From NCBI GenBank assembly GCA_016939335.1, contig JAFGHC010000030.1, positions 15,230 to 79,229 on the forward strand: 64,000 nt of DNA, in the 5' to 3' direction. The notes under the pieces are model-generated. The model saw only the letters and a program-made list of their open reading frames with translations. It had not been told where the DNA came from and made no database searches. This document shows positions 1-64,000 of the stretch, piece after piece. Numbering within the stretch: position 1 is the first letter of the stretch; every line of letters begins with the position of its first letter. This stretch comes from Candidatus Saganbacteria bacterium. Its GTDB lineage: Bacteria > Margulisbacteria > WOR-1 > O2-12-FULL-45-9 > XYB2-FULL-48-7. The translations under genes and the position numbers were made by a program.

Positions 1-1266
1 TATAGCAGGCTCTATAATAGGCGTTCTGTAATCTCGCCCATTACAATATGAACAGGCGGTTAAATAGTTTTTTCTTTTGTAGAATTGTTCTATCTTTTGC
101 CGCAATTGCGGCCCCTCTTTTTCTTCGGCAAGCTCGATCATATCACTTTTATCGCATGGGACGGCGTTGAGGTTCGTTGCATTTGCGGAAAACGGGCAAT
201 GGTATAATTTGCCATGTAGCAACGTAAAAACATCATTCGTGCAGCAATTAAAAAATATGTCCTTTAATTGTTTTTCTGTCCTATTTTGATAAGGGAGAAT
301 TCTGCCAGAGTCTGTAAATTTAACGACTTTGCTCGCATAAGATATACCTTCGTTGTCCAACACCCCGATTAATTTATCATAGTTTTTGGACAGCGGGCCA
401 TAATTCGTTATATTGAACAGCACCTTTTTATGCTTCAGACAGCTCAGGTTTTGACCCTGCGGCACAATTGTCGCATTTGTATAGACGACTATTTTGCCCG
501 CATTGTCATATTTAAGCAACTTGTTAATTACCTTATACATCTCTTTATTTATCAATGGTTCTCCGCCCATCACGCGGAGCTCGTGAACCCTGTCAACCGA
601 TTTCATTATCTTTTCAATTGATTCAAAAAGAATGGCTAAATCAACTTGTTTTGTTCTAGCATAGTATTGCATCAGGTTGGAGCAATCTTTGCATCTCAAC
701 GTGCAGGCTTCTGTTATTACCACATCAATGACTGGCAGCTTCAGGACGTCAGGTCTGTGCTTGTCAACAAATTGCATAAGCTCGAGTTTATATAGTGTGA
801 GATCACGGTCAATCCCGGCTGTCCCACTATCTTGTTTTAAAAAATCCTTTATTATTGGCAAGCCCCCTTTATTAACTTCAAGCCTTGAAAAGTCGGTGCT
901 TTCAAAAAGTGGTATGCAGCTAAAAACATTTCTAAAGCCGAACGATTCCAGAGCAGAAAGCATAGGGCCAAGATAGGTACTGCAAATAAATACACAGGCA
1001 TTGGGCTTCTCTTTTGCTAAATTGGATAGAGAAGTGATCTCATAACCACAAAAATTCTTTTTTTGTTTTTGCTCATCGCTATCACAAACATAACTCACGT
1101 GAATACCCCGCGACTTAAGAGCAGCAAGAGCATACCTGCCCGTAATGCCCGCGCCAAAAATAGCCACTAACAACTCCTCTGCTCGAATTTTCTCGACAAC
1201 ATCATCAATATTGTAGGATATTAGGAAGTCCAGGTCGTATCCCGCCCATTCACTTCTTTGTGCCAT
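1..1266 (-). CDS. Radical SAM/SPASM protein with N-terminal NeuD/PglD-N-like Rossmann domain (partial; 3' end beyond window start)
   Basis: Minus-strand ATG at 1266; no in-window stop, so it is absent from the ORF track. Manual translation MAQRSEWAGYDLDF..LVAIFGAGITGRYALAALKSRGIHVSYVCDSD.. then VVITEACTLRCKDCSNL (CxxxCxxC) and a C-terminal Cys-rich CPFS..CD..C region. Same architecture as 8416..9606. Lower GC than the neighbouring genes. Confidence 0.6.
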   Translation of the reverse strand, partial: MAQRSEWAGYDLDFLISYNIDDVVEKIRAEELLVAIFGAGITGRYALAALKSRGIHVSYVCDSDEQKQKKNFCGYEITSLSNLAKEKPNACVFICSTYLGPMLSALESFGFRNVFSCIPLFESTDFSRLEVNKGGLPIIKDFLKQDSGTAGIDRDLTLYKLELMQFVDKHRPDVLKLPVIDVVITEACTLRCKDCSNLMQYYARTKQVDLAILFESIEKIMKSVDRVHELRVMGGEPLINKEMYKVINKLLKYDNAGKIVVYTNATIVPQGQNLSCLKHKKVLFNITNYGPLSKNYDKLIGVLDNEGISYASKVVKFTDSGRILPYQNRTEKQLKDIFFNCCTNDVFTLLHGKLYHCPFSANATNLNAVPCDKSDMIELAEEKEGPQLRQKIEQFYKRKNYLTACSYCNGRDYRTPIIEPAI

Positions 1267-1288
1267 ATTTAATTCCCCCTTTTCTGAA

Positions 1289-2299
1289 TCATGGTAAATC
1301 CCTGAATTTCTCGAGAAGTTTATTGCTATAAGCATCGATATCATCGGCCTTGCAATATTCCAGCGACCAGCATTTGTCGCACGGAGCGTGCCGGTACCGC
1401 TCGCCCCTGAGCTGCATGCGCCTGAAATCATTGAACTTGTGCCCGTTCCAGATCTCATACAGGCGCTGCTTCTTAACGTCGCCCAGATTTGTTTTCTCCT
1501 CCCAGTCGATCGAACAGGCGGTCACGATCCCTTTGTAATCGACGGTCAGATCATAGAACGGCAGCGTGCAGACCTTGATGAGGGTCTCGGCTTTCGGCTG
1601 GCCGTAATAACCGACCGTCATGTCCTTTTGGAGATGCGACACGTCAAAATTCGGCCAGGCAAGGAAGATCCTTTCAACGAACAGCTCGTCGGCATACTTG
1701 TCGAACAAGGCAAAGAATTCCTTTTCCTCGCTTTTTGTGACACCGATATCGGGCACCTTGATAAACACCCGGCACTGCTTGCGGTGCGCGCAAAAGTAGA
1801 TTATGTTCTTAACGTAACTGTCGAAATCGATATCAACGCCGGAGAGCCGCTTGTACGCTCCCGCATTCATCCCCTGCATCGAGATATTCAATTTATCCAG
1901 CCCGGCAGCAATGAGCGCGTCGGACACCTCGGGCGTCAGCAAGCTGCCGTTGGTGTAGGTGTCCACCGTCACTGCCGGCTGTTTTTTCTTGGCATAACGC
2001 ACCATGTCGGCCAGCCGGCGGTTCAGGAACGGCTCCCCTTCCCTCATCAAACGGAGGGTCTTGATCTTGTCGGGAAAATCGTCGAGATCATCGATTATCT
2101 TTGTGAACAAGGCGTAATCCATGACCCCCTTCTTGGCTTTTGCCTGCTTCAAGAGCCGCTGGTTGTGGATGGGACAATAGATGCACTTGAAATTACACAC
2201 GCTGGCGACAGCCAACTGCAGTTCATACGGCGTCTCCAGGGGGATGACCGTTTCCAGTCTGGTCCGATCGTCCGACATCTTATTTGTGATTTTTGCCAT
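1289..2299 (-). CDS. Radical SAM/SPASM(twitch)-domain protein, paralog A of a 3-member family
   Basis: 336 aa; AVASVCNFKCIYCP CxxxCxxC motif near N-terminus; C-terminal Cys cluster CSIDWEE..CDKCWSLEYC; about 60% identical to 4360..5370 and similar to 9603..10583. Confidence 0.75.
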   Translation of the reverse strand: MAKITNKMSDDRTRLETVIPLETPYELQLAVASVCNFKCIYCPIHNQRLLKQAKAKKGVMDYALFTKIIDDLDDFPDKIKTLRLMREGEPFLNRRLADMVRYAKKKQPAVTVDTYTNGSLLTPEVSDALIAAGLDKLNISMQGMNAGAYKRLSGVDIDFDSYVKNIIYFCAHRKQCRVFIKVPDIGVTKSEEKEFFALFDKYADELFVERIFLAWPNFDVSHLQKDMTVGYYGQPKAETLIKVCTLPFYDLTVDYKGIVTACSIDWEEKTNLGDVKKQRLYEIWNGHKFNDFRRMQLRGERYRHAPCDKCWSLEYCKADDIDAYSNKLLEKFRDLP

Positions 2300-3272
2300 G
2301 TTCGATCCTACTTATCAAGCCCGCATGTTTCTGATCATGAAGAAAGAAATAGTTCGTTGCCGTTGTTTCGTCGGTGACCGTGCCAAACGGCCGGAGCTTG
2401 CCCTCCGACAGCGTATGGCATGAATAGCCAAGGCCCTTGAAATACCTGATCACGTCGTTGGGATGATAATTGAAACACTTCGCCCACTTGCGCAGCAGCT
2501 CGGTCATGACTACGGGCCTGGCCTCTGCCAGCGTTCGGGCCGCCCCCTTGAAGACGAGCAGCTCGGCCCCCTCCACATCGCACTTGATCAAATCAGGCGC
2601 GACCGCATGCTCCCGGCAGTAGTCGTCGAGCCGCCTGACCTTTCCCCGGACCTTGATCTTATCGCCGGACTGATACGTATCAGCGAGCGAGGAGGCGGCC
2701 AGCACGGACGGAGAGACGTAAAAATCAACCGCCCGCTCGGCATCCGCCAGGCCAAAATTGTTAATCCTGATCGGGCCTGTTTGATTCAAGGAAATGTTCT
2801 CCAAAAACTGCTGATAGGCGGCCGGCACAGGCTCAAAAGCATGGAGCTGCAGCCCTTTAAACAATTTCTCAAGGCAAATTGAATACCAGCCGATGTTCGC
2901 TCCGACATCAAAAACAACCGTCCTGGCATTGTCCCCGCCTTTGGCCGCGATCAGGCCCCTGACCAGCGCGATCAGCATCGCCTGTTCGGCGCGCTCCGTC
3001 CCCGCCAGGATCAGCTGGCCGAGCGCGGCCGTCATTTCCCCCTCAAAGCATCTTAGGAAGATGCCTTCATTGGCCGTAGTGATAATCACGGAATTGTCCG
3101 TGATGCTGATATTTTTCACGTTTGAATTCTTCAGGTCCTTGGCGATCTCGAAAAGAATGAAATAATATTTCTTGTACAATTCCCTGGCGATCTCCGTCTT
3201 GAGCAGCGCTCGCCCGCTTAAAAGCTCGCGTTCACTTGTCAATGACATATCAGGCTGCCCCCCAGTTGTCAT
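2280..3272 (-). CDS. FkbM-family SAM-dependent methyltransferase
   Basis: 330 aa; FDVGANIGWYS motif typical of FkbM-family methyltransferases; start may be the internal Met near 3248, which would remove the overlap with the upstream gene. Confidence 0.65.
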   Translation of the reverse strand: MTTGGQPDMSLTSERELLSGRALLKTEIARELYKKYYFILFEIAKDLKNSNVKNISITDNSVIITTANEGIFLRCFEGEMTAALGQLILAGTERAEQAMLIALVRGLIAAKGGDNARTVVFDVGANIGWYSICLEKLFKGLQLHAFEPVPAAYQQFLENISLNQTGPIRINNFGLADAERAVDFYVSPSVLAASSLADTYQSGDKIKVRGKVRRLDDYCREHAVAPDLIKCDVEGAELLVFKGAARTLAEARPVVMTELLRKWAKCFNYHPNDVIRYFKGLGYSCHTLSEGKLRPFGTVTDETTATNYFFLHDQKHAGLISRIEHGKNHK

Positions 3273-4335
3273 AGGCTTTTATCGTTCTCTGCAGCCCTTC
3301 CCGAACAGAGATCTTCGGCGCATAGCCCAGGGCGCGAAGCTTGCGCGTGTCAGGGACGGTAATGTGCGGAGACTTGAACGGCTTATAGCCGGCGGGAGCA
3401 CTGTTCGCATCGTACTGCACCGAGATCTTCTTCCGCGGGGAGAGCTCACGCGCCATTTCGGCCAGCTCCCGAATCGTGCAGCCGGCCTGGTCATTGGCGA
3501 CGTTCCACGCTTCGCCGCAACGCGGGTCAAAGAATACCCGGAAGAAACCATCAATCGCATCCGTGGCATAACACCAAAAGCGGGTCTCTGCCCCCGTGGA
3601 ATGCAGCACGATGTCCTCGCCACTGACAGCGCTCTTGACGAATGAAGTGAACGCCCGGGGATCGTTGTGCAGGTCCAGGCCAGGGCCATAGCAACCAAAC
3701 CAACGGATCAAATTGACCGGAACGCCGTACTGCCTCATAAAAGAGAGGCAGATCGTTTCGCCCGCGCGTTTTGCCTCCGAATAACACGCGGCCGGGCCGG
3801 TGCAGGAGCTCGCAAAGTACATATCTTCCGAGATCGGAACATCGGATTTGATGCTCTCGCCATTGACGATCCCGGAACTGAAATAAACAAATCGCTCGAG
3901 ATCAGGAAGAGCACGCGCCAGCTCCAGGAGGTTCCAGGTCCCGAGAACATTCGGGGCCATCACTTCTACTGGCACTTCACTATCCGGACGCGGGATACTG
4001 GCGGCGTGAATGATCACCCGGGTGCCGGGATCAACGGTGCCGGTAAGGTCACGGCAAATGTCGTCGGTCCTCAACTTGAAGTTCGGAGAGTTGAGATAAG
4101 CGGCGAATCTCTTTCCCGCCTTTTCCCTGTTCCTGACCAGCGCCGTGACCTGCGGCGGAAGGCATTCAACATATTCCGGGAGCAAAAGGAGGAGCTCGAT
4201 AATGTATGATGCCAGCATGCCCGAGCCGCCGGTAATCAGGAAATCCTTGCCGGACAAGGATTTCCAGGGGAGATCCGCTCTTAAGATCTCTCTAATATCT
4301 TGTCTAATTATTTCAGGATTTGGCGGCATATACAT
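3250..4335 (-). CDS. NAD-dependent sugar epimerase/dehydratase (SDR family)
   Basis: 361 aa; N-terminal ITGGSGMLASY (GxxGxxG Rossmann), YSEAK-type YxxxK catalytic region; candidate 4-keto reductase or epimerase of the sugar pathway. Confidence 0.7.
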   Translation of the reverse strand: MYMPPNPEIIRQDIREILRADLPWKSLSGKDFLITGGSGMLASYIIELLLLLPEYVECLPPQVTALVRNREKAGKRFAAYLNSPNFKLRTDDICRDLTGTVDPGTRVIIHAASIPRPDSEVPVEVMAPNVLGTWNLLELARALPDLERFVYFSSGIVNGESIKSDVPISEDMYFASSCTGPAACYSEAKRAGETICLSFMRQYGVPVNLIRWFGCYGPGLDLHNDPRAFTSFVKSAVSGEDIVLHSTGAETRFWCYATDAIDGFFRVFFDPRCGEAWNVANDQAGCTIRELAEMARELSPRKKISVQYDANSAPAGYKPFKSPHITVPDTRKLRALGYAPKISVREGLQRTIKAYDNWGAA

Positions 4336-4359
4336 ATTTATCCCTCCTAATAAATACTT

Positions 4360-5370
4360 TCAAGGCAGGGAATCAAATTTTGGCAGAAGTTCTTCTGCGT
4401 AAGCGTCAATATTATCAACATTGCAGTATTGCACAGTAGTACATTTCCCGCAAAGGGGGTGCAAAGCCCTTTTGCCGCGCAAGTGCATTATTCGCAGTTC
4501 ATTGTATTTTTGGCCATTCCATATTTTATATAAACTTTCTTTTTTTACATTTCCAAGAGAGGTTTTATGCAGCCAATCAGCCGGGCATAGATCGGTTTCA
4601 CCATCATAATTAATGTTACATGTATAAAATATTATTGGGCACACTTTAATATATTTGGGCTCCACTGGTTTTCCATATAATCCCAAACCGTCATCCTTCT
4701 TTATGGCCGAAATATCAAAGTTAGGCCACACGGGGACAATCCGTTCGACAAAGAGCTCATCGGCATAACTATCAAATATTTTAAAAAAATCATTTTTCTC
4801 AATTTCATTGACCCCGATATCTGGCACCTTGATATAAACTTTACACTTTTTACGGTGTTCACAGAAATAAATAACATTCTTGAGCAGTTTGTCAAAGTCA
4901 ACATTAACGCCGGCCAACCGCTTAAACGCTTCGGCGTTTATGCCCTGGAGGGAAATGAACAGCTTATCTAAGCCAGCATCAATAATTGCATCTGATAGCT
5001 CCGGGGTAAGAAGACTGGCATTGGTAGTCGTATCAACTTTCACCTCGGGCTGTTTTTCTTTTGCATAGCGCACCATATCAACAAATTTTTTGTTTAAAAG
5101 CGGCTCGCCTTCTTTTAGCAGTCTTAATACTTTTATTTTCCCCGGGAATTCATCAAGATCATCTATTATCTTCTTGTACAGTTCAAAGCTCATGACCCCC
5201 TTTTTAATATTGTATTTCTTCAGCAGGTCAAGCCTTGAACATGGGCAATATGTACATCGGAAGTTGCACACACTTGCAACCGCCAGCTGCAGTTCAAGCG
5301 GTGTTTCAAGCGGGATGGCCCTTTCGAGCCGGATCCTCTGTGACGCCTGCTTTCCTTTGATCTTAGCCAT
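4360..5370 (-). CDS. Radical SAM/SPASM(twitch)-domain protein, paralog B (low-GC copy)
   Basis: 336 aa; AVASVCNFRCTYCP motif; same length and collinear with 1289..2299 but markedly AT-richer; GGAGGTG Shine-Dalgarno upstream at about 5381-5387. Confidence 0.75.
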   Translation of the reverse strand: MAKIKGKQASQRIRLERAIPLETPLELQLAVASVCNFRCTYCPCSRLDLLKKYNIKKGVMSFELYKKIIDDLDEFPGKIKVLRLLKEGEPLLNKKFVDMVRYAKEKQPEVKVDTTTNASLLTPELSDAIIDAGLDKLFISLQGINAEAFKRLAGVNVDFDKLLKNVIYFCEHRKKCKVYIKVPDIGVNEIEKNDFFKIFDSYADELFVERIVPVWPNFDISAIKKDDGLGLYGKPVEPKYIKVCPIIFYTCNINYDGETDLCPADWLHKTSLGNVKKESLYKIWNGQKYNELRIMHLRGKRALHPLCGKCTTVQYCNVDNIDAYAEELLPKFDSLP

Positions 5371-5500
5371 TACAAATGCACCTCCTCAATGCTCCCTATC
5401 ATTGCGGCAATAGACATGGGGCCTCTAATGGCAAATTAGTTCCATGTTTTATTCTTTCAAGATCTTGCTTATTCGCTATTTTAGCCATACTTGATCACCT

Positions 5501-7171
5501 TTAATGCCTAGCCGGATCATGTTCTAGTGTTGGCAATGGCGGCAAATTAAACGCTTCGATCTTTTCTTTCCAAAAGCCTGATGTTTTGTAAATATCATAA
5601 AATCTTTTCCTATATTCATGATATTTTTCAATTTTATTAAGTTTTTCACAGCATTTTGCCGCATAATAAAAAGCAAACGCATGATCATCCCTTACTTTTA
5701 TAGCATTTTCAAACCCGGATAAAGCCGTTGAATAATTGCCAAGCTGATAATCACTATTCAAAACATAATTAAGCTCGAGATTTAGAAAATATGTAATCTC
5801 TTTAATATAATCGGGCGTAAATTCCTCTGTTTCGATAATCGGCTTTTTAAAATCGCACTTTAAATAATCATCTTTTAGGTACCCTTTTTCTTCACATATT
5901 TCAAACATTCGACTCCCAACTAAGGGGGTGGCCGCACTGAATCTAAACCAATTTGGCCTGATTGTTTTAAAATATTTCCTGGCCTCCTCAATATCATTTT
6001 TTGTTTCGCCAGGCAATCCGATTAGAATCGCGACATCGGTCGCAATTCCCAATTCACGGCAAAGAGATATTACCTGATCGACAATTGAAGGCCTTAACGG
6101 TTTGTGCATAATTTCTTTCAGCACTCTTTCACTCCCGGACTCAACCGATAATGTAAGATGATCCATGCCAACGCTCTTTAAGGCCATGAGCATCTCCCTA
6201 TCAAGAGCGTATAAGGCCAATGAATTAGGGAAAGAAGGTTTTAGCCCCAACTCTCTTAAGATATTAAGTATTTCAAATACTCTTTTTTTGTTTGACATAA
6301 AATGATCATCCAATATTGTCAAGGAAGTGGCAGAATACTTCTCCTTAAGCGCCTTAAAATCTTCTTTTATCCGTTCAATGCTATAATATCTCATTTTTCT
6401 GCCATGAACAGTATGTGAGGCGCAGAAAGTGCAGTGATGAGGGCAGCCCCTTGACGTCATTGTCGAAAAATTACTATTTTTTGATGATAAATGGAATAAA
6501 GACAGGACTGAAGTCCCTGAATAATCGGATAAATCTAATAAATCATAATCCAACAACGGGATCTCATCAAGATCTTCAATAAAATCATATTCATATTTTT
6601 CAGATTTTGTTTTGTTTCTTGTTATCCACGAACTGCTTTTTTGCAAATATTCCTTTTTATTGTCGGATTGCAATAATTTTAATAGTGGCTTTTCTCCCTC
6701 GCCAAAGCAGATCGCATCAATGCTTTTATTGGTTTTAAATATTTCCTTATACATGTTTGCCGGTATGCCGCCACCACATATAATTAAGGACTTTTTATAT
6801 AATTTTCGTGCCTCATCCGCTATATCTAACGTACTATGAAATGATGAGGCAAAAAGAGTGGAAATCCCGATAATAGTTGGCTCATAATTAACCCAAACAT
6901 CATTAGAAAGAACTTCTTTAAACATTTGTTTAAATGATTTATAATCAAAGCTTTTTGTTTTACAAAGAATCACGTTAAAGTCAAGCAGTTTTACTTCTAC
7001 TTTAGTTTTATTTTTTATATAAGCGGAAAGGGATAACAATCCAATTGGCATATCCATAACAATACTGCCTAAAGACTTTGAGCCTTTCTTAACTATCCGT
7101 TCGTTAAATTCTGGATTAACTAAACTTTCGTATGTGATATATGGCGGGACTATAAAAAGAATTCTTTCCAT
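5501..7171 (-). CDS. B12-binding (class B) radical SAM enzyme, probable methyltransferase
   Basis: 556 aa; N-terminal cobalamin-binding-like Rossmann region (ILFIVPPY..MPIGLLSLSAY), radical SAM motif SRGCPHHCTFCAS; low GC (about 35%). Confidence 0.7.
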   Translation of the reverse strand: MERILFIVPPYITYESLVNPEFNERIVKKGSKSLGSIVMDMPIGLLSLSAYIKNKTKVEVKLLDFNVILCKTKSFDYKSFKQMFKEVLSNDVWVNYEPTIIGISTLFASSFHSTLDIADEARKLYKKSLIICGGGIPANMYKEIFKTNKSIDAICFGEGEKPLLKLLQSDNKKEYLQKSSSWITRNKTKSEKYEYDFIEDLDEIPLLDYDLLDLSDYSGTSVLSLFHLSSKNSNFSTMTSRGCPHHCTFCASHTVHGRKMRYYSIERIKEDFKALKEKYSATSLTILDDHFMSNKKRVFEILNILRELGLKPSFPNSLALYALDREMLMALKSVGMDHLTLSVESGSERVLKEIMHKPLRPSIVDQVISLCRELGIATDVAILIGLPGETKNDIEEARKYFKTIRPNWFRFSAATPLVGSRMFEICEEKGYLKDDYLKCDFKKPIIETEEFTPDYIKEITYFLNLELNYVLNSDYQLGNYSTALSGFENAIKVRDDHAFAFYYAAKCCEKLNKIEKYHEYRKRFYDIYKTSGFWKEKIEAFNLPPLPTLEHDPARH

Positions 7172-7267
7172 TTTTATCCTCTTAAGTCATCTTATCAAAT
7201 ATCTTTTTGCCCATCAATTCAGCACTAAACGCAATATTTTTATCGGACGCCCCCCTTGATGATCCGG

Positions 7268-8419
7268 TCATATTATCACCTTCAGCCCGCCGCTCACAAA
7301 AGTGGCAACATTTTGAACGATGTCAGAATACTGACCCTTAATAGTAGCCGCGATCTCCGCCGAATATTCCGGGCACATGATCAAAATCGCATTAACGGGA
7401 TCCTCCCGCAAATGCTGGGGCGGAAAAATCCCGAGGCCGGCCGCCGGTGAGAACCTCCCCTGCTTGACCGGCGAGGAATCAACAATATATGAAAGCTTCC
7501 CCGCGATGCCCGAAAAGGCAATGACGCTGAACGCGAGATGGCTGGCCCCCCAGACCGCGGCGCGCCCGCCGCCGCCCGTGACCGTCCGCAGATAGTCGTT
7601 GATCCGGGCCTTGAACTTGTCGCCTTTCCCCCTGGCCGCGGTCAGATCGCACCGCCGGCGCTTGCCGACGTACGCGGCAACAACGTTCAGCTCCTTGTTC
7701 TTGAATATCTCAATGACCCCCAGCCCGTTAAGGGCCAGCGTATTACGCAGAGTGTCCGCCGAAAAATACGACAGGTGATCGCTCATAAAACTGAAAATAT
7801 AATTATCGCTCAATTCGTACTCGAAGTCCGGCACGTTGATCAGGCCGACGCCGTTCTCGCTCAGCAATCCGGCGGCCGAGCGGAGAAACGCGCCCGGCTC
7901 GGGGGCGTGTTCAAGCACATTGATGGAAACGAATGCATCAAACCTTAAGCCGCCGGGCGGCCCGGACAGGTCGGTCGGATACCCCGGGAACGTTTTCAAG
8001 CCCTTGCTGTTCGCGAACTCGCAAAATTCCCGGTGATGTTCCAGCCCAAAGGCGTTGACCGGCAGCTCTTTCAAAATCCCGAGATACTCGCCGCGCCCCG
8101 ACCCGAACTCGATCACGTTCTTATTCGCGAGCGAGAACCGGTCGACGAACTTCTTGAACTGATCATGCTGTCTGGCTCTCATGGAAGCGGAGACGCCGCC
8201 CGGCCTGATCACATCCTTGTAATACGGGACCGGCTCGTTGGTCAGCTGCACCAGCCCGCAGCAGGAGCACTGCCTGACGTCGAGCACGGCGCCGGCCGCG
8301 ACCGCCGCGGCCCGGCTGGCCGGCAGGTTCTGCACGGCTTTCGGCATCTCCGGCAGCTGGAGCAGGCTTTCGTCCTTCAGCACATTACCGCAAACCCGGC
8401 ATTTTTTTACCCCGGTCAT
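7268..8419 (-). CDS. NDP-hexose C-methyltransferase (TylCIII/NovU-like; zinc ribbon + class I MTase + C-terminal C-MT domain)
   Basis: 383 aa; N-terminal CRVCGN..CSCCG zinc-ribbon, central EFGSGRGEY SAM-binding motif, C-terminal domain typical of sugar C-methyltransferases. Confidence 0.65.
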   Translation of the reverse strand: MTGVKKCRVCGNVLKDESLLQLPEMPKAVQNLPASRAAAVAAGAVLDVRQCSCCGLVQLTNEPVPYYKDVIRPGGVSASMRARQHDQFKKFVDRFSLANKNVIEFGSGRGEYLGILKELPVNAFGLEHHREFCEFANSKGLKTFPGYPTDLSGPPGGLRFDAFVSINVLEHAPEPGAFLRSAAGLLSENGVGLINVPDFEYELSDNYIFSFMSDHLSYFSADTLRNTLALNGLGVIEIFKNKELNVVAAYVGKRRRCDLTAARGKGDKFKARINDYLRTVTGGGGRAAVWGASHLAFSVIAFSGIAGKLSYIVDSSPVKQGRFSPAAGLGIFPPQHLREDPVNAILIMCPEYSAEIAATIKGQYSDIVQNVATFVSGGLKVII

Positions 8420-9606
8420 TTGGACACCCCTCGCATGTTCTGCCCCGCGGGAGCGAGCTTCAGGGAATCGCTCGTGTTGCCGTCGCAGTGGTCGCAGGCG
8501 CGCAAAAAGGCCGTCTCAAGGAAGAACGCCCGCAACCGCTCTTGCGCGGCGGCCCGGTCCGGGCCCAGAGCGGAAATCCTGAGCGCGTCAGCCGGGTAGT
8601 CCGGGATTAGCCCGGTCTTTGTCCCGTGCGAAGAGCGCGGACAATGGTACAGCACCCCATCGAGCAATTCGGCGCACGAGTTGAAGTTGCACTTTGCGAA
8701 CAGTTCCTTGAGCTGCGCTTCGGTGCGGCGCCTTGGTTCGAAGCCGCCGAGGTCCGCCCACGCCCAGTGCCGGTTGACCCGGAAGTCGATGCCGTGGCGC
8801 CGCAGGGCCTCCGTCAGCGGCGCCAGTTTGCCTGACAGCTCTCCGTAGTCGTCAATGACCACTGACACTTTATCATGCTTCAACGATTCGAGCTCCCTTT
8901 CGGCCGGCACCACAGTGCCGTTGGTGACCACATCAAGATGGAGCACTTTCCCCGAATCAAGCAAATGCCTGGCGATCGGCGCGAAATCTTTGTGCAGGAA
9001 CGGCTCGCCCCCGAGGAGCTCGACGTGGTAAATGAGATCAACACCGGACAATATCCCGTCAAGAGCCGCGATCACCTCGGACGTATCGGAATCGGCCGGC
9101 TTACGGTAATGCGGCATCAGGCTGGAACAATGCCGGCATTTCAGCGTGCAGCGCGTCGTGATGACGACGTTCAGGCGGGGAACATGCAGATCGCCCGCCG
9201 GGAACTCCATCATTTCAGCCAGCTGGCCGATCTTGGCCAGGTGCCACATGATCTTTTCGAGGCTGGCCCGCGGCGTTCGCCGGAAATCGATGCAGCCGAT
9301 AACATCCGAATCGCTGAATACATCATTAAATCCCGCGGCCGCCAGCTGCCGGCTTATCTCATTAAAATACCGTCCGGCGGCGACAATCACCAGCGCGGCG
9401 GGATAATCGGCGCGCAGCCGCTCAAAAGAGATGACCGGATAGCCGTGGAACGGTTCGTTCTGCTTGCGCGCGTCGTTATCGCAGAACGCCGCCGGCTTGA
9501 TATTCAAGATCTCAAGCGAATCAAGGACTATTTTGCCGATGACCGACGCCCCGAAGATAACGACGGGGCGGGAAGTTCCCGAGACGGCCTGGAGGAATTT
9601 ATTCAC
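8416..9606 (-). CDS. Radical SAM/SPASM protein with N-terminal NeuD/PglD-N-like Rossmann domain
   Basis: 396 aa; VVIFGASVIGKIVLDSLEILNIKPAAFCDNDARKQ..VIVAAGRYFNEI resembles the N-terminal domain of PglD/NeuD-type enzymes, followed by TTRCTLKCRHCSS radical SAM motif and C-terminal Cys cluster (CNFNSC..C..CDHCDG); paralog of 1..1266. Confidence 0.65.
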   Translation of the reverse strand: MNKFLQAVSGTSRPVVIFGASVIGKIVLDSLEILNIKPAAFCDNDARKQNEPFHGYPVISFERLRADYPAALVIVAAGRYFNEISRQLAAAGFNDVFSDSDVIGCIDFRRTPRASLEKIMWHLAKIGQLAEMMEFPAGDLHVPRLNVVITTRCTLKCRHCSSLMPHYRKPADSDTSEVIAALDGILSGVDLIYHVELLGGEPFLHKDFAPIARHLLDSGKVLHLDVVTNGTVVPAERELESLKHDKVSVVIDDYGELSGKLAPLTEALRRHGIDFRVNRHWAWADLGGFEPRRRTEAQLKELFAKCNFNSCAELLDGVLYHCPRSSHGTKTGLIPDYPADALRISALGPDRAAAQERLRAFFLETAFLRACDHCDGNTSDSLKLAPAGQNMRGVSK

Positions 9607-10583
9607 GTCAGCGGCCTCCCGAGCACGTCCGGGGAAACCCCCTCAAGATCATCGATGGCGTACTCGTCGACCAGGAACGAGCAGTTCCGGCAGCTCTCGT
9701 TCTCGCGCCGCCTTTTTTCGAGCTGCAGGCGCCAGAATTCGCGCACCCGCTTCCCGCCCCAAATGGCGGAGATCTTTTCGGTCAGGGCGTTGCCCACGCA
9801 GGTGTTCCCCCGCCAGTCGGGGTCGCACATGATGACGTCGCCGTTGAAATGAACGCTCATCATTTTGAACGGCTGGGGGCAGACCTCCCGCCGCACCGGC
9901 CCGTCGGCGCCGGCCAGCCAGTGATGGGGCTTTTCCAGCGCCGCCTCATCGGCGATGTCCGAATATTCCTTCAGAAAAAGATCGTTCTCCGCCGGCTCAC
10001 CGCTTTCCAGCATTTTCACGTAGATGAACGGCCGCGCGGCGCCGGCCGCCGCGCGCAGCTCTCTTAACGCGGCGATGTTGTCCCTGATCGTTCTGACACT
10101 GGTCCGGCCCTGCGTCAGCGCCTCATGCTTTTTCTGATCGACCGCATAGATCGAACAGCGCAGGTAATCCAGCCCGGCATCGATCAGCTCCCGCGCGACC
10201 CGCGGGGTAAGCAGCGCCGCGTTCGTCGTGATCTCGAGCCGTTCGGCCAGACCGAGCTCTTTGCAATATTTCACCATCGCGGGGGTGGCGGGATTGAGCA
10301 GCGGCTCGCCGAAGCCGATGATCCGGACCACCTTTATTTTGGCGCCCGGCCAGGCCGCCAGGTCGTCCGCGATCATTTTAAAATCTTCGAATTTCATGTA
10401 TCCCCTTGGCAGATAGGAATGGAAGTCCGGCTCGTTCTGGAAACAGCAGCGGCATTTGAAATTGCAGACGCTGGCCGGCTCAAACAGGATGGTGAACGGC
10501 TTCGCCAGCGGGATCGCGTCGCGCAGGCTGACCCGTTTTTCCTTGAGGGCCGAATATTTTTCTTGACTACTGAATGTAATCAT
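9603..10583 (-). CDS. Radical SAM/SPASM(twitch)-domain protein, paralog C
   Basis: 326 aa; EPASVCNFKCRCC motif, C-terminal Cys-rich CPQPFK..C..C..CRNC; same family as 1289..2299 and 4360..5370. Confidence 0.7.
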   Translation of the reverse strand: MITFSSQEKYSALKEKRVSLRDAIPLAKPFTILFEPASVCNFKCRCCFQNEPDFHSYLPRGYMKFEDFKMIADDLAAWPGAKIKVVRIIGFGEPLLNPATPAMVKYCKELGLAERLEITTNAALLTPRVARELIDAGLDYLRCSIYAVDQKKHEALTQGRTSVRTIRDNIAALRELRAAAGAARPFIYVKMLESGEPAENDLFLKEYSDIADEAALEKPHHWLAGADGPVRREVCPQPFKMMSVHFNGDVIMCDPDWRGNTCVGNALTEKISAIWGGKRVREFWRLQLEKRRRENESCRNCSFLVDEYAIDDLEGVSPDVLGRPLT

Positions 10584-11679
10584 CCTTCTCCGTAAAGATC
10601 TCGCGGTAGTCGACCGGCAGCGGTTTGCCGTAGAACCGCGACATGTACTTGTCGATAAAGGCCCGGTCCTCTCCCGCCAAACAGATCGGGGAGCGGTTCC
10701 CGAAATACTTGATCTTCAGCCCGCGGTCGACGATCGTCTTGAGCGGTTCATCCAGAACATTGCCGATGGTGATATGCATGAAGACGCAGGGAAAGACGTC
10801 GCCGTATTGCGAGATATGAAAGCAGCCCTTCAGCGCGCCGCAGCCGCCGCGCATCCCGTACGATGGGAAAACATCGCGCCGGGCCGCCGGATATTTCTGG
10901 TTGAGCTCGCGGAGGAATTTGGCGTCCTCCGCGTCGATCAGGACGTCGTGGCGCCCTTCCCACTGCCCGAGCGCCTTGGCAATGACCAGATCGAGGGAAA
11001 AACCGTTCTCCTGGGCGAACTGCGCCAGCTTGACCGTCGCGTCAGTCCGGGCGTTCTGGTGCGTGATGACATGCTGAATGATCGTGTCGAGGCCGGCGTT
11101 CTTGGAATTCCAGATCGCGGCGATCGCCTTGCCGTACGCGCCGTCGCTGGCGCGGTTCGCGTTATGCAAGGCCTCGTCGTAGCTGTCGAGGCTGATCATC
11201 ACCTTGTCCAGCCCGGCCGCTTTCAGATGCTTCGCCTTTTCCGCCGTCAGGAAATAGCCGTTCGTGCTGATCCCGATATGGAATTTTTCCGGCATCAGCG
11301 CCCGCAGCACTTCGTCGAAGTTCTTCAGGATCAGCGGCTCGCCGCCGGAAACGTTGAACTGGCACCAGCCGAGCGCGTCGGCCTGTTCGGCGATGCTGCG
11401 CAGGTCCGCGAGGGTCAGCGAGCGGTCCTTCTTCTGGAACATATTGGCCATGCAGTGCTTGCACTTGAGGTTGCAGGCGTAGTTGTACCCGATGTCGATC
11501 CGGGAAGTTGGCTCCCCGCGCGCCTGTTTCTCCGCCAGCTTGATGATCTTCTCGTACACCAGCGGTTTTTCTCTTTTTAATTTTTCACGCTTGGCATTTT
11601 CAATCGCTTTTTTTAAATCATGATCTGACATTTGTCCCTCCCGGCTATTTATTATTAATGTACTCTCTATACATTTCAT
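10567..11679 (-). CDS. Radical SAM/SPASM-domain protein (distinct family, PqqE/anSME-like)
   Basis: 370 aa; GYNYACNLKCKHCMA CxxxCxxC motif; C-terminal GGCGALKGCFHISQYGDVFPC SPASM-like cluster; true start may be the internal Met MSDHDL. Confidence 0.7.
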   Translation of the reverse strand: MKCIESTLIINSREGQMSDHDLKKAIENAKREKLKREKPLVYEKIIKLAEKQARGEPTSRIDIGYNYACNLKCKHCMANMFQKKDRSLTLADLRSIAEQADALGWCQFNVSGGEPLILKNFDEVLRALMPEKFHIGISTNGYFLTAEKAKHLKAAGLDKVMISLDSYDEALHNANRASDGAYGKAIAAIWNSKNAGLDTIIQHVITHQNARTDATVKLAQFAQENGFSLDLVIAKALGQWEGRHDVLIDAEDAKFLRELNQKYPAARRDVFPSYGMRGGCGALKGCFHISQYGDVFPCVFMHITIGNVLDEPLKTIVDRGLKIKYFGNRSPICLAGEDRAFIDKYMSRFYGKPLPVDYREIFTEKDDYIQ

Positions 11680-12151
11680 GGACCTTTAAAAGATTTTCCG
11701 GGGCCCGGCTGAAAAAATCGTACATACCTGGCCGAGGCTCCCCCCCATGATATTTCAATTGCGACAACGGGCCGGTGACCAGCTTACAGCGATAGAGAAA
11801 GGAAATGGCGTGCCCCCGCTCGCGCATTGTCTTCGTGATGTGCTCGTAAGTCACTATCGGTTGGGCCTCAAAATCAATTTCACAGCCCAATTCAAGTTCT
11901 GCCACCTTGACGATTCGCTCGCGGGCAAGCTCCTGGAAGCGGATGATGCCGCCGGGAATGTGCCAGCCGCGGCCATGGTAGATGTCATCGCGCCACGTCA
12001 GGAGCACCCTGCCCTGATCGTCCTTGATCAGGAGATCGACGTTGACCATCGGGGTCAGGCCCGACAGCAGGAGAAAGACCGGCTCCGGCAGCCCCTGGCG
12101 CGGATCTTGGCACTCAGCCGCCAAAACCTTGATCGCTTCGTCAAGCTTCAT
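11645..12151 (-). CDS. NUDIX-family hydrolase (GDP-mannose mannosyl hydrolase-like)
   Basis: ORF track gives 11645..12214. The preferred start is the ATG at 12151 (MKLDEAIKVL), which overlaps the upstream TGA as ATGA. Degenerate Nudix-box-like GGIIRFQELARERIVKVAELELG. Confidence 0.45.
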   Translation of the reverse strand: MKLDEAIKVLAAECQDPRQGLPEPVFLLLSGLTPMVNVDLLIKDDQGRVLLTWRDDIYHGRGWHIPGGIIRFQELARERIVKVAELELGCEIDFEAQPIVTYEHITKTMRERGHAISFLYRCKLVTGPLSQLKYHGGEPRPGMYDFFSRAPENLLKVHEMYREYINNK

Positions 12152-12615
12152 GGCTGTTCCGCCTCCCCGATATATTCCAGCAGTTCCAGGAGGCAGCCAG
12201 CGCCACCGGCGCACTTGAGCTGCCGGTTGGCAACCGCCTTGACCGCCGGGACGGCATTGGCCGGACAGACCGCCAAACCGGCCAGCTTCATGGCCGCAAC
12301 ATCATACTTGCCATCCCCAACAAAGCAGATCTCTTCCCGCGTTGTTTTGGTCTGGAAGCGTATCTCGTTCAGGGCGGCCGCCTTATCCTTGCAGCCGCTG
12401 TAAAAAAAATCGGGCTGGAAGCGATCTCTGATCACTTTCGCGATCGACGTGGACTCGCCGGTGATCACCCCCACCTTCAACCCGCGCCGCTTCAGCTCAA
12501 AGATCGCGTCAATATCCCTGTAGTCTATGGTCTTGAACTCATTGCCCGACGAATCGAAAGTGACCTTGCCGTCCGTCAGCACGCCGTCAATATCCATCAC
12601 CACTATTTTAATCAT
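12148..12615 (-). CDS. KdsC-family HAD-IIIA sugar-phosphate phosphatase (Kdo-8-P/KDN-9-P phosphatase-like)
   Basis: 155 aa; VMDIDGVLTDG motif I, GDGKYD motif, size and motifs match the KdsC family. Confidence 0.7.
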   Translation of the reverse strand: MIKIVVMDIDGVLTDGKVTFDSSGNEFKTIDYRDIDAIFELKRRGLKVGVITGESTSIAKVIRDRFQPDFFYSGCKDKAAALNEIRFQTKTTREEICFVGDGKYDVAAMKLAGLAVCPANAVPAVKAVANRQLKCAGGAGCLLELLEYIGEAEQP

Positions 12616-14380
12616 CTTTGCTCACCGCCATGTTCTCCTCCAGTTCCTCGGCCGGCAGATCGGGCCACATCTCCTCCAGCGGCTTCGACGCCATTCCGCC
12701 GCCGGGCAGCTTCATCGCCCGCACCCTGGGCATGACCGGCTGATCGCTTCTGACCTTAAGGCGGCAGAGAACAGGTTCAGCCCCCGTCAAGACTTCCGCG
12801 ATCCCGGTTTTCAGATCCTGACCGCTCATTATCTCCGCCGGCCGCAGCTTGTACGCCCTGGCGACGGCGCAAATATCGGGCAACGTGAACCCGCTTGAGG
12901 CGTCCGCGCCGACGATGAAGCCGTTGAACATGTTCCGCTGGGTGTTGGCGATGCTCGCATAGCCGCCGTTGTCCAGGATGAACATCTTGAGCGGCAGCCG
13001 CAGCCGGCGCACCGTTTCCAGCTCCTGAAGATTGAGCTGAAAGGCGCCGTCGCCGTTGATCAGGACCGTGCGGCGCCCGCCCAGCGCCAGGCAAGAGCCG
13101 ATCGCGTAAGGCAGACCGAACCCCATCGAGCCGAGGCCCGCCGCATTTTTGACGCTCTGGCCGAACTTGACCCTCAGCGCCTGATAGGTCACCTCGCCGG
13201 CCGCGCCCGAACTTTCGGGCACTATTATGTCATCTGGTTTAAGCTGGCGGCAAAGTTCCGCAGTGAACCGGTAGAGATCGACCCCGTCAGCCGGCTCCGC
13301 GCCGTCATTCACTTCGGGATAACGCTTCTTCAGCCGCGCGCAATGGGCCAGCCACTCCGCATGGTCCGGCAGCTTGATCGTCAGCTCTGTCAACGCGCTC
13401 ACGGCCGTCTTGACATCAGCAATGACCCTTAAGTCCACATTCTCGATCTTATTGATCTCGGCCGCGTCAATGTCGATCATGATCTTGGACGCGTTGCGGC
13501 CAAAATCCCGACTGTTGAAGGCGGTCAGGCTCGGATCGAGCCGGCTGCCGAGGACCAGCAGCAGGTCGCAGGTCTGGACGATAAAATTCGCGTACCGGCT
13601 CCCCAGGATGCCGGGGAAGCCGAAATTAAGCGGATGATCATAGCCGAGGAAATCGGCTGTTTTCCAGGTCAGGACCATCGGGACCCGGTGCTTCTCCGCA
13701 AAATTCCTGACGGCCGCCGAGGCGCCGGAAAGTTTCACTCCGTTGCCGACGAGGATCAGGGGGCGTTTTGAACGTTCCAGCGCGGCAACGATCCGGTCGA
13801 GCGGGAGCTTTGGCTCAGGCGGCGCCGGTTTAACGTAACCCTGTAAAACATTTTCATCGACCATGGCCCCCTGCACGTCAAGGGGAATATCCAGCCAGAC
13901 CGGCCCCATCCGCCCCGTGGTCGCCTCGTGCCACGCCTTTTCGAGATGGAACCGCACCTCCCCTGGTTCCATAATGGTCACCGCGTACTTGGTGATGCAG
14001 CTGACCATGGAGATGATATCCACTTCCTGCGAGCCCATCTGCCGCACGCCGCTCTTCCCCTTAAGGTCGGAACGCTTTGCCTGGCCCGAGATGAACACGC
14101 ACGGTGTCGAATCGATATAAGCGGCGGCCACGGCGGTGATCGTATTCGTGCTCCCCGGGCCGGAAGTGACCAGTCCGACGCCGGGGCTGTTCAGATGCTG
14201 GCCGTGCGCTTCGACCGCGATCGCCAGGGCCTGTTCGTGGAAGAAACAGGTGTATTTCAGCTTCGGGCAGCGCCCCAGCGAATCGACCAGGTGAATAGCG
14301 CCGCCGCCGGGGAGCATGTACACCATCGTTATCCCCCGCGACACCAAAAAATTCATTATATAATCAGAAACTTTGATCAT
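12608..14380 (-). CDS. Thiamine-diphosphate-dependent enzyme, acetolactate-synthase-large-subunit fold (YerE-like sugar branching enzyme candidate)
   Basis: 590 aa; three-domain AHAS-like layout, TPP motif GDGAFQLN..(x25)..LDNGGY; embedded in the sugar operon. Confidence 0.7.
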   Translation of the reverse strand: MIKVSDYIMNFLVSRGITMVYMLPGGGAIHLVDSLGRCPKLKYTCFFHEQALAIAVEAHGQHLNSPGVGLVTSGPGSTNTITAVAAAYIDSTPCVFISGQAKRSDLKGKSGVRQMGSQEVDIISMVSCITKYAVTIMEPGEVRFHLEKAWHEATTGRMGPVWLDIPLDVQGAMVDENVLQGYVKPAPPEPKLPLDRIVAALERSKRPLILVGNGVKLSGASAAVRNFAEKHRVPMVLTWKTADFLGYDHPLNFGFPGILGSRYANFIVQTCDLLLVLGSRLDPSLTAFNSRDFGRNASKIMIDIDAAEINKIENVDLRVIADVKTAVSALTELTIKLPDHAEWLAHCARLKKRYPEVNDGAEPADGVDLYRFTAELCRQLKPDDIIVPESSGAAGEVTYQALRVKFGQSVKNAAGLGSMGFGLPYAIGSCLALGGRRTVLINGDGAFQLNLQELETVRRLRLPLKMFILDNGGYASIANTQRNMFNGFIVGADASSGFTLPDICAVARAYKLRPAEIMSGQDLKTGIAEVLTGAEPVLCRLKVRSDQPVMPRVRAMKLPGGGMASKPLEEMWPDLPAEELEENMAVSKDD

Positions 14381-15228
14381 TATTCGTGAGACTCCAGGCG
14401 GATATGCGATCTTAATTTTTTGGCGATCGGCACTTCTTTCTCCTGCATTTTCTTGACGCCATCCCCCATCGCCTTTTCGATCTTCCGCAGCCCGCCGATC
14501 ATCTGGACAAAGGTGGCCGGCTCCAGCGAAACCGCCTGATCGGAGCCGTACATGGCGCGGTCAAGCGTGATGTGCCTCTCCAGCGAGGTGATCCCAAGGG
14601 CGGCGGCGGCGTAGGAAACCGCGATCCCGCCCTCATGGCCGCTGTAACCGACGTCGCAACGGTAACGGTCGCGCAAGAGCGGGATACAATTCAGGTTGGC
14701 GTCCTCGTCATTGGTCGGATAGGTGGAAACGCAATGCATCAGCTCGAAAGGGCAATTCGCCTTCTTGAATATCTCCACCGCCCGGTCGACCATCTCGAGG
14801 TCGCACATCCCCGTGGAGATAAAAGTATGTTTCCGTTCCGCAGCGACCTGGCGCAGCAATTCCAGGTCGGGCATCATGGCCGAGGCGACCTTGTTATGTT
14901 TCAAGTTATACTGGTGCAGGAACGCCTGGCTCTCCCGGTCCCAGGCGGAAGCGAACCATTCGATCCCCTTCTCCCTGCAATAGCGATCGATCTCGTCATA
15001 TGCCGCCCGGCCAAGCTCCAAACCCAACTTTTGCTCCCGGGTGGTCGTCCCCCAGGGGCTTTCCCGGGGCTTGTCCAGTTCTTCTTTCGAATAAACCTTT
15101 TCGACCGTCCGTTTCTGGAACTTAACGGCATCGGCCCCGGCCACCTTCGCCACATCGATCAGCTGTTTGGCGATCTCGACGCTCCCGTTATGATTGATCC
15201 CGATCTCCGCAATAACAAAGATCCTCAT
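14380..15228 (-). CDS. NeuB-family sialic acid synthase-like aldolase (short, apparently lacking the C-terminal SAF domain)
   Basis: 282 aa; N-terminal IAEIGINHNGS signature of NeuB/PseI/LegI PEP-condensing synthases; about 60 aa shorter than canonical NeuB. Confidence 0.65.
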   Translation of the reverse strand: MRIFVIAEIGINHNGSVEIAKQLIDVAKVAGADAVKFQKRTVEKVYSKEELDKPRESPWGTTTREQKLGLELGRAAYDEIDRYCREKGIEWFASAWDRESQAFLHQYNLKHNKVASAMMPDLELLRQVAAERKHTFISTGMCDLEMVDRAVEIFKKANCPFELMHCVSTYPTNDEDANLNCIPLLRDRYRCDVGYSGHEGGIAVSYAAAALGITSLERHITLDRAMYGSDQAVSLEPATFVQMIGGLRKIEKAMGDGVKKMQEKEVPIAKKLRSHIRLESHE

Positions 15229-15251
15229 GATCTCCCTCCTTTAATTTCCGT

Positions 15252-18023
15252 TCAAACCGCCCTTTGACAAAAACCCCTGATCTGGTCGAGCGCATAATCG
15301 ATCATCTCCCCGGTCAGGCCCGGATAGACACCGATCCAAAACGCCTGCTTCATGACCAGATCGGTATTCTTTAATTCCCCCGCGACCCTATACCCTTGCT
15401 CCTTGCCCCTCATCTCGTCAAAACACGGATGCTTGACCATATTGCCGGCAAAAAGCATCCGGGTCTGGATCCCTTTCGATTCAAGGGATCTAACTATTTC
15501 GTCCCGGGAAAAGCCGGCCCGCTCTTTTACGGTCAAAAGAAACCCGAACCAGCTCGGCTCGGAGTTTTCCGCCGCTTCCGGCAGGACAAAAACACTCTTC
15601 AGCTCGTCCAGGCCCCGGCGGAGTTTCTCCCAGTTCTTCCTCCTGGCGGCAATGAAATTTGGGAGCTTCTCGAGCTGGGCGCAGCCGATGGCCGCCTGCA
15701 GATCGGTGGCCTTCAGGTTATAACCGAAATGAGAATAAACATACTTATGGTCGTACCCGTACGGCAAGGCGCCGAACTGTTGGGTAAATCGTTTACCGCA
15801 AGTGTTGTCCTTACCCGAAGGACACGAGCAATCCCTCCCCCAATCCCTGAACGACTCGACATTTTTCTTGAGCTGCGGGTCGTTGGTGTAAACCGCCCCG
15901 CCCTCCCCCATGGTATTATGCAAAAACACTCCCAGGAAACCACCATAAAAGTTTTCTTTCCCAGGCACTGAAAAATCATAAACATATTCATTTTCCCCAT
16001 AATTGATTTCTTGTATGCTTCTGATCTTTAAAAAGCCGACCTCCCCTGCAACCACCTTCAGTAAATCACTATTTGAAACAATATATTTTGCTAGCCGCTT
16101 TCTGGAAATCGTCTTTTGCCCTTTGCCAATACTTATATAATTCCTAAAGACATCCAACAGCGGGGCTTGAAGGGCAACATTGTTCCGTTCCTTCTTGTTC
16201 TGCTTGACGATGGATTTCCCCCGGTAAATATAACCGCTAAAACTAAGCGTATAGTTGTCTTGCGAGGTTGTCCAATTATTCCCGATCTTCTTTTTTTTAC
16301 CGATATTTCTCCTATAAAAAGAAGCGCTTATCCCCACCCTGGACAACAAGTATTGAAAATCATTTAACAAATCCAGGGAAACGCTGGTGACATCGATATG
16401 ATTCGTATTGCCGGCCCTTTTTCTTTCCGAACCGTCTCCCTTTGTGTATCCATATATAAAAGCTTTAATGCATTTTTCATCGCCGTGATAAATAAACCAT
16501 GGTATGCGCTTGTTCTTTGCTCCTTTTTTAATCGCAAAAATCTCCGAAAAGACAATCTCAACATTTTTTGATTGGACTTCGATAACGGCTGAATTCCCCG
16601 CCTCTCTGACGGCGACTGATAAACCGAACAACGCTTTAATAAGACGTTTGACATCATTGATCAAATCGCGCTCTTTCTTGTGAAAAGAGAAAACTAAACC
16701 GTTTTGGTATGCTCCTTCAGCAATAAAATAACCGATCAGGCGGAACAGCTCTTCATTGACCGGCAGTCGAGCGGGGATCTTGCGTGATTGCGCGATCCCA
16801 ACCAGTAATTCTTCTTTTTTCAGATCATACATTTTCAAGTACTTGATCGGTAAAGTATTTCTGTCCTTGAATTGCCATCGCTGGTCGGCCTTCTTGACAT
16901 ATTTAAGATTAAAACGCGAGAAACCCGACACATAAGCATCCTTGCCAAAAAAAGGCTCGAGAATATTTATAGAATCGATTTTCCCCGGGCTGGGGATCTC
17001 ACTAGTAACAACAATATAATCATTTTTGCCTATCAACCCTGCCTGCTTCGGCACTATTTTCGCAGAATTTTTATCCAACACAAAGACACTATGATCTTCC
17101 GTAACTTCAACTCGTCTGCCATGTTGACAGACTATTTTCATCATTTTCTTTTGTCCTAACTTATGTCTCAAAATAGAAGCGGGAATTGTCCATCTAACCT
17201 TATTGTCTTTATCAAACGACAAAACCTGGATTTTTTCAGGCTGATCAACATAAAGCTCGAATATTCTATCAATCCTGTCAACTCGCCAGCTTCCCTTTTC
17301 ATCCAAGTATGGAATTGGAGTGTTTTTTGAGCAACTCATATGGTGCGGCGGATAAAAGCTGGAAGTGCCGAGATCGCCAAAAGTTCCCGTATAACCCCAT
17401 TGGCCGTTCAAATTGTATCTCGAGCCCAAAGAATCACAATTGTCCTCGATCAGCCAGAGCTCATGCTCCTCGCAGAATTTCTTGACCCGGCCGACGTCAA
17501 AGGGGTTCCCCAGCGTGTGCGCCAGCATGACCGCCTTTGTTTTTTCCGATAAAGCCTTTTTAAGCTGGCGGCAATCGATGTTATAGCCCGGCAGCGTGAT
17601 GTCGGCAAAGACCGGGACCGCCCCAAACTGGATGATCGGGGCAATGGTGGTGGGAAAGCCGGCCGCCACCGTGATGACCTCATCGCCGGGCTTGATCCGC
17701 CGCGCGCCGAGTTCCGGCACGGTCAGCGCCATAAACGCCAACAGGTTGGCCGAAGAGCCGGAATTCACCAGCGAGCAATATTTGACGCCCAGAAATCCGG
17801 CCAGGCCCTGCTCGAATTTCTCCGCGTACCTGCCCATGGTCAGCCAGAATTCGAGGGAAGAATCGACCAGGTTCCCGATCTCTTTTTCATCGAAGACCCG
17901 GCCGGCGTAGGGAATGCGCTCACCGGGCACCCATGGCCTTTTCTTGTGATTAACCCTGTAATATTCTAGTGCGGCCTTGACGGCCTTTGCTCTTAATTGA
18001 TCCTCGTTTCTTTCGCTACACAT
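15252..18023 (-). CDS. ddhC: CDP-4-keto-6-deoxy-D-glucose 3-dehydrase (E1; DdhC/RfbH, DegT aminotransferase fold) interrupted by a LAGLIDADG intein
   Basis: 923 aa, versus about 430 aa for typical RfbH. The N-extein ends GDLGTSSFYPPHHM(S) and the C-extein resumes TMGEGGAVYTNDPQLKKNVESFRDWGRDCSCPSGKDNTCGKRF, collinear with the Salmonella RfbH motif SFYPAHHITMGEGG..FRDWGRDCYC. Confidence 0.85.
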   Translation of the reverse strand: MCSERNEDQLRAKAVKAALEYYRVNHKKRPWVPGERIPYAGRVFDEKEIGNLVDSSLEFWLTMGRYAEKFEQGLAGFLGVKYCSLVNSGSSANLLAFMALTVPELGARRIKPGDEVITVAAGFPTTIAPIIQFGAVPVFADITLPGYNIDCRQLKKALSEKTKAVMLAHTLGNPFDVGRVKKFCEEHELWLIEDNCDSLGSRYNLNGQWGYTGTFGDLGTSSFYPPHHMSCSKNTPIPYLDEKGSWRVDRIDRIFELYVDQPEKIQVLSFDKDNKVRWTIPASILRHKLGQKKMMKIVCQHGRRVEVTEDHSVFVLDKNSAKIVPKQAGLIGKNDYIVVTSEIPSPGKIDSINILEPFFGKDAYVSGFSRFNLKYVKKADQRWQFKDRNTLPIKYLKMYDLKKEELLVGIAQSRKIPARLPVNEELFRLIGYFIAEGAYQNGLVFSFHKKERDLINDVKRLIKALFGLSVAVREAGNSAVIEVQSKNVEIVFSEIFAIKKGAKNKRIPWFIYHGDEKCIKAFIYGYTKGDGSERKRAGNTNHIDVTSVSLDLLNDFQYLLSRVGISASFYRRNIGKKKKIGNNWTTSQDNYTLSFSGYIYRGKSIVKQNKKERNNVALQAPLLDVFRNYISIGKGQKTISRKRLAKYIVSNSDLLKVVAGEVGFLKIRSIQEINYGENEYVYDFSVPGKENFYGGFLGVFLHNTMGEGGAVYTNDPQLKKNVESFRDWGRDCSCPSGKDNTCGKRFTQQFGALPYGYDHKYVYSHFGYNLKATDLQAAIGCAQLEKLPNFIAARRKNWEKLRRGLDELKSVFVLPEAAENSEPSWFGFLLTVKERAGFSRDEIVRSLESKGIQTRMLFAGNMVKHPCFDEMRGKEQGYRVAGELKNTDLVMKQAFWIGVYPGLTGEMIDYALDQIRGFCQRAV
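15915..17333 (-). other. Intein (473 aa) with LAGLIDADG homing-endonuclease domain inside ddhC
   Basis: It begins with Cys (CSKNTPIPYL) directly after HHMS. Block B is VEVTEDHSVFV (TxxH). The two LAGLIDADG motifs are LIGYFIAEGAY and FIYGYTKGDG. Blocks F/G are VYDFSVPGKENFYGGFLGVFLHN, followed by +1 Thr. The intein DNA is AT-richer than the exteins. The N boundary could shift one residue (Ser230). Confidence 0.85.
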
Positions 18024-19737
18024 TATTGTTCACCCGCCCCAAGCCAACCGCTCGCTTGAGCGAATTAAGCGCCTGATTAAATGCCCCGCGGATCAGATAT
18101 CTTCTTGGCCAGATTTGCTCATAAAATCTATACGAAAGCACTGGCATTAAAGTGTACACGGCCAGTAAAACATTGAGCGTGAACTTGAACAAGCTCGACG
18201 ATAAAAAGAAGCGGCGTGCGCAGGCGCGGCAATACATCATCGCGAAATAATAGTATTTTGATTTAAGCACATAATTCCCATAGTGGCTGACTGTTTTACA
18301 ATGAGGGCATTCGACCGAAAGCGAAAATGTCCCATCCTTCGCTTTCGCCGCCTTCCATTTTTTGGCATAGACACGGTCCTTAATAACCGCCTTGTTTATC
18401 TCATACCATAAACGCGCGAACGCCCGGTCCGTCAGGCTATCGCTCATGTTAAAAAGGCCGAAGATCCGGTTCTCGATGAAATCAATTTTATCTTTGATAA
18501 TCCCTTTTCCCAGGCATTTCTGATAAAGCGGGGTGCCCGGATAAGGGCTAATAAAGTTCAACATTATGCCCGCCTCCCGGTTCGCTTTCCAGTAGCTCAA
18601 AGTTTCTTTGATCGTTTGCCTGGTCTCGGCCGGATCGCCAAAAATAAAATTAGCCTGAAGGCTGATCTTATTCTTCAGGGTCAGCCTGACCGCCCGGTCA
18701 ATCTGTTCGGCGGTAATGCGCTTTTTCATGCTCTTGAGAACAGCCGGGCTATAACTTTCGAAACCATAACTTATTGAATAACAACCCGCTTCCTTCATGG
18801 CCTTCAACGTTGGCTCATCTAATTTATCAACCCGCATCTGACAACCCCATTTACATGGCCAGCTGATTTCTTTTAGCAGGATTTTGATCTGCCGGCAGAA
18901 TTCAGCCAGCCATTCCCGATCGTCGGAGAACAACTCGTCATAAATCCAGATCAGGTTAATGCGGTAGCGTTTTACCATGGCTGATAATTCTTCCATTATC
19001 GATTTAATAGATCGCTGCCGGTACTTTTGGCCGATCGGATGGTAGCAAAAAGTGCACGAATAGGGGCAAGAGCGGCTGCAGATGATGGGATAAACTCTCG
19101 GCTGATCAAATAATTCCATCCCGAAGTAGTCGGAGGGGCGCATTTTCTCCAGATACTTATCATATTCAAATGATTCGAAATCCGGCCAGGGGAGTGAATC
19201 AATGTCCGCTATCGGCGCACGAGCCTTCGTCAGAATGATCTGACCGGCTTGATCACGATAACCGATGCCCGCGACCCTGCCAATCTCCCCCTGCTTCTCA
19301 AGGTATGAGATAAGCTCACAGATCGTTTCTTCTCCTTCGCCCAGAACGATAAAGTCCGGGCTTAAAACAGAAAACATCAATTCCGGCTCACTGGAGATCA
19401 AGCCGCCCCCCAAAATCAATTTGATCTCCGGCTGACCGGCATGGAAAGCTTCGACCACCGCTTTGATCTGACGGTAGCTGGTCGAGATCCCCCCCGTGCA
19501 GGCAACCTCGAAGGGCCCGTGCTTCTTAATATAATTATTGAGCAGTTCCGGAATGGCCCCGTAATAATGGTTAAGGTTAAAACAGGCCACCTGATGCCCG
19601 GCTTGTTTCAAGACGGAAGAAAGATACGCCAGCCCCAGCGGGAACATATAATTATAGTTCTCCGCTTCTTCCAGCCGCATACGCGGGACAACGATCAATA
19701 TCCTCATTTCATATATTCCTCGATCTGCTGCCAGCAT
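18016..19737 (-). CDS. B12-binding (class B) radical SAM enzyme
   Basis: 573 aa; N-terminal B12-binding-like domain (RILIVVPRMRLEE..MFPLGLAYLSSVL), radical SAM motif CSRSCPYSCTFCYHP. Confidence 0.7.
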   Translation of the reverse strand: MLAADRGIYEMRILIVVPRMRLEEAENYNYMFPLGLAYLSSVLKQAGHQVACFNLNHYYGAIPELLNNYIKKHGPFEVACTGGISTSYRQIKAVVEAFHAGQPEIKLILGGGLISSEPELMFSVLSPDFIVLGEGEETICELISYLEKQGEIGRVAGIGYRDQAGQIILTKARAPIADIDSLPWPDFESFEYDKYLEKMRPSDYFGMELFDQPRVYPIICSRSCPYSCTFCYHPIGQKYRQRSIKSIMEELSAMVKRYRINLIWIYDELFSDDREWLAEFCRQIKILLKEISWPCKWGCQMRVDKLDEPTLKAMKEAGCYSISYGFESYSPAVLKSMKKRITAEQIDRAVRLTLKNKISLQANFIFGDPAETRQTIKETLSYWKANREAGIMLNFISPYPGTPLYQKCLGKGIIKDKIDFIENRIFGLFNMSDSLTDRAFARLWYEINKAVIKDRVYAKKWKAAKAKDGTFSLSVECPHCKTVSHYGNYVLKSKYYYFAMMYCRACARRFFLSSSLFKFTLNVLLAVYTLMPVLSYRFYEQIWPRRYLIRGAFNQALNSLKRAVGLGRVNNNV

Positions 19738-20750
19738 TTTTTTCTAACGTCTTCGCCGCGCTGATAGGGTCTGGTCCATTCAATCACTTTAGCCAGCGCT
19801 TCTCCGAGGCGGTATTTCGGCCGCCATTTTAATTGCTTTTTTGCCTTGGAATTATCTAATCTCAAACAAGCCGTTTCATGAGGCTGCTGGCCGCACTCAA
19901 TTATATAAGCGGCTTCTCCGCCCCAGACCCGGCATAACTCTTTGACAAGCCATTCGACCGATCTAGCGTCACTGTCGTCCGGCCCGAAATTCCAGGCCCC
20001 GGCATATTTATCGCCGCTCCGGTACAACTTCTCGGCTAAAATCAGATAGCCCATTAACGGCTCCAAAACATACTGCCAGGGACGCGTGGCTTTGGGGTTC
20101 CTGATTTTAATTCTTTCGCCTTTTAAAACCGCCCGGACAAAATCCGGAACCAATCTGTCAACCGCCCAGTCCCCTCCCCCGATCACATTCCCGGCCCGGG
20201 CGGTCGCGACGTTCATCCCGTATGACCGCCGGTAAGCCTGGGCGACAAGTTCCGAGCACGCTTTGCTGCTCGAGTAAGGATCATGCCCTCCTAATGCGTC
20301 AGTTTCTTTAAAACCCGCGTCCCTCATCCCCCGTACCCCAGACCTGATCTCGTACACCTTATCCGTCGTCACATTGACGACCGCCCGGACGCTTTTACCG
20401 GCCCTGGCCGCCTCAAGCACGTTGACCGTCCCCATCACATTGACTGCGAAGGTCTCGCTCGGTACCTTATATGATTCTCTCACGATCGGCTGGGCCGCCA
20501 TGTGGATCACGATCTCCGGCTTGGCAGCTGACATGGCCTTTTTCAGCGACTTGGAATCCCTTACGTCAGCAATCACCGAACTGACCAATTCATCAACCTT
20601 ACATAAATTAAATAGGCTCGGGTTGGTCGGCGGACGCAGGGCATAGCCGGTCACTTTCGCCCCGAGCAGGCTTAGCCAGAGGCAAAGCCAGGAGCCCTTA
20701 AAGCCGGTGTGGCCGGTAATAAACACCCTTTTCTTGCGCCAGAATTCCAC
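19704..20750 (-). CDS. rfbG: CDP-glucose 4,6-dehydratase
   Basis: 348 aa; GTG start with AAGGGGG Shine-Dalgarno; RVFITGHTGFKGSWLCLWL..HMAAQPIVRESY..NVMGTVNVLEA collinear with Salmonella/Yersinia RfbG/DdhB. Confidence 0.85.
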   Translation of the reverse strand: MEFWRKKRVFITGHTGFKGSWLCLWLSLLGAKVTGYALRPPTNPSLFNLCKVDELVSSVIADVRDSKSLKKAMSAAKPEIVIHMAAQPIVRESYKVPSETFAVNVMGTVNVLEAARAGKSVRAVVNVTTDKVYEIRSGVRGMRDAGFKETDALGGHDPYSSSKACSELVAQAYRRSYGMNVATARAGNVIGGGDWAVDRLVPDFVRAVLKGERIKIRNPKATRPWQYVLEPLMGYLILAEKLYRSGDKYAGAWNFGPDDSDARSVEWLVKELCRVWGGEAAYIIECGQQPHETACLRLDNSKAKKQLKWRPKYRLGEALAKVIEWTRPYQRGEDVRKKCWQQIEEYMK

Positions 20751-20762
20751 TCTAACCCCCTT

Positions 20763-20846
20763 AATTAAACAATGTCACAATTAAACAACTCACAGCCAAA
20801 ATTAAACAATTCTCAACTAAAATTAAACAATGACACAATTAAACAA
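20763..20846. repeat. Array of 5 AATTAAACAA units (left arm of inverted repeat arrays flanking the 4-helix-bundle gene)
   Basis: AATTAAACAA at 20763, 20779, 20800, 20821 and 20837 with 5-12 nt spacers; reverse complement of the TTGTTTAATT units at 21251-21338. Confidence 0.8.
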
Positions 20847-20860
20847 TTCACAAATATTAG

Positions 20861-21250
20861 TTAATTGTCTAATTGCGCCGAAGCCTTGGTCAGTATACTG
20901 CTCAAGATATTCCTTAATTCAAGGCTTTCCCGCAATAAGTCGTCAATTTCTTTCTTGTTCACTTCATTTTCCAATAATCCGACCTCTTTCACTATTCTAA
21001 GCCAATAAGTGGTTTCCCTCGCTTCTCTTCGGGCAATTCCCATTTTATAAATAAAATCCTTTTTGGAATGAGCGTCGTCCGCTTCTTCCACGTTCGCGCC
21101 AATCGACGTCCCCGCCGCCATTAATTGTTCCCCCAGCTTAAAGCCCGCCGTGCTCTTAGGGAAGGCCATCACGAGCTTTATGATCCTCAAGCTAAAATCA
21201 AAAGTCCTGTCTTTTATATCAAACTTTTTTCGCTCTATTTTATTTCCCAT
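20861..21250 (-). CDS. Four-helix-bundle protein (23S rRNA intervening-sequence protein family)
   Basis: 129 aa; all-helical, K/E-rich, central GTSIGANVEEAD..ARRE motif typical of the S23-IVS/four-helix-bundle family; AT-rich relative to flanks; bracketed by inverted repeat arrays. Confidence 0.6.
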   Translation of the reverse strand: MGNKIERKKFDIKDRTFDFSLRIIKLVMAFPKSTAGFKLGEQLMAAGTSIGANVEEADDAHSKKDFIYKMGIARREARETTYWLRIVKEVGLLENEVNKKEIDDLLRESLELRNILSSILTKASAQLDN

Positions 21251-21338
21251 TTGTTTAATTGTTTAATTGTGATTTGTTTAATTGTTTAATTGTGATTTGT
21301 TTAATTGTTTAATTGGGTTTTGTTTAATTGTTTAATTT
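21251..21338. repeat. Array of about 8 TTGTTTAATT units (24-nt super-unit TTGTTTAATTGTTTAATTGTGATT twice, plus variants)
   Basis: Direct tandem repeats read from sequence; inverted relative to the 20763-20846 array; overlaps the 3' end of rfbF. Confidence 0.8.
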
Positions 21339-22113
21339 ATCCCCAAACCTTCCAGGCCGCCTGGCCCGACCGCCAGAGCTCTTCAAGCATATTTTTCTCC
21401 CTCAAAGTATCCATCGGCTGCCAGAAACCGTTATGTTTATAGGCCATCAATTGGCCTTCCTTGGCCAGCCTTTTTACCGGCATGTTCTCAAAGGCCATCT
21501 GATCCCCCTCGATATAATCGATGACTTTCGGATCCAGGACAAAAAAGCCGCCGTTGATCCAGGTATAGTTCCCCTCGGTCTTCTCCAGGAATCTCTCCAC
21601 GGTATTTTCTTTGCTGATCCGCAAGGCGCCGAACCGTCCGAGCGGCCTGACGGCGGTCACGGTCGCCAGCTTGCCGTGGGCGCGATGAAAGTCCAGTAAT
21701 TCCTTAAGGTTAATATCGGCAACGCCATCGCCATACGTGAACATAAAAGGTTCGTTACCAAGGTACTCCTTCACCCTTTTCAGCCGGCCGCCGGTCTGGG
21801 TCTCCAGCCCCGTATCGACCAGGGTCACCTCCCAGGGCTCGGCCGTATGGCTATGAATAACTTTCTTTTCGCCTTTATTGAAATTAAAAGTGACATCAGA
21901 TTCATGCAAAAAATAATTCCTGAAATACTCTTTAATCAGGTACCCTTTATAGCCGACGCAAATGACAAACTCATTAAAGCCGTAATGAGAATATCCCTTC
22001 ATGATATGCCAGAGGATCGGTTTTTCACCGATATCAAGCATCGGCTTTGGCTTGAGATAAGATTCCTCGCCGATCCTTGTCCCCTGCCCGCCCGCCAAGA
22101 TAACGACTTTCAT
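21337..22113 (-). CDS. rfbF: Glucose-1-phosphate cytidylyltransferase
   Basis: 258 aa; [76 protein letters not shown] nearly collinear with Salmonella RfbF ([39 protein letters not shown]..). Confidence 0.9.
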   Translation of the reverse strand: [258 protein letters not shown]

Positions 22114-22131
22114 GTCATTCCGCCTCCTCGT

Positions 22132-23628
22132 TTATTTTATGACCTGATAAATAACGATTTGATTGTCACGCTTCTGCCCTTCACTACCATAACCCGGGTC
22201 ATTCACCTTGCCGAAAACCCGGCAATGATCGCTTAAATACCTGCCCAGGTATGCGGCGTGAAAATGTTGTTTTAAATGGGACTCCTGATAAATAATATAT
22301 TTGATATTAAGCTCCTTGATCCGCCGGGCAAACCCGGCGTAGGTCTGGCAATCGTTATCCGGCGCGAGCGAACTGTTCTCGAACGCGTAAAACTTGTATT
22401 CCAGCAGGCCGGGATAGAGCGACATATTCCCGGCCACGGCAAAATCACCCGGCCGGGGCAAGACCGCTTTTAGCTTGCCGGCATAGCGATAATAGTCGTA
22501 ATCATGGTATTTGTGCCAGTAAAACCCCAGACCAGACAGATTGATCACAATAAATAGACCGATCAGCAAAGACACCGGCCGGCCAAATATCTGCTTTAAA
22601 TAAATGACCGTGAAATAAACGAACGGCAGCAGGACCAGATAATAATATTCGCTCATTCTAGGCATAACGATAAAGATTGGCAAAAAACAGAGTGCCGGGC
22701 CCAGGATCCGGCCGATCGTCCGCCATTGCTCGTTGGTCATCCGGCGCCGATCAGCGACCGCCCAAAGCATGCCTGCCAGGAAGAGGAGTGTCGCATTCAA
22801 CGTCTTGTAGTTGACAAAAAAGGCCGCATACCGCAGTAAGATCCCGCCAAAGTTGAAGCTTTCCAGGCTTTTCCTGACAACAATAACTTGAAAATAAAAT
22901 GAATTGAAATCGCTGAAGAGCCAGATCAGATAAGGGACCAGCGGCAAGATAAAGCCGGCTAAAATCAATGCGGCACGTGCTAGTTTCCCCTCTTTCCGGC
23001 TGAACAGCCAGCAGACCATCAGGTAGATCAGCGCGTAAATGCCGTAAAAATGGGTCAGGACCGCCAGCCCCGCCAGCAAACCGCCCAGCAACAAATAGAA
23101 AGACCCCTTGCTCCGCTCCGAGCGTAAATAAGCCAGGATGGCCAGCAGGGAAAGCAAAAGGGTCGGCATTTCCGGCCGGACATAACGGGCCATGATGAAA
23201 TAGAACGGGTTGCTGAGGAACATGATCGCCAGCAGCCATGCGTCTTCGGTCGCCAACTGGAACCGCGCCAGCGACCGGTAAAGCCAGGGGACGGTCAGCA
23301 ACACCAGAAAAGAAGCAAGCAGCGCCAGCACTCTCCCCTGCAGGATGCCGAAACCGATCAGCTTGAACAGCAGGCCGTTCAGCAGATAAAAGAAGGGCGG
23401 GTGAATGTGAAAATAGCGGCTTTCATTATGCCCGGCCTCAAGCATCCGGCTTCCCAGATAACCGTGCAAAGCAAAAGTCCGGGAAACTTCTAACAAGCCA
23501 CCGTCATCCACCCGGATAAACGGCACGGCATCGATCTTGTAGCAATAAGTCAGCAATAAAGCGCCGGCGACCGCTATTAGCACGGCCAAATAAATGCCTT
23601 TTTTATTAAAGATCAACTTTTTCTCCAT
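22132..23628 (-). CDS. Polytopic membrane glycosyltransferase, GT-C fold (ArnT/PMT, GT39/GT83-like)
   Basis: 498 aa; about 11 predicted TM helices, N-terminal periplasmic-loop motif ESRYFHIHPPFFY reminiscent of the ArnT/PMT DE..RY motif. Confidence 0.55.
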   Translation of the reverse strand: MEKKLIFNKKGIYLAVLIAVAGALLLTYCYKIDAVPFIRVDDGGLLEVSRTFALHGYLGSRMLEAGHNESRYFHIHPPFFYLLNGLLFKLIGFGILQGRVLALLASFLVLLTVPWLYRSLARFQLATEDAWLLAIMFLSNPFYFIMARYVRPEMPTLLLSLLAILAYLRSERSKGSFYLLLGGLLAGLAVLTHFYGIYALIYLMVCWLFSRKEGKLARAALILAGFILPLVPYLIWLFSDFNSFYFQVIVVRKSLESFNFGGILLRYAAFFVNYKTLNATLLFLAGMLWAVADRRRMTNEQWRTIGRILGPALCFLPIFIVMPRMSEYYYLVLLPFVYFTVIYLKQIFGRPVSLLIGLFIVINLSGLGFYWHKYHDYDYYRYAGKLKAVLPRPGDFAVAGNMSLYPGLLEYKFYAFENSSLAPDNDCQTYAGFARRIKELNIKYIIYQESHLKQHFHAAYLGRYLSDHCRVFGKVNDPGYGSEGQKRDNQIVIYQVIK

Positions 23629-24713
23629 TAAATGCCCAGCACTTCCTTGAGGCCGATCGGCTCGCCTTTGACCTGCCGGCGGTAAACACCGCGCATCAGT
23701 TTCCAGATAAAACCAGGGATAAATACCAGAGGGACAATTTTCAGCCAGAACATGGGATGCGTCCAGTAGACCCTGAAGAGGAAAGGCAGAATATCCCCGA
23801 TAAAGCGCCGGGGATTTTCTATCCTTAACCTGACCGCCCAGGAAAAGCCATCATTTCTAATAACCAGTTCATCAATTAAGCGAATATACTTTTTGTCCTC
23901 AAAAACAGCGCTGGAAACTTTCCGATAAATCGAAACATCCTGTCTCAGCCGCAACTCAGCAAAAGGCAGGGATTTCCACTGCTCAAGCTCGGGCGTCCCT
24001 TCCTTGCCCCACCGCCTTTTGACCAGAGGCGCCGGCAGGTACTTAATCGTTCCCGGCTCGCCCCCCCACAGGAGCGCCTGAAAAACATAAAGATGCAGAT
24101 AAAAAGTGCCTGTAAACTCCTCTTTACCCCTGACGCGCAGCCATTTTTCCCGGAGAAAAATGATGTTCGAAATATAATTGCAATAAGCGATCAGCTTCTT
24201 ATTCGCCTTAAAATACCGGTCGACTTCCTCCTTTCGGGAAAAATCAAAGGTCTCCGCCCGGACGAACGGCATGATCTTGCGCCGGCGCATCGGCCGGTCC
24301 GGAGTTAAATAGAAATCCTCTTTTTCTCCCAGATAAAGATCTACCTGATCCTCCCCCTCCAATTCCCGCAAAACACTTTTCAGCGCCCCCGGGGCAAGCA
24401 GGTCATCCGAGCCTAACAGCCAAATATACCTGCCAAGAGCGCGCCCTACCAGCAACTGGAAATTATTGTCCATGCCAACATTCTTTTCGTTTTTAAAATA
24501 TTTGACCGTTAGTTTTGTGCTTGCTTTTATCTTATCTATTACCGCATCGGTCGAATCGGTCGATGCGTTGTCAGAGATGAGAACCTCAAAGTCACCGGCC
24601 TTTACTTCGGCTGCCTGCGCCAAAATGCTGGCCACTGCTTCCTGCAGCGTCTCCGCCCGATTGTAGGTCGGGATACAAATCGACAGCAACGGCTGTTTTT
24701 GTTCAGAACTCAC
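23628..24713 (-). CDS. Family 2 glycosyltransferase (copy 1)
   Basis: 361 aa; LLSICIPTYNRAETL..LISDNASTD (GT2 DxD-type N-terminal domain); paralog of 26686..27750. Confidence 0.75.
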   Translation of the reverse strand: MSSEQKQPLLSICIPTYNRAETLQEAVASILAQAAEVKAGDFEVLISDNASTDSTDAVIDKIKASTKLTVKYFKNEKNVGMDNNFQLLVGRALGRYIWLLGSDDLLAPGALKSVLRELEGEDQVDLYLGEKEDFYLTPDRPMRRRKIMPFVRAETFDFSRKEEVDRYFKANKKLIAYCNYISNIIFLREKWLRVRGKEEFTGTFYLHLYVFQALLWGGEPGTIKYLPAPLVKRRWGKEGTPELEQWKSLPFAELRLRQDVSIYRKVSSAVFEDKKYIRLIDELVIRNDGFSWAVRLRIENPRRFIGDILPFLFRVYWTHPMFWLKIVPLVFIPGFIWKLMRGVYRRQVKGEPIGLKEVLGI

Positions 24714-26149
24714 TTGCTTTTTAACTCCTTGGCAAAGCCCAGAATAAACGTTTTATCCCAAACAAATAACATCGCTAAATAAACCGAGACAAAGGCCAGC
24801 CCTGCCAGCGACTGACTGACCAGCCAATGATGGACAGTGAGCCAGCTCCGGGCTAAAAACCAGGCCAGGCCCGCCAGCAAGGTATAAACCAGCGGCTTGC
24901 CCACCGCCGGGAGGAATTCCAGCGTCATGACCGATCGGGAAAACCGATAAACCACCGCTAACGCCGCCAGCTCCGCCAGCAGAGTGGCAGAAGCGGCGCC
25001 GTAAAAACTAAAAGCCGGGATCAAAAGAAGGTTGAAGACGAGATTGACAGTGGCGCCCGCCAACGAAGAGTAAAGAAAAAGATTGTAGTGCCCTGACGGT
25101 ATCAGGATCAGCACGCCATAAGTGCTGCCGAGCGACATCGGCAGCAGGGCCCAGCACAGTATTCTTAGGCCCAGAACGGCCTGGTCATATTGCGAGCCGA
25201 AAAACAGCCTGATGATCAGCGGCGCCGCCAGAAAGGTCAATAAAACCAGGGGAACAATTAAAATAAGTGTCAGGCGAAGGAACTTTTGCAGGAATCTATG
25301 AGCCGCTTCCTGGTCGGTCTGGAAACGGGCGCTGGCGACCGGCATCGCGGTTGAGAGCCAGGTACAAAATATCCCCAGGCCGATAAAAAATATCTTATAA
25401 GCCGCGTTATAATAACCGACCATTTCCGGCCGGTCCATAAAGCCAAGCATGACCGTGTCCAGATTATTGCAGACCTGGATCATGGCCAGCGAGGCGCCCA
25501 GCGGCAGCGCCAGCAAAAAATAATTCGCCCATTGCGCCGGCGCCAGCCAGCCGAAATCAACCGTTAAAACCCTCCTGAACAAAAAAATCAGCATCAGACC
25601 GGAGACCAGGACGCCGGCCAGCGAGATGATCGCCACCGCGCCAAGCAGGTCGGCCGGGCCTTTGACCAGCAGCAGGGCCAAGCCTCCCGCCAGCAATGTG
25701 TACGCCAGCTTGCCGACCGTGATAAATTCCATCTGCTCCAGCCCCTGAAACACCCAGTCAGCGTTCAGCGCCCGGTAAAAGATGAAAATAAAAGCCAGCA
25801 GAAAAAGCAGTTTCATATTTGCCGCAATTGGCAAAAAAGTGACCAGCAAGGCAGAAGCCAGATAGAGCAGCAAGGCAATGGACAGCCTGACGGCAAAGAT
25901 ATTGAGCGCCAAATGCCCGGCTATGCTCTTGTTCGCAGCGATCTTATTCATGCCAAAAAGCGACAAGCCGGAATCGACCAACAGCACCAAATAAGAAGTA
26001 ACGGCCTGGGCAAAACTCAAAAGGCCGAAGGCCCAGACGCCCAGGACCCGGGCCAGGAAAACATAGATCAGGAAAAGCAGGCCGCCGGAAGCGATATTAC
26101 CGCCCAGCAACCAGATAAAATTCTTAGCGATCCGTTTTGTCGTGCTCAT
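24710..26149 (-). CDS. wzx: Wzx-type oligosaccharide flippase (MOP superfamily), copy 1
   Basis: 479 aa; about 12-14 TM helices, N-terminal KRIAKNFIWLLGGNIASG typical of polysaccharide biosynthesis/flippase proteins; paralog of 27747..29195. Confidence 0.7.
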   Translation of the reverse strand: MSTTKRIAKNFIWLLGGNIASGGLLFLIYVFLARVLGVWAFGLLSFAQAVTSYLVLLVDSGLSLFGMNKIAANKSIAGHLALNIFAVRLSIALLLYLASALLVTFLPIAANMKLLFLLAFIFIFYRALNADWVFQGLEQMEFITVGKLAYTLLAGGLALLLVKGPADLLGAVAIISLAGVLVSGLMLIFLFRRVLTVDFGWLAPAQWANYFLLALPLGASLAMIQVCNNLDTVMLGFMDRPEMVGYYNAAYKIFFIGLGIFCTWLSTAMPVASARFQTDQEAAHRFLQKFLRLTLILIVPLVLLTFLAAPLIIRLFFGSQYDQAVLGLRILCWALLPMSLGSTYGVLILIPSGHYNLFLYSSLAGATVNLVFNLLLIPAFSFYGAASATLLAELAALAVVYRFSRSVMTLEFLPAVGKPLVYTLLAGLAWFLARSWLTVHHWLVSQSLAGLAFVSVYLAMLFVWDKTFILGFAKELKSK

Positions 26150-26679
26150 TCCGGGATCAACCCCACGCTCCAGTAAGCTTCGCCCAGCCTTTCCCTGATA
26201 TTTATCGACCGGAAACCATTGGTCTTCTTGCCCCTGATCCCGACCAGGACCAGCGCTTTTGGGTCATTGAGATCTTTCAGCTCATTAATGCGCTCGTAAT
26301 CAAAGCCCTTCAGGGCCAGTTCAATAATGTCCGCCAGGTCGTCATCGCCCAGCACGACGAACTTCCTCTGGCCGCGGTTAAACTCCTCCAGCACGATCCC
26401 GGCGATCTCCGCTTTGACCTTTTTTACCAGGCCAATAGTCTTAAGAATATAATTGTAAGATTTTGCCGCTTTTTCGGAGAAGCCTTTTGGGGTCAGCGCG
26501 TATTCGAGCTTTTTAGAGTTAAGGTTGGTGGTCTTGACCACGCCGCGCTTGACCAGCCGCTTAATAATAATGTTAACGGCGCCCAGCGACAGGTTAGTCC
26601 GGGCCGACAGTTCCCGCTGGGTCAGGTTCTGGCGGCGCGAGATCTCTTCAATTACTTTATGTTCGTTATCGTCAACCAT
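26146..26679 (-). CDS. Winged helix-turn-helix transcriptional regulator
   Basis: 177 aa; N-terminal HTH LTQRELSARTNLSLGAVNIIIKRLVKRGVVK; lies between the two GT2-flippase modules. Confidence 0.5.
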   Translation of the reverse strand: MVDDNEHKVIEEISRRQNLTQRELSARTNLSLGAVNIIIKRLVKRGVVKTTNLNSKKLEYALTPKGFSEKAAKSYNYILKTIGLVKKVKAEIAGIVLEEFNRGQRKFVVLGDDDLADIIELALKGFDYERINELKDLNDPKALVLVGIRGKKTNGFRSINIRERLGEAYWSVGLIPE

Positions 26680-26685
26680 AGCTTT

Positions 26686-27750
26686 TTAGGCCTCAAGCAG
26701 CTCCCGGGCGCTCAATGACTCCCCCTTAACCATTATTCTATAAGAGCCACGCAAGATTCTTAAGATAAACCCCGGCACAAACAGCAGCGGAACGATTTTC
26801 AGCCAAAAAAGCGGCAGTTCCCAATAATACTCCCATAATAAAGGGAACAACTTAAAACAATAATTCCAACGATCATTAATCACTGCCCTGACCGCCCAGG
26901 AAAAACCATCATTTTTGATCACCAGCTCATCTATCAACCGGACATATTTCTTATCAGCAAATACATCTTCAGCAATCCGCCGGTAAATTTGCATGTCCAC
27001 TTCCAACCTTTCCCCAAACTCAACCGGAGGGTTATTGCCCCAACCCCTCATTACCAGCGGTAGCGGCAAATACTTCATTACCCCTGGCTTTTTGCCCCAT
27101 AAGATCGATTGGAAGATATAAACATGGATATATTGAGTGCCAACATATTTCTCCTTTTGTTCGATCCGAAGCCAGGCTTTTCGCTTAAAAATAATATTGG
27201 AGATAAAATTACAATAAGCGATCAGCCTTTTATTGCGCCTAAAGTACTCATCGATTGTCTGTCTCTCCTTAAAATCGAACACTTTCGCCTCCAGATATTT
27301 CATTATCCGGCGAAAGCGCATCGGCCTGTCAGGCGTTCGATAAAAATCTTTTTTCTCGCAGAAATATATGTCTACCGGTTCACTCTTTTTGATCTCCTGC
27401 ATGATAACCTTTAACGCGCCCGGGGCCAGCATATCATCGCTCCCCAACATCCAGACATAGCGACCACTGGCGCGTTCCACCGCCAATAAAAAATTGCGCT
27501 CAGATCCGACATTCTTTTCATTTACAAAATATTTTATCGTTGCTCCTGACCCCTGCTTCAGCCGCTCTACGATCAAAGCCGACTCATCAGTCGATGCGTT
27601 ATCAGAAACAATAATCTCCACGCCATCGCCAATCGTTCCGTCGATTTGGGCCAAGACGCTCTCAACCGCCATTTTTAAAAGCTGTGCCCGGTTATAGGTC
27701 GGGATGCAAATGGAAAGCAGTGGCTGTGCTTTTCTTATCGTTGCACTCAT
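26686..27750 (-). CDS. Family 2 glycosyltransferase (copy 2)
   Basis: 354 aa; LLSICIPTYNRAQLL..IVSDNASTDES; C-terminal region collinear with copy 1 (..LIDELVIKNDGFSWAVR..WLKIVPLLFVPGFI). Confidence 0.75.
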   Translation of the reverse strand: MSATIRKAQPLLSICIPTYNRAQLLKMAVESVLAQIDGTIGDGVEIIVSDNASTDESALIVERLKQGSGATIKYFVNEKNVGSERNFLLAVERASGRYVWMLGSDDMLAPGALKVIMQEIKKSEPVDIYFCEKKDFYRTPDRPMRFRRIMKYLEAKVFDFKERQTIDEYFRRNKRLIAYCNFISNIIFKRKAWLRIEQKEKYVGTQYIHVYIFQSILWGKKPGVMKYLPLPLVMRGWGNNPPVEFGERLEVDMQIYRRIAEDVFADKKYVRLIDELVIKNDGFSWAVRAVINDRWNYCFKLFPLLWEYYWELPLFWLKIVPLLFVPGFILRILRGSYRIMVKGESLSARELLEA

Positions 27751-29195
27751 GACTTGCGGATTATCTCCTTAACATAATTAAAAACGAACTCGCGTTCCAG
27801 ATAGAGCAGCGTTCCGCCAGCCAGCAGTAAAAAGGCTGCGCTGGCAATCGAAGCATTTAATATCTGCGGCTGGCCCAATTTTGCCCGGTCAATCAGCAGC
27901 GCGGCTCCGCCGGCAACCAGCGAAATAAACACCGGCTTAACAAGGTATTGACCAAAATGCAAACGGACCACCCGCCGGGCGAACAAAAAAGCGACGATCC
28001 CTGCGGCAACTTGAGTAACTATCGCCGCCAAGGCTGCTCCCAGCAAGCTAAATTTCGGGATCAGCACGAGATTAAGCAACACATTGGTCAATGCCCCGAC
28101 TCCGACAGAGATCAGGAATTGATTGAACAGGCCGGCCGGGATCAGAATTAGACTGCTGAAACTGTAGCTAATAGTCAACGGGATCAAAGCCCAGATCAAA
28201 AATCGCAAAGCCGGGATGGCGCTGATATATCCCTGGCCGAACGCCACTTCAATAAAGACCGGAGCGGCCAAAAACACGAAAACTGTCACCGGAATGAAGA
28301 ACAAAAGGGTCAAACGCAGATATTTTTCTATGAATTTACCGGCCGCCTGACGGCTGACCGCCATTTTGCCGCAAACAACCGGGAGGACGGTCGCCAACCA
28401 GAGCGAAAAAACACCGGCAAAAAGATAAAAGATCCTGTAGGCGGCATTATAAAGACCGACCACGGCCGCCCGGTCCATCAAGCCCAGCATGATGGTGTCG
28501 AAATTATAATAGACCTGCAGCAGAATGGTCGAGACCCCCAGCGGGATAGCGGTCAGGAAAGCCGCCGGCCAGCTGCGCAAAGACAGCTCAGCCAATTCGA
28601 ATGGCACGATCTTCCGGAACAAAAAGACGACGAAAAAGAAAGAGATCAAGGCACCCGTCATTAATTGAACAAGCGGGACATTGACTAGATCGGCCGGTTG
28701 GCGCACCAGCAAGACGATAAAACCAAAAGAAACAATGGCAAAGGTCAGTTTGAAAAGGCCGACATATTCCATCTTTTCCAGGCCCTGGAAGACCCAATCG
28801 GTATTCAGGGCACGATAAAAAACCATCAGAAAGGTGGCAATGAAGAGCGACCGAAGCATCGGGGCCAAAGGGACCAGATAGATGACCAGCAGGCTTAGGC
28901 TGAAAACGATCAGGGCCAGGGTCAGGCGCAGCGCAAAGATATTAAGAGTAATGCGCGGTGCCTGCCTGCGGTCTTGGGCAATCTTGCGGGTGCCATAAGT
29001 GGAAAGTCCGAAATCGACTATCAGCACTAAATAAAGCAGAAAAGCCTGGGCTAACTGCACCAACCCATAATTAGCCGCGCCCAAGACTCGCGCGATATAC
29101 ACCACTAGAAAAAAAGTGACCAGGCCGCTGGTGATATTCCCCGCCAAGAGCCAGGAAAAATTCCTTGCGATCCGTTTAGTCGCGCTCTGTTCCAT
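27747..29195 (-). CDS. wzx: Wzx-type oligosaccharide flippase (MOP superfamily), copy 2
   Basis: 482 aa; multi-TM; N-terminal KRIARNFSWLLAGNITSG parallels copy 1. Confidence 0.7.
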   Translation of the reverse strand: MEQSATKRIARNFSWLLAGNITSGLVTFFLVVYIARVLGAANYGLVQLAQAFLLYLVLIVDFGLSTYGTRKIAQDRRQAPRITLNIFALRLTLALIVFSLSLLVIYLVPLAPMLRSLFIATFLMVFYRALNTDWVFQGLEKMEYVGLFKLTFAIVSFGFIVLLVRQPADLVNVPLVQLMTGALISFFFVVFLFRKIVPFELAELSLRSWPAAFLTAIPLGVSTILLQVYYNFDTIMLGLMDRAAVVGLYNAAYRIFYLFAGVFSLWLATVLPVVCGKMAVSRQAAGKFIEKYLRLTLLFFIPVTVFVFLAAPVFIEVAFGQGYISAIPALRFLIWALIPLTISYSFSSLILIPAGLFNQFLISVGVGALTNVLLNLVLIPKFSLLGAALAAIVTQVAAGIVAFLFARRVVRLHFGQYLVKPVFISLVAGGAALLIDRAKLGQPQILNASIASAAFLLLAGGTLLYLEREFVFNYVKEIIRKS

Positions 29196-29198
29196 GTT

Positions 29199-29951
29199 TC
29201 ACTTCCGGCAAGCCACTAAATCAATGTTCGTACAGAGAACATTTAAACCGGGACAATTGGTCAGCAATCGGTCAAAAAACTGCCAGAAAATATCCAGCTT
29301 ATGATAGAGAGACCGGCTTAGAGCGGGGAAATTTTTCAGGTTATAGGGCAGGAAGCCCTGATAACGGCTGGTTTCAACCTCGAAGCCGGACTCATTTAAT
29401 AATTTCTTGATTTGCGCCCGGGAATATTTCACCGGATGGTCGCCGCGGCCCAACCGGTCGGAAATGAACTCAATGTAAGAATACTTGTTCGGCAACCGGA
29501 AAACAAAGAAATAACCACCCTTTTTGATGACGCGGGAAATTTCTGCCAGTGAGCCGTTCCGGTCAACGACATGCTCTATCACTCCGGAAGAAAGCACGGC
29601 GTCAAAGGAGTTGTCCGCGAACGGCAATTTGACCGGATCGGTCCCCAGGATCAACGTCTGGCCAATCTGATTCAAGAATTCTTTGCCCATCGGGTCCACG
29701 TCATAACCGACAACGTCAAAACCCCGGTTTTTCAACAGATGGGTCATTTGGCCGCGGCCACAGCCCCAATCCAGGATCTTGCCGCCGTTCGGCAAATATG
29801 CCCGGATCCGATCAGCATCGTTAATGTAGCGCAACACACCCAGATTAGAATCGAGATGCGGATTAATATCCGAAGTCGCTTTCACCAATAAAGCCTGCAG
29901 GCCATTTATCTCTCGCTGCCGCCCGTTCGATTTCTCTACATGTTCACTCAT
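29199..29951 (-). CDS. Class I SAM-dependent methyltransferase (Methyltransf_11-like)
   Basis: 250 aa; ILDWGCGRGQ SAM-binding motif I; first gene of the operon. Confidence 0.65.
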   Translation of the reverse strand: MSEHVEKSNGRQREINGLQALLVKATSDINPHLDSNLGVLRYINDADRIRAYLPNGGKILDWGCGRGQMTHLLKNRGFDVVGYDVDPMGKEFLNQIGQTLILGTDPVKLPFADNSFDAVLSSGVIEHVVDRNGSLAEISRVIKKGGYFFVFRLPNKYSYIEFISDRLGRGDHPVKYSRAQIKKLLNESGFEVETSRYQGFLPYNLKNFPALSRSLYHKLDIFWQFFDRLLTNCPGLNVLCTNIDLVACRK

Positions 29952-29967
29952 TGTTCAACCAGTGAAC

Positions 29968-29996
29968 ATTATAAAGGGCGGGCCGGTTTTTGTCAA
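29968..29996 (-). promoter_or_regulatory. Perfect consensus sigma-70 promoter (TTGACA-17-TATAAT) driving the glycan operon
   Basis: Minus-strand reading: TTGACA (plus 29991-29996) + 17 nt + TATAAT (plus 29968-29973). Predicted TSS near 29961, 10 nt before ATG 29951. Inverted repeat TGTTCAC-N14-GTGAACA (29941-29968) overlaps the -10/TSS/start codon. Confidence 0.6.
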
Positions 29997-30001
29997 GCGG
30001 T

Positions 30002-31171
30002 TTACGTGGCTTTGACCCGGAGGAACCGGCGCTTGCCCACCTGGAGGACAATCTCATTCTTGAGGCCGATCAGCGCCTTTTCGTCTTTAATGACCGTATC
30101 ATTGACCGACACCCCGCCCTGCTGGACCAGCCGCCGGGCCTCGGACCTCGACGGGGCCAGTTTTGTTTCCGCCAGCAGGTCGATAATGTTCATTTCCGGT
30201 TCATTCAATTCAATCAGATCGATCTCCTGGGGCTTCCCGCCCGACTTAAAGACCGTCTCGAATTCCTGCTCGGCCGACCGCGCCGCTTTGGCATCGTGGA
30301 ACCGGCTGACCAGCAGGCCGGCCAGCTTCATTTTGGCCGCTTTGGGATGCATTTTTTTGACCGCCGCCAGGTCCTCATCGGTCAGCAATTCGTAGTAGCG
30401 CAGCATCAAAGTATCGGAGATCGACATGACCTTGCCGAAGATCTCCGCCGGCGGCTCCGTGATGCCGATGTAATTGCCCAGCGACTTGCTCATTTTATTG
30501 ACGCCGTCGGTCCCTTCGAGCAGGGGCAAGGTCAAGACTACTTGAGCCATTTTGCTATAACGCTCTTTCAAGGTCCTCCCGACAAGCATATTGAATTTCT
30601 GGTCGGTCCCGCCGATCTCAATGTCCGAATCAAGCTGCACGGAATCATAGCCCTGCAATAAAGGATAGAGGAACTCTAAAACGGATATCTCCGCTTCGCT
30701 TTCAAATCTCTTCTTAAAATCGTTCCTCTCAAGCATCCGGGCGACCGTATAAAAAGACGTGAGCTTGAATATTTCTTCCAATTTTAAATTTTTCAGCCAA
30801 GCACTGTTTTTATGGACCGTTGTTTTGCCGCGATCTAATATCTTAAATACCTGCTCCTGATAACTTGCGGAATTTTTTTCAACGACGTCTTTATCCAGCG
30901 GCTTTCTTGCGGCGGATTTACCGGACGGGTCGCCGATCATTGCCGTAAAATCGCCGATTATAAACTCCACGTGATGGCCCAGGTCCTGAAGCTGCCTTAA
31001 TTTATGAAGGACAACGGTATGGCCAAGATGAATATCCGGAGCTGAAGGATCGGCCCCCCATTTAACTTTGAGAGGTTTGCCCGTTTTGAGTTTCGCGCTC
31101 AATCCCTCTTCAGGAATTATTTCGACAACGCCGCGCCGGATGATCGCTAATTGCTCTTCGGCGCTTTTCAT
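30002..31171 (-). CDS. tyrS: Tyrosine--tRNA ligase
   Basis: 389 aa; HLGHTV (HIGH-type) and KMSKS motifs, C-terminal S4-like domain. Confidence 0.9.
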   Translation of the reverse strand: MKSAEEQLAIIRRGVVEIIPEEGLSAKLKTGKPLKVKWGADPSAPDIHLGHTVVLHKLRQLQDLGHHVEFIIGDFTAMIGDPSGKSAARKPLDKDVVEKNSASYQEQVFKILDRGKTTVHKNSAWLKNLKLEEIFKLTSFYTVARMLERNDFKKRFESEAEISVLEFLYPLLQGYDSVQLDSDIEIGGTDQKFNMLVGRTLKERYSKMAQVVLTLPLLEGTDGVNKMSKSLGNYIGITEPPAEIFGKVMSISDTLMLRYYELLTDEDLAAVKKMHPKAAKMKLAGLLVSRFHDAKAARSAEQEFETVFKSGGKPQEIDLIELNEPEMNIIDLLAETKLAPSRSEARRLVQQGGVSVNDTVIKDEKALIGLKNEIVLQVGKRRFLRVKAT

Positions 31172-32277
31172 TTCGCCCCCATCTCGTTCAACACGTTTTT
31201 GACCAGCGTGAGCGGCACGTCGTCGCGGATCACGACCTTGCCCAGTCTTTCCGGCAGGACGAAATTGACCCGCCCGCCGATCACCTTCTTGTCGATCGCC
31301 AGCGCGTCGACGATCTTTTTGGCCGGCAGGCCCGCGATCTCGGTCGGCAGCCCCAGTTTTTCCAGCAGCGCCGTCAGGCGGGCCTCCACTTCTTCGTCCA
31401 GCAGCTTCAGGCGCCGGGCGATCTTGGCCGCGGCCCTCATGCCGATCGCCACCGCCTCGCCGTGGTTATAGGCGCGGTAGCGGGTCAGCGACTCGAGCGC
31501 GTGGCCGACAGTGTGCCCGAAATTGAGCACCATCCGGGCCTTGGTCTCCCGTTCGTCCTTTTCCACCACCAGCGCTTTGATCTTGGCCGACTCGCCGACG
31601 ATCGTCTGCCAGAGCCCCAGCGCCGCCCGCTTCGTCCCTTCGTCCTCAAACGCCTTGGTGTTGAGGTGATGGGCGTTGGCCTCCAGGAACTTGAAGAAAT
31701 CGGCGTCCTCGATCAGCCCGTACTTGACGACCTCGGCCAGCCCGGTGCGCAGCTCGCGCGCCGGCAGGGTCGCGATCGTGCTGACGTCGATAAAGACCGC
31801 CTTCGGCTGGTAAAAGGCGCCGATCATGTTCTTGCATTTGGGATGGTTGACGCCGGTCTTGCCGCCGATCGCCGCGTCGACCTGCGCCAGCAGCGTCGTC
31901 GGCACCTGGACGTAACCGATCCCCCGCATATAGGTCGCAGCGACGAAACCGGCCAGGTCGCCGATCACCCCGCCCCCCAGCGCCACGATCAGCGAATCGC
32001 GGTGCGCCCCCAGCCGGGCCAGCTCGTCGTAGAGCTTCTCCGCCACCCGCAGGTTCTTGAAGCGCTCGCCGCGCGGCACTTCAAGCGTGACCGGCTTGGC
32101 CTTGAAACCGCGGCGCACCGTGTCGCCGCAGAGGTCGTTGACCAGCGGATCGGTGATGACAAAAACCTCGCGCCCCCACTTTTCCTGGCGCACCAGGCTG
32201 GCCAGCTCCGGCAGATTGCCGCAGCCGATCATGATATCGTAGCTGCGCTCTTTCAACTCGACCTTGATCTTAGCCAT
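31168..32277 (-). CDS. aroB: 3-dehydroquinate synthase
   Basis: 369 aa; GGGVIGDLAGFVAATYMRGI..VPTTLLAQVDAAIGGKTGVNH motifs. Confidence 0.9.
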   Translation of the reverse strand: MAKIKVELKERSYDIMIGCGNLPELASLVRQEKWGREVFVITDPLVNDLCGDTVRRGFKAKPVTLEVPRGERFKNLRVAEKLYDELARLGAHRDSLIVALGGGVIGDLAGFVAATYMRGIGYVQVPTTLLAQVDAAIGGKTGVNHPKCKNMIGAFYQPKAVFIDVSTIATLPARELRTGLAEVVKYGLIEDADFFKFLEANAHHLNTKAFEDEGTKRAALGLWQTIVGESAKIKALVVEKDERETKARMVLNFGHTVGHALESLTRYRAYNHGEAVAIGMRAAAKIARRLKLLDEEVEARLTALLEKLGLPTEIAGLPAKKIVDALAIDKKVIGGRVNFVLPERLGKVVIRDDVPLTLVKNVLNEMGAK

Positions 32278-32786
32278 GTAATTATTTCCTTCGCCACCGC
32301 TTCGGGGGTCAGATCCGAACTGTCCACTGCCCGGTCGGCGGCCCGGTCGTAAAACGGCCCCCGGTAAGCCAGGATCTTTTTGATCTCGGCCAGCGGGTCG
32401 GGCACCGCCAGCAATGGCCGGTGCTTTTCACTTTTGATCCTATCGTAAATGGTCTTGGGCCCGGCTTTAAGCAAAACGACCGGTCCGATCGCCTTGAGCA
32501 GGGCTATGTTGTCTTCCTTGAGCACCATTCCCCCGCCCGTCGATATTACAAAATTATCATAGTCCTGTAAAGCCTGCAGCGTCTCCGTCTCGAGCCGCCG
32601 GAAATACGGCTCGCCGTCGGTCTTGAAAATTTCCGCGATCTTCCGCCCTTCGGCTTTCTCGATCAGCTGATCGGTATCGAGATAATGAAAGCGGAGTTCG
32701 GCCGCCAGAAGCCGGCCGACCGCTGATTTCCCTGTCCCCATGAAGCCGATCAGAACTATGTTCATAACTCCCTCATCCGCTGACAT
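32253..32786 (-). CDS. aroK: Shikimate kinase
   Basis: 177 aa; Walker A GFMGTGKSAVG; likely start at MNIVLIGF (about 32765). Confidence 0.85.
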   Translation of the reverse strand: MSADEGVMNIVLIGFMGTGKSAVGRLLAAELRFHYLDTDQLIEKAEGRKIAEIFKTDGEPYFRRLETETLQALQDYDNFVISTGGGMVLKEDNIALLKAIGPVVLLKAGPKTIYDRIKSEKHRPLLAVPDPLAEIKKILAYRGPFYDRAADRAVDSSDLTPEAVAKEIITWLRSRSS

Positions 32787-32795
32787 TTAACCTGC

Positions 32796-32820
32796 CTCCT
32801 TCTCCCGGAGGGAGAAGGGA
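32796..32820. repeat. GC hairpin TCCTTCTCCC-GGA-GGGAGAAGGA (REP-like palindrome family) between aroK start and tRNA-Arg
   Basis: 11-bp stem palindrome read from sequence. Confidence 0.6.
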
Positions 32821-32832
32821 AAAACAGAAAAA

Positions 32833-32906
32833 TGGCCCCGGCGAGAGTCGAACTCGCGACCTTCGGTTTAGGAAACCGCCGCTCTATCCATCTGAGCTAC
32901 GGGGCC
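32833..32906 (-). tRNA. tRNA-Arg (anticodon CCU)
   Basis: Reverse complement GGCCCCGTAGCTCAGATGGATAGAGCGGCGGTTTCCTAAACCGAAGGTCGCGAGTTCGACTCTCGCCGGGGCCA folds as a cloverleaf. Acceptor stem 7 bp (GGCCCCG/CGGGGCC). D-arm GCTC/GAGC. Anticodon loop TTCCTAA. T-arm GCGAG-TTCGACT-CTCGC. No encoded CCA. Confidence 0.85.
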
Positions 32907-32910
32907 ATGT

Positions 32911-33624
32911 TCACCGGTTCTCGGCAAGGTACTCCTTTACGGCTTTTAAGCTCGTTTCCCTAAGCCTTAATTTCGGCCTAACAAAGCGCGGCGACCAGGC
33001 GCTCAACCCGAGCAGATCGTAGGTCACCAAAACCTGACCGTCGCAAGCCGGTCCCGAACCGATCCCGATCGTCGGGATTTCTAGCGCGTTCGTGATCTTT
33101 TCCGCCAGCCGCGGCTCGACCATTTCCAGCACGATCGCAAATACGCCGGCCCGCTCCAGCGCCCTGGCCTCTTCGATCAGCGCTTCAGACTTCACGACGG
33201 ACGGCTTGACGCTGGTTTGCGGCAAATAGCCAAGGTGACCCATGACAGGTATCCCCGCGGCAATTATCTTCTTGATCTGCCCAAGCTCCTTTGTCCCCTC
33301 CACTTTCACGGCCTCCGCGCCGGCCCGGACCAGCTTGCGGGCATTGGCAGCGGAAAGCGAGCGGAACGGCATATCGGCCGCCAGCAGCGCCCGCTTCACT
33401 CCCTGGCCCGCGGCTTTTGTGTGATGCAGCATATCCGCCATCGTCACGCCGCGAGTGTCCGGCAAGCCCAGAATGACATTGCCCAGCGAGTCGCCGACCA
33501 GCACGATATCGACCCCCGCCTCATCCAGGATCTGCGCGATAGGATGATCGTAAGCCGTCAGCATTACGACCTTTCGATTTTCTGATTTCGAATTTCGTAT
33601 TTTCTGTGCTGTTATTTTTTCCAT
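32911..33624 (-). CDS. panB: 3-methyl-2-oxobutanoate hydroxymethyltransferase
   Basis: 237 aa; VMLTAYD..VLVGDSLGNVILG motifs, collinear with E. coli PanB. Confidence 0.85.
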   Translation of the reverse strand: MEKITAQKIRNSKSENRKVVMLTAYDHPIAQILDEAGVDIVLVGDSLGNVILGLPDTRGVTMADMLHHTKAAGQGVKRALLAADMPFRSLSAANARKLVRAGAEAVKVEGTKELGQIKKIIAAGIPVMGHLGYLPQTSVKPSVVKSEALIEEARALERAGVFAIVLEMVEPRLAEKITNALEIPTIGIGSGPACDGQVLVTYDLLGLSAWSPRFVRPKLRLRETSLKAVKEYLAENR

Positions 33625-34412
33625 AATTTCCAGGGCAGGCCCTTGGAGCGCGCCCGTTCGGCCTTATACAGCGAAAAAAGTTTTTCTTCCAGCTGGACCC
33701 TGGTCTGGTTCTGGGCCAGGCAGCCGTTCTCGGCGACCGAGATCTGCCCATTCTTTTCCGAAACGACGATCACCAGCGCGTCGCTCACTTCCGAAACGCC
33801 GACGGCGGCGCGGTGGCGCGTTCCCAGCCGCTTGTCGAACAGCCGGCTCTCGGAGATCGGCAAGAGGCAGCTGGCTGCCATTACCCTATCGCCCTGAACG
33901 ACGACCGCCCCGTCGTGCAAAGGCGACCGGGGGTTAAAGATCGCCAGCAACAGTTCGCCCGAAAGCTGCGCGTCGAGCTTGACGCCCGATTCCAGGTATT
34001 CGGTCAGGCCGGAGAGCCGCTCGATCACTATCAGCGCGCCGATGCCGGCGGCCGTCATCTGCTCGACGGCGCGGACGATGTGGCGGACGTAATAACTCCC
34101 CCGGGAGACCGGCGCAACTCCGAGCAGCCCCAGCAGCCGGCCCCGGCCGAAACGCTCCAGCGTCCGCCGCAGTTCGGGCTGGAAGAGGATCACCAGCATG
34201 ATGGCGATCGCCGCGGCGAACTTGTCGAACAACCAGTTGATCGTGTAAAGCCCGAGCAGCCGGCCGACCACGTAAACGCCGAGCAGGAGAAGCAGGCCGC
34301 GGACCAGGGAGACGGCGCGCGTCCCCTGCAGCCAGAGGAGGACGTAATAAAGCAGGACGGCAACGATGCCGATGTCGATCAGGTCGACCGAACGCAACTC
34401 AAATGGCGTCAT
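33612..34412 (-). CDS. cdaA: Diadenylate cyclase (membrane-anchored CdaA/DisA_N)
   Basis: 266 aa; three N-terminal TM helices, then a DAC domain with DGAVVV and GTRHRAA motifs. Confidence 0.8.
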   Translation of the reverse strand: MTPFELRSVDLIDIGIVAVLLYYVLLWLQGTRAVSLVRGLLLLLGVYVVGRLLGLYTINWLFDKFAAAIAIMLVILFQPELRRTLERFGRGRLLGLLGVAPVSRGSYYVRHIVRAVEQMTAAGIGALIVIERLSGLTEYLESGVKLDAQLSGELLLAIFNPRSPLHDGAVVVQGDRVMAASCLLPISESRLFDKRLGTRHRAAVGVSEVSDALVIVVSEKNGQISVAENGCLAQNQTRVQLEEKLFSLYKAERARSKGLPWKLWKK

Positions 34413-35664
34413 TGCTGACCAGGTCCTCGTAACTTTCCCGTTTGACGGCCAGTTCGGCCCGGCCGCGGCTGACCACGACCATGGCCGGCCGCGGCACGCG
34501 GTTGTAATTGGAAGCCATCGAATAATTATAGGCGCCGGTCGCTGCCACGGCGATCAGCTCACCGGCCTTGACGGCGGGGAGCTTCCCGTCCTTGATGATC
34601 AGGTCGCCCGATTCGCAGAAGCGGCCGGCGATCGTGACCGTTTCGTCCCGCGGCGCGTCAGGGTGGCTGACGGGATAAGCTTCGTACTGCGCGCCGTAAA
34701 GGACATATCTCGGATTGTCGGACATGCCGCCGTCGACGATCAGATATTTCCTGACACCGGGGATCTCCCGGACCGCGCCCACAGCATAGAGGGTAACTCC
34801 GGCCTGGCCGACGATCGAACGGCCGGGCTCCAGGACCAGTTTGGCCTCGGTTTTCCCCTTGAGCACCGCGGTGACCTGCCGGGCGAACTCTTCGATCGGC
34901 GGCAACTGATCGCTGGCCAGATAAGGTATGCCCAGCCCGCCGCCAAGATCGATCTCGGCGGTGCCGTACTCCTGCGTCAGCTCAAGCAAGAGCTTTGCCT
35001 CGGCGGCAAAAGGAGCAAAATCGAAGATCTGCGAACCGATGTGGGCGTGGAAGCCCTTGAGCGAAACGAGTTCCAGTTTTTTCACCTCTTTGACCAGCAC
35101 CGCCAGCTGGTCAAGCGGCACGCCGAACTTGGAATCGACTTTGCCGGTCTGGACGAATTCGTGGGTATGCGCCTCGATCCCCGGGTTGACGCGGACCAGG
35201 ACCTCCGCCCGCAGGCCGAGCTCGCGGGTCGCCGCGTCGAGGTTTTTCAGCTCGTAAATATTGTCGACCACGAACCGGCCGACGCCGGCGGACAGCCCGG
35301 CCCTGATCTCCCCCGGCGATTTGTTGTTGCCGTGGAAATAAAGTTTTTTCGGATCGGCTTTGGCCCTGAGGGCGGTGTAAAGTTCCCCGCCCGAAGAAAC
35401 ATCAAAACCCAACCCTTCACTGGCGATTATCTCCAGAATGCCGGTCACGCAGAGCGCCTTGCAGGCAAAGACGACCTCCGTGTTGGGATAATTGGCGCGG
35501 AAGCACTTCACGTACTCGCGGCAGCGCTCACGGACCGTCCGCTCGTCCATAATGTAGAGCGGCGTGCCGAATTCTTTGGCCAGGCCGGCCAGGTCGCAGC
35601 CGCCGACCGTCAGGTTGTTCCGCTCGTTCATGCCGGCAGAAACGGGCAAATTTACGGCTTTCAT
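34399..35664 (-). CDS. lysA: Diaminopimelate decarboxylase
   Basis: 421 aa; PLP fold-III decarboxylase motifs (FACKALC.., HIGSQI, EPGRSIV, CESGD). Confidence 0.85.
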   Translation of the reverse strand: MKAVNLPVSAGMNERNNLTVGGCDLAGLAKEFGTPLYIMDERTVRERCREYVKCFRANYPNTEVVFACKALCVTGILEIIASEGLGFDVSSGGELYTALRAKADPKKLYFHGNNKSPGEIRAGLSAGVGRFVVDNIYELKNLDAATRELGLRAEVLVRVNPGIEAHTHEFVQTGKVDSKFGVPLDQLAVLVKEVKKLELVSLKGFHAHIGSQIFDFAPFAAEAKLLLELTQEYGTAEIDLGGGLGIPYLASDQLPPIEEFARQVTAVLKGKTEAKLVLEPGRSIVGQAGVTLYAVGAVREIPGVRKYLIVDGGMSDNPRYVLYGAQYEAYPVSHPDAPRDETVTIAGRFCESGDLIIKDGKLPAVKAGELIAVAATGAYNYSMASNYNRVPRPAMVVVSRGRAELAVKRESYEDLVSNDAI

Positions 35665-35743
35665 ATAAGTATTATATCACAGATCAAAACTGAAATTTTT
35701 ACCGAACTTCACCGATAATAATTCAGCGAGGTGCCAAGGACCA

Positions 35744-36486
35744 ATGACAAAAGTCGACAGTAATTTCCGGCCCGTTTATCTCAAGCCTCTGACCGGCAAT
35801 AAATTTGCCGGTCACCTCCTCTCTTCAACCGATTATATCGACCGGATCAGAGTGCAGCAAACCGATCATAAATCCACGGCTAGATGCTCCGAAGAATTTC
35901 TGGACGGGCTGATGTCCGGCCGCGGCCCCGGTCAGCCAGGATTATTGATCGGCCTGGCCAGCGATTGCTTGTCTAAAAAAATAATCCACTGGGTGGAATA
36001 TGTCGGCCTGGCGCAAGACCTTCGCGATTGGTCACGGGAATTCGTACTTTGTTCTTATATTCATGCCGTCAAAGGCAATGATTGGACACCCGGTTTTTTG
36101 ATCGACGGCCTGCGGGAAGAAAAAACGAATCCTTACTGTTTTCCAAGACCGCAGGTCGCCACCGTGGCGCGCGGACTGGTCCACCATCCCTATCAAACGG
36201 TCTTTCTCAATTACTCTCATCCGAACGGAACGCCGTTGACCGGGCTGGAGCATTTTGCCTTTTTAACCTATGCGTTAGGGTATCTAAAATTATCTTCCAG
36301 CGAGATGGATTTTAACTGCAAAAACGATCTCGCGAAGGTTTTTCTCTTAAGCATGGCCAAAAAATTGCCGGAAAAAGAAAAAGGTGAATTAAAAAAATTG
36401 CTCCTGACCGCCACGCCGCAAACCACCAAGACCGCCTCAAGACCGATCAGCGGAGAGTGGCGCCGGCGGCCGACCCCGGTAAAAAC

Positions 36487-36490
<4 letters not shown>
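35744..36490 (+). CDS. Hypothetical protein
   Basis: 248 aa ORF, only plus-strand gene in the first 38 kb; no recognisable motif. Confidence 0.4.
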
Positions 36491-38061
<1,571 letters not shown>

Positions 38062-38090
38062 GGGGGGTGGGAACTAAAACGGGAACCGGT

Positions 38091-38714
38091 TTATCCCCAG
38101 AGTCTTCGAGGATCAAAACCTTGCTTGACTAGCATGTTAAATATGTCGAAACAATACTTGTGATAGGCGGCTTGCGCGGCAAGCCTGTCACCGGACGCTC
38201 TCAATTGCCCCTGCAACTCCAGTGCTTTTCCCGGCCCTCCTTCCACCAAGGTATCATCGGCCAAGATTTTATCGATCGCCTCAAAAATATCTCGCCGATC
38301 AGCATACAGCTCGGAGCCGCTTTGAAAATCGACGCGTCTATAGCCCCCGGGCAAATAGCTATGGAAATTATTCAAATAATTACGGAAGCCTTCGCACAGG
38401 TCTCTATCATTGTAATCATCGGGATGTCTCAAAAGATGCACCAGCCTCCGTTGATGCGCGCCGGCCTGTTCATCATGGTAGACATAATTCGGCGATCTTA
38501 AGACGTAAAAACAAATACTATAATAAGGATCGTTCCTAAATTTTTTGATCGTTCTAGCCGAGAGCGAACGCAACCCCATATGTTTCGCGAAATTGACCAC
38601 CACTCCCAAGGGATTAGCCCCTTCCAAAACCACCGGACGGCTCATCTTGTGCCACCTCTGCAGCTCAAGTTTGCCCGCCCGGATCGATTTAAAAGGAGAA
38701 ACATCTAAGTTCAT
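38091..38714 (-). CDS. Hypothetical protein
   Basis: 207 aa ORF divergent from fic; no recognisable motif. Confidence 0.4.
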   Translation of the reverse strand: MNLDVSPFKSIRAGKLELQRWHKMSRPVVLEGANPLGVVVNFAKHMGLRSLSARTIKKFRNDPYYSICFYVLRSPNYVYHDEQAGAHQRRLVHLLRHPDDYNDRDLCEGFRNYLNNFHSYLPGGYRRVDFQSGSELYADRRDIFEAIDKILADDTLVEGGPGKALELQGQLRASGDRLAAQAAYHKYCFDIFNMLVKQGFDPRRLWG

Positions 38715-38878
38715 GACACATATACATCGACGGATTTGAGCGTAAATTGCATAGATAGTGTGGTTTTTGGCGCTTAGTGAACTTGGTGCCTTTGTGCCTT
38801 AGTGGTAAATTTTAAAAAGGGGGATTTTACCACCAAGACACTAAGGCACGAAGGGCACGAAGAAGCTTAACACAACCC

Positions 38879-38908
38879 TTGACGCAAACTTGACGCTTAT
38901 GCTACAAT
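38879..38908 (+). promoter_or_regulatory. Sigma-70 promoter of fic (TTGACG-18-TGcTACAAT, extended -10), leaderless configuration
   Basis: TTGACG 38879-38884, TGc 38900-38902, TACAAT 38903-38908; fic ATG at 38915, about 7 nt after the -10, so the TSS is about at the ATG. Confidence 0.5.
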
Positions 38909-38914
38909 CCCCAC

Positions 38915-39934
38915 ATGTTTAAACCGGTCTACCGGATCACGCCGTACCTGTTAAACCTGATCGACGAGGCCAGCGCGCTCAAGACCTGGGTCGAGCTGGC
39001 GCCGCTGCACGTCGCCTGGCTGCCGCGGATGCAGAAAGAGGCCAAATCAAAGCTCGCCCACTTCTCCACTTCGATCGAAGGGAACCCGCTCAACCTCCAT
39101 CAGGTCAAAGCGATCGCCCGCGGGGAAACCATCGGCGCGGAAAAGCAGGCAGAGCTGGAGGTCGCCAACTACCTGAAGGCGATGCACTGGATCGAACAGC
39201 ACGGCCAGAAAGCGATCAGCGAAGGGACGATCTTCGAGCTCCACCGGACCATCACCCGCGGTCTGCTGGCGCCGGAGAAGGTCGCAACTTACAAGGCGAA
39301 GCAGAATTATGTCCTGGACAACAACAAGATCAAAGTTTACACCCCGACTTCGCCCAAAGAGACGCCGCAGGCGGTGCGCGACCTGCTCGCCTGGTCTAAC
39401 AGTGTGGAAGCCGCCCAGCTGCATTCCGTGCTGGTTTGCGCGATCTTCCATCACCGTTTCGTTTCCATCCATCCGTTCAGCGACGGCAACGGCCGCTTAG
39501 CGCGGGCGTTAGGGACCCTGGTCCTTTATCAAAAGGAGTTCGATCTCCACCACATTTTCAGCCTGGACGAATTCTTTGCCGGCGACCGGCAGAGATATTA
39601 TCAGAAGCTCCAGCAAGCGCGCGACCTCGACAACGATCTGACTTACTGGATCGAATATGTGGCGGAGGGGGTCGTTGCGACTTTAAGAAAGGTCAAAAAG
39701 CGGATCGAAGACCTGCAGGTCTCGACCCTGCACCCGCTCACCCTCTCGCCGCGGCAAGAGGACGCTTTGCGCCTCCTGCGCAACGCCCACTCCCTTCATG
39801 TCACCGAGTTGATCGAAGAGTTGAAGGTCTCCCGCGCGCGGATCAACCAGATCATCGGGCCGCTGGTCGAAAGCGGGCTGGTCACAAAGGAAGGCCGTAG
39901 CCGCGCGACGAGGTACAGGCTGAATATCAACTAG
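38915..39934 (+). CDS. fic: Fic/DOC family protein, class II (N-terminal inhibitory helix) with C-terminal winged-helix domain
   Basis: 339 aa; Fic motif HPFSDGNGRLAR (HxFx[DE]GNGRxxR), N-terminal alpha-inh motif FSTSIEGN ([ST]xxxE[GN]); C-terminal wHTH. Confidence 0.85.
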   Translation: MFKPVYRITPYLLNLIDEASALKTWVELAPLHVAWLPRMQKEAKSKLAHFSTSIEGNPLNLHQVKAIARGETIGAEKQAELEVANYLKAMHWIEQHGQKAISEGTIFELHRTITRGLLAPEKVATYKAKQNYVLDNNKIKVYTPTSPKETPQAVRDLLAWSNSVEAAQLHSVLVCAIFHHRFVSIHPFSDGNGRLARALGTLVLYQKEFDLHHIFSLDEFFAGDRQRYYQKLQQARDLDNDLTYWIEYVAEGVVATLRKVKKRIEDLQVSTLHPLTLSPRQEDALRLLRNAHSLHVTELIEELKVSRARINQIIGPLVESGLVTKEGRSRATRYRLNIN

Positions 39935-39940
39935 CAAACT

Positions 39941-39998
39941 GAAATTCGAAATACGAATAACGAAATACGAAGGAATATCGAAATTCGAATTTCTGATT
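39941..39998. repeat. Copy of GAAATTCGAAATACGAA-based dispersed repeat (half-element; ends in 14-bp palindrome GAAATTCGAATTTC)
   Basis: About 85% identical over about 50 nt to the left half of the element at 45023-45188. Confidence 0.6.
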
Positions 39999-40234
39999 TA
40001 AGCCCCCTGGGTTTTAATGAACCCCTTGACCGCTTCCATGATCTCGATCGGCACGGCCCTGTTAAACATCTTTACCCCTCCCGCTCGATTGCTAACATAC
40101 CGCCTGGCCAGGTCGCTAATTTCCTGGCTGGTCGGTATCCCTAAATTGTCGTTGTCGTCTGGCATGGGAGAAAGCATAGCATAGAGAAAAAGCAACAACA
40201 CAATGTCAACAGAATCATACCAACAACATTGCAA
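39998..40234 (-). CDS. Small hypothetical protein (low-GC island)
   Basis: 78 aa ORF; real start probably the internal MLSPMPDD; weak evidence. Confidence 0.25.
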   Translation of the reverse strand: MQCCWYDSVDIVLLLFLYAMLSPMPDDNDNLGIPTSQEISDLARRYVSNRAGGVKMFNRAVPIEIMEAVKGFIKTQGA

Positions 40235-40336
40235 GAGATAATATGTCTTATAGAATAACTAGCTGGACAGCCTACTAGTGATTTGACCTGACCACGTAAT
40301 ATACGAATTAATACATAAATATTATTGCAACAACCG

Positions 40337-40702
40337 TTATCTTAATTTAATTAGCTTACTAATTATTTGAAGAGCATTGAAAAAATCAAGACAATAACCC
40401 ATCACAATCGAAAGGATCGCAATACACAAACCTGTCACCCAGAAACTCTTATGTCTAATCTGTACGGCCGCCGCAATCCATAAAATAATCAGGAACTCAA
40501 GAATTATGGTAATTTCCTTATATGGAACAAGAATATTCAAGCGGAGTAGCACGGAACAAATAATAAATAGCATAACAGGAATAGCCAGCCAGATTATGTT
40601 TACCTCTTCCCCTATGTCAAGTAATTCATCCTTATTAAACCCCAAGTTTAGGCAAAGACCCTTTATTTCTTCAGGAGATCCTTCCATCCCCATAAATTTC
40701 AT
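40337..40702 (-). CDS. Small integral membrane protein (3 predicted TM helices), low-GC island
   Basis: 121 aa; hydrophobic stretches IIWLAIPVMLFIICSVLL, ITIILEFLIILWIAAAV, VTGLCIAILSIVMGY; about 35% GC versus about 60% flanks. Confidence 0.5.
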   Translation of the reverse strand: MKFMGMEGSPEEIKGLCLNLGFNKDELLDIGEEVNIIWLAIPVMLFIICSVLLRLNILVPYKEITIILEFLIILWIAAAVQIRHKSFWVTGLCIAILSIVMGYCLDFFNALQIISKLIKLR

Positions 40703-40703
40703 A

Positions 40704-41090
40704 TTATAACCTTTGAACTTGTCCTGGGAATAGAATTGTTTTTACATCCTCTTGGACTCGTTGCTCATTCCATTGATTGGGGGAATCATCCTTAATTAAA
40801 ATCACTCTATTAGGGTCCATAACAAAATTTGTTCCAGAAAAATGAAAAGAAGACAATGTCCCCTGAAAAGCATTTTGATTAATATTATTCAATGCATTAG
40901 AAAGGGCCCCCGAAGTCTCTTCGTAATTATCACAGGACGTTCCACTGGGAATAAATTTCACTTCTATAATTGCCCCGTCCTTTAAGCATGGATATATATT
41001 CGTCTGAATTCCAATATTTGGCTTTAAGTGCGAAGAAACATTCCTCCTGAAATTATTCACATAATTCTGTAATACTTCTTTATCATCCAT
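40704..41090 (-). CDS. Hypothetical soluble protein, low-GC island
   Basis: 128 aa ORF immediately upstream of, and co-oriented with, the membrane protein; N/Q/S-rich. Confidence 0.45.
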   Translation of the reverse strand: MDDKEVLQNYVNNFRRNVSSHLKPNIGIQTNIYPCLKDGAIIEVKFIPSGTSCDNYEETSGALSNALNNINQNAFQGTLSSFHFSGTNFVMDPNRVILIKDDSPNQWNEQRVQEDVKTILFPGQVQRL

Positions 41091-41193
41091 CTTTTAAGCC
41101 CTCCTAATCGAGAAAATAGAATATTAGCTCAAATATTATCAAAGCAAGAATTCAACCACAACCAAAAAACACTAATAAGTAATACCGATTTCG

Positions 41194-41207
41194 CCCCCCC
41201 CCCCCCC
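41194..41207. repeat. Homopolymeric poly-C/poly-G tract (14 nt)
   Basis: CCCCCCCCCCCCCC at 41194-41207, abutting the TAG stop of 41207..42184 and about 100 nt upstream of the 40704..41090 gene. Confidence 0.9.
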
Positions 41208-42184
41208 TATTTACTGATCTGATCTGTAATCCTGGTTATTTCAAATCCGGATATCGTAGAATCTTTCGATGATACGAAGCCCGTATCGCCAGATTCAAAT
41301 ATTGATTTCGTCGCTTGAATCAATACAGCATCTTTGGTTTTCGAGTCAGAACTTGCTTGAACAAAAGATTGAAACGTCTTTAAACAATTTTCACGATGCT
41401 TATTTAAAGTATATAAGTGCATATTCGCGCTGTAATTTTTTACTATTTGATAAAACACAACCGAGAAAAATGATAAAAGAAGGATTTTTGCTATGAAAAT
41501 TTGTATTGAAAGCTGGAAATCAACCCCCTTTTCCAGGGTAACCATTAGCTGGCTAATAATCCACCATAAAAACCAGCCTATTAGGGCAACCGATACCACT
41601 ACAGCCCAAAACCACTTATCAGCAAGCCTCTTATTTTCTTGAGCCTGAGTCCTAAACACATCGGCGTACCTGCTCACGCCCGTTTCAGCAGACGCCTCTT
41701 TCATCGCATTTATGATTGCATCAGCAGCACGGCTTTTCTCCTCAATGGAATCAAGAAGCGCTTTAGTTCGTCCTTCCAGAAATTTGGCATAATCTTCAAC
41801 TCCTATTTTATCAATAGAATTCTCCAAAAGACTAATTTTCAAAGGATCATAAAACAAATTGGCCATATTCTGGTACTCATTAAGGAATACGTTAATCAAA
41901 TTTTTTCTTTCTGATGCTGGGTCGGACTTATTCTGAGGAACATAATTTTGTATATCTCTTATAATTAAAAGATAATGATTAAACGAAGCAACAATACTGC
42001 TTTTAGTATTTGTTGGCAGAATTGACCATAATGATTCATTCTTTTCTAATCTTCTCCAATTTTGATAAGATTCTTTAAGTAATGGATAGATATCTACAAA
42101 ATCAAAGTCCTTCCCTTCTCTTTTGAGTTGTTCAATGTCTATATTTTTTAATTTTTCAAATTGGTCTTTTAGTTGCTCTATCAT
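41207..42184 (-). CDS. Hypothetical 2-TM protein (N-terminal helical domain, central TM hairpin, C-terminal Ser/Thr-rich tail), low-GC island
   Basis: 325 aa; TM hairpin WFWAVVVSVALIGWFLWWIISQL .. IFIAKILLLSFFSVVFYQIV; no recognisable catalytic motif. Confidence 0.5.
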   Translation of the reverse strand: MIEQLKDQFEKLKNIDIEQLKREGKDFDFVDIYPLLKESYQNWRRLEKNESLWSILPTNTKSSIVASFNHYLLIIRDIQNYVPQNKSDPASERKNLINVFLNEYQNMANLFYDPLKISLLENSIDKIGVEDYAKFLEGRTKALLDSIEEKSRAADAIINAMKEASAETGVSRYADVFRTQAQENKRLADKWFWAVVVSVALIGWFLWWIISQLMVTLEKGVDFQLSIQIFIAKILLLSFFSVVFYQIVKNYSANMHLYTLNKHRENCLKTFQSFVQASSDSKTKDAVLIQATKSIFESGDTGFVSSKDSTISGFEITRITDQISK

Positions 42185-42260
42185 ATTTTCTCCTTGGCAC
42201 CTTTATTCACAATTCTAATTCTCCCACCCCCCTCTTTTGGTGTCAACGGTTGAGGAAAAT

Positions 42261-42287
42261 GGGATATGGGGTATGGGCATAAAGCCC
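42261..42287. repeat. GGGATATGGGGTATGGGCATAAAGCCC dispersed repeat, copy 1
   Basis: Shares GGGGTATGGGC..AAGCCC with 44931-44954 (same orientation). Confidence 0.5.
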
Positions 42288-42332
42288 GCACTACTCGCTC
42301 AAGTGATCGTTTGCGGAGGAACTTTCAGTCGC

Positions 42333-42734
42333 TCAGAATTCCCACCAGTGACGTGTTCGCCATCCTAATAGGGAATCGGAAGACTGGTCCATTGCCGGTC
42401 GCTCTGGCGCGTAATTTCTTGGAACTCGGTGATCTCGGCGCATTAACTTTGTAACGAGCGGACCGATCGCGGGATCGCTCGAGAAAAGATTGCCGGCGTC
42501 CCGCAGCCATTCTCCTATGCGGGTCTTTAACAAATCCTTATCTTTTGTAGTAGTCCTTAACAGGGCTTCTCCATATTGACGAAAAGCAGCGCGGTCACTG
42601 ACCGCCGGGACCGATCTGTCGAGGAAGCTGCCGGTCGCCTTTTTGGCCGGACCACCGGCAACAGCTTCTATCTTTTTAAACATGGCGGTAATTTGCTCCG
42701 GGCTTGGTCTGCGGGGTCCAACACGATGAGCCAT
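42333..42734 (-). CDS. Hypothetical protein
   Basis: 133 aa high-GC ORF; no motif recognised. Confidence 0.35.
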   Translation of the reverse strand: MAHRVGPRRPSPEQITAMFKKIEAVAGGPAKKATGSFLDRSVPAVSDRAAFRQYGEALLRTTTKDKDLLKTRIGEWLRDAGNLFSSDPAIGPLVTKLMRRDHRVPRNYAPERPAMDQSSDSLLGWRTRHWWEF

Positions 42735-43164
42735 AATAATACTCCTTTTTATTTCGCCGGCTTTAATACCAGCGTAATCCGGCTACGAAACATTATCTTG
42801 CCTTAATTTAGAAAATTTCAGGGGATTTTATTAGGGCTACTGACTTGGAGGACTTTGAAGTGCCTTGCGGGTCTTGCGGTTGCGATGCGCGTTTCGATTT
42901 GCGTCAACCCCTGACCAGCCCCAATTCCCCTGAAATCCCTTTATTAATATCATGATATACACCCGGAGCTAAGAGATGCCAGGAACAGTAGGAAGAACAA
43001 TCATATTGCCGCCCGGCGCTGGAAAAGAAAATCTCCAGCCGGTCAGGGACGCGGTCAAAAAAAACCTGGCGGGCATGGAAAGCCTGTGAGGCCGGAACTT
43101 CTCCGGTATCGTCAGCTCAAGTATCAACCAACCGGGCGCCCTAGCCAGGGAAATACTGGGCACG

Positions 43165-43431
43165 ATGTCCCTGGTCCTGCGGCAGTGCCCCGTTTTGGGA
43201 ACAGACGGAGCACCCGGCGCAAGGACCTACTTCGCTCACCCGATGGCCTTTTTCCGGGCCGAGGCTCATTTACTGCGCGATCTGGGCGAATGTTTGGCCC
43301 CGGACAATTATGCCCCCGGCCTGCTTAAAAGTATCATTGGTGAAAGATCCGAACTGTATAAATTGGAAGTACGCGTCCCCGCCGATCCGGCGGGCGGAAG
43401 CTGGCTCCGGCGAGATCATTATGACAAATAA
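43165..43431 (+). CDS. Small hypothetical protein
   Basis: 88 aa ORF whose 3' end overlaps by 11 nt the ATG (43421) of the next ORF. Confidence 0.25.
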   Translation: MSLVLRQCPVLGTDGAPGARTYFAHPMAFFRAEAHLLRDLGECLAPDNYAPGLLKSIIGERSELYKLEVRVPADPAGGSWLRRDHYDK

Positions 43432-44167
43432 TCTGAAATTCCCGGCCGGCCGCGCGGAAATACATCCGGCGGTATTTCTCGCGCGGAGGCAAGTAAATAT
43501 GGTTTTAGACATCCGTCCAGTTAACCCGCGGCTCATCGCACAACTGGCCAAGAGCCGGGTCAGGCCGGAACAGGTCAGCAATGTGCTTAACTGCCCGCAC
43601 CTGCTGGACAGATTTCGGGTGCTCACCCCATCCGCGATGCAAAAGCTCAACGGGGATGATCGCTGGCTGCAACGGATTGAGGCTGATCTGTCGGCCAACC
43701 CTATTCTGGATCAATCTTCGCTGATAATCATGCGAACGCAATTGGATGTCAGTGAATTTACTGACGGCAAAGGCAAGGTGCTTTATTACGGCGCTTGTTG
43801 CTACAATAAAGCCGACCGCGCGCTCTTCCGGCAAATGCAGGCCGACTATTCCTGTTCCTTTGAGGCGATCGCGCTTGAAATGAAAGAGAGATACGGGATT
43901 GAACTGGAAACTGACACCCCGATCACGGAGATGCCGCTGGAAATAAAAGCGTACTACTTTCTCGATCAGGAGTTCGGGCTGGGCGCGAGGCTACAAACCG
44001 CCGGTGTTGAGCGGATCGCGATCCAGGCGGCGGGAGAAAAGCCTTTTATCAGCGGGGAAGTCTGGAAAAGAACCGTTCACCTCCCTTTCTCTTTTCTTAA
44101 CCGAACCGGCCCATACGAAATAAAAGATAGCCTCGTGCGCTTGTTACCCGTTCGGCCTTCGGCCTGA
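43421..44167 (+). CDS. Hypothetical protein
   Basis: ORF track frame 43310..44167; preferred ATG at 43421 (MTNNLKFPAGRAEIHPAVF..); about 249 aa; no motif recognised. Confidence 0.4.
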   Translation: MTNNLKFPAGRAEIHPAVFLARRQVNMVLDIRPVNPRLIAQLAKSRVRPEQVSNVLNCPHLLDRFRVLTPSAMQKLNGDDRWLQRIEADLSANPILDQSSLIIMRTQLDVSEFTDGKGKVLYYGACCYNKADRALFRQMQADYSCSFEAIALEMKERYGIELETDTPITEMPLEIKAYYFLDQEFGLGARLQTAGVERIAIQAAGEKPFISGEVWKRTVHLPFSFLNRTGPYEIKDSLVRLLPVRPSA

Positions 44168-44189
44168 TCGAGCGAACGCCGCGCAACAG

Positions 44190-44906
44190 CTATTTTGCTG
44201 CGCTTCTGATTATCCCGATATCCCGGACAATGACCTCGCCGCAATAAAGCGGTCCGTCGGCCTTATAAAAACCTTTCTTCGGCGCTACAAAAGTCACGGT
44301 CTTGTCCGCCCGCACCGCCATCCCCATCACCCGCCCGGTATCGGCGTTCAGCCCTGATGGGACATCGACCGAAACGACCGGGATCTTTGAGCGATTGATC
44401 ATCTCGATCGCTTTGCGATAAAGGCCGGCAACCGGCGTATTCAACCCGATCCCAAAGAGCGCGTCAACGATCAGGCCGGCTTGCGCGATATCTTTCAAGC
44501 CTTTTGCTGTGCTGACCCACCTGACCTTCTCCAGCATTTTAACAAGGGCATCGAGGTTGATCTTGGCATCGTTCTTCAGCTTGGTTTTTTCGCCAATGAC
44601 GAAAACTTTTATTTCGCGGCCGGCATTCAGGAGGTGGCGCGCGGCGGCAAAACCATCCCCGCCATTATTGCCGGTGCCGCAAACAACCGCGATCTCTCCC
44701 CTGCCCGCGCACGCCTCCGCCACGCTTCGGCCGGCATTTTCCATGAGGACAATAGAAGGGATCCCCAGCTTCTCCTGGGCGAATTTATCAAAGGCCTGCG
44801 CCTGGCGGACGGAGATCGCCTTGTTTCTCATGTTCGGTAATATTGTACTATACATTTCGCGTTCTGACGAAATTCCGCCGCTTTTCCGCTTATTAAGCGT
44901 GAACAC
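44190..44906 (-). CDS. nnrE: NAD(P)H-hydrate epimerase (YjeF N-terminal domain only)
   Basis: 238 aa; ..AVVCGTGNNGGDGFAAARHL..VVSVDVPSG motifs of the YjeF_N domain; likely start MRNKAISV. Confidence 0.7.
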   Translation of the reverse strand: MFTLNKRKSGGISSEREMYSTILPNMRNKAISVRQAQAFDKFAQEKLGIPSIVLMENAGRSVAEACAGRGEIAVVCGTGNNGGDGFAAARHLLNAGREIKVFVIGEKTKLKNDAKINLDALVKMLEKVRWVSTAKGLKDIAQAGLIVDALFGIGLNTPVAGLYRKAIEMINRSKIPVVSVDVPSGLNADTGRVMGMAVRADKTVTFVAPKKGFYKADGPLYCGEVIVRDIGIIRSAAK

Positions 44907-44930
44907 GGCTGGTAATAAAATTGCTAGATT

Positions 44931-44976
44931 GGCAAAGGTGCGGGGTATGGGCTTATGGAAAGCCCTAGTCGGGTAT
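44931..44976. repeat. GGGGTATGGGCTTATGGAAAGCCC + partial second GGGTATGGGGTATG unit, copy 2 of dispersed repeat
   Basis: Read from sequence; immediately precedes the MITE-like element at 45023-45188. Confidence 0.5.
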
Positions 44977-45022
44977 GGGGTATGAGGAGGGGAATATGGC
45001 GGAAGCTAAAGAGTTGACGCGT

Positions 45023-45188
45023 GAAATTCGAAATACGAATCTCGAAATACGAAATAATATCGAAATTCGAAGTGTTTCCCGTTTCTAATTTGCTTTCTTT
45101 CGCATTTCCTTCGAATTTCGGAATTCGAGTTTCGTATTTTGTCTTATTCGTATTTCCTTCGAACTTCGAAATTAGTATTTCGTATTTT
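45023..45188. repeat. MITE-like imperfect palindromic element built from TTCGAAATACGAA / TTCGTATTTCGAA units
   Basis: The left half (GAAATTCGAAATACGAATCTCGAAATACGAAATAATATCGAAATTCGAAG) and the right half are inverted copies of each other; the left half is about 85% identical to 39941-39998. Confidence 0.6.
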
Positions 45189-45293
45189 AAGGGGGCATCT
45201 CCCTTTAGCTTGACGCAAACCTGACAAATGGCCGTGTTGCCGAACGGGCCCGGCATTGTATTTTAGGCCTTTTACTGCTAAAATCCGTCTATA

Positions 45294-45938
45294 ATGGATT
45301 TATTTTCGAATGAACCTGATCTGCTCTCTCTCCCATACGAGGAAGTCGAGAAGATCGCCCTTGATTGTAAAAAATGCCGCCTGGCTAAAGGCCGGACCAA
45401 AGTCGTCTTCGGCAGCGGCCCCGTCCCCTGTGACCTGATGCTGATCGGCGAGGCGCCGGGAGCGGACGAAGACCTGCAGGGGCTTCCTTTCGTCGGCCGG
45501 GCCGGGCAACTCTTAACGCAGATCCTCGCTTCGGTCGGGATCAAGCGGCCGGACGACATCTACATCGCCAATACGGTCAAGTGCCGGCCGCCGGAGAACC
45601 GCGCGCCGCAGGCCGACGAACAAGCGGCCTGCGCTCCTTACCTCGAGGCGCAGATCCATTTCGTCAAGCCGAAGATCATCCTGCTGGCCGGCTCGCCGGC
45701 GATCAAAGCGGTCCTGAAGACCGACCAGCCGATCACCGGCCTCCGCGGCAAATGGCTCAAGCTTCAGGGGACGGAAATTTCCGTCATGCCGATCTTCCAC
45801 CCCGCCTACCTGCTGCGCAACCCTTCCAAAGAAAAAGGGAAACCGAAATGGCTGACCTGGCAGGACATGCAGGAGGTCAAGAACGCGCTGGAGTATCATC
45901 GTAAGGTTGAAGAGTTATCGAGGGAAAGTGAGAATTAG
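45294..45938 (+). CDS. udg: Uracil-DNA glycosylase, family 4
   Basis: 214 aa; GEAPGADEDLQGLPFVGRAGQLL motif, CxxC..C Fe-S ligands (CKKCRLAKG..C). Confidence 0.85.
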   Translation: MDLFSNEPDLLSLPYEEVEKIALDCKKCRLAKGRTKVVFGSGPVPCDLMLIGEAPGADEDLQGLPFVGRAGQLLTQILASVGIKRPDDIYIANTVKCRPPENRAPQADEQAACAPYLEAQIHFVKPKIILLAGSPAIKAVLKTDQPITGLRGKWLKLQGTEISVMPIFHPAYLLRNPSKEKGKPKWLTWQDMQEVKNALEYHRKVEELSRESEN

Positions 45939-45973
45939 GCATACCTCCCTCACCCGCTGTCACAAACCGTCCC

Positions 45974-45994
45974 CCCTCTCCCAGAGGGAGAGGG
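45974..45994. repeat. GC hairpin CCCTCTCCC-AGA-GGGAGAGGG (REP-like palindrome family)
   Basis: 9-bp stem with 3-nt loop; related copies at 46020-46044 and 32796-32820. Confidence 0.6.
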
Positions 45995-46019
45995 TAATAC
46001 ATATTGCTAGCCTGCAAAT

Positions 46020-46044
46020 CTCCTTCTCCCTCTGGGAGAAGGAG
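46020..46044. repeat. GC hairpin CTCCTTCTCCC-TCT-GGGAGAAGGAG (REP-like palindrome family)
   Basis: 11-bp stem; same core as 32796-32820. Confidence 0.6.
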
Positions 46045-46063
46045 GCGACTTTAGCGTCAGCGG

Positions 46064-46972
46064 ATGAGGGCTGTTAACATGAGCAAAGTTTACTTTACTA
46101 AAGATGTTAACTCGGCCAGCCAATTGTTTGACGCCGCCGGTCTTGACGGCCTGATCAAGCCGGGCGAACCGGTCGCCCTCAAGATCCACTTCGGCGAGCC
46201 GGGCAACACCGCCTATCTTAAACCGGCGGTCGTTAATCCGGTCCGCGATAGGATAACCACGCTCGGCGGCCGGCCCTTTTACACCGACTGCAACACGCTC
46301 TACCGCGGCCGCCGCGGCTTTTCGCAAGACCACCGGCTGGTCGCCCAGGAGCACGGTTTTGACCCGGTCATCATTCTGGAAGAAGAAGAGCAGACCGCGG
46401 TCGCAGTCAATCTCAAGCATTCAAAAAGCGTCTGGCTCGGCGACATTGCGGTCAGAAGCCAGACCATCATCGCCCTGACGCACTTTAAAGGCCACGAATT
46501 GATCGGTTTCGGCGGCACGCTCAAGAATCTTGGCATGGGTTTTGGTTCCCGGAAAGGGAAATTGAAAATGCATCAGGAGTGTCAAGGCTGCGCCCAGGCC
46601 GAGGCCTGCCGAAAAAACGCCAACATCGAAGCCTGCTGGGTCGGGTCGCCCGCGCTGGTCTCCGAAAAGATCGCCGAATACGCCTACGGCGCGGTCAAAG
46701 GAAAGGCTTGCGGTTATCTTAATTTCATCACCGACGTCTCGCCCAACTGCGACTGCTATCCGCACAACGGGGCGCCGGTCGTCCCCGACCTCGGCGTGCT
46801 GGCGGCCGGCGACCCGGTCGCCCTCGACCAGGCGAGCATCGATCTGGTCAACCAGGCGGCCGGCCGGGACGTCTTCCGCGAACTTTATCCCAAGACCGAC
46901 TGGAACGTACAGCTGGCCTACGCGGAAGCGATCGGCCTTGGCCATAGAAAGTACGAATTGATTGCGTTATAA
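46064..46972 (+). CDS. DUF362 domain protein (putative Fe-S cluster protein)
   Basis: 302 aa; conserved Cys pairs CQGCAQAEAC and CDC typical of DUF362 proteins; probable start MSKVYF (46079). Confidence 0.5.
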   Translation: MRAVNMSKVYFTKDVNSASQLFDAAGLDGLIKPGEPVALKIHFGEPGNTAYLKPAVVNPVRDRITTLGGRPFYTDCNTLYRGRRGFSQDHRLVAQEHGFDPVIILEEEEQTAVAVNLKHSKSVWLGDIAVRSQTIIALTHFKGHELIGFGGTLKNLGMGFGSRKGKLKMHQECQGCAQAEACRKNANIEACWVGSPALVSEKIAEYAYGAVKGKACGYLNFITDVSPNCDCYPHNGAPVVPDLGVLAAGDPVALDQASIDLVNQAAGRDVFRELYPKTDWNVQLAYAEAIGLGHRKYELIAL

Positions 46973-46980
46973 TATCGTTA

Positions 46981-47012
46981 TTAATTCCCCACACTTAAGT
47001 GTGGGGAATTAA
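46981..47012. repeat. Perfect 32-bp palindrome TTAATTCCCCACACTTAAGTGTGGGGAATTAA
   Basis: Self-complementary over all 32 nt; near-identical copy at 54917-54947; variant hairpins at 48076-48122; 15 nt upstream of the pta ATG. Confidence 0.85.
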
Positions 47013-47026
47013 AATCAACAAGAAAG

Positions 47027-48031
47027 ATGGACATCATGGACTTCATTAAGGAAACCTGGAACAAAGCCAAAGCCCTGCACAAAACCATCGTCCTGCCCGA
47101 GACCGAAGATGCCCGCGTCCTCAAAGCCGCCGAACTGATCGTGAGAAGCAAGCTGGCCAAGATCATTCTGATCGGCGAAGAGGCCAAGATCAAGAATGTG
47201 GCCGGCGCGGGCGACGCCGACTTGTCCGGCGCGCGGATCATCGATCCCTACAAGCATCCCCAGCTCGACAAGTACGTCCAGCTCCTGAAAGAAAAACGGG
47301 CCGCCAAGGGGATGACGATCGAGAAGGCGCGCCAGCACCTGACCAAGGAGTACCCCTATTTCGGCGCCATGCTGGTCGACCAGGGGGAAGCGGACGGGAT
47401 GGTGACGGGCGCCATCCATTACACGGCCGACACGCTGCGCGCGACGATCGACTGCATCGGCAAGGCGCCGGGGCAATCGATCATCTCCAGCTTTTTCGTC
47501 ATGGTCCTGCCGGAGAAAAATTTCGGGGAAGAAGGGGCGCTTTTTTACGCCGACTGCGGCGTCGTCCCCAACCCGACGGCCGAACAGCTGGCCGACATCG
47601 CCATCCAGACCGCCGATTCGTTCGTCAGGCTGGTCGGGCGCGAGCCGCGCGTCGCCCTGCTCTCCTTTTCCACCAAGACCTCGGCCGTCCATCCCGACGT
47701 CGACAAGGTGATCGCCGCCACGCGGCTGGCCAGAGAAAAAAAGCCCGGCCTGCTGCTCGACGGGGAGCTCCAGCTCGACGCCGCGCTGGTCCCCGAGATC
47801 GGCCGGCGCAAAGCCCCCGGCAGCCTGGTCGCCGGCCAGGCCAACGTCCTGATCTTTCCCGACCTCGACGCCGGCAATATCGGCTACAAGCTGACCGAGC
47901 GGCTGGCGCACGCGCAGGCGTTCGGCCCGCTCCTGCAGGGCGAAGCGAAAGTGGTCAATGATCTCTCGCGGGGCTGCAGCGTCGAGGATATCATCAACGT
48001 TACGGCGATCAGCGCGGTGCAGGCGCAGTAA
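47027..48031 (+). CDS. pta: Phosphate acetyltransferase (phosphotransacetylase), short form
   Basis: 334 aa; collinear with Pta/PtaB family (..[15 protein letters not shown].., [19 protein letters not shown]). Confidence 0.8.
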
Positions 48032-48075
48032 TTTGCCAAACTTTGCAGCAGTGAATTTCTTGCTTTGGGAGGAAA

Positions 48076-48122
48076 CCCCACAATAAATTGTGGGGAATAA
48101 TTCCACACATTTCAATGTGTGG
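48076..48122. terminator. Tandem hairpins CCCCACAAT-AA-ATTGTGGGG and CCACACAT-TTCA-ATGTGTGG between convergent pta and rfbB (bidirectional terminator candidate)
   Basis: On the minus strand the first hairpin is followed by TTTCCTCCC, a U-rich tract; same CCCCACA..TGTGGGG core as the 32-bp palindrome family. Confidence 0.45.
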
Positions 48123-48166
48123 TTTCACAATCCCGCTCCCAACCGCAGCAGCGGGAAGACATTTTT

Positions 48167-49246
48167 TCATTGTTTGTACCAGTCTTTATAGAACTTCTTG
48201 TACTCGGCCTGTTTCTCTTTGATGTTTTTCCACCAGTCGCGGTTCTCTTTATACCAGGCAACGGTCTGCTTCAGCCCGTCCTCGAACCTCGTCCGCGGCT
48301 GCCAGCCGAGCTTTTTGACTTTGCCGCAGTCGATCGAGTAGCGGCGGTCGTGGCCGGGGCGGTCCTTGACCGGCTGGACCATTTCTTCGCCCAGGCCGAG
48401 CTCTTTCAGGATAAGTTTGGTGACAACAATGTTTTCCCGTTCATTGCCGCCGCCAATGTTGTAGATTTCCCCGGCCCGGCCTTTTTGCAGAACAAGATCG
48501 ATCGCCTCGCAATTATCAACGACATACAGCCAGTCCCTGACGTTCTTCCCGTCGCCGTAAAGCGGGGCCTTCTCCCCCTGCAGCAGGTTGGTGATGAAGA
48601 GCGGCATCACTTTTTCCGGGTACTGGTAAGGGCCGTAATTGTTGGAAGAGCGCGTGATGATGACCGGCAGGCCATAGGTCTTGAAGTAAGAACGCACCAG
48701 GAGGTCGCCCCCCGCCTTCGAAGCCGCATAAGGCGAGTTCGGGCAGAGCGGCGATCCTTCGGTGAACGAACCGCGCTCGGTGCTGCCGTAAACCTCATCG
48801 GTCGAGATATGGAGATAGCGGTTAACGTTGAATTTTTTGGCCGCTTCGAGCAGAACATAGGTGCCGTAAACGTCGGTGTTGACGAACGAACCGGCGGAGA
48901 CGATCGAGCGGTCAACGTGCGTCTCGGCGGCAAAATTGACGATCTGCCCCGAGCAGCCGAGGCGCGCGACGGCCTCCCCGACCGCCCGCTGGTCGGCGAT
49001 ATCGCCTTTGACGAAAGAATAGCGCTGATCGTTATCAATGTCCCTTAAATTTCCCAGATTCCCGGCGTAGGTCAGCTTGTCAAAATTGATGATCTCAACG
49101 TCCGGATATTTGCCCAAAAGATAGCGGATGAAATTGCTGCCGATAAAGCCGGCGCCGCCGGTCACCATCACTTTCATAACTTGATCTTGCCTTCCACAAA
49201 AAGCGAGGCCCGCTCCAGCGACTCGAACGTGCCGGCGTCGCTCCAC
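48167..49246 (-). CDS. rfbB: dTDP-glucose 4,6-dehydratase
   Basis: Likely start MKVMVTGGAGFIGSNF (about 49177); YAASKAGGD (YxxxK); collinear with RmlB. Confidence 0.85.
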   Translation of the reverse strand: MERRRHVRVAGAGLAFCGRQDQVMKVMVTGGAGFIGSNFIRYLLGKYPDVEIINFDKLTYAGNLGNLRDIDNDQRYSFVKGDIADQRAVGEAVARLGCSGQIVNFAAETHVDRSIVSAGSFVNTDVYGTYVLLEAAKKFNVNRYLHISTDEVYGSTERGSFTEGSPLCPNSPYAASKAGGDLLVRSYFKTYGLPVIITRSSNNYGPYQYPEKVMPLFITNLLQGEKAPLYGDGKNVRDWLYVVDNCEAIDLVLQKGRAGEIYNIGGGNERENIVVTKLILKELGLGEEMVQPVKDRPGHDRRYSIDCGKVKKLGWQPRTRFEDGLKQTVAWYKENRDWWKNIKEKQAEYKKFYKDWYKQ

Positions 49247-49908
49247 CAGCCGCTCATCAGGTCGTAAGTCAGCTCGCCCCGCTCAAGATAGGCCTGGTTG
49301 ACCTCGGTGATCTCCAGTTCGCCGCGGCCCGAGGGTTTGAGCCGCTTGACGATCTCAAAAACCATGCTGTCGAAAAAGTAAATGCCGACCACCGCGAACT
49401 TGCTCTTCGGCTTCTTCGGTTTTTCTTCGATCGAGAGGATCTTGCCGCCCTCGAAGTCGACCACGCCGAAGCGCTGCGGATCGCTTACTTCCTTCAATAA
49501 AATCTTGGCGCCGCGCGCCTGCGCCGCGTATTTTTTAGCGAAGGGGGCAAGCGAATCCTCAAAGACATTGTCGCCCAGGATGACGCACATTTTATCCCTG
49601 CCGACGAAGTTCTCCGCCAATCCCAGCGCCTGCGCGATGCCGCCCGCCCGGTCCTGGACCTTATAAGTGAAACGGCATTTAAAATCATGGCCGCTTCCCA
49701 GCAGGGTGACGATATCACCCATATGGTCAACGCCGGTGACGATCAAGATCTCTTCGATCCCCGCTTCGGTCAGCTTCCCGATCGGGTGGTAGATCATCGG
49801 CTGGCGGCCGACCGGCAGCAGGTGCTTATTCGTCACCTTGGTCAGGGGAAAAAGGCGCGAACCGGTCCCGCCGGCAAGAATGATCCCTTTCATCTTTTGG
49901 CCGGCCAT
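49174..49908 (-). CDS. rfbA: Glucose-1-phosphate thymidylyltransferase (short RmlA-type nucleotidyltransferase)
   Basis: MKGIILAGGTGSRLFPLTKVTNKHLLPV N-terminal signature; about 240 aa. Confidence 0.75.
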   Translation of the reverse strand: MAGQKMKGIILAGGTGSRLFPLTKVTNKHLLPVGRQPMIYHPIGKLTEAGIEEILIVTGVDHMGDIVTLLGSGHDFKCRFTYKVQDRAGGIAQALGLAENFVGRDKMCVILGDNVFEDSLAPFAKKYAAQARGAKILLKEVSDPQRFGVVDFEGGKILSIEEKPKKPKSKFAVVGIYFFDSMVFEIVKRLKPSGRGELEITEVNQAYLERGELTYDLMSGWWSDAGTFESLERASLFVEGKIKL

Positions 49909-50633
49909 TATTTCACCTTCCCGATCATTTTTTTCTGCAGCATGATCAACCGGCCGATCCCTTTCTCGCCCAGGGCGAGCATTTTCTCCAGTTCCGACCT
50001 GGTAAAGGGAGCGGCCTCGGCCGTCCCCTGGAGCTCGACCAGCCGGCCGGTCTCGGTCGCCACCAAATTCATGTCGACTTCGGCGCGGGAATCTTCCTCA
50101 TAATTGAGATCGAGCAGCGTCTCGCCGTCAACGACGCCGACGCTGACGGCGGCAACGAACTCCTTGAGCGGGTTCTCGTCGATCTTGCCATCTTTGAGCA
50201 GCCGGTCAACAGCATCATGCAGGGCGACGAACGAACCGGTAATGGCCGCGGTCCGCGTGCCGCCGTCGGCCTGGATCACGTCGGCGTCGATCAGGACCGA
50301 ACGTTCGCCCAGTTTACCGAGATCGACCACCGCCCGCAGCGCGCGGCCGATCAGCCGCTGGATCTCCTGGGTGCGCCCTTTCGGCCTGCCCGCCCCCTGC
50401 TCGCGCTGGTTGCGCTGCGCCGTGGCGCCGGGGATCATCGCATATTCGGCCGTGACCCAGCCGGAGCCGGACCCGCGCTTGTGGTCGGGGACTTTCTCCT
50501 GGATGCTGGCGGTGCAGATGACCTTGGTCTCCCCCATTTCGATCAGCACCGAGCCAGGCGGATATTTGAGATAGTGGCGGGTGATCCTGGCCGGCCTGGC
50601 TTCGGCCGCGCCCCGGCCGTCGCTCCGCTTCAT
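49908..50633 (-). CDS. rph: Ribonuclease PH
   Basis: 241 aa; [30 protein letters not shown] motifs. Confidence 0.85.
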
Positions 50634-51049
50634 TTTTCGCTCCCGGCCTGGGTGGTCTTCTCCAGCCGTTCCCGGCCGGCCTTGACGGTGCGCAGGATCC
50701 GGGTCGAGGTCGCTTCCAGGTTGGCCAGGACTTCGTCGGCGTACTTATCGGCCCCGTCGCGGATCTCCTTGGCCATCTTGTATGCCTGTTCCATCACTTC
50801 GACCGCCTTGTTCTCGGCCGGCGAACGGCGCTCGTCCTCGGCCGGCAACGCCGTTTCCGCCGGGCCTTCGCTCTTGCCGATCACTTTGACGGCAAACCCG
50901 CTGCCGCCCTGGATCACCATCCTGATCTTGTCGATCACCGTCAGCAATTTCTCCTCATCGACCACGATCTTTTTGGTGAAGGGAAGCTTGGCACTGTCGA
51001 GCACGATCGATTCCAGATGGTCCAGCAAACCTAAAATTTCCGTTCCCAT
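50630..51049 (-). CDS. Hypothetical protein (helical, K/E-rich)
   Basis: 139 aa ORF between rph and coaD; no motif recognised. Confidence 0.35.
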
Positions 51050-51052
51050 TGC

Positions 51053-51538
51053 TTATCCCTTCCTTTGTTTTTTCGCCGCCAGCACGCGGGCGACCGGGTC
51101 CGGCACCAGCCCGGAAACATCGCCCCCCAGACCGGCGATCTGCCTGACAAAACTCGAGCTCAAATAAGAGTAGCGGTAATCGGTCATCAGAAAGACCGTT
51201 TCGATCTCCGGCGCCATGCGCCGGTTGGTCAGCGCCATCTGGAATTCATAATCAAAATCGGAGACCGCCCGCAGGCCGCGCACCACGGCGCAAGCTTTCT
51301 GCCCGCGCACGTACTCGACCAGCAGGCCGTCAAAACTATCGACCGCGACATTGTCGCAGTGCGGGACCGAGGCCTTAAGCATGTCCATCCTTTCCTGGAA
51401 GGAAAAGAGAGGCGATTTCTCGGGGTTCCTGATGACCGCCACGATCACGCGGTCAAAAAGCCTGGCGGCGCGCTCGATCACGTCGAGGTGGCCGCTGGTG
51501 ACCGGGTCAAAACTGCCGGGATAAACCGCTTTTCTCAT
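51053..51538 (-). CDS. coaD: Phosphopantetheine adenylyltransferase
   Basis: 161 aa; YPGSFDPVTSGHLDVIERA (T/HxGH motif). Confidence 0.9.
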   Translation of the reverse strand: MRKAVYPGSFDPVTSGHLDVIERAARLFDRVIVAVIRNPEKSPLFSFQERMDMLKASVPHCDNVAVDSFDGLLVEYVRGQKACAVVRGLRAVSDFDYEFQMALTNRRMAPEIETVFLMTDYRYSYLSSSFVRQIAGLGGDVSGLVPDPVARVLAAKKQRKG

Positions 51539-52092
51539 TGTCCCATCCTGTAGAAGCCCAGGACCGTTTCTCCGTAACGGGCTTCGCGATAACGGGCCAG
51601 TCCGTCATAATCCTCGGCGATCGCCTGCTGGCGCCGGTATTCGGCGACCAGGATGCCGTCATCATTCAACAACCGCGAACCGGCGATCAGCTTGAGGCTC
51701 TTTTCCAGCGCCGGGTCATCGTACGGCGCGCCCAGATAGATCAGGTCGAATTTTGCGCCCCGGCTGTCCAGCAATTTGACCGCCCGCAGCACGTCGAGGG
51801 CGTAAACTTCCGCGCGCTCGGCCAGCCCCGTCAGCGCCAGGTTCTCGCGGACCAGCGCCACCGCCTGGCGGTTCAGCTCCACAAAAAAAACCACACTTGC
51901 CCCGCGGGAGAGCGCCTCGATCCCCACCGCCCCGGTCCCGGCGAAGAGGTCAAGGAAACTGGCCCCGGCGATTTTTGCCGCTAAAATATTAAAAAGTGCG
52001 CCGCGCGCCTGGTCAGTTAAGGGCCGAACTCTCCAGCTTTTTTTTGGAGTTTTCAATCTTCGACCTTTGGCTTTCCCAGCGATTATGCGCAT
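51535..52092 (-). CDS. rsmD: 16S rRNA (guanine966-N2)-methyltransferase
   Basis: 185 aa; MRIIAGKAKGRRLKTP N-terminus, LDLFAGTGAVGIEALSRGA motif I, DPPY-like GAPY. Confidence 0.8.
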   Translation of the reverse strand: MRIIAGKAKGRRLKTPKKSWRVRPLTDQARGALFNILAAKIAGASFLDLFAGTGAVGIEALSRGASVVFFVELNRQAVALVRENLALTGLAERAEVYALDVLRAVKLLDSRGAKFDLIYLGAPYDDPALEKSLKLIAGSRLLNDDGILVAEYRRQQAIAEDYDGLARYREARYGETVLGFYRMGQ

Positions 52093-54028
52093 CTTCAGGG
52101 TCTTTCCCGATCAATTCCAGCGCCGCCACGCGGGCCGCCTGAAGAATTTTCTCGTCCCTTATTATATCAGCCACACGAAAGTTTGGCAAACCGGACTGGC
52201 GCACCCCCAGCATCTCCCCCGGCCCCCGCAGCCGCAGGTCGGCTTCGGCGATCTTGAAACCGTCGCCGGTCTCGATCATCGCCTTCATGCGGGCTCTCGC
52301 CTCCTCCGATTTCGGCTCGCCGACCAGAAAACAATACGACTGTTCGGCCCCCCGGCCGATCCGGCCGCGCAGCTGGTGGAGCTGGGAGAGGCCGAAGCGC
52401 TCGGCGTGCTCGACGACCATGACGGTCGCGTTGGCGACGTCGATGCCGACCTCGATCACCGTGGTGGAAACAAGGATATCGATCTTCCGCTCCAGGAAAT
52501 TTTTCATCACCCGCTCTTTTTCCGCGCTCTTCAGCCGGCCGTGCAGCAAGCCGACCTTGAGTTCGGGAAAGATATCTTTTTGCAGTCGCTCGGCTTCCTC
52601 GACCGCCGCTTTCAGGTCGAGTTCGCTCGACTCCTCGACCAGCGGGCAGACAAAAAAGACCTGCCGCCCCTCTTTGACCTTCAGCCGGATGAACTCGTAA
52701 GCGTCGCTCCGCTTATTTCTCGGCACGTAATAGGTCTTGACCGGCATCCGTCCCGGCGGCAGCTCGTCGATGATCGAGCGGTCAAGGTCGCCGTAGAGGG
52801 TCAGCGCCAGCGAGCGCGGGATCGGCGTCGCGGTCATGACCAGAACGTGCGGCGTGACGCCTTTACTGATAAGCTGCGCCCGCTGGTGGACGCCGAAGCG
52901 GTGCTGTTCGTCGATCACCACCAGCGCCAGGTCGCGGTATTTCACCTTTTCTTCGATCAGGGCGTGCGTGCCGATGATAAGATCGGCCTCCAGCAGCTCC
53001 GCCCGCTTCTTGTCAGACGAAGTGGTTGCGGTCAAAAGATCGACTTTAAGCTTCGTGTCCCTGAATAAGTCTAATAATTTATTGTAGTGCTGCTGGGCCA
53101 GTATCTCGGTCGGCGCCAGGATCGCCGCCTGATAGCCGTTCCTGACCGCCAGCCAGGCCGCCGCCACCGCCACGATCGTCTTCCCCGACCCGACGTCGCC
53201 CTGGAGCAGCCGGTTCATCGGCCGGCCGCCCTGAAGATCCTTATAGATATCCTCCAAGACCCGCTCCTGCGCCGGAGTGAAGCGGAAAGGGAGGAGGGAA
53301 GCAAATTCGGCGCGCGCTTCCTGGCTGACGTCAAACTTGCGCCCTTTCAGTTCTTCTTTATATTCCTTGCGCCGGAGCAGCAGGCCGAGCTGGAAGAGGA
53401 ACAGCTCTTCGTAGGCCAGAAAGTCCCTCGCCCGAGCGATGCTTTCCATCTCCTCGGGCTGATGCAAGGCCAGGAGAGCCTGCCTGACCCTCTCATCGGC
53501 GATCCCGCTCAAATAGTTATCGAGCACGGTCTTGACGACCGAGCGCAGTTTTTTGGGATAAAGCCCTTCGGTCATGGGGTAGCGCGGCATGATCTTGAGG
53601 TTGTCGCCGGTATCGATCTCGAAGTCGCGCACCGAGATCTGCATGACGTGGTCATAGGCGGAGAACTCGACCTTGCCGGAGACGATCAGCTTCATCCCCC
53701 GCTTGAACAGCCGTTTGAGGAACGGCTGGTTGAACCAGACCGCCTGCAGGGTCGCCGTCCGGTCGTTCAGGTAAACTTTTAAGATATGGACGCGGCTGCG
53801 GGTCGGCTGGTCCTCGATCTTCATGATCTCGCCTTTGGCGACGTCAAAAAAAGCGGGGCGGACCTGGATGATCGGCTTGATATTGCGCCGGTCCTCCCAT
53901 TCGCGGGGGACAAGGTAGAGGAGGTCCTCGACCGAAAAAACGCCCAGTCTGGCGAAAATTTTGGCTAATTTCGGCCCGACGCCCTTGACATATTGGATCG
54001 GCGTATCGAGCGTTTTGGTTGGCATCAA
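52013..54028 (-). CDS. recG: ATP-dependent DNA helicase RecG
   Basis: 671 aa; wedge domain, Walker A GDVGSGKT, DEQHRFG, helicase C motifs; 80-nt overlap with rsmD. Confidence 0.85.
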   Translation of the reverse strand: MMPTKTLDTPIQYVKGVGPKLAKIFARLGVFSVEDLLYLVPREWEDRRNIKPIIQVRPAFFDVAKGEIMKIEDQPTRSRVHILKVYLNDRTATLQAVWFNQPFLKRLFKRGMKLIVSGKVEFSAYDHVMQISVRDFEIDTGDNLKIMPRYPMTEGLYPKKLRSVVKTVLDNYLSGIADERVRQALLALHQPEEMESIARARDFLAYEELFLFQLGLLLRRKEYKEELKGRKFDVSQEARAEFASLLPFRFTPAQERVLEDIYKDLQGGRPMNRLLQGDVGSGKTIVAVAAAWLAVRNGYQAAILAPTEILAQQHYNKLLDLFRDTKLKVDLLTATTSSDKKRAELLEADLIIGTHALIEEKVKYRDLALVVIDEQHRFGVHQRAQLISKGVTPHVLVMTATPIPRSLALTLYGDLDRSIIDELPPGRMPVKTYYVPRNKRSDAYEFIRLKVKEGRQVFFVCPLVEESSELDLKAAVEEAERLQKDIFPELKVGLLHGRLKSAEKERVMKNFLERKIDILVSTTVIEVGIDVANATVMVVEHAERFGLSQLHQLRGRIGRGAEQSYCFLVGEPKSEEARARMKAMIETGDGFKIAEADLRLRGPGEMLGVRQSGLPNFRVADIIRDEKILQAARVAALELIGKDPEDAHNRWESQRSKIENSKKKLESSALN

Positions 54029-54209
54029 GTTAATTTTACCATAACCGGGAGGATATCAGGTTATCAGAGAATCAGGGCGCAGATGATCAGTAAATCAGAA
54101 GATCAGGAAGAATAACTGATAACCTGGTATTCTGATCTCCCACCCTCTGATATCCTGATATTCTGATATCCACATTTGCGCACCTGTCGTCAATAATTAA
54201 AACGCGGAT

Positions 54210-54238
54210 TTGACAGTGGCCGTTTTTTATAATAAAAT
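54210..54238 (+). promoter_or_regulatory. Sigma-70 promoter of rpmB (TTGACA-17-TAAAAT), near-leaderless
   Basis: TTGACA 54210-54215, TAAAAT 54233-54238, ATG at 54248. Confidence 0.5.
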
Positions 54239-54247
54239 AAATCCATC

Positions 54248-54448
54248 ATGGCAAGAAAATGTATCAGCTGCGGCAAAAAGCCGGTGCGGGGGAACGCGGT
54301 CTCCCATTCCAACCGCAAGAGCATACGCTTTTTCAACCCCAACCTGCAAAAGGTGAATATCGTACTGGCAGGCAAGAAAACTAAAGCCTACGTCTGCACC
54401 AAGTGTTTGAAAGCCGGCAAAGTTGTTAAGGCCCCGGTTCGCGCTTAA
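54248..54448 (+). CDS. rpmB: 50S ribosomal protein L28
   Basis: 66 aa; MARKCISCGKKPVRGNAVSHSNRKSIRFFNPNLQ matches the L28 family signature. Confidence 0.85.
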   Translation: MARKCISCGKKPVRGNAVSHSNRKSIRFFNPNLQKVNIVLAGKKTKAYVCTKCLKAGKVVKAPVRA

Positions 54449-54929
54449 ACCGCTGCGTGGCGATCTCGTCCATGAACTTGGCTTCCAGGGTGTTCATTAA
54501 TTTAGTGTATTCCTCCAGCTTCCTTTCCTTGTGCTTCTCCATGATCTTCTTGTCCTTCATCGATTCGACCAGCTTGGCCCGCTGCTCCTCCAGCAGCTTG
54601 CTCGCCTCGATCACTTTCTCGATCTGCTCGTCGAGGTCGGTCTTTAAGACGTCAAGATGGGCCCGGCGCCGCAGCACTTTCTCGAAATTGCTGATCGGCC
54701 CCTGGCGGAAAACGTCGCGCAGTTCCTCTTCTTTGCCTTTTTTCTCTTCTTTGATCGCTTCTTCCTTCTGCTTCTCCGTCAGATAGGCGCGGTTCTTCTC
54801 GGCGAATTTCTCCTGCTCTTTCTTCTCGTGGATCTCCCTGACCTTGAGCACCGCCGCGAGGTCGTATTTGAACTTCTTGCCCGGTTTCGGTTGTCTGGCC
54901 ACTTTTGTCTGTCCTCTAACTCCCCACAC
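54426..54929 (-). CDS. fliJ: Flagellar export chaperone FliJ-like coiled-coil protein
   Basis: 167 aa, K/E-rich coiled coil immediately downstream of fliI; the track start (GTG) lies inside the palindrome, so the true start is probably downstream. Confidence 0.5.
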   Translation of the reverse strand: MWGVRGQTKVARQPKPGKKFKYDLAAVLKVREIHEKKEQEKFAEKNRAYLTEKQKEEAIKEEKKGKEEELRDVFRQGPISNFEKVLRRRAHLDVLKTDLDEQIEKVIEASKLLEEQRAKLVESMKDKKIMEKHKERKLEEYTKLMNTLEAKFMDEIATQRFKREPGP

Positions 54930-54947
54930 TTAAGTGTGGGGAATTAA
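54917..54947. repeat. Second copy of palindrome TAACTCCCCACACTTAAGTGTGGGGAATTAA
   Basis: Differs from 46981-47012 by one base in the left arm; sits at the fliI stop / fliJ start junction. Confidence 0.85.
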
Positions 54948-54949
54948 CA

Positions 54950-56266
54950 CTAACTAAATATCCCGATCAGCCTGTCCACCGTCTCTTCAAAATCGATCTT
55001 CTCGAACGTCCCCTGCTTCAGGAAGTCGTTGACCTGATCGATCTTCGACAGCGCGTAATCGATCTTGGGATTGCTCCCCTTGACGTAAGCGCCGATGTTG
55101 ATCAGGTCCTCGGCCTCCGCGTAGCGCGCCAGGACCTCGCGCAGCTTGCCGGCCGCCTCTTTGTGCTCGTCGGAGACCAGGTTGACCATCAGCCGGGAGA
55201 CGCTGGGCGGCACGTCGATCGCCGGATAATGGTTGCGGGCCGCCAGGTCGCGCGACAGGACGATGTGCCCGTCGAGGATCGAGCGCGAATGGTCGGCGAT
55301 CGGCTCGTTGAAATCGTCCCCCTCGACCAGGATCGTGTAGAAAGCGGTGATACTTGCGCGCTCCGACGTGCCGGAGCGCTCCATCAGGCGCGGCAGCAGC
55401 GCAAAGACCGAGGGCGTGTAGCCTTTGGTCGTCGGCGGCTCGCCGGCCGCCAGGCCGATGTCGCGCTGGGCCATGGCGAAGCGGGTGACCGAGTCCATCA
55501 TCAGGATGACGCTCTTGCCGCTGTCGCGGAAGTACTCGGCGATGGCGGTCGCCACAAAAGCGGCCTTGAGGCGGATGAGCGGCGGCAGGTCGGAAGTCGC
55601 CACCACGACGACCGATTTCTTCAGCCCCTCCTCGCCCAGCGATTCTTCGATAAAATCGCGCACTTCCCGGCCGCGTTCGCCGACCAGGCAGATGACGTTG
55701 ACCTCGGCCTCGGCGTTGCGGGCAACCATGCCCATCAAAGTTGATTTGCCGACGCCGGAGCCGGCAAAGATGCCGATGCGCTGGCCTTTGCCGATGGTCA
55801 GCAGGCCGTCGATGGCGCGGACGCCGCAGCGCATCACTTCGGTCACGCGCGGCCGTTTGACCGGATCGGGCGGATCGGCGTCGAGCGGCCGCTCGATCTC
55901 CCCCAGGACCGGCCCCTTGCCGTCGATCGGCTCGCCCAGCCCGCCCAGGACCCGGCCGAGCACGTCGGGGCCGACGCGCACGCGGAGCGGTTTGCCGACC
56001 GCCGTCACCTGGGCGCCGGGCGAGATGCCGGCGGTCGAGCCGAGCGGCATCAGCAGCACGCGGCTCTCCTTAAAACCGACCACTTCGCCGAAGGCGTCGC
56101 GGTTCTCTTTTTCGAGGCGGATGGCGCAGAGGTCGCCGACCGAAACGCCGCCGACCTGCGCTTCGATGATCAGGCCGACGACCTGGACCACCTTGCCGAT
56201 GACTTTGACCAGGTCGGCGCGCTCGACCGCGTTGTGGTATTTCTCGAAATCGAGCGCCGTGGCCAT
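54950..56266 (-). CDS. fliI: Flagellum-specific ATP synthase
   Basis: 438 aa; Walker A GIFAGSGVGKST, Walker B region; F1/T3SS ATPase family. Confidence 0.9.
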   Translation of the reverse strand: MATALDFEKYHNAVERADLVKVIGKVVQVVGLIIEAQVGGVSVGDLCAIRLEKENRDAFGEVVGFKESRVLLMPLGSTAGISPGAQVTAVGKPLRVRVGPDVLGRVLGGLGEPIDGKGPVLGEIERPLDADPPDPVKRPRVTEVMRCGVRAIDGLLTIGKGQRIGIFAGSGVGKSTLMGMVARNAEAEVNVICLVGERGREVRDFIEESLGEEGLKKSVVVVATSDLPPLIRLKAAFVATAIAEYFRDSGKSVILMMDSVTRFAMAQRDIGLAAGEPPTTKGYTPSVFALLPRLMERSGTSERASITAFYTILVEGDDFNEPIADHSRSILDGHIVLSRDLAARNHYPAIDVPPSVSRLMVNLVSDEHKEAAGKLREVLARYAEAEDLINIGAYVKGSNPKIDYALSKIDQVNDFLKQGTFEKIDFEETVDRLIGIFS

Positions 56267-56267
56267 T

Positions 56268-56978
56268 TTACGGCGTCTCTTCGGGGGCGACCTTCTGAAG
56301 GGCTTCTTCGATCGCTTTCAGCTTGGTGGAGATGCGCGCGTCGACAAAACCGAGGTTGGTCTCGATCACGCAGCCGCCCGGCTCGACGTTTGAATCCTCG
56401 AGGATGGAAAAGCTCTTGACGCCGTCGAGCATGCCGGCCAGCCGGTCTTTGTAGCGCTTGAGGTACTCGGCGTCGTCGCGGTTGACCCGGACGATGATCT
56501 GTTCGCGGTCGGAGACCCGGCCGATCGCCTCGGAAACGATGTTGAGCGAGACGTCGCGGTGCAGGGAGACTTCGGAGCGGATGATCTGCTCGGCGATCTT
56601 GAGCGAGAGGCGGAGGATCTCGTTCTCGGCGTCCCTGACGATCCGCTTGCGCTCCTTGACCGCTTCGTTCAGCGTCGCCAGCGCTTCTTCCAGCCGGGCG
56701 GTGCTCTCCTCGCGGCCGGCGCGCCGGCCCTCCTCCCGCGCCTGCTCGATCACCCCGGCGGCGGTCTGCTGCGCGTGTTCGATGATCTTCTGCGCTTCGC
56801 CCTTGACCTGCGAAATATCGGCGCCGGGCGGCAGGTTGATGGCCAAACGGGCCACGGCCGGCGCCGGGCGGCGCGGACTAAGGGTGACGGGCGCCTTCTC
56901 GATCTGCAGCGTCCCCTTGTCTTCCAGATAATCCCGCTTGATCAGTCCCATAAATTTATTGGAAAACTTTGCCGGCAA
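56268..56978 (-). CDS. fliH: Flagellar assembly protein FliH
   Basis: 236 aa; position between fliG and fliI, E/R-rich central region and C-terminal FliH/YscL-like domain. Confidence 0.65.
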   Translation of the reverse strand: MPAKFSNKFMGLIKRDYLEDKGTLQIEKAPVTLSPRRPAPAVARLAINLPPGADISQVKGEAQKIIEHAQQTAAGVIEQAREEGRRAGREESTARLEEALATLNEAVKERKRIVRDAENEILRLSLKIAEQIIRSEVSLHRDVSLNIVSEAIGRVSDREQIIVRVNRDDAEYLKRYKDRLAGMLDGVKSFSILEDSNVEPGGCVIETNLGFVDARISTKLKAIEEALQKVAPEETP

Positions 56979-57423
56979 AAAGCTCCCGGAATTTAGCCTC
57001 GAGTTTTGGCCGGAGCGGATTGGTCCTCAAGCCGGCATAAAGCTCTTCGATCACGCCCTTTTCCCGCGGCAGCGCGGCCAGCACTTCGCTCCGCTCGCTC
57101 TCCGGGAGCAGGGTGAGCAAAAAAGCGGTCGTCTGCGGCCGTTCATAGATCAGCGCGGGGAACGAGCGCCGCGGCGCGGCCGGGCGGCCGGGGGGCGGCG
57201 CTTCGGCCGTACGGCCGGGCGGCAGAGCGAGAAAACTCTGGTAGTCTTCCAGCACTTCGGACAGGGCCTGGGGCGACGGGGTCGGCAGATGGTTGATCCC
57301 GGCCGCGATCAGGTCGGCGATCTCCTCGGGCAAATAGCGGAGCACCCGGGAGGAAACGTCGGCCCCCAGGATCGACAAGAAAATCGTGGCTTTTTCCCGT
57401 CCGGTCAATGCCATGTCATTCAC
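56956..57423 (-). CDS. fliG: FliG-like protein, N-terminal (FliF-binding) domain only (155 aa)
   Basis: ALTGREKATIFLSILGADVSSRVLRYLPEEIADLIAAGINHLPTPSPQALSEVLEDY aligns with the FliG N-domain (T. maritima GRRKAAVLLVALGPEKAAQVMKHLDEETVEQLVVEIANIG..). There is no room for middle or C domains between fliF and fliH. Confidence 0.6.
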   Translation of the reverse strand: MNDMALTGREKATIFLSILGADVSSRVLRYLPEEIADLIAAGINHLPTPSPQALSEVLEDYQSFLALPPGRTAEAPPPGRPAAPRRSFPALIYERPQTTAFLLTLLPESERSEVLAALPREKGVIEELYAGLRTNPLRPKLEAKFRELFAGKVFQ

Positions 57424-58912
57424 TCAACCAGCGTTTCAAAAGTTCGGCGATCTGCTCGGGATTGCGTTCGGCCAGGTTCCTGACCTGGTCGAGCTTGGAG
57501 CCGCGCTCGCCCGGCGGCGGGGGCGGCAAGGGCGGCTCGGTCAGCGGCAGTTCGGTTCCCGGCCGCGGGCGCAGCGCGCTCAAGCCCCAGATCACGAGCA
57601 GAATGGCGACGATGCCGATGGCCCACCAGAGCAGTTTGAGGAAAGAAACGTAATAAAAGATCTTTCTCATGCCGGCCTGCTTCGGCGGCGCCGGCTTCGG
57701 CTTGACCGGCGACAGGGCCAGCGGCGGGTTGGCCAGGTGGAACGGCACCCGCTGGACCTGGATCCGGTCGCCCCGCTTCTTGTTGTAATTGATCGCGGCC
57801 GCCACCGTCGTGTAAGTCGCCTGCTTCAGGTTCTTGTTGAAATCGACGCGGTTGTCGACCAGGACGATGGCGGTCAGTTTCTTGATCTTCAGCTCCTTGG
57901 CCCTGATCTCGCTGTCTTTGGCCGGCTTGACGTCGGCCGTCACCTTGACAATAATGCTGTTGAGCGGATAGAAACGGTTGAGCAGTTCCTGCGCTTTGCC
58001 CGAAAGATCAGCCTCCAGCTCCTTTTTGGTCTGGACCTTGAGCCGCAGCCGTTCTTCGGCGGAAAGGCTGGCCGGAGCGGTCAGCGGCAAAGCCGCTTCA
58101 ACCGACGGGGCCGCCTTGACGGCGGCCGCTTTCTCCGGCGGCATTTCTTTTTTGATGATCACTTCCGGCGTAGGCGCGGCCGCTTCGAGGGTCAGCATCA
58201 CGACCGGCTCCTCGGCCGGCGTCGGCGCGGGGGCGTATTTCAGCGGCGGCCGGCCCGTCTTCAGCGTCAGGATCCGGCCCGAATCGTCGACCACCGTCAC
58301 GTTCTCCGGCTGCAGGTTCTCCACGCTGTTCGCCACCAGGTGGACGATCCCGTCGATCTTGGCCGGCGCCAGCTCGAAGCCGGAGCGGAGGCGGATCAGC
58401 ACCGCGGCGGTCACCGGAGCGGTGGTCGCGGCGAAAAGCTGGGTCTCGGGAATGACCACCTGGACCCGGGCGTCCTCGATCCCCTCGATGCGCTGGATGT
58501 TGCGGGCCAATTCCCCCGAGATCGCGCGGATCAGCTGGATGCGCCGGTCGAAATCGGTCGCCCCCAGCCGCGATTCGTCGAAGATCTCCCAGCCGACCTG
58601 GCCGCCGGCCGGCAATTTCTTTTCGGCCAGGCCGAGCCGGGCCTGGTCTGCCTTCTCTTTCGGCACGGCGACCGAGCGCCCTTCGTCGCGGATCTCGTAA
58701 GGGATCGCCAGTTCTTTGAGCCGGGCGATCACGTTGGCGGCGTCTTTCAGCTCCAGGTTGGTGTAGATGACGGTCTGACCGACTTTCTTGGGGCCGGCCA
58801 GCGGCGCGCAGCCCCGGAAGAGGAAAAAGAGCATGGAAAAGACAACAACGACGACCACACCGCCGACCAGGAAAAGCCGTCGCGGATCAAAACCGGCCGC
58901 TGCTTCTGCCAT
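57416..58912 (-). CDS. fliF: Flagellar M-ring protein FliF
   Basis: 498 aa; N-terminal TM, YscJ/FliF ring-forming domain, C-terminal TM and cytoplasmic tail. Confidence 0.8.
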   Translation of the reverse strand: MAEAAAGFDPRRLFLVGGVVVVVVFSMLFFLFRGCAPLAGPKKVGQTVIYTNLELKDAANVIARLKELAIPYEIRDEGRSVAVPKEKADQARLGLAEKKLPAGGQVGWEIFDESRLGATDFDRRIQLIRAISGELARNIQRIEGIEDARVQVVIPETQLFAATTAPVTAAVLIRLRSGFELAPAKIDGIVHLVANSVENLQPENVTVVDDSGRILTLKTGRPPLKYAPAPTPAEEPVVMLTLEAAAPTPEVIIKKEMPPEKAAAVKAAPSVEAALPLTAPASLSAEERLRLKVQTKKELEADLSGKAQELLNRFYPLNSIIVKVTADVKPAKDSEIRAKELKIKKLTAIVLVDNRVDFNKNLKQATYTTVAAAINYNKKRGDRIQVQRVPFHLANPPLALSPVKPKPAPPKQAGMRKIFYYVSFLKLLWWAIGIVAILLVIWGLSALRPRPGTELPLTEPPLPPPPPGERGSKLDQVRNLAERNPEQIAELLKRWLSE

Positions 58913-59006
58913 TTATCGTCCTTTCTATGTCAATGAGAATAAGGCAACTTTTTAACTCTTTTTATTTTTAATTTTTTATTCTTAATTTTTTATTTTTGAT
59001 TTTATT

Positions 59007-59402
59007 TTAGACCTGCATCTGGGTTATTTCTTTTATCGTCGAGACCGTCGTATTGACGGTCGTGACCGCCAGGGTCTCCAGCACGCTCAATTTCGACTGG
59101 GCGATCATCACGTCGGCCAGTTCCGCCTGACCATGGGCATATTTATCGATCAACTGATTGGTGTAAACCTCGGCGCGGCTGACGCCGTTGAGCTTATCGA
59201 TCGCCTGGCCCAGCAGGTCATCAAAGGGGTTGCCGGAAAAAGCGGTCCGGGCCGCCGGCGCGGAGGCCGCCGTCGCCGACGGGAAAACCGGCGCCTGGGC
59301 CACCACGGGCGCCTGATCCAGAAAATTATTACCATTATTGCTGTCGCCGATCAGCTGGGCCAGTCTTTCTTCCGCGCTGAGCGGTCCGATCGCCTCGATC
59401 AT
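59007..59402 (-). CDS. fliE: Flagellar hook-basal body complex protein FliE
   Basis: 131 aa; C-terminal ..ELADVMIAQSKLSVLETLAVTTVNTTVSTIKEITQMQV typical of FliE. Confidence 0.75.
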   Translation of the reverse strand: MIEAIGPLSAEERLAQLIGDSNNGNNFLDQAPVVAQAPVFPSATAASAPAARTAFSGNPFDDLLGQAIDKLNGVSRAEVYTNQLIDKYAHGQAELADVMIAQSKLSVLETLAVTTVNTTVSTIKEITQMQV

Positions 59403-59411
59403 ATTGCCTCC

Positions 59412-59852
59412 TTATTGTATCGACAGCGTGTCCTGCGCCATCTTCTTGGTCGAGTTGAACGCCGTAATGTTAGCATTATAAAGCTGCGACGCATAGGTCA
59501 GATCGACCATCTCGTTCGCCAGGTTGACATTGGGCATCAGGACGAAACCCTGCGCGTCGGCGTCGGGATGCCCCGGCTTGTAGACCTTTTGGAACGGGGT
59601 CGAATCCTCGACCACGTCGACCACTTCGACCCCGCCCGCCATCCTGGCGGCCAGCCGGTCCTGCGCCAAGGAAAGCTGCCGGGCAAAGTCAAGCGGCTTT
59701 TCCGAGAGCACCGCGACCTTGCGCCGGTACGGGCCGCCGTAGATCGTGCGGGTGGTGTTGATATTGGCGATATTGGAAGAGATCAGCTCCAGCGTCCGGC
59801 GCTGCGCCTCGATCCCCTCGACGCTGATCTCAAACGCTTCGTTGATGCCCAT
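59412..59852 (-). CDS. flgC: Flagellar basal-body rod protein FlgC
   Basis: 146 aa; N-terminal SGIEAQRRTLELISSNIANINTTRT and C-terminal rod-protein heptads. Confidence 0.85.
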   Translation of the reverse strand: MGINEAFEISVEGIEAQRRTLELISSNIANINTTRTIYGGPYRRKVAVLSEKPLDFARQLSLAQDRLAARMAGGVEVVDVVEDSTPFQKVYKPGHPDADAQGFVLMPNVNLANEMVDLTYASQLYNANITAFNSTKKMAQDTLSIQ

Positions 59853-59861
59853 CGTTTTTTA

Positions 59862-60167
59862 CTACCTCTTCCCCTGCGTGGCGATCGTCCGCAGGACGCC
59901 GATCTTACTGGTCATCAGCTTGACGTAAGCCGAGTATTTGCCGGAATTTTCCGCCAGGGCCGCCAGCTCGTCCTCCAGGATGACGTCCTTGCGGTCCCGC
60001 CGCCTGACCGCCCGCTCCAGCTGCTCGTCAAAAGTCAGCGCCGCGTAGCCGGGGGTCTTGGCGTTGGCGATGTTCTGCGCGATGACCGCCTGACGCATCG
60101 TCGCCAGGCGCAGCGCCCGTTCCAGTGAATTAAAAGCCTCGTCAAAGATCTCCAGCGACCCGCTCAT
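59862..60167 (-). CDS. flgB: Flagellar basal-body rod protein FlgB
   Basis: 101 aa; QAVIAQNIANAKTPGY rod-protein N-terminal signature. Confidence 0.75.
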   Translation of the reverse strand: MSGSLEIFDEAFNSLERALRLATMRQAVIAQNIANAKTPGYAALTFDEQLERAVRRRDRKDVILEDELAALAENSGKYSAYVKLMTSKIGVLRTIATQGKR

Positions 60168-60946
60168 TTCAACCTCTTCTTAATCGTCTCGATCGCCCGG
60201 CTCAGGAGCCGGCAGACCTTGGGCCGCGAGAGCCGCAGCTTGGCCGCGATCGTCTTCTGGTTGATCCCCTTGTGAAAAAAAAGCTCGACCACCTGTTTCT
60301 GCAGCGGCGGCAGGCCGTAGACCTCCGCCCTGATCTTGTTCTTGAGCTCGGCAAAATCGACCTCGGAAGCGGGAGTGATCTCGCCCGGCACCTGCGCTTC
60401 CACCCCCGCGTCGGACATCTCCTCGATCGAGAGGAGGTACATCAGGGCCGAGGCGGAAACGATCTTCTTGATCCGCTTGAGCGCCGTCTTGAATTCGTCC
60501 TCGGTCAATTCCTTTTTCTCGATCAGCGCGTCCTCGGCCCGCTCCTTCCTGGAGATGACCGAGCTGACCCCCTTCTTGGCCAGGTCGCGCACCATCACCT
60601 GGACCCGGTAGGGGACCGGGTTGTAATTCTTGAGGCCGTCGAGGATCTCGCCGCGGATCCGGTAGGAAGCGTAGGTTTCGAACTTGACGCCGCGCTTCGG
60701 GTCGAAATTATCCCACGCTTTCATCAGGCCGACGGTGCCGTCGGAAACCAGGTCGTCGTACTCGATGTTGGGCGGCAAACCCTTGCCCGAGACCAGCGAA
60801 GCGATCGAGTGCACCAGCGGCATGTAGGCCTCGACCGAAGCGTGCGTCTCGACCTTTCTTCTTAGGGGCGGTTTTTTAATTTTACTCATTGTTCCCTTCA
60901 GCCGCCGGCCGCTCAACGGGCAGGCCGAGCTGGCTCCGGGCCGCAC
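60164..60946 (-). CDS. fliA: RNA polymerase sigma factor FliA (sigma-28)
   Basis: Sigma-70 region 2 (GLMKAWDNFDPKRGVKFETYASYRIRGEILD) and region 4 HTH (QKTIAAKLRLSRPKVCRLLSRAI); probable start MSKIKKPP (about 60889). Confidence 0.8.
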   Translation of the reverse strand: MRPGASSACPLSGRRLKGTMSKIKKPPLRRKVETHASVEAYMPLVHSIASLVSGKGLPPNIEYDDLVSDGTVGLMKAWDNFDPKRGVKFETYASYRIRGEILDGLKNYNPVPYRVQVMVRDLAKKGVSSVISRKERAEDALIEKKELTEDEFKTALKRIKKIVSASALMYLLSIEEMSDAGVEAQVPGEITPASEVDFAELKNKIRAEVYGLPPLQKQVVELFFHKGINQKTIAAKLRLSRPKVCRLLSRAIETIKKRLK

Positions 60947-61202
60947 TCAACTGGTTCTGGGCCAACTGCCGGGCGAACTGCTCGACCATGATATCGGAAT
61001 TGAAGGCCGTAAAGAACGACCCCTCTTCGTTCTTGTCGGGGTCAAACGAGAGCGCCGGCGCCTGAAGCGACTGCTTGAGCATTTCCTTGTAAAAGATCGT
61101 CAGGAATTCCCGGCTGACCTCCTCCCCCCTCCCCTGCGCCTGGGCGGCCTCAATCAGCGGAGCCAGGTCCTTGACCGAGGAAACGGGGTTGATCGCTTCC
61201 AC
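60882..61202 (-). CDS. flgJ: Rod-binding protein (FlgJ N-terminal domain-like, no muramidase domain)
   Basis: 106 aa; FLTIFYKEMLKQSL matches the Rod_binding motif (F..FLKEMLK). Confidence 0.55.
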   Translation of the reverse strand: MEAINPVSSVKDLAPLIEAAQAQGRGEEVSREFLTIFYKEMLKQSLQAPALSFDPDKNEEGSFFTAFNSDIMVEQFARQLAQNQLSAARSQLGLPVERPAAEGNNE

Positions 61203-61204
61203 CC

Positions 61205-62365
61205 TTAGATGACCTCCAGCGGCGCCTTGAGCGCGCCGCTCTTCTTCATCGCCTGCAGGATCGAGATCAGGTCCTTGGGCGAGGCGCCGATCGTGTTGAG
61301 CGCCCGCACCAGCACCGCCAGGCTGGGCGCGGCCGGCACCAGCGTCAGCTGCGCCGACGAACGCTTGAGGCGCGCCTTGGTCGACGACTGGTAACGCTGC
61401 TGGCCGCCGGCCGTGTAATCGGCCGTGTCGGTCGTATCGCCGACCGAATAGATCGAAACGTCGCCGATGGCGACATCGATGCCGCTGTAAGAGACGGCCA
61501 CCGGGGCGATCACCACGTTCTCGCCGATCACCACGGTGCCGGTCCGTTCATTGATCACGATCTTGGCCACGGTGTCGGGTGAGACGGCCAGGTTCTCGAT
61601 CCGCGCGATCATGGGGACCAGTTCGCCCTCGATCGCCACGGTCACGGTGGCCGCGTCCTGGGGAGTAGCGGAAAAACCGGCATTGCTGATGGCGGCCGCC
61701 ACCCGGCTGGCGGTGGTAAAGTCCGGTTCGTTCAAAACGATAGTGATCCCGCCTTTCCCTTCAAGCGTCACCGGCACTTCTTTTTCGACCAGCGCCCCTT
61801 CCGGTATCCGGCCGACGGTCACCTGGCGCGGCCGGACGTAGGGAACGCTGGGATACGAGGCATCGGCACCGACCACCAGGTTCCCCTGCGCCACGGCGTA
61901 AACCTGGTCATCAACCCCCTGGAGCGGCGTGATGAGGAGCGTCCCGCCCTGCAGCGAGGTGGCGTCGCCGAGCGACGAAACGGTCACGTCAAGTTTCTGG
62001 CCGGAGCTGACAAAGGGCGGCAGCACCGCCGTGACCATGACCGCCGCCACGTTGCGCGACCTGAAATCGACCGACGGCGGCACGACCCCCATGCGCGACA
62101 TCAGGTTGGTGACCGCCTGCTGGGTAAAGCTCGACTGGTTGCGGTCGCCGGTATTGTTCAGGCCGACCACCAGGCCAAAGCCCATCAACTGGTTCTCGCG
62201 CGCCCCCAGGATGTGGGCAATGTCTTTAAGACGGACCGCCGGAGAAGCGCCATAAGCGACAGCGACAAATGACAAATTACAAACAACAAACAATATCAAA
62301 ATAATAAATATTTTAAAATTTAAAACTTGGAAATTGTTTGTCATTTGATGCTTGTTATTTGTCAT
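61205..62365 (-). CDS. flgI: Flagellar P-ring protein FlgI
   Basis: 386 aa; signal peptide, RLKDIAHILGARENQLMGFGLVVGLNNTGD signature. N-terminus has the MTNN..MTNN direct repeat; start may be the second Met (62344). Confidence 0.85.
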   Translation of the reverse strand: MTNNKHQMTNNFQVLNFKIFIILILFVVCNLSFVAVAYGASPAVRLKDIAHILGARENQLMGFGLVVGLNNTGDRNQSSFTQQAVTNLMSRMGVVPPSVDFRSRNVAAVMVTAVLPPFVSSGQKLDVTVSSLGDATSLQGGTLLITPLQGVDDQVYAVAQGNLVVGADASYPSVPYVRPRQVTVGRIPEGALVEKEVPVTLEGKGGITIVLNEPDFTTASRVAAAISNAGFSATPQDAATVTVAIEGELVPMIARIENLAVSPDTVAKIVINERTGTVVIGENVVIAPVAVSYSGIDVAIGDVSIYSVGDTTDTADYTAGGQQRYQSSTKARLKRSSAQLTLVPAAPSLAVLVRALNTIGASPKDLISILQAMKKSGALKAPLEVI

Positions 62366-62379
62366 TTGTGTGTGCGCTC

Positions 62380-63003
62380 CTAAAAAATCCAGTTAAAGAG
62401 CCTCGTCAGCCAGCCGGGCTGGGCGGTATCGGAAACGGCGCCGCTCCCGCTCACGGTCAGCTCGGCGTTGGCCACCTGATAGGAATAGACGGTATTGGAC
62501 CCGGCTATGTCCTTGGGCCGGACGGTGCCGGTCAGCGTGATCTCCTGCATCTCATCGTTGACGTTGACCTTGTGGCGCCCCTTGATCAGCAGGTTGCCGT
62601 TGGGCAGGACCTCGATCACCCAGGCGGCGATCCGCGCCTGAACGTTGTTCCCCCGCACCGTCGAGCCGTCGCCGGTGTAAAGATTCTGCAGCTGGCCGTT
62701 CGCCTGGGTGTTCAAGCCGATGACCGGCGCCAGCCGCTGCATCGTGTGGGTGAACTTGGCGCTCAAATTGTCGGTCACGTTGGCCTTGGTCGTCGCCTGG
62801 TTCTTGGCCGAAGTGTTCTCCAGGATCACGACGTTAATGATGTCGCCGACCTTGTAAGCTTTGGCGGGGGAATAGGGCGAAGCGCTGTCCTCGTTCCAGA
62901 GCGAATTGGCACCCGCCGCTCCGGCCAGGGCCAGCCAGCAAACGCCAAGCATTAAAAAATACTTTTGACTTTTGACTTTTGACTTTTGACTTATTGTTCT
63001 CAC
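62380..63003 (-). CDS. flgH: Flagellar L-ring protein FlgH
   Basis: 207 aa; GTG start overlapping the flgA stop (alternative ATG at 62952); YKVGDIINVVILENTSA..LTVSGSG motifs of FlgH. Confidence 0.8.
   Translation of the reverse strand: MRTISQKSKVKSQKYFLMLGVCWLALAGAAGANSLWNEDSASPYSPAKAYKVGDIINVVILENTSAKNQATTKANVTDNLSAKFTHTMQRLAPVIGLNTQANGQLQNLYTGDGSTVRGNNVQARIAAWVIEVLPNGNLLIKGRHKVNVNDEMQEITLTGTVRPKDIAGSNTVYSYQVANAELTVSGSGAVSDTAQPGWLTRLFNWIF
62962..62989. repeat. Heptanucleotide tandem repeat (CTTTTGA)x4 at the 5' end of flgH
   Basis: ACTTTTGACTTTTGACTTTTGACTTTTGACTT read from sequence. On the minus strand it encodes QKSKVKSQK if the GTG start is used. The 7-nt unit is not a multiple of 3. 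Confidence 0.85.
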
Positions 63004-63797
63004 TGGACCTTGACCTCGACTTCCCCGGCGGCGACAACTCTGGCCGGCAAAATTTTATTGGAATCCTTGCGCTTGACCTTGATCTCCGCGCCGAGCACCC
63101 CGTCCTCCTCCGCCCGGGCCTTGACCTTGACCGTCAGGCCCGGCGCCGCCACTGTCAGCGTCACTTCGTCGCCGCGGTGCACCAGCGGCACCGCGCCGAT
63201 CATCCATTCAAAGACCGTACTGTTGTCGGGGACCGAGATCTTGGCCTCCTGGCTGATCAGGCGGTCAAAAGCCGTGAAATATTTCGGCGGCAAGAGCGCC
63301 ACGTCGCGCTCGTCAAGCTTGAGGTCATCCGGCCCGATCAGCGTCCCTTTCTTGATCAGCCGGGCCGCCGCCACGACGTTCTTGAACACCTCGACCTTGG
63401 CCCGCACCAGGTATTTACGGCCGCCGCTTTCGCAGGAAGCCACGAGCGGGAAGACCACGCTGCCGACCGGACGAAAATCGGGGTAGACCTCGAGCACCTC
63501 CAAGCTGACCGTTTCGGGCAGTTCCTTCATCTCGGCAAAAATACCCTCCGCCTGCCTGAAGGTCAGGTCAATCCGGTCGTTGGCCCAGTCGGGATACCTG
63601 CCCACGACGTAGTTCCTGATCGTCTCGCTGACCCGCTGCTCCGGGTCGTCGAGCGCGCGACAAAACGACAAATGGCCAAGGACCAATGACCAATTAACGA
63701 TTATTGCCAGCAGCAGCAACGCCCTGCCGACCGGACAAAACCGCAGAATTAATTCTGCGGTTTTTGTTCTTGCTTTAAATTCAATCGTGCCCTTCAT
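63000..63797 (-). CDS. flgA: Flagellar basal-body P-ring formation protein FlgA (SAF domain)
   Basis: 265 aa; signal peptide, C-terminal SAF-like ..GDEVTLTVAAPGLTVKVKARAEEDGVLGAEIKVK.. Confidence 0.65.
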   Translation of the reverse strand: MKGTIEFKARTKTAELILRFCPVGRALLLLAIIVNWSLVLGHLSFCRALDDPEQRVSETIRNYVVGRYPDWANDRIDLTFRQAEGIFAEMKELPETVSLEVLEVYPDFRPVGSVVFPLVASCESGGRKYLVRAKVEVFKNVVAAARLIKKGTLIGPDDLKLDERDVALLPPKYFTAFDRLISQEAKISVPDNSTVFEWMIGAVPLVHRGDEVTLTVAAPGLTVKVKARAEEDGVLGAEIKVKRKDSNKILPARVVAAGEVEVKVQ

Positions 63798-63802
63798 TGC
63801 CC

Positions 63803-64000
63803 TATTGCTTCATTTTGTCGAGCGAGGCCAGCATTCCCTGATAGCTGGAGACCGCCTTGGTCACCGTGTCAAAGACCCGCTGGACGGCCACCATTCTCAT
63901 CATCTCGGAAATGACGTTGACGTTGCTCTGCTCCAGCGAGTACTGCACCAGTGAGCCATAACCATTCTGGGCGGCGGTGCCGATCGACTCTTCGCCCGCC
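63803..64000 (-). CDS. flgG: Flagellar basal-body rod protein FlgG (C-terminal part; 5' end beyond window)
   Basis: Reverse-complement translation ends ..GYGSLVQYSLEQSNVNVISEMMRMVAVQRVFDTVTKAVSSYQGMLASLDKMKQ*, matching the FlgG C-terminus (..LEMSNVNVVEEMVNMI..QRAYE..). Confidence 0.7.

Follow-up and report, generated by a model that had tools for sequence, protein, structure and literature searches.

The low-GC block at positions 40184..42226 of the window, by which we mean the whole 64-kb stretch of Saganbacteria DNA analysed here, is well supported as horizontally acquired accessory DNA in a hypervariable hotspot, and is a mosaic of two independent modules: a single gene for a 325-aa membrane protein (module A) and a pair of small genes for a 128-aa and a 121-aa protein (module B). 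Circumstantial evidence, drawn from protein sequences and genomic neighbourhoods, makes both modules candidate defence or addiction modules. To this explanation taken as a whole—acquired hotspot DNA, two mobile modules, and conflict roles deduced for them—we assign a probability of about one in two.

Acquired DNA between two conserved anchors

The GC profile, with its edges refined by homology, delimits an island of 2043 bp at 35.1% GC, in agreement with the ~35% GC given in the original prediction; the 60% GC background proposed alongside it must be lowered to ~54–55%, the flanks having 55.0% (36000–39934) and 53.7% (42249–46000) and the whole window 54%. Across ~40000–42300 the GC windows range from 0.29 to 0.41, with surroundings at 0.50–0.65. 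We placed the left limit at 40183/40184, the point up to which the sequence is homologous to the region upstream of Band_7 in two related contigs (L053 and L137), and the right limit at the start, at 42227, of a 22-mer conserved in the hotspot. The low-GC block first proposed (39935–42290) is thus real, but its left edge is not at a repeat copy: because the 78-aa ORF once listed as a possible island peptide is a native Band_7 remnant, the low-GC DNA begins only at ~40184, away from the repeat. That ORF spans 39998–40234 at 48.5% GC, and its residues 22–58 and 60–78 correspond to the N- and C-terminal ends of Band_7 genes of 314/316 aa in L053 and L137; at the nucleotide level, 40020–40058 matches L053 11060–11097 (92%) and 40061–40183 matches L053 11880–11998 (75%). 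The remnant (39998..40183, minus strand) is therefore a Band_7/SPFH gene, intact in related genomes, which here has undergone an internal deletion of ~780 bp.

The left anchor of the hotspot is a Fic gene (38915..39934, plus strand, 58.9% GC), whose product has a C-terminal winged helix, matches Pfam Fic (2.2e-16) and PADLOC SoFic (4e-51), and carries in one chain the N-terminal inhibitory motif STSIEG at residue 51 and the Fic motif HPFSDGNGRLAR at residue 186. Such a combination of HxFx(D/E)GNGRxxR with an N-terminal (S/T)xxxE(G/N) in the same chain is what we took to define the SoFic-type class II; since the score against the NCBIfam SoFic equivalog was 63.7 bits, the cut-off being 550, we call the protein SoFic-like and not an equivalog. 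The class II assignment originally given to this neighbour accordingly stands, on the motifs and the PADLOC SoFic match, but its membership in the cassette does not: because of its native composition and its conservation across related genomes, the gene is a resident which anchors the hotspot from outside the island. The Fic protein is 90–93% identical in six contigs, and synteny stops exactly at the Fic stop codon, to resume in blastn comparisons with L052, L135, L137, and L138 at 45294, with the gene for a uracil-DNA glycosylase (UDG; 45294..45938, plus strand; Pfam UDG annotation in related loci), which gene constitutes the conserved right anchor.

Between those anchors the gene set differs in each related genome, and the cargo of the other variants is mixed (beta-lactamase-fold, SBF transporter, methyltransferase, and DNA-alkylation repair genes). 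None of the island genes was found in the five related genomes that share the Fic gene (at least 90% protein identity), each of which has other content between Fic and UDG. The GC step being sharp and the island being missing from the same site in close relatives, we conclude, as had been predicted, that the block was acquired horizontally. Of the usual marks of a genomic island, the locus has the deviating composition and the presence or absence among close relatives; Pfam and NCBIfam recognised no integrase, transposase, or other recombinase in the proteins that were scanned from 38091 to 44906, the only tRNA that could serve as a target is 7 kb from the island, and the direct repeats at its flanks are not specific to it. 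To its right, the variable stretch 42333..44167 contains, at native GC, a 133-aa gene (42333–42734, minus strand) and a 285-aa gene (43310–44167, plus strand), for whose products searches of Pfam, PADLOC, NCBIfam, and PHROG found no family match. Elsewhere in the hotspot the 285-aa protein has relatives in L137 (76% identity) and L052 (31%), and the 133-aa protein has one in L137 (45% over 80 aa).

The repeats that had been proposed as bounds of the island proved to be of a more general nature. An array of the unit GAAATAC, forming an imperfect palindrome (39936..39998; TRF), separates the Fic gene from the minus-strand genes that converge on it, and constitutes an inverted repeat with an RNA fold of -16.7 kcal/mol (z = -2.46). 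The GAAATTCGAAATACGAA repeat noticed there is real: a 50-nt copy at 39940–39989 is 92% identical, as a direct copy, to 45022–45071, and the window contains 12 GAAATTCGAAATACGAA matches versus 0.45 expected. On the right edge, the supposed repeat GGGGTATGGGC is at the level of chance, the 11-mer occurring twice, which number was reached in 36 of 100 shuffles; its 30-nt match is only 73% identical and forms part of a short heptamer array (ATGGGAT/GGGTATG; 42259..42297; TRF) just past the promoter element. This array recurs at 44942–44971. A composite intergenic array of GGGTATG units followed by palindromic GAAATWC units (44942..45188) lies between the YjeF_N and UDG genes. Because arrays of 7–8-nt units occupy many intergenic regions in the window and in related genomes, with several units per genome (GAAATAC, GGGTATG, TTTGTCA, GACCAAT, ACTTTTG), they are a genome-wide feature and not island-specific boundaries.

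A further element does belong to the hotspot. Upstream of the 325-aa gene, a promoter scan located a promoter-like site (TTGACA-17-GAGAAT with TG; 42218..42246, minus strand; 10/12 matches), which aligns with the promoter of L007 and overlaps the 22-nt element at 42227–42248. That element occurs once in the window and recurs in related genomes only in this hotspot, with one copy each in L052 and L137 and two in L007/L008, all of them at cassette junctions.

Two modules on one island

The original list of minus-strand genes stands for the 325-, 128-, and 121-aa ORFs, the 78-aa ORF having been removed from the island as explained above. A hydropathy scan bore out the architectures ascribed to the three proteins—a two-helix hairpin, no membrane helix, and about three helices, respectively—and all three fell below the thresholds of Pfam, NCBIfam, and PADLOC, just as no family had been recognised initially.

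Module A is the gene for the 325-aa membrane protein (41207..42184, minus strand; ORF call, hydropathy, and family alignment), in which hydropathy indicates a cytoplasmic helical N-domain (residues 1–~190), a membrane hairpin (~191–249), and a juxtamembrane C-domain (251–305). In the latter H256, N261, H263, R264, and G302 are invariant, with the tail motif H-x4-N-x-HR; the column conservation of the family is 0.80 over residues 251–305, 0.69 in the second membrane helix, and ~0.5 elsewhere, including the N-terminal part. The AF2 model is all-helical (pLDDT 82.7); a structure search with that model returned generic coiled-coil matches only, and a profile search found no solved relative. The family, which lies outside Pfam and PADLOC, is scattered, with 50 homologs found and 38 genome loci, and is nearly absent from viral contigs (two loci among 2.9 million). 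In 42 of 43 loci the homolog has a lower GC than its surroundings, the mean gap being 8.8 points, and to judge from such sequences the family looks foreign in its hosts.

Restriction-modification operons and defence islands are frequent sites of module A homologs. Eight N6_N4 methyltransferases lie within three genes of 325-aa homologs; among the neighbours of the module B pair there were none in the top 25 families, which we counted as 0/150 (Fisher p = 0.023). Further neighbours include N6_Mtase, C5 methylase, Eco57I, ResIII, BsobI, and a type I R subunit, along with GajB, BrxP, DRT, and PDC-S15 among the defence types. Where a methyltransferase, an endonuclease, and a 325-aa homolog form an operon, the genes are spaced by 2–3 nt; and in Thermodesulfobacteriota and Verrucomicrobiota a methyltransferase/endonuclease pair with 92–94% and 83–84% identity accompanies 325-aa homologs that are themselves 45–56% identical. 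A distant homolog in Vibrio tubiashii (22% identity, E = 3e-17) is a single-gene integron cassette between ~130-nt attC-like repeats ending in GCGTTAG, and the neighbouring cassettes carry Hhe, AbiH, HEPN-associated, and GIY-YIG genes. Many other homologs sit among housekeeping genes.

Module B begins with the gene for the 128-aa soluble protein (40704..41090, minus strand; ORF call and family search), whose product matches phrog_18061 over its full length (2.8e-16) and has no sequence match in Pfam, PADLOC, NCBIfam, or PDB; its AF2 model is of low confidence (pLDDT 56.5). The family amounts to 202 clusters at 50% identity, nearly all of stand-alone proteins of 120–135 aa, with one member fused to an HNH nuclease. 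The second gene (40337..40702, minus strand) starts 1 nt after the 128-aa stop and encodes the 121-aa protein, in which hydropathy indicates a cytoplasmic N-terminus of ~35 residues and about three membrane helices, the family having the conserved N-terminal motif MK.G..EG[ST]PEE. In at least 51 of 81 loci the 128-aa homolog is followed immediately by a gene for a homolog of the 121-aa protein, so that these small adjacent genes are kept as a unit through heterogeneous contexts; where genes could be called (58 loci), the two overlap by 4 nt in 41, the downstream protein has 101–133 aa in 57, and three membrane helices are predicted in 43. The neighbours vary, with HepT/MNT, AbiJ, Shedu SduA_C, a type I S subunit, and transposases among them, and many homologs lie among housekeeping genes; one pair has a UmuC-like gene on one side and a phage lysozyme cluster on the other. 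A related contig, whose YjeF_N is 66% identical, has a 129/121 pair with 75% and 69% identity to the island pair, in a low-GC block adjoining YjeF_N, with an aligned promoter and other first genes (DUF6680 and a 71-aa protein).

Another conceivable origin of the island is a prophage remnant, with the pair a holin/antiholin-like or other lysis-control module and the 128-aa protein a tail-terminator-like relic. We judge this origin very improbable. The 121-aa protein has the three predicted helices of a class I holin, but scans of the neighbouring proteins found no endolysin near the island; nor does the window contain other phage genes around it. Where the pair occurs in prophage-like loci, it and the lysozyme gene converge, with the pair outside the lysozyme operon, as in L009, where it faces the lysis genes instead of standing among them. 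A tblastn search with the 128-, 325-, and 125-aa proteins against 50,697 phage genomes gave no match, the relatives of the 128-aa protein in 2.9 million viral contigs amount to one, and a Foldseek comparison of its low-confidence model with BFVD was non-significant.

The three genes had been described as a small membrane-protein operon, that is, as a single cassette, which description the distribution of the families contradicts. None of the 81 pair loci has a 325-aa relative, and none has a DUF6680 gene; likewise, among 13 loci that we checked, centred on 325-aa homologs (L001–L006, L012) or on the pair (L007–L011), not one has both modules. Because the 325-aa family and the pair never co-occur elsewhere, the island is a mosaic of two independent modules. 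The competing arrangement would be an integrated three-gene system, in which one operon joins a variable first gene to a fixed 128/121 pair, as a swappable sensor before an effector pair. A single good promoter precedes the three genes, which share one strand, the 116-nt spacer has no predicted terminator, and L007/L008 combine this promoter element and this pair with a different first gene (DUF6680 and the 71-aa protein), so that a promoter and a pair shared by two genomes could mean that first gene and pair cooperate. That such a system operates here is nonetheless unlikely, since no gene upstream of the pair is conserved across the 81 loci, the 325-aa family occurs without the pair both as the single-gene integron cassette and in the restriction-modification operons, and a weak promoter-like site (41142–41113) precedes the pair.

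The junction between the two modules is marked by a tract of G14 on the coding strand (C14 on the plus strand; 41194..41207), the sole homopolymer of eight or more bases in the 64 kb. The internal poly-C tract of the original prediction is thus real, but no gene contains it: from its first bases, which belong to the TAG stop of the 325-aa ORF, it extends into the 116-nt spacer that precedes the 128-aa gene. Two-colour Illumina chemistry is known to produce poly-G artefacts; the DNA comes from a metagenome-assembled genome, and the only long homopolymer falls exactly at the module junction, from which one might suspect that the low-GC DNA, or the join of the 325-aa gene to the pair at G14, was a metagenomic mis-assembly. 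We give little credence to that suspicion, because both sides of the junction are independently tied to hotspot sequence—the left through the pair, the Band_7 remnant, and the Fic gene; the right through the 325-aa gene, the 22-mer that is specific to the hotspot, and the 133- and 285-aa proteins with their relatives—and because two independent assemblies from other samples have the same low-GC pair adjoining YjeF_N.

Proposed functions of the modules

According to the explanation that we prefer, both modules would be read on the minus strand from the hotspot's own promoter element. Module A would be a stand-alone inner-membrane protein, acting as a single-protein phage-exclusion or abortive-infection factor, in which the variable cytoplasmic domain would sense infection, while the conserved hairpin and tail would oligomerise and compromise the membrane. 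Module B would couple the 128-aa protein, as a cytoplasmic alpha/beta protein, to the 121-aa membrane protein in a toxin/antitoxin-like or sensor/effector module; the 121-aa protein would be the membrane-damaging effector, and its 128-aa partner would restrain or trigger it. The evidence for the defence, abortive-infection, or toxin-immunity role of the original prediction is circumstantial, and to judge from their neighbours, the association with defence appears much weaker for the pair than for the 325-aa family.

Alternatively, the two modules may be accessory DNA that plays no part in conflict, encoding membrane or stress proteins particular to the strain or being simply selfish hitch-hikers. 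No defence, toxin, or enzymatic domain was recognised in the island proteins by Pfam or NCBIfam; PADLOC-DB v2.0.0, which covers systems described up to 2023, gave no match at E <= 0.1 for the 325-, 128-, 121-, or 78-aa proteins; and no functional clue came from structure prediction. The many homologs among housekeeping genes and the mixed cargo of the other hotspot variants would likewise suit such a reading, which we consider possible, at rather low odds. Against it are the enrichment of restriction-modification and defence neighbours in the 325-aa family, ~ten-fold by our estimate against a background taken as 1–2%, together with the tight tie of that family to restriction-modification operons across phyla, and the translational coupling of a small soluble to a small membrane gene, a design typical of toxin/antitoxin or abortive-infection modules.

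A bolder form of the preferred explanation, which we advance only tentatively, would make both modules new anti-phage families: a single-gene H-x4-N-x-HR membrane effector riding with restriction-modification systems and integron cassettes in at least eight phyla, and a widespread, translationally coupled pair, that of the 202 clusters. The Fic-UDG locus may moreover be an integrase-less cassette platform, whose fixed promoter element TTGACACCAAAARAKGG would drive the cargo between heptamer-repeat junctions.

If either module does protect against phage, a protein family missing from Pfam, NCBIfam, and PADLOC v2 would be gained. The 325-aa family would, if so, constitute a compact one-gene membrane effector with clear invariant residues to mutate, and its recurrence in type II restriction-modification operons points to a second defensive line travelling with restriction systems; the 128/121 pair, for its part, is widespread among environmental bacteria and has no annotation at all. 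Should the modules prove to be neutral cargo, the island would be an ordinary strain-variable one. The locus in addition displays the organisation of accessory genes in a little-studied uncultured phylum, with its Fic anchor, hotspot promoter element, and repeat-marked junctions.

Comparison with known systems

The nearest Pfam family to the 325-aa protein was DUF6161 (PF19658), at 16.5 bits (E = 0.0063), below the gathering cut-off of 27. The weak similarity joins residues 177–306 to profile positions 84–212, that is, the membrane hairpin and the helices that follow. Since that score is below the cut-off and few family members touch the DUF6161 model even weakly—two of the 41 close relatives and one of the 31 distant ones—the 325-aa family lies outside DUF6161, of which it would be, at best, a distant sister. 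A DUF6161-carrying family of Pseudomonadota has been flagged as predicted antiphage by the protein language model ESM-DefenseFinder (bioRxiv 10.1101/2025.01.08.631966). Both DUF6161 and the 325-aa family consist of uncharacterised membrane proteins.

For module B the closest parallel is with two-gene membrane abortive-infection modules such as RexA/RexB of phage lambda, with a soluble sensor and a multi-helix membrane channel. The pair likewise combines a small soluble with a small multi-helix membrane gene, is mobile, and has one copy beside phage lysis genes; its proteins, in contrast, are much smaller (~125 aa each), its genes, coupled in translation, overlap by 4 nt, and no PADLOC model resembles it in sequence.

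The guilt-by-association concept concerns accessory genes that accompany restriction-modification systems in defence islands. Module A homologs resemble such genes in lying 2–3 nt from methyltransferase/endonuclease pairs and in being found near Gabija GajB, BREX BrxP, DRT, Hhe, and AbiH, whereas the 325-aa gene of the island has no adjoining restriction-modification system, its sole known defence-type neighbour being the resident SoFic-like Fic.

The Saganbacteria hotspot is comparable, finally, to the Vibrio integron cassettes, in having swappable genes behind a fixed promoter element. It differs in that the window has no attC-like sites or integron integrase, so that the conjunction of attC with IntI was not found at the island, and attC-like repeats flank the distant Vibrio homolog alone; at the junctions here there are instead heptamer arrays, which are found elsewhere in the genome too. 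These arrays recall the cyanobacterial STRR, which are heptanucleotide repeats: the flanking repeats, too, are tandem 7-nt intergenic units, often palindromic, and of several unit types per genome. To our knowledge such arrays have not been described for Saganbacteria; they might conceivably have a role in cassette exchange at the hotspot.

A low-GC island between the Fic and UDG genes

The composition profile fell to 0.29–0.41 GC between about 40000 and 42300 in surroundings of 0.50–0.65; and, with the edges refined by homology, the low-GC DNA occupies positions 40184–42226, that is, 2043 bp at 35.1% GC between flanks of 55.0% and 53.7%, the window as a whole standing at 54%. Four ORFs lie on the minus strand of this region, three of 325, 128, and 121 aa and a TTG-started one of 78 aa; and the NCBI proteins JW873_05750/55/60, from a Candidatus Saganbacteria metagenome-assembled genome, match the window proteins exactly. 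To judge from hydropathy, the 325-aa protein (41207–42184; Module A) carries a two-helix hairpin at residues ~191–249 and the 121-aa protein about three membrane helices after an N-terminus of ~35 residues, while no membrane helix was found in the 128-aa protein, which together with the 121-aa protein constitutes Module B. Rfam returned no RNA family in 39800–42500 at E ≤ 1 and only one tRNA-Arg in the whole window.

The 90%-identity cluster of the protein encoded by the neighboring class II Fic gene (38915–39934) comprises nine sequences, and the contigs of five of these provided the six loci that we compared. DNA synteny between the window and the related loci extends up to the Fic stop codon (39934) and is resumed at the start of the UDG gene (45294), the gene content between those two points differing in each genome compared. 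The window has the Band_7 remnant described below, the 121-, 128-, and 325-aa genes, a 133-aa gene, a 285-aa gene, and YjeF_N; L052 has 51-, 188-, and 278-aa genes followed by a beta-lactamase-fold gene; L053 has an intact Band_7 gene after Fic, at which point the contig stops; in L135 and L138, genes for a 188-aa protein, DUF5678, and a retropepsin-like protein are joined by other small genes as well as a methyltransferase and an SBF transporter; and L137 has a DNA-alkylation-repair gene, a 535-aa gene, Band_7, a relative of the 285-aa protein, a bAvd/23S_rRNA_IVP gene, and a methyltransferase. None of these related Fic loci encodes a relative of the 325-, 128-, or 121-aa protein, and the gene content upstream of Fic is variable as well. 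This pattern of presence and absence within a hypervariable hotspot, from the strain comparison called for in the original prediction, supports the horizontal acquisition put forward there and rules out an ancestral housekeeping origin: the island is foreign DNA within a hypervariable locus, and a genuine mosaic of two uncharacterised gene families that was gained by horizontal transfer. The Fic gene, whose proximity had been counted among the features of an acquired cassette, has 58.9% GC and is conserved in 6/6 loci, and is therefore a resident anchor rather than island cargo.

Other small genes are found in this locus. The proteins of 133, 285, and 207 aa (42333–42734, 43310–44167, and 38091–38714), none with a family match, have relatives at scattered positions in the variable regions of the related genomes: the 285-aa protein has counterparts of 76% identity in L137 and of 31% in L052, the latter upstream of Fic, and the 207-aa protein has relatives of 32–41% identity in L052, L135, and L137. 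The overlapping DUF5678 (73 aa) and retropepsin-like (133 aa) genes of the same hotspot (L135 6248–6867; L138 2068–2687) look like another small two-gene module. YjeF_N (NAD(P)HX epimerase; 44190–44906 in the window, 25–648 in L007), for its part, lies inside the variable region of the window, adjoins a related low-GC island in the contigs L007 and L008, and is absent from the Fic–UDG interval of L052, L137, and L138; so that this housekeeping gene seems to move with the hotspot or to get lost from it.

Repeats, remnant gene, and promoter element

The island had been thought to be bounded by dispersed repeats. The 50-nt copies at 39940–39989 and 45022–45071 are 92% identical, and a 17-mer of this repeat has 12 matches at ≤3 mismatches as against 0.45 expected. 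Tandem Repeats Finder resolved both flanking repeats into arrays of 7-nt units, and intergenic arrays of 7–8 nt recur in the window at 21249–21337, 33572–33602, 54050–54171, 58949–59008, 62264–62369, 62961–62992, and 63667–63694, with units—TTGTTTAA, TTTCGAA, CTGATATC, TTTGTCA, ACTTTTG, GACCAAT, and others—that are often palindromic. Similar tandem arrays occupy gene junctions in L052, L135, L137, and L138, both in and beyond the variable region. Since such arrays are this common at intergenic junctions here and in the related genomes, GAAATTCGAAATACGAA is not an att site of the island, and the repeats do not serve as its bounds; they seem instead to occur throughout the genomes of these Saganbacteria, and we take them to resemble the heptanucleotide STRR repeats of the cyanobacteria. 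As to GGGGTATGGGC, one of the two candidate boundary repeats, its two occurrences were reached as well by 36/100 shuffles, so that the match is at chance level.

The array at 39936–39998 lies between convergent genes and forms an imperfect palindrome (fold −16.7 kcal/mol, z = −2.46). The arrays moreover form nested direct repeats, in which the GAAATWC copies (39940–39989/45022–45071) bracket 5.1 kb, i.e., everything between Fic and UDG, and the GGGTATG copies (42259–42297/44942–44971) bracket the 2.7 kb with the 133-aa, 285-aa, and YjeF_N genes. Recombination between the copies of either kind would be predicted to delete the corresponding 5.1- or 2.7-kb block.

The 78-aa ORF, initially counted among the island genes, had to be removed from them: its residues 22–58 correspond to the N-terminus, and residues 60–78 to the C-terminus, of the 314/316-aa Band_7 genes in L053 and L137, and the DNA segments 40020–40058 (92%) and 40061–40183 (75%) match stretches of L053 that stand ~780 bp apart. 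By these matches the ORF is a native Band_7 gene with an internal deletion and, like the repeats and Fic, is part of the host's own backbone.

The 325-aa gene is preceded, at 42246–42218, by a TTGACA-17-GAGAAT site with an extended TG, and the promoter-like element TTGACACCAAAARAKGG (TTGACACCAAAA), a 22-mer at 42227–42248, is unique in the 64-kb window. Further copies were found at L052 11032–11055, directly after the Fic stop codon; at L137 6822–6843, after the relative of the 285-aa protein; and at L007 808–824 and 944–960, both L007/L008 copies being situated between YjeF_N and the first island gene and the L007 copy aligning with the window promoter. All of them lie at gene junctions within the Fic–UDG/YjeF variable region; the element looks like a putative hotspot-resident promoter with a different cargo behind it in different genomes. 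In L052 and L137 the element is directed toward a convergent gene's 3' end, which would fit a loss of its cargo.

L007 and L008, whose YjeF_N is 66% identical to that of the window, come from two other samples and have the order YjeF_N, promoter element, DUF6680 (166 aa), and 71-, 129-, and 121-aa genes, the last two being 75% and 69% identical to the window pair. Their block has 0.34–0.39 GC versus 0.48–0.55 nearby and is bordered by repeats of ~100 nt whose short unit is a different one. The pair and the promoter are thus common to both islands and the first gene is not. The DNA of the pair differs by 26% between the window and L007/L008 and both copies are low in GC, which circumstance could reflect either independent acquisitions or an old resident that has not drifted to the host GC.

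The join between the two modules coincides exactly with the only homopolymer of ≥8 bases in the 64-kb window, a C14 run at 41194–41207. The coding strand reads TAG and further G there, so that G14 starts inside the stop codon of the 325-aa ORF. This tract could be phase-variable, a recombination scar, or a poly-G artefact of sequencing or assembly.

Two gene families, independent elsewhere

The 325-aa family yielded 50 proteins of ~320 aa in the first search and 38 loci in a genome scan, distributed over the Thermodesulfobacteriota, Actinomycetota, Verrucomicrobiota, Bacteroidota, Nitrospirota, Acidobacteriota, Planctomycetota, Pseudomonadota, Bacillota (Megasphaera), and the candidate phyla Parcubacteria and Kaiserbacteria. 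Conservation rises from a moderate ~0.5 over the helical N-terminal part to 0.69 for the second membrane helix and 0.80 for residues 251–305, with F177, W191, S238, H256, N261, H263, R264, and G302 invariant; and the GC of the gene is below that of its flanks in 42/43 loci, by a mean of 8.8 points. Within three genes stand eight N6_N4 methyltransferases, N6_Mtase, a C5 methylase, Eco57I, ResIII, BsobI, a type I R subunit, Gabija GajB, BREX BrxP, DRT, and PDC-S15. The N6_N4 methyltransferases account for 8/210 neighbors of this family versus 0/150 of the pair (Fisher p = 0.023), where the zero denotes none among the top 25 neighbor families listed.

In two loci (L001 and L006, the latter identical to L016) the 325-aa homolog follows a methyltransferase/endonuclease pair by 2–3 nt, and ORF calls place it likewise in L015. 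That methyltransferase and its DUF6996/DUF6997 endonuclease (L015 6390–8933, L016 6390–8960, L018 176–2941) are shared by Thermodesulfobacteriota and Rubritalea (Verrucomicrobiota) at 92–94% and 83–84% identity, which values imply a recent transfer between phyla; the attached 325-aa-family genes are just 45–56% identical, and the gene order is permuted in Rubritalea. On the Vibrio tubiashii plasmid pFP31, a distant homolog—the one match of the 325-aa protein in a plasmid tblastn—forms a one-gene cassette flanked by attC-like repeats of ~130 nt. The array there (L013, 185360–202298) consists of integron-style defence cassettes on a 311-kb plasmid, single genes so spaced and encoding Hhe, a HEPN-associated protein, a 5'-nucleotidase, GIY-YIG, AbiH, and an AAA protein. 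Among 2.9 million viral contigs, 2 had 325-aa relatives.

A full-length match to phrog_18061 (2.8e-16) was obtained for the 128-aa protein, which had none in Pfam, NCBIfam, or PADLOC. An exhaustive HMMER search gave 202 clusters at 50% identity, nearly all stand-alone proteins of 120–135 aa. Fusions are rare: P0150 (447 aa) joins the domain to an HNH endonuclease domain and an uncharacterised C-terminal region, and P0216, P0181, and P0172 have it C-terminally behind uncharacterised, partly Cys-rich regions. For the loci we searched with 14 closer sequences, the broad 85-sequence alignment having no conserved stretch, and obtained 81 (80 metagenomic and one viral). A 121-aa relative lies directly 3' of the 128-aa homolog in at least 51 of them; and among the 58 with callable genes the two overlap by 4 nt in 41, the partner measures 101–133 aa in 57, and its predicted membrane helices number three in 43 and two in 13, the cytoplasmic N-terminus being conserved as MK.G..EG[ST]PEE. 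Neighbors are mixed: HepT/MNT, AbiJ, Shedu SduA_C, a type I S subunit, transposases, SRAP, and Cro/C1 occur along with housekeeping genes. In three prophage-like contigs the pair has a UmuC-like gene on one side and a lysozyme cluster, convergent to it, on the other; the only megablast match of one of these (L009) to phages was 88 nt of an Acinetobacter phage. The 128-aa protein found no match among plasmids by tblastn.

None of the 81 pair loci has a 325-aa or DUF6680 relative beside the pair, and the upstream genes are mutually unrelated. The island thus combines two modules that elsewhere are independent of each other; and of the proposed defence or toxin-immunity cassette the acquisition stands, but the single cassette does not. 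A three-gene system, in which the 128/121 pair would work with a swappable first component, accords with the same promoter and pair having different first genes in two genomes; set beside those 81 loci, we consider such a system improbable.

Possible roles of the modules

We infer that both modules are conflict elements acting at the membrane. Module A may be a single-gene exclusion or abortive-infection factor, since the linkage to restriction-modification and defence genes, the use as a lone cassette, the consistently foreign composition, and the constrained membrane-proximal core are features to be expected of such a factor; we put the probability of a defence role at roughly 0.45. For Module B the gene design would suggest a toxin/antitoxin or sensor/effector pair, and, its genomic context lending little support, a toxin/antitoxin-like or defence role is here a more tentative proposal. 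The island is, in sum, a plausible candidate source of new defence or addiction modules that would act at the membrane.

As regards known proteins, the 325-, 128-, and 125-aa (P0053) proteins had no tblastn match in 50,697 phage genomes, PDB profile searches with the 325- and 128-aa families gave nothing below E = 0.07, and defence systems were checked with PADLOC v2 of 2023. The 325-aa protein has a weak link to DUF6161, at 16.5 bits against a cut-off of 27, and 2/41 close and 1/31 distant members match that domain, the two sets being one family (hhalign probability 100). The literature on DUF6161 consisted of a single paper mentioning it, in which a DUF6161-carrying family from Pseudomonadota, with no known defence features, is a defence family predicted by a language model (bioRxiv 10.1101/2025.01.08.631966).

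Follow-up and report, generated by a model that had tools for sequence, protein, structure and literature searches.

A mini-FliG of two domains without the torque domain is conserved across Saganbacteria and probably belongs to a flagellum-like basal body that cannot spin

Canonical FliG, as known from Salmonella, Thermotoga and Aquifex (PDB 8umd, 5tdy, 3soh, 3hjl), is a protein of about 330 amino acids. In Salmonella, it is divided into D1 (residues 1-67), which binds the C-terminus of FliF (FliF_C), D2 (73-99), a hairpin that completes the neighbouring D1, D3 (107-186), which binds FliM_mid, D4 (196-233, ARM_C) and D5 (243-331), which carries the torque helix and contacts MotA/B (Singh et al. 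2024, PMC11087270).

Flagellar systems without motility have also been described. Lysobacter enzymogenes OH11 is non-flagellated; it keeps the FT3SS, rod, P/L-ring, hook and FliN genes, FliG and FliM were not identified, and experiments showed that it secretes FlgD and toxins in a FliI-dependent manner (PMC7688988). For Buchnera aphidicola, hook-basal bodies that lack a flagellin filament have been described and proposed to act as exporters (PMC8109811). According to Abby and Rocha (2012, PMC3459982), the first step from flagellum to injectisome was the loss of motility-specific genes with export kept, an intermediate seen in the NF-T3SS of Myxococcales; in that work conservation over deep divergence was argued to reflect function, and we use the same argument here for a short FliG. 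A search of the literature found no earlier account of a short FliG, nor any of the flagella of Saganbacteria, beyond the KO table of PMC6349859. The new element is a conserved mini-FliG, remodelled from the usual form and found throughout an environmental lineage.

The window, meaning the whole stretch of DNA analysed, comprises 64,000 nucleotides of the Saganbacteria contig JAFGHC010000030.1, and a flagellar operon on the minus strand fills its 3' end. The order is flgG, flgA, flgH, flgI, a 106-aa ORF, a FliA/WhiG-type sigma factor, flgB, flgC, fliE, fliF, fliG', fliH, fliI and fliJ, with rpmB and recG next after the fliJ end. All positions given below are those of the window, on the minus strand. 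At the window edge, the 3' end of flgG (distal rod, 63802-64000) is an open frame with a Flg_bbr_C-like C-terminus, and syntenic flgF-flgG genes are found in two related loci (L002 and L004). In the same two loci, the genes syntenic with flgA (P-ring chaperone, 63000-63797) and flgH (L ring, 62380-63003) match Pfam ChapFlgA and FlgH. The Pfam FlgI assignment of flgI (P ring, 61205-62365) comes from these loci too, as well as from a precomputed match on the identical gene in locus L001. Following flgI is the 106-aa ORF (60882-61202), without Pfam or NCBIfam match; from its position, a motif read by eye and a faint match of its orthologue in locus L046 to Rod-binding (PF10135), it probably encodes a FlgJ-type rod-binding protein.

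Next, the FliA/WhiG-family sigma factor (60164-60946) matches Pfam Sigma70_r2 and r4, with a TIGR02479 match (3.6e-38) under the cut-off. The proximal rod genes flgB (59862-60167) and flgC (59412-59852) are assigned by precomputed Pfam Flg_bb_rod / Flg_bbr_C matches on the identical genes in L001, and fliE (59007-59402) by Pfam FliE (2.8e-9). The MS-ring protein FliF, of 498 amino acids (57416-58912), matches Pfam YscJ_FliF (6.8e-57), YscJ_FliF_C (3.2e-7) and TIGR00206 (1.5e-54). Beyond the short fliG' come fliH (56268-56951; Pfam FliH 1.2e-21, NF005198 3.4e-38), the T3SS ATPase gene fliI (54950-56266; Pfam ATP-synt_ab 1.2e-89, T3SS_ATPase_C 1.2e-27) and fliJ (54426-54929; Pfam FliJ 4.9e-8). 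The listed fliH ORF opens with TTG at 56978; its start at 56951 is taken from the orthologues, which begin MGLIKRD. Neither a secretin nor SctD was seen in the window, and the apparatus is of the flagellar type, with a FliE/FlgB/FlgC rod and P/L rings, and not an injectisome. Pfam scans of 40 further ORFs, covering 1-51 kb of the window, found no other flagellar genes; this part holds sugar and nonulosonic-acid biosynthesis, radical-SAM and housekeeping genes.

The fliG' gene (56956-57414) encodes 152 amino acids plus a TAA stop, and the listed ORF reaches further, to a GTG at 57423 (155 amino acids). A single nucleotide separates the fliF TGA from the ATG at 57414, which is the likely start in place of the GTG. 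The NCBI protein P0001 (hypothetical protein JW873_05850, Candidatus Saganbacteria) is 100% identical over 152 amino acids, and this protein and all orthologues begin at the ATG, three residues inside the GTG-started ORF. On the other side, the TAA is followed by a gap of 4 nt and then by the fliH ATG (56951). As for the automatic annotation, such proteins are called "flagellar motor switch protein FliG" in IMG and "hypothetical protein" in NCBI. An apparent 643-aa FliF-FliG fusion in locus L010 was rejected as an artefact of a masked N run.

The protein consists of D1, a Pro-rich linker and D3; D2, D4 and D5 are missing. In the numbering of the listed 155-aa ORF from the GTG, D1, the part of FliG_N that binds the FliF C-terminus, has four helices (residues 4-65; 57229-57414). 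A Pro-rich disordered linker (66-88; 57160-57228) stands in place of D2 (Salmonella 73-99), and D3, the FliG middle domain or ARM_M, has five helices (89-155; 56959-57159), the protein stopping at the D3/D4 boundary. Pfam FliG_N matches residues 6-63 onto model positions 2-59 of 104 (E 5.9e-11). An alignment of 32 members shows an extremely conserved N-terminal block, a variable Pro-rich segment and another conserved block, which begins with an invariant E-R-P-Q; 33 columns in total are invariant.

When this alignment was compared with 25 full-length FliGs by hhalign (probability 99.5%, E 1.2e-22), residues 5-127 of the short FliG were colinear with 7-157 of FliG, with one gap of about 28 residues. 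In agreement, an HMM of full-length FliG finds two matches in each short FliG, one at ~7-67 of the model and one within ~105-186; the second match extends to 185/186 in several orthologues, and the mini-FliG ends at HMM position ~186. No match beyond position 190 was found, either in the short FliGs or in the ORFs of about 700 kb of related loci, and the mini-FliG has no Pfam match to FliG_C (PF01706; D4-D5 with the charged torque helix). An AlphaFold2 model built from the alignment has four helices (8-61), disorder (pLDDT below 50 at 67-81) and five helices (89-148, pLDDT ~90); it was used in place of a single-sequence model of D3 alone, which was poor. A Foldseek search with the model is in agreement with the D1/D3 assignment. 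The MgtE N-terminal domain belongs to the same Pfam clan as the FliG domains. In 175 unique short FliGs, linker length ranges from 0 to 64 (median 25), and Pro makes up 24% of the linker. Judged by sequence comparison, the mini-FliG is homologous to FliG but falls outside the FliG equivalog TIGR00207, with 35.2 bits against a cut-off of 226.7.

An earlier note on this DNA, made from the letters and their open reading frames, had read the gene as a FliG reduced to its N-terminal FliF-binding domain. This was right about a short FliG with D1, and it missed that D3 with an EHPQ-type motif is also kept and D2 lost. The accompanying view that all after about 60 residues is unrelated to the FliG middle domain was wrong, because on the scheme of Singh et al. 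2024 the protein is D1, linker and D3, the second block being recognised as D3 by hhalign, HMM and AlphaFold2. The torque-generating C-terminal domain is indeed missing, as the note had stated, given the lack of a FliG_C match and the end at HMM position ~186. Its observation that a full FliG together with FliH has no room between fliF and fliI holds as well, since fliH fills the rest and nothing is hidden.

In terms of motifs, D3 carries ERPQ (57133-57144; residues 94-97), the counterpart of the EHPQ(R) motif with which FliG binds FliM. It is invariant in the 32 aligned sequences, present in 152 of the 175 unique short FliGs, and aligns onto the EHPQ of Salmonella and Aquifex FliG. Compared with EHPQ, the E, P and Q are invariant and the His is replaced by an invariant Arg; the position of the canonical R160 is a Leu (L128), by a hand count on the alignments. 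Going by these alignments, the ERPQ face of D3 is conserved but remodelled relative to EHPQR. The C-terminal helix of FliF (57419-57493, ...NPEQIAELLKRWLSE) is the expected docking site of D1, by analogy with the C-ring structures of Salmonella (PMC11087270), and 29 loci keep its motif NPE+IA.LLK.WL[ST]E. We infer both the contact of D1 with FliF_C and that of D3 with a partner by homology.

A search of 5.8 billion proteins gave at least 255 homologues. Among the matches listed, all 120 have 123-168 amino acids (119 of them 145-168) and are 55-100% identical; their sources are MAGs named Saganbacteria, WOR-1 or "Margulisiibacteriota". When 1.8 billion cluster representatives were searched exhaustively with a profile, 262 matches were obtained. 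About 60 clusters (50% identity) have 140-190 amino acids and align over the whole length of the profile; full-length FliGs enter only from E ~1e-9, colinear over the N and M domains. The mini-FliG is present in 32 GTDB species representatives, one of them a curated complete genome of 1.67 Mb, and all 28 with a taxon name in the record are Saganbacteria/WOR-1.

At every locus examined the gene lies directly downstream of fliF. Wherever the flank is seen fliH adjoins it, except on the contig of the very divergent member P0189, where fliF is upstream and fliH is not adjacent. Members that lie as far from the profile as E 1e-9 to 1e-12 still show the fliF-fliG'-fliH synteny, and the order of 15-17 genes is strictly kept, with tight junctions between neighbours. 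Even in sequences diverged to about 30% identity, neither length nor architecture changes. A search seeded with P0189 gave only three proteins; the one whose context was seen, P0140, has the same Saganbacteria synteny. Pairwise dN/dS, calculated with dS near saturation, is 0.10-0.18 for the mini-FliG, 0.10-0.15 for fliH, 0.14-0.28 for fliF and 0.07-0.11 for fliI. Taken on these sequence data, the mini-FliG is a selected gene of fixed architecture and not a decaying fragment. A frameshift restoring a 330-aa FliG, which the earlier note had allowed for, or a hidden exon is refuted because the short form is constant in length across more than 250 proteins and under purifying selection; the tight fliF-fliG'-fliH junctions, with fliH filling the remainder, speak against it too.

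For the remaining gene content of the lineage, Matheus Carnevali et al. 2019 (PMC6349859, Supplementary Data 2) give the KO calls of 26 Saganbacteria genomes (HO1A to RX8C). Most of the 26 have FlhA, FlhB, FliO/P/Q/R, FliN/FliY, FliA and FlgE, and most also have FliF, FliE, FliH, FliJ, FlgB, FlgC, FlgG, FlgH, FlgI and FlgA; for FlhA/B, FliOPQR, FliN and FlgE, this KO table is the only source (PMC6349859). None of the 26 has FliG (K02410), FliM, FlgK, FliD, FlgM, FlgN, CheC, CheD or FliK, and the FliK KO evidently misses a divergent FliK-like protein found in relatives (PMC6349859). For K02410 there is not even a call flagged "check_length", FlgL has a single call, flagged for length, and CheR is limited to two genomes (PMC6349859). 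The genes missing in Saganbacteria are present in the Margulisbacteria and flagellated Melainabacteria of the same table (PMC6349859). Its flagellin and FliS rows are uninformative, being blank for every genome, even those its authors call flagellated, and MotA and MotB are not included (PMC6349859).

In many relatives, the cluster is headed by the FliK-like protein (Flg_hook 3.1e-10) and a protein like the FlhB C-terminus (TIGR00789), followed by flgF; homologues of this FlhB-like protein led back to the same first cluster in all four contigs examined, and not to the presumed second cluster with flhA/B, fliOPQR, fliN and flgE. No MotA or MotB was found in the window, as the earlier note had said, or in 41 loci. 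In about 700 kb of flanking DNA, from the 32 GTDB representatives and metagenome contigs, there is no D4/D5-like ORF, and up to 10 kb from the cluster the 32 genomes contain no ORF resembling FliG_C. A phmmer search of 42 sequences (700 kb) with approximate E. coli FliN, FliP, FliQ and MotA queries and a FliG_C consensus, which is weak for divergent proteins, gave no match. Of the two alternatives that the earlier note had left, a C-ring supplied by a separate gene elsewhere is unlikely, on the basis of the published KO annotation (PMC6349859). The favoured alternative is a cluster lacking the canonical torque interface, with D4-D5 absent from the protein and from about 700 kb of related DNA, and with neither K02410 nor FliM in the 26 genomes.

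Compared with canonical FliG, the mini-FliG shares the slot between fliF and fliH, the homologous sequence and fold of D1 and D3 and the FliF docking helix, and it has an EHPQ-type motif in the form ERPQ. It differs in having 152 amino acids, without D2, D4 and D5 and with Leu at R160, where canonical FliG has ~330 with all three domains and the Arg. Lysobacter enzymogenes is a functional precedent. The Lysobacter case is a recent loss within a gammaproteobacterial genus, in which FliH and FliJ were also not found and no remodelled FliG was described; in Saganbacteria the state is lineage-wide, with a dedicated mini-FliG. Buchnera has the filament-less basal body in common with the machine proposed below, but as an obligate endosymbiont it has a reduced genome, in which FliG, FliM and FliN are still present at full length. 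In injectisomes, the chain SctD-SctK-SctQ-SctL-SctN is a non-rotating link from the inner-membrane ring to the SctQ (FliM/N-like) sorting platform and the ATPase. The likeness of the mini-FliG to this chain is a functional analogy only, SctK not being homologous to FliG, and no SctD, SctC or SctK was seen at the Saganbacteria cluster. Since Saganbacteria keep the FliE, FlgB and FlgC rod, the P/L rings and the hook, their apparatus is flagellar-type and lies outside the NF-T3SS clade.

The best reading is that fliG' encodes the sole FliG of Saganbacteria (WOR-1), and that these bacteria probably build a flagellum-like basal body unable to spin. We give a probability of roughly 60% to a hook-basal body that derives from a flagellum but does not rotate, and that exports proteins or stands as a fixed structure on the cell surface, the mini-FliG acting only as an adaptor. 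Its parts would be the fT3SS gate, FliHIJ, MS ring, rod, P/L rings and hook, with the FliK-like and FlhB-like proteins; filament, junction proteins and FliM would be missing. Following the Salmonella C-ring structures, D1 would bind the C-terminal helix of FliF; the loss of D5 would leave no torque helix for MotA to act on, and that of D2 and D4 would remove the inter-subunit domain swaps that knit the FliG ring together. With these swaps lost, the mini-FliG would therefore be a 1:1 tether, with one D3 on a leash per MS-ring subunit.

Through the conserved ERPQ face of D3, this tether would tie a cytoplasmic partner to FliF. As no FliM is called, a FliN/FliY-type protein is the most plausible partner, which may in turn hold FliH-FliI; FliH itself could be the partner instead. 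The presence of the FliK-like and FlhB-like proteins suggests that hook length is still measured and that the substrate switch still occurs; with FlgK, FlgL and FliD gone, this switch could release non-flagellar cargo. P and L rings are bushings for a rotating rod. Together with an EHPQ-like FliM-binding motif, they would also fit a machine that still turns, which counts against the non-rotating reading.

A machine that turns could be had if FliG were split, with D4-D5, and perhaps FliM, supplied by separate, possibly divergent genes elsewhere. The mini-FliG would then be the MS-ring-proximal half of a two-piece rotor in a complete rotating flagellum. This is the likeliest of the rivals, and we consider it unlikely. 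The near-invariant EHPQ-type motif of D3, whose known job is to bind FliM, speaks in its favour, as do the retained P/L rings, FliA-type sigma factor, FliK-like protein and FlgE, and a KO table that misses flagellin even in flagellated genomes. However, K02410, FliM, FlgK and FliD are called in none of the 26 genomes and FlgL only by the one length-flagged call, 32 genomes have no FliG_C-like ORF up to 10 kb from the cluster, CheC and CheD are missing with CheR in two genomes only, and the R160 of EHPQR has become Leu. The absence of a separate FliG_C, a divergent FliM and flagellin rests on KO annotation of MAGs.

Rotation could also be non-canonical, with torque entering elsewhere than at FliG D5. 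Stators, or some different motor, could for instance push on D3, a FliN ring or a protein peculiar to the lineage, and the hook by itself could serve as a propeller or as a periplasmic or surface rotor. The rod, P/L-ring bushing and hook genes kept under selection and the highly conserved D3 would suit such a motor. Nevertheless, we regard it as improbable, considering that torque input without FliG_C has no precedent, that filament, junction and chemotaxis genes are lacking, and that a flexible linker of variable length is a poor transmitter of torque.

Extra FliG copies exist in some bacteria, Borrelia with its FliG paralogues FliG1/FliG2 being one case, so that the mini-FliG could be an accessory paralogue for assembly or regulation, such as a brake, clutch or placeholder, beside a normal full-length FliG. 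This is very improbable: the gene sits in the orthologous fliF-fliG-fliH slot wherever both flanks are seen, no second fliG is called in the 26 genomes, and the nearest full-length FliGs among 1.8 billion representatives are only remote (E >= 1e-9). Lastly, a functionless truncated pseudogene in a flagellar cluster being lost, which the many flagellar genes missing from the lineage and the NCBI name "hypothetical protein" might suggest, is effectively refuted by the dN/dS of 0.10-0.18 at saturated dS, the constant length and architecture down to about 30% identity, the synteny of 15-17 genes and the 33 invariant columns in 32 sequences.

The reading of a non-rotating basal body can be extended, more tentatively, to an ancient, vertically inherited and non-rotary secretion machine that spans the envelope. 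It would possess gate, ATPase, MS ring, rod, P/L rings and a hook of controlled length, and the D1-linker-D3 tether would join each FliF to a FliN-type sorting platform. We hold this fuller version to be possible, at somewhat less than even odds.

If true, a flagellum was exapted for export independently of the injectisome, in a free-living lineage related to Cyanobacteria, and it would be a living example of the stage of motility lost and export kept that has been postulated for the origin of the injectisome. Saganbacteria are predicted to be non-motile by flagella, despite the automatic label of "flagellar motor switch protein FliG". In flagella, the rotor protein that receives the torque is universally FliG, and a torque-less form conserved through a whole lineage would be a natural experiment that parts its role in assembly and export from its role in torque. 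Such a form would show what FliG contributes apart from rotation, which would be the coupling of the MS ring to the export platform.

The flagellar cluster adjoins a block at window 49908-54448 that runs from fliJ through rpmB (on the opposite strand), recG, an rsmD-like methyltransferase gene, coaD and a small ORF to the gene for RNase PH. The same synteny of block and flagellar cluster is found at the equivalent positions of five loci from related Saganbacteria (L002, L004, L005, L007 and L042). Such shared gene order across deeply diverged Saganbacteria suggests that the flagellar cluster has long been passed on vertically at a single chromosomal site.

Gene content varies within the operon. 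In several Saganbacteria, panD (aspartate decarboxylase) is placed between flgA and flgH (L005 4298-4645, L007 4031-4381, L042 760-1128 and L046 12859-13227); in the window, flgA overlaps flgH, with no panD between them. Many relatives also have genes for a FliK-like and an FlhB-C-terminal-like protein (TIGR00789) upstream of flgF, at the head of the cluster (L005 343-1941, L043 8709-10387 and L046 8676-10366). The window stops within flgG, and these head genes are known from the relatives' loci. The FliK-like protein is divergent (Flg_hook, 3.1e-10), and a published KO table marks FliK as absent (PMC6349859 Suppl. Data 2). The flgI ORF (61205-62365, minus strand) opens with an odd Asn/Lys-rich repeat (MTNNKHQMTNNFQVLNFKIF...), followed by a signal-peptide-like stretch. 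Its annotated start may lie too far upstream, or the leader itself may be unusual.

Elsewhere in the window, a very large cluster of sugar and nonulosonic-acid genes occupies 1289-29195 on the minus strand. It encodes NeuB, several radical-SAM/SPASM and B12-radical-SAM enzymes, FkbM and C-methyltransferases, glycosyltransferases and two flippases. Two of its ORFs have GC3 values of 0.42 (4360-5370) and 0.32 (5501-7171), compared to about 0.75 in the adjoining ORFs, and this lower GC3 suggests that both were recently acquired. An intein that carries a LAGLIDADG homing endonuclease (Pfam Intein_splicing 1.9e-17, LAGLIDADG_3 1.4e-16) splits a DegT/DnrJ/EryC1 aminotransferase of 923 aa (15252-18023, minus strand). 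This aminotransferase is an unusual intein host.

Three adjoining minus-strand ORFs at 40337-42184, with a low GC3 of 0.31-0.37, are a probable foreign island. Pfam scans of two of them (40337-40702 and 41207-42184) gave no match. A Fic-domain protein (Fic 2.2e-16) with a MarR-like HTH at its C-terminus is encoded at 38915-39934 on the plus strand.

Lastly, the same KO table lists five Melainabacteria genomes (AS1A, AS2A, LO5A, LO5B and HO7A) without FliG, FliM, FliN, FlgH, FlgI, FlgK/L and FliD, and with the gate, FliF, the rod and FlgE retained (PMC6349859 Suppl. Data 2). This set is a second flagellar reduction, different in kind, in a lineage neighbouring Saganbacteria.

Follow-up and report, generated by a model that had tools for sequence, protein, structure and literature searches.

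A perfect heptanucleotide array in the 5' end of flgH of Candidatus Saganbacteria: probable in-frame extension of a signal peptide rather than an evolved phase-variation switch

Introduction

Translational phase variation through short tandem repeats in signal-peptide coding regions is known from the Neisseria opa genes, which carry CTCTT pentamers, and from H. pylori oipA, which carries CT dinucleotides. Phase variation with a 7-nt unit has been studied experimentally at the H. influenzae hmw1A and hmw2A genes, where (ATCTTTC)n tracts of about 13-24 or more units lie between promoters and grade transcription (PMC8262952). Units of 7 nt are the commonest class of long SSR in prokaryotes according to Mrazek 2007, as quoted in PMC4679880 and PMC4692102. 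PMC4692102 describes the heptamer arrays of Cyanobacteria and Xanthomonas as mainly intergenic and of unknown function, and ascribes the enrichment of SSRs at N-termini generally to frameshift phase variation, after Lin and Kussell. TAACTGA direct repeats, which occur in Beggiatoaceae and Cyanobacteria, adjoin the start codons of many unrelated genes in 2-6 copies; they lie in the 5' untranslated region, carry stops in all three frames and have one fixed sequence genome-wide, and a role in translation has been suggested for them (PMC4679880). Our searches of open-access literature turned up no account of heptamer repeats for Margulisbacteria or Saganbacteria, nor of array-encoded signal peptides.

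Here we analyze a heptanucleotide array in a 64-kb stretch of DNA (the window) from a Candidatus Saganbacteria MAG. A first-pass annotation of this DNA had reported four copies of CTTTTGA near the 5' end of flgH, between a GTG and an ATG codon, and had proposed that they form a slipped-strand phase-variation switch for the L-ring. We consider it probable that the array is a young heptanucleotide SSR that extends the n-region of FlgH, as one case of a lineage-wide, in-frame remodelling of signal peptides.

Results

The sequence, TRF and Pfam gene calls all confirm (CTTTTGA)x4 at 62962-62989 on the + strand, near the 5' end of flgH. The complete periodic tract runs from 62961 to 62992 and comprises 32 nt, or 4.57 units, with 100% matches (TRF score 64; period 7, 4.6 copies). 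Read on the + strand it is (ACTTTTG)x4.57 with zero mismatches, and on the minus strand, which is the coding strand, it is (GTCAAAA)x4.57. When every exact tandem repeat of period 4-12 with three copies or more was sought, this array proved to be the only one in the 64-kb window, and arrays of GTCAAAA occur within the 64 kb at flgH only. At an 85% self-match threshold, period 7 was the only period to give matches in the window, and both matches lie at flg genes. Two-unit matches numbered 5 against the 0.65 expected from dinucleotide-preserving shuffles, and 0 of 100 shuffles reached 5. Since the array is the sole exact repeat in the window and the matches exceed those in the shuffles, we do not attribute it to chance. 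A copy-number artefact of assembly is also unlikely, because the 32-nt tract is much shorter than a sequencing read. The GC content of the array is 26%, against about 62-65% in the surrounding coding sequence, and the GTCAAAA unit has no stop codon in any sense frame.

The array lies in a minus-strand operon in which Pfam identifies, in order, flgA (63000-63797), flgH (62380-63003), flgI (61205-62365), a small ORF and a FliA-type sigma factor. The flgH gene encodes a flagellar L-ring protein of 207 aa (Pfam PF02107, E = 9.8e-50). The best of 372 FlgH homologues come from Saganbacteria and Margulisbacteria, which are sister lineages of Cyanobacteria. NCBI holds an identical 207-aa FlgH with a GTG start (P0001, MBN3033610.1) from a Candidatus Saganbacteria MAG, on a single contig, and exact-protein look-ups of the window FlgH and of P0001 found no further contig of the species. 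No promoter, terminator or Rfam family was found at the flgH array.

Whether the array is translated depends on which flgH start is used. The first-pass annotation had placed a GTG at 63003, an ATG at 62952 and a translation of QKSKVKSQK between them, and each of these agrees with the sequence. The GTG (63001-63003, minus strand) overlaps the flgA TGA stop (63000-63002) as GTGA, and the array starts 11 nt downstream of its first base. A Shine-Dalgarno-like GAGGTCAAGGT with the motif GAGGT (63007-63017, minus strand) precedes the GTG by 3-9 nt and falls within the flgA 3' end (codons ..EVKV..). We compared this arrangement with 22 species-representative Saganbacteria and Margulisbacteria loci together with contigs reached by exact protein look-up, giving 28 non-redundant evaluable loci. 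A start codon in frame with mature FlgH lies -1 to +3 nt from the flgA stop in 27 of the 28, overlapping or adjoining it as ATGA, GTGA, TAATG, TAGTG or TAAGTG; at L005 the nearest in-frame start is 14 nt upstream. The GGAGG/GAGGT motif is kept at this place in all related loci, and the frame from the start to mature FlgH is free of stops in 28/28. The ATG at 62952 is without a Shine-Dalgarno, and relatives have a variable residue (Ala, Val or Leu) at the corresponding place, within the hydrophobic core of their signal peptides (QKYFLMLG in the window, MKKYFALVG in L036, GKYLVLFG in L029). Judged from these alignments, the GTG at 63003 is the real flgH start and the downstream ATG is an internal codon. 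Since the start at the conserved position is used and the ATG is non-conserved and has no Shine-Dalgarno, the array is translated, as SQKSKVKSQK; the suggestion that it could be read from the GTG is thus borne out by the conservation of the start at the flgA stop and of the GGAGG/GAGGT motif.

The signal peptide of FlgH was judged by inspection and by alignment with homologues whose mature part begins (A)DSLWN. The predicted Sec signal peptide, MRTISQKSKVKSQKYFLMLGVCWLALAGAAGA (62908-63003, minus strand), consists of the n-region MRTISQKSKVKSQK, the h-region YFLMLGVCWLALAG and AAGA, with predicted cleavage before NSLWNE; the Pfam FlgH domain begins at residue 32. The N-terminus is accordingly laid out as predicted for Sec export, with a charged n-region, an h-region and a small-residue (AXA-type) cleavage motif. 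The array is in frame with the GTG and encodes S-Q-K-S-K-V-K-S-Q-K inside the n-region. At the same place in the alignment the plain relatives L036, L037 and L003 read TAATGAAAAAATATTTT, that is M-K-K-Y-F, and in the window and L029 (GTSAAAA)n is inserted between the start codon and the K-Y-F codons. Because the plain relatives have MKKYF while the window and L029 carry an insertion, the array is an in-frame expansion of the n-region.

The effect of unit number was followed in silico. Variants with 1, 4 or 7 units preserve the flgH frame. Those with 3 or 6 units give a peptide of 14 or 21 aa, ending in frame at the TAA that overlaps the internal ATG (62952-62950) as TAATG (62950-62954, minus strand), at which reinitiation is conceivable. 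With 2, 5 or 8 units the product is out of frame, 51-65 aa long (58 aa for 5 units), and ends 116 nt past the ATG. The claim that gain or loss of a single unit shifts the frame therefore holds, and the mechanical premise of the first-pass annotation was correct, since these variants break the frame.

Among the related loci, 0 of 15 array-bearing flgH junctions are out-of-frame (OFF) alleles. The array-extended FlgH signal peptides, which are 29-65 aa long, are in frame in 15/15, for which the chance expectation is about (1/3)^15 = 7e-8. Read from consensus assemblies of mostly degenerate arrays, the flgH junction is identical among the independent assemblies of three populations, four assemblies for the first (L025-L028) and three for each of the others (L030-L032 and L033-L035). 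A length difference between P0115 and P0130/P0131 was considered as an OFF allele and rejected, as the DNA is identical and the gene calling differs. A metagenome scan for both flgH flanks with 14-42 nt between them (2-6 units) gave zero matches.

Arrays of the same period are common in the flg loci of relatives. We ran TRF on 136.7 kb of non-redundant relatives' loci; of the 57 arrays that reached three copies, 41 have period 7, with eight of period 6, five of period 8 and one of period 9. All but one of the 41 (40/41) lie no more than 200 nt upstream of a mature start, 8 at FlgA, 19 at FlgH and 13 at FlgI, which are the three Sec-exported proteins of the operon. No period-7 arrays were found in the rod, FlgJ-like or FliA genes of these loci. 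The arrays follow the order of the signal peptide: A-rich units (CTTCAAA, TGTCAAA, TCCCAAA, ACAAGAT, AAACTGC) are distal and encode n-regions rich in Lys, Asn, Gln and Thr, and T-rich units (TTTGTCA, TTGTATC, TTTGGAT, GTTTTGC) are proximal and encode h-regions rich in Phe, Leu, Ile, Val and Cys. The A-rich and T-rich arms are frequently inverted repeats of each other. In 29 of 40 cases the consensus unit has no stop in any sense frame, against 20.4 expected from letter permutations (P about 0.001). Perfect arrays of 3.6-4.4 units are also present at flgH in L006 and at flgI in L023, so the flgH array of the window is not unique even in its perfection.

These arrays turn over rapidly. Within clusters of FlgH at 90% identity or above, the mature part is near-identical and the N-termini are unrelated. 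One cluster has the N-termini MSKIKNQSSKIKNKSK, VKIKNPKFKPQNKSK and MKLQTTNCKLQNKSK; a second has MTNDKSQITNN versus MKNSKCKTQNH, and a third has plain MRRFAWLL versus MKSEKSKVKIGK. Mature flgH is 94% identical between L158 and L023, whose 5' regions align gap-free, with units of (CTRCAAA)n in the one and (RMTCAAA)n in the other. L030 and L033 share 87% identity in mature flgH, and their arrays are non-homologous. An AAACTGC unit is found at flgH in L158 and as a perfect x4 array at flgI in L023. As units differ between near-identical mature flgH sequences, the arrays evolve much faster than their flanks. The alignments suggest that arrays change by expansion, homogenisation and possibly exchange between sites, with the frame staying open.

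Period-7 arrays with at least three copies number eight in the window. At the flgI start, a degenerate A-rich arm, (TGACAAA)n (62337-62369, minus strand; TRF), encodes MTNNKHQMTNN, and a T-rich arm, (TTTGTCA/TTTGTTG)n in mRNA sense (62264-62293, minus strand; period-7 scan and TRF), encodes LFVVCNLSFV in the FlgI h-region. This array has a homologue at flgI in L158. A degenerate (TTGGTCA)n array (63667-63694, minus strand; TRF period 7, 4.0 copies) encodes NWSLVLGHL in the h-region of the FlgA signal peptide, and its unit is one that we take to be the unit of STRR2. A further imperfect array occupies the first 20 codons of cytoplasmic PanB (33572-33602), a Pfam-confirmed gene, and imperfect arrays are intergenic at 39941-39989, 45017-45208 and 58949-59003. 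A unit family, CGAAATW, is present at four sites in the 64-kb window, which covers half of the source contig. Because arrays also occur at panB and in intergenic DNA, the class is not specific to surface genes.

The GTCAAAA unit itself is generic. Arrays of at least three units are present on at least 120 unrelated metagenome contigs with GC of 0.30-0.66. Copy numbers among the matches listed are 3 (48 arrays), 4 (64), 5 (14), 6 (2), 7 (2) and 9 (2), the commonest being 4. The arrays listed lie at the N-termini of cytoplasmic as well as secreted proteins, within ORFs, at C-termini, and in short ORFs or intergenic DNA. Among the matches listed there is no contig of this species and no array at flgH.

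At the level of the mRNA, the flgI A-rich and T-rich arms are predicted to pair with each other, forming a hairpin around the flgI start codon (-47.9 kcal/mol, z = -8.1). The flgH array lacks an inverted T-rich arm, unlike the flgI array and many flgH arrays of relatives. It is predicted to be wholly unpaired while its flanks pair, and the region has z = -1.5; we rejected a structural RNA role for it on these two grounds.

Discussion

The likely history of the array begins with a tandem duplication inside A-rich codons just past the flgH start, which would have given a young, still perfect array, the youngest in the window. Translation of flgH is coupled to the flgA stop through GTGA and served by the GAGGT Shine-Dalgarno; from the GTG at 63003 it reads through the array and adds about 10 Lys/Ser/Gln residues (SQKSKVKSQK) to a positively charged n-region whose ancestral form was probably M-K-K-Y-F. 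Because the unit is stop-free and the n-region is tolerant, such an insertion would be harmless at 1, 4 or 7 units. Out-of-frame unit numbers in an essential flagellar ring gene would be lost. Across the lineage, replication slippage on 7-nt units would make arrays in A-rich or T-rich stretches, and purifying selection would clear them from most coding sequence and tolerate them in intergenic DNA, at extreme N-termini and above all in signal peptides. Signal peptides would tolerate them because charge followed by hydrophobicity suffices and the peptide is cleaved off. Period-7 arrays accumulate in, and quickly remodel, the signal-peptide regions of FlgA, FlgH and FlgI, where selection would keep the frame. 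Slippage as the generator, a near-neutral insertion, and the loss of out-of-frame variants rather than any switching by them are our inferences. Arrays could also be concentrated in signal peptides because they have a function there beyond being tolerated, in export efficiency or in translation control, and an open A-rich initiation region after the GTG is a possible secondary benefit for the mRNA in a genome with 62-65% GC coding sequence.

A rival reading is a true contingency locus, in which slipped-strand mispairing would shift unit number at a useful rate. Four units would be FlgH ON; five would be OFF, with the 58-aa out-of-frame product; and three would give the 14-aa leader ending at TAATG, with weak reinitiation yielding FlgH with a poorer signal peptide. 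The resulting mix of flagellated and non-flagellated cells could serve, for example, escape from flagellotropic phage or cost saving. Seven is not divisible by three and the array is part of the translated 5' end, so adding or removing one unit destroys or alters the product in silico, with three distinct predicted outcomes; the stop-start overlap among them, which would permit reinitiation at minus one unit, can be read as design. Signal-peptide coding regions are, moreover, the classic site of such repeats, in Neisseria opa and H. pylori oipA. Unlike most arrays in the window, this one is perfect, which argues for recent slippage and therefore some ongoing mutability. The general link between N-terminal SSR enrichment and frameshift phase variation, as given in PMC4692102, points the same way. 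Against this, the tract has 4.57 units where hmwA has about 13-24 (PMC8262952), all 15 relatives with an array are in frame, and arrays are identical across 3-4 independent assemblies in each of three related populations. The same class of array is found at flgA, flgI, panB and in intergenic DNA, GTCAAAA arrays are common in unrelated genomes and gene contexts, and the contig was assembled across the array unbroken. We therefore regard a contingency locus as unlikely. The switch proposed in the first-pass annotation stands insofar as it described a translated, frame-sensitive 7-nt repeat; the short tract and the lack of OFF alleles among the 15 junctions speak against an evolved switch of the L-ring.

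It is quite unlikely that the array acts mainly in the mRNA with the encoded peptide incidental. In such a case an unstructured A-rich tract after a weak GTG in a GC-rich genome would open the initiation region and tune flgH against flgA, or an RNA-binding regulator would dock on the array, as has been suggested for TAACTGA repeats. The predicted lack of pairing in the array between paired flanks is consistent with this, as is its GC of 26% within surroundings of about 62-65%; the start-codon hairpin of the sister arrays at flgI (z = -8.1) suggests that such elements can affect translation, and MacGregor 2015 proposes translational regulation by heptamer repeats adjoining start codons (PMC4679880). 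However, close relatives do with a plain MKKYF start and no array, the unit sequence is not conserved across relatives for a regulator to recognise, the fold z-score of -1.5 is unremarkable, and no candidate binding protein was identified. Very improbable, finally, is an array that serves as an untranslated spacer, with FlgH beginning at the ATG at 62952 and the repeat setting only the flgA-flgH distance. A hydrophobic stretch does follow that ATG, which stands 51 nt past the GTG, but the missing Shine-Dalgarno and the non-conserved Ala/Val/Leu codon at which it stands count against it, and they likewise disfavour the suggestion in the first-pass annotation that the repeat sets the spacing from RBS to ATG. 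The resulting signal peptide would have 15 residues and no charged n-region. Moreover, no stop interrupts the frame between the GTG and the end of the array, and the same holds for all 15 array-bearing relatives; several of these, for example L023, have zero internal start codons.

In-frame extension of the FlgH signal peptide by a young SSR thus remains our preferred explanation, and it carries a caution for annotation. Where a genome, like this one, spreads one class of repeat over the starts of many genes, a non-triplet repeat near the start of an envelope gene does not suffice to call phase variation. We also put forward, tentatively and as something we hold to be somewhat doubtful, that an active process generates and homogenises heptamer arrays in Saganbacteria and Margulisbacteria, and thereby builds, extends and swiftly replaces Sec signal peptides. 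The arrays often form inverted pairs, which may fold as long mRNA hairpins around the start codon; perfect arrays such as that of flgH may be the currently active members and may produce low-frequency frameshift variants too. The export signals of three flagellar proteins are array-encoded and swapped between strains with near-identical mature proteins. If an active process were at work, it would be a previously undescribed route to the birth and turnover of signal peptides and a concrete role for STRR-like heptamers. Were the pattern genome-wide, slippage-prone simple DNA could create and remodel functional signal peptides, and the unexplained heptamers of Cyanobacteria and other bacteria would gain a selectable role or a defined selective filter.

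Compared with known systems, the flgH array resembles the opa and oipA repeats in having a non-triplet unit within the part of an envelope-protein gene that codes for the signal peptide, where gaining or losing units shifts the frame. It differs in that the opa and oipA tracts are longer, are polymorphic between and within strains and frequently have OFF alleles, whereas the flgH array has 4.6 units, 0/15 of the array-bearing relatives are OFF and the relatives' assemblies show no polymorphism. The bearers of opa and oipA are host-adapted pathogens, and that of the flgH array is an environmental bacterium. With hmwA it shares a 7-nt tandem unit at or upstream of the start of a surface-structure gene (PMC8262952), but the hmwA repeats are long and grade transcription, while the flgH array is short and translated. 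TAACTGA repeats are likewise short heptamer arrays adjoining start codons; the flg arrays differ in lying downstream of the start, in tending to be stop-free and in having a unit that varies between genes and strains, and the flgH array is neither 5' untranslated nor interrupted by stops in three frames. There is also a likeness to the long-heptanucleotide SSRs of prokaryotes and the STRR-type heptamers of Calothrix and Nostoc, in which period 7 is also dominant and the arrays are dispersed and at gene boundaries. As in that class, head-to-tail 7-nt units occur here beyond chance with period 7 predominant. Cyanobacterial and Xanthomonas arrays are described as mainly intergenic; the flgH array is inside a reading frame, and arrays in these loci are systematically translated in Sec signal peptides and kept in frame. 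On its sequence, the flgH array fits the long-heptanucleotide-SSR/STRR class of Cyanobacteria, Xanthomonas and Beggiatoaceae, and is probably best seen as an ordinary member of a known repeat class, with a mutability that is potential only.

Heptamer arrays at the flg gene starts

The start and signal-peptide coding region of flgI (62240-62400, minus strand) is made up of an A-rich arm of (TGACAAA)n units and an inverted T-rich arm of (TTTGTCA)n units, arms of these two kinds coding in the flg genes for the signal-peptide n-region and h-region, respectively. RNA folding pairs the two arms in a near-perfect hairpin of approximately 115 nt (-47.9 kcal/mol, z = -8.1). The flgI ATG lies inside this hairpin, which may control translation of the gene.

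Two flg loci from relatives, L023 and L158, share 94% identity across mature flgH. In L023 the start of flgI carries AAACTGC as a perfect x4 array (1494-1524); in L158 this unit makes up a degenerate array where flgH begins (444-500). Because the same unit is found at flgI in one locus and at flgH in the other, these sequences suggest that units were swapped, or homogenised in parallel, between adjacent gene starts.

At the 5’ end of flgA, a fully paired 12-bp stem and its T-tail (AAAACCGCAGAATTAATTCTGCGGTTTT, 63737-63764) lie within the annotated N-terminus and directly follow the flgG-like gene upstream of flgA. The real start of flgA may be an in-frame TTG downstream of the annotated one (MLLLAIIVNWSL...).

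Repeat arrays elsewhere in the window

An intergenic element at 45017-45208 is made of CGAAATW heptamers: an A-rich arm comes first, and T-rich arms in inverted orientation come after it (RNA fold -57.4 kcal/mol, z = -4.0). A short ORF (MAEAKELTREIRNTNLEIRNNIEIRSVSRF) having a strong GAGGAGG Shine-Dalgarno sequence runs into the element. The same unit family occurs in the window at 33584, 39940-39974 and 45176. A degenerate heptamer array at 33572-33602 (minus strand) codes for residues ~7-17 (MEKITAQKIRNSKSENRKVVMLTAYD) of PanB, which was confirmed by Pfam, and thus shows that a cytoplasmic enzyme, too, can have such an array translated as part of its N-terminus. A further array, (TTTTTAA)n with ~7.6 copies (58949-59003), is located a short distance upstream of where the minus-strand ORF 57416-58912 begins, and GC around it is 26% across 58903-59042.

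Inverted arrays of AATTAAACAA-type units with a period of 8, 21 or 23 (20779-20853 and 21249-21337) lie on either side of a small low-GC minus-strand gene (20861-21250; Pfam PF05635, 23S rRNA-intervening-sequence protein), and by its layout the whole looks like a cassette with the repeat arrays as borders. Blocks 4001-8000, 16001-24000 and 40001-44000 have a GC of 0.42-0.49, versus 0.58-0.62 in the rest of the window, and may be horizontally acquired segments.

GTCAAAA arrays in environmental genomes

Arrays of at least 3 GTCAAAA units are widespread in unrelated environmental genomes (at least 120 metagenome contigs, L038-L157), many of which have a low GC. The scan was of this unit alone, so that array counts give no measure of enrichment over other heptamers. 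Among the matches listed, the commonest copy number is 4 and the highest 9. In several contigs the coding sequence of a predicted secreted protein (L048, L108, L117) or of a cytoplasmic one, for example an MreB-like protein (L149), opens with the array as its first codons.
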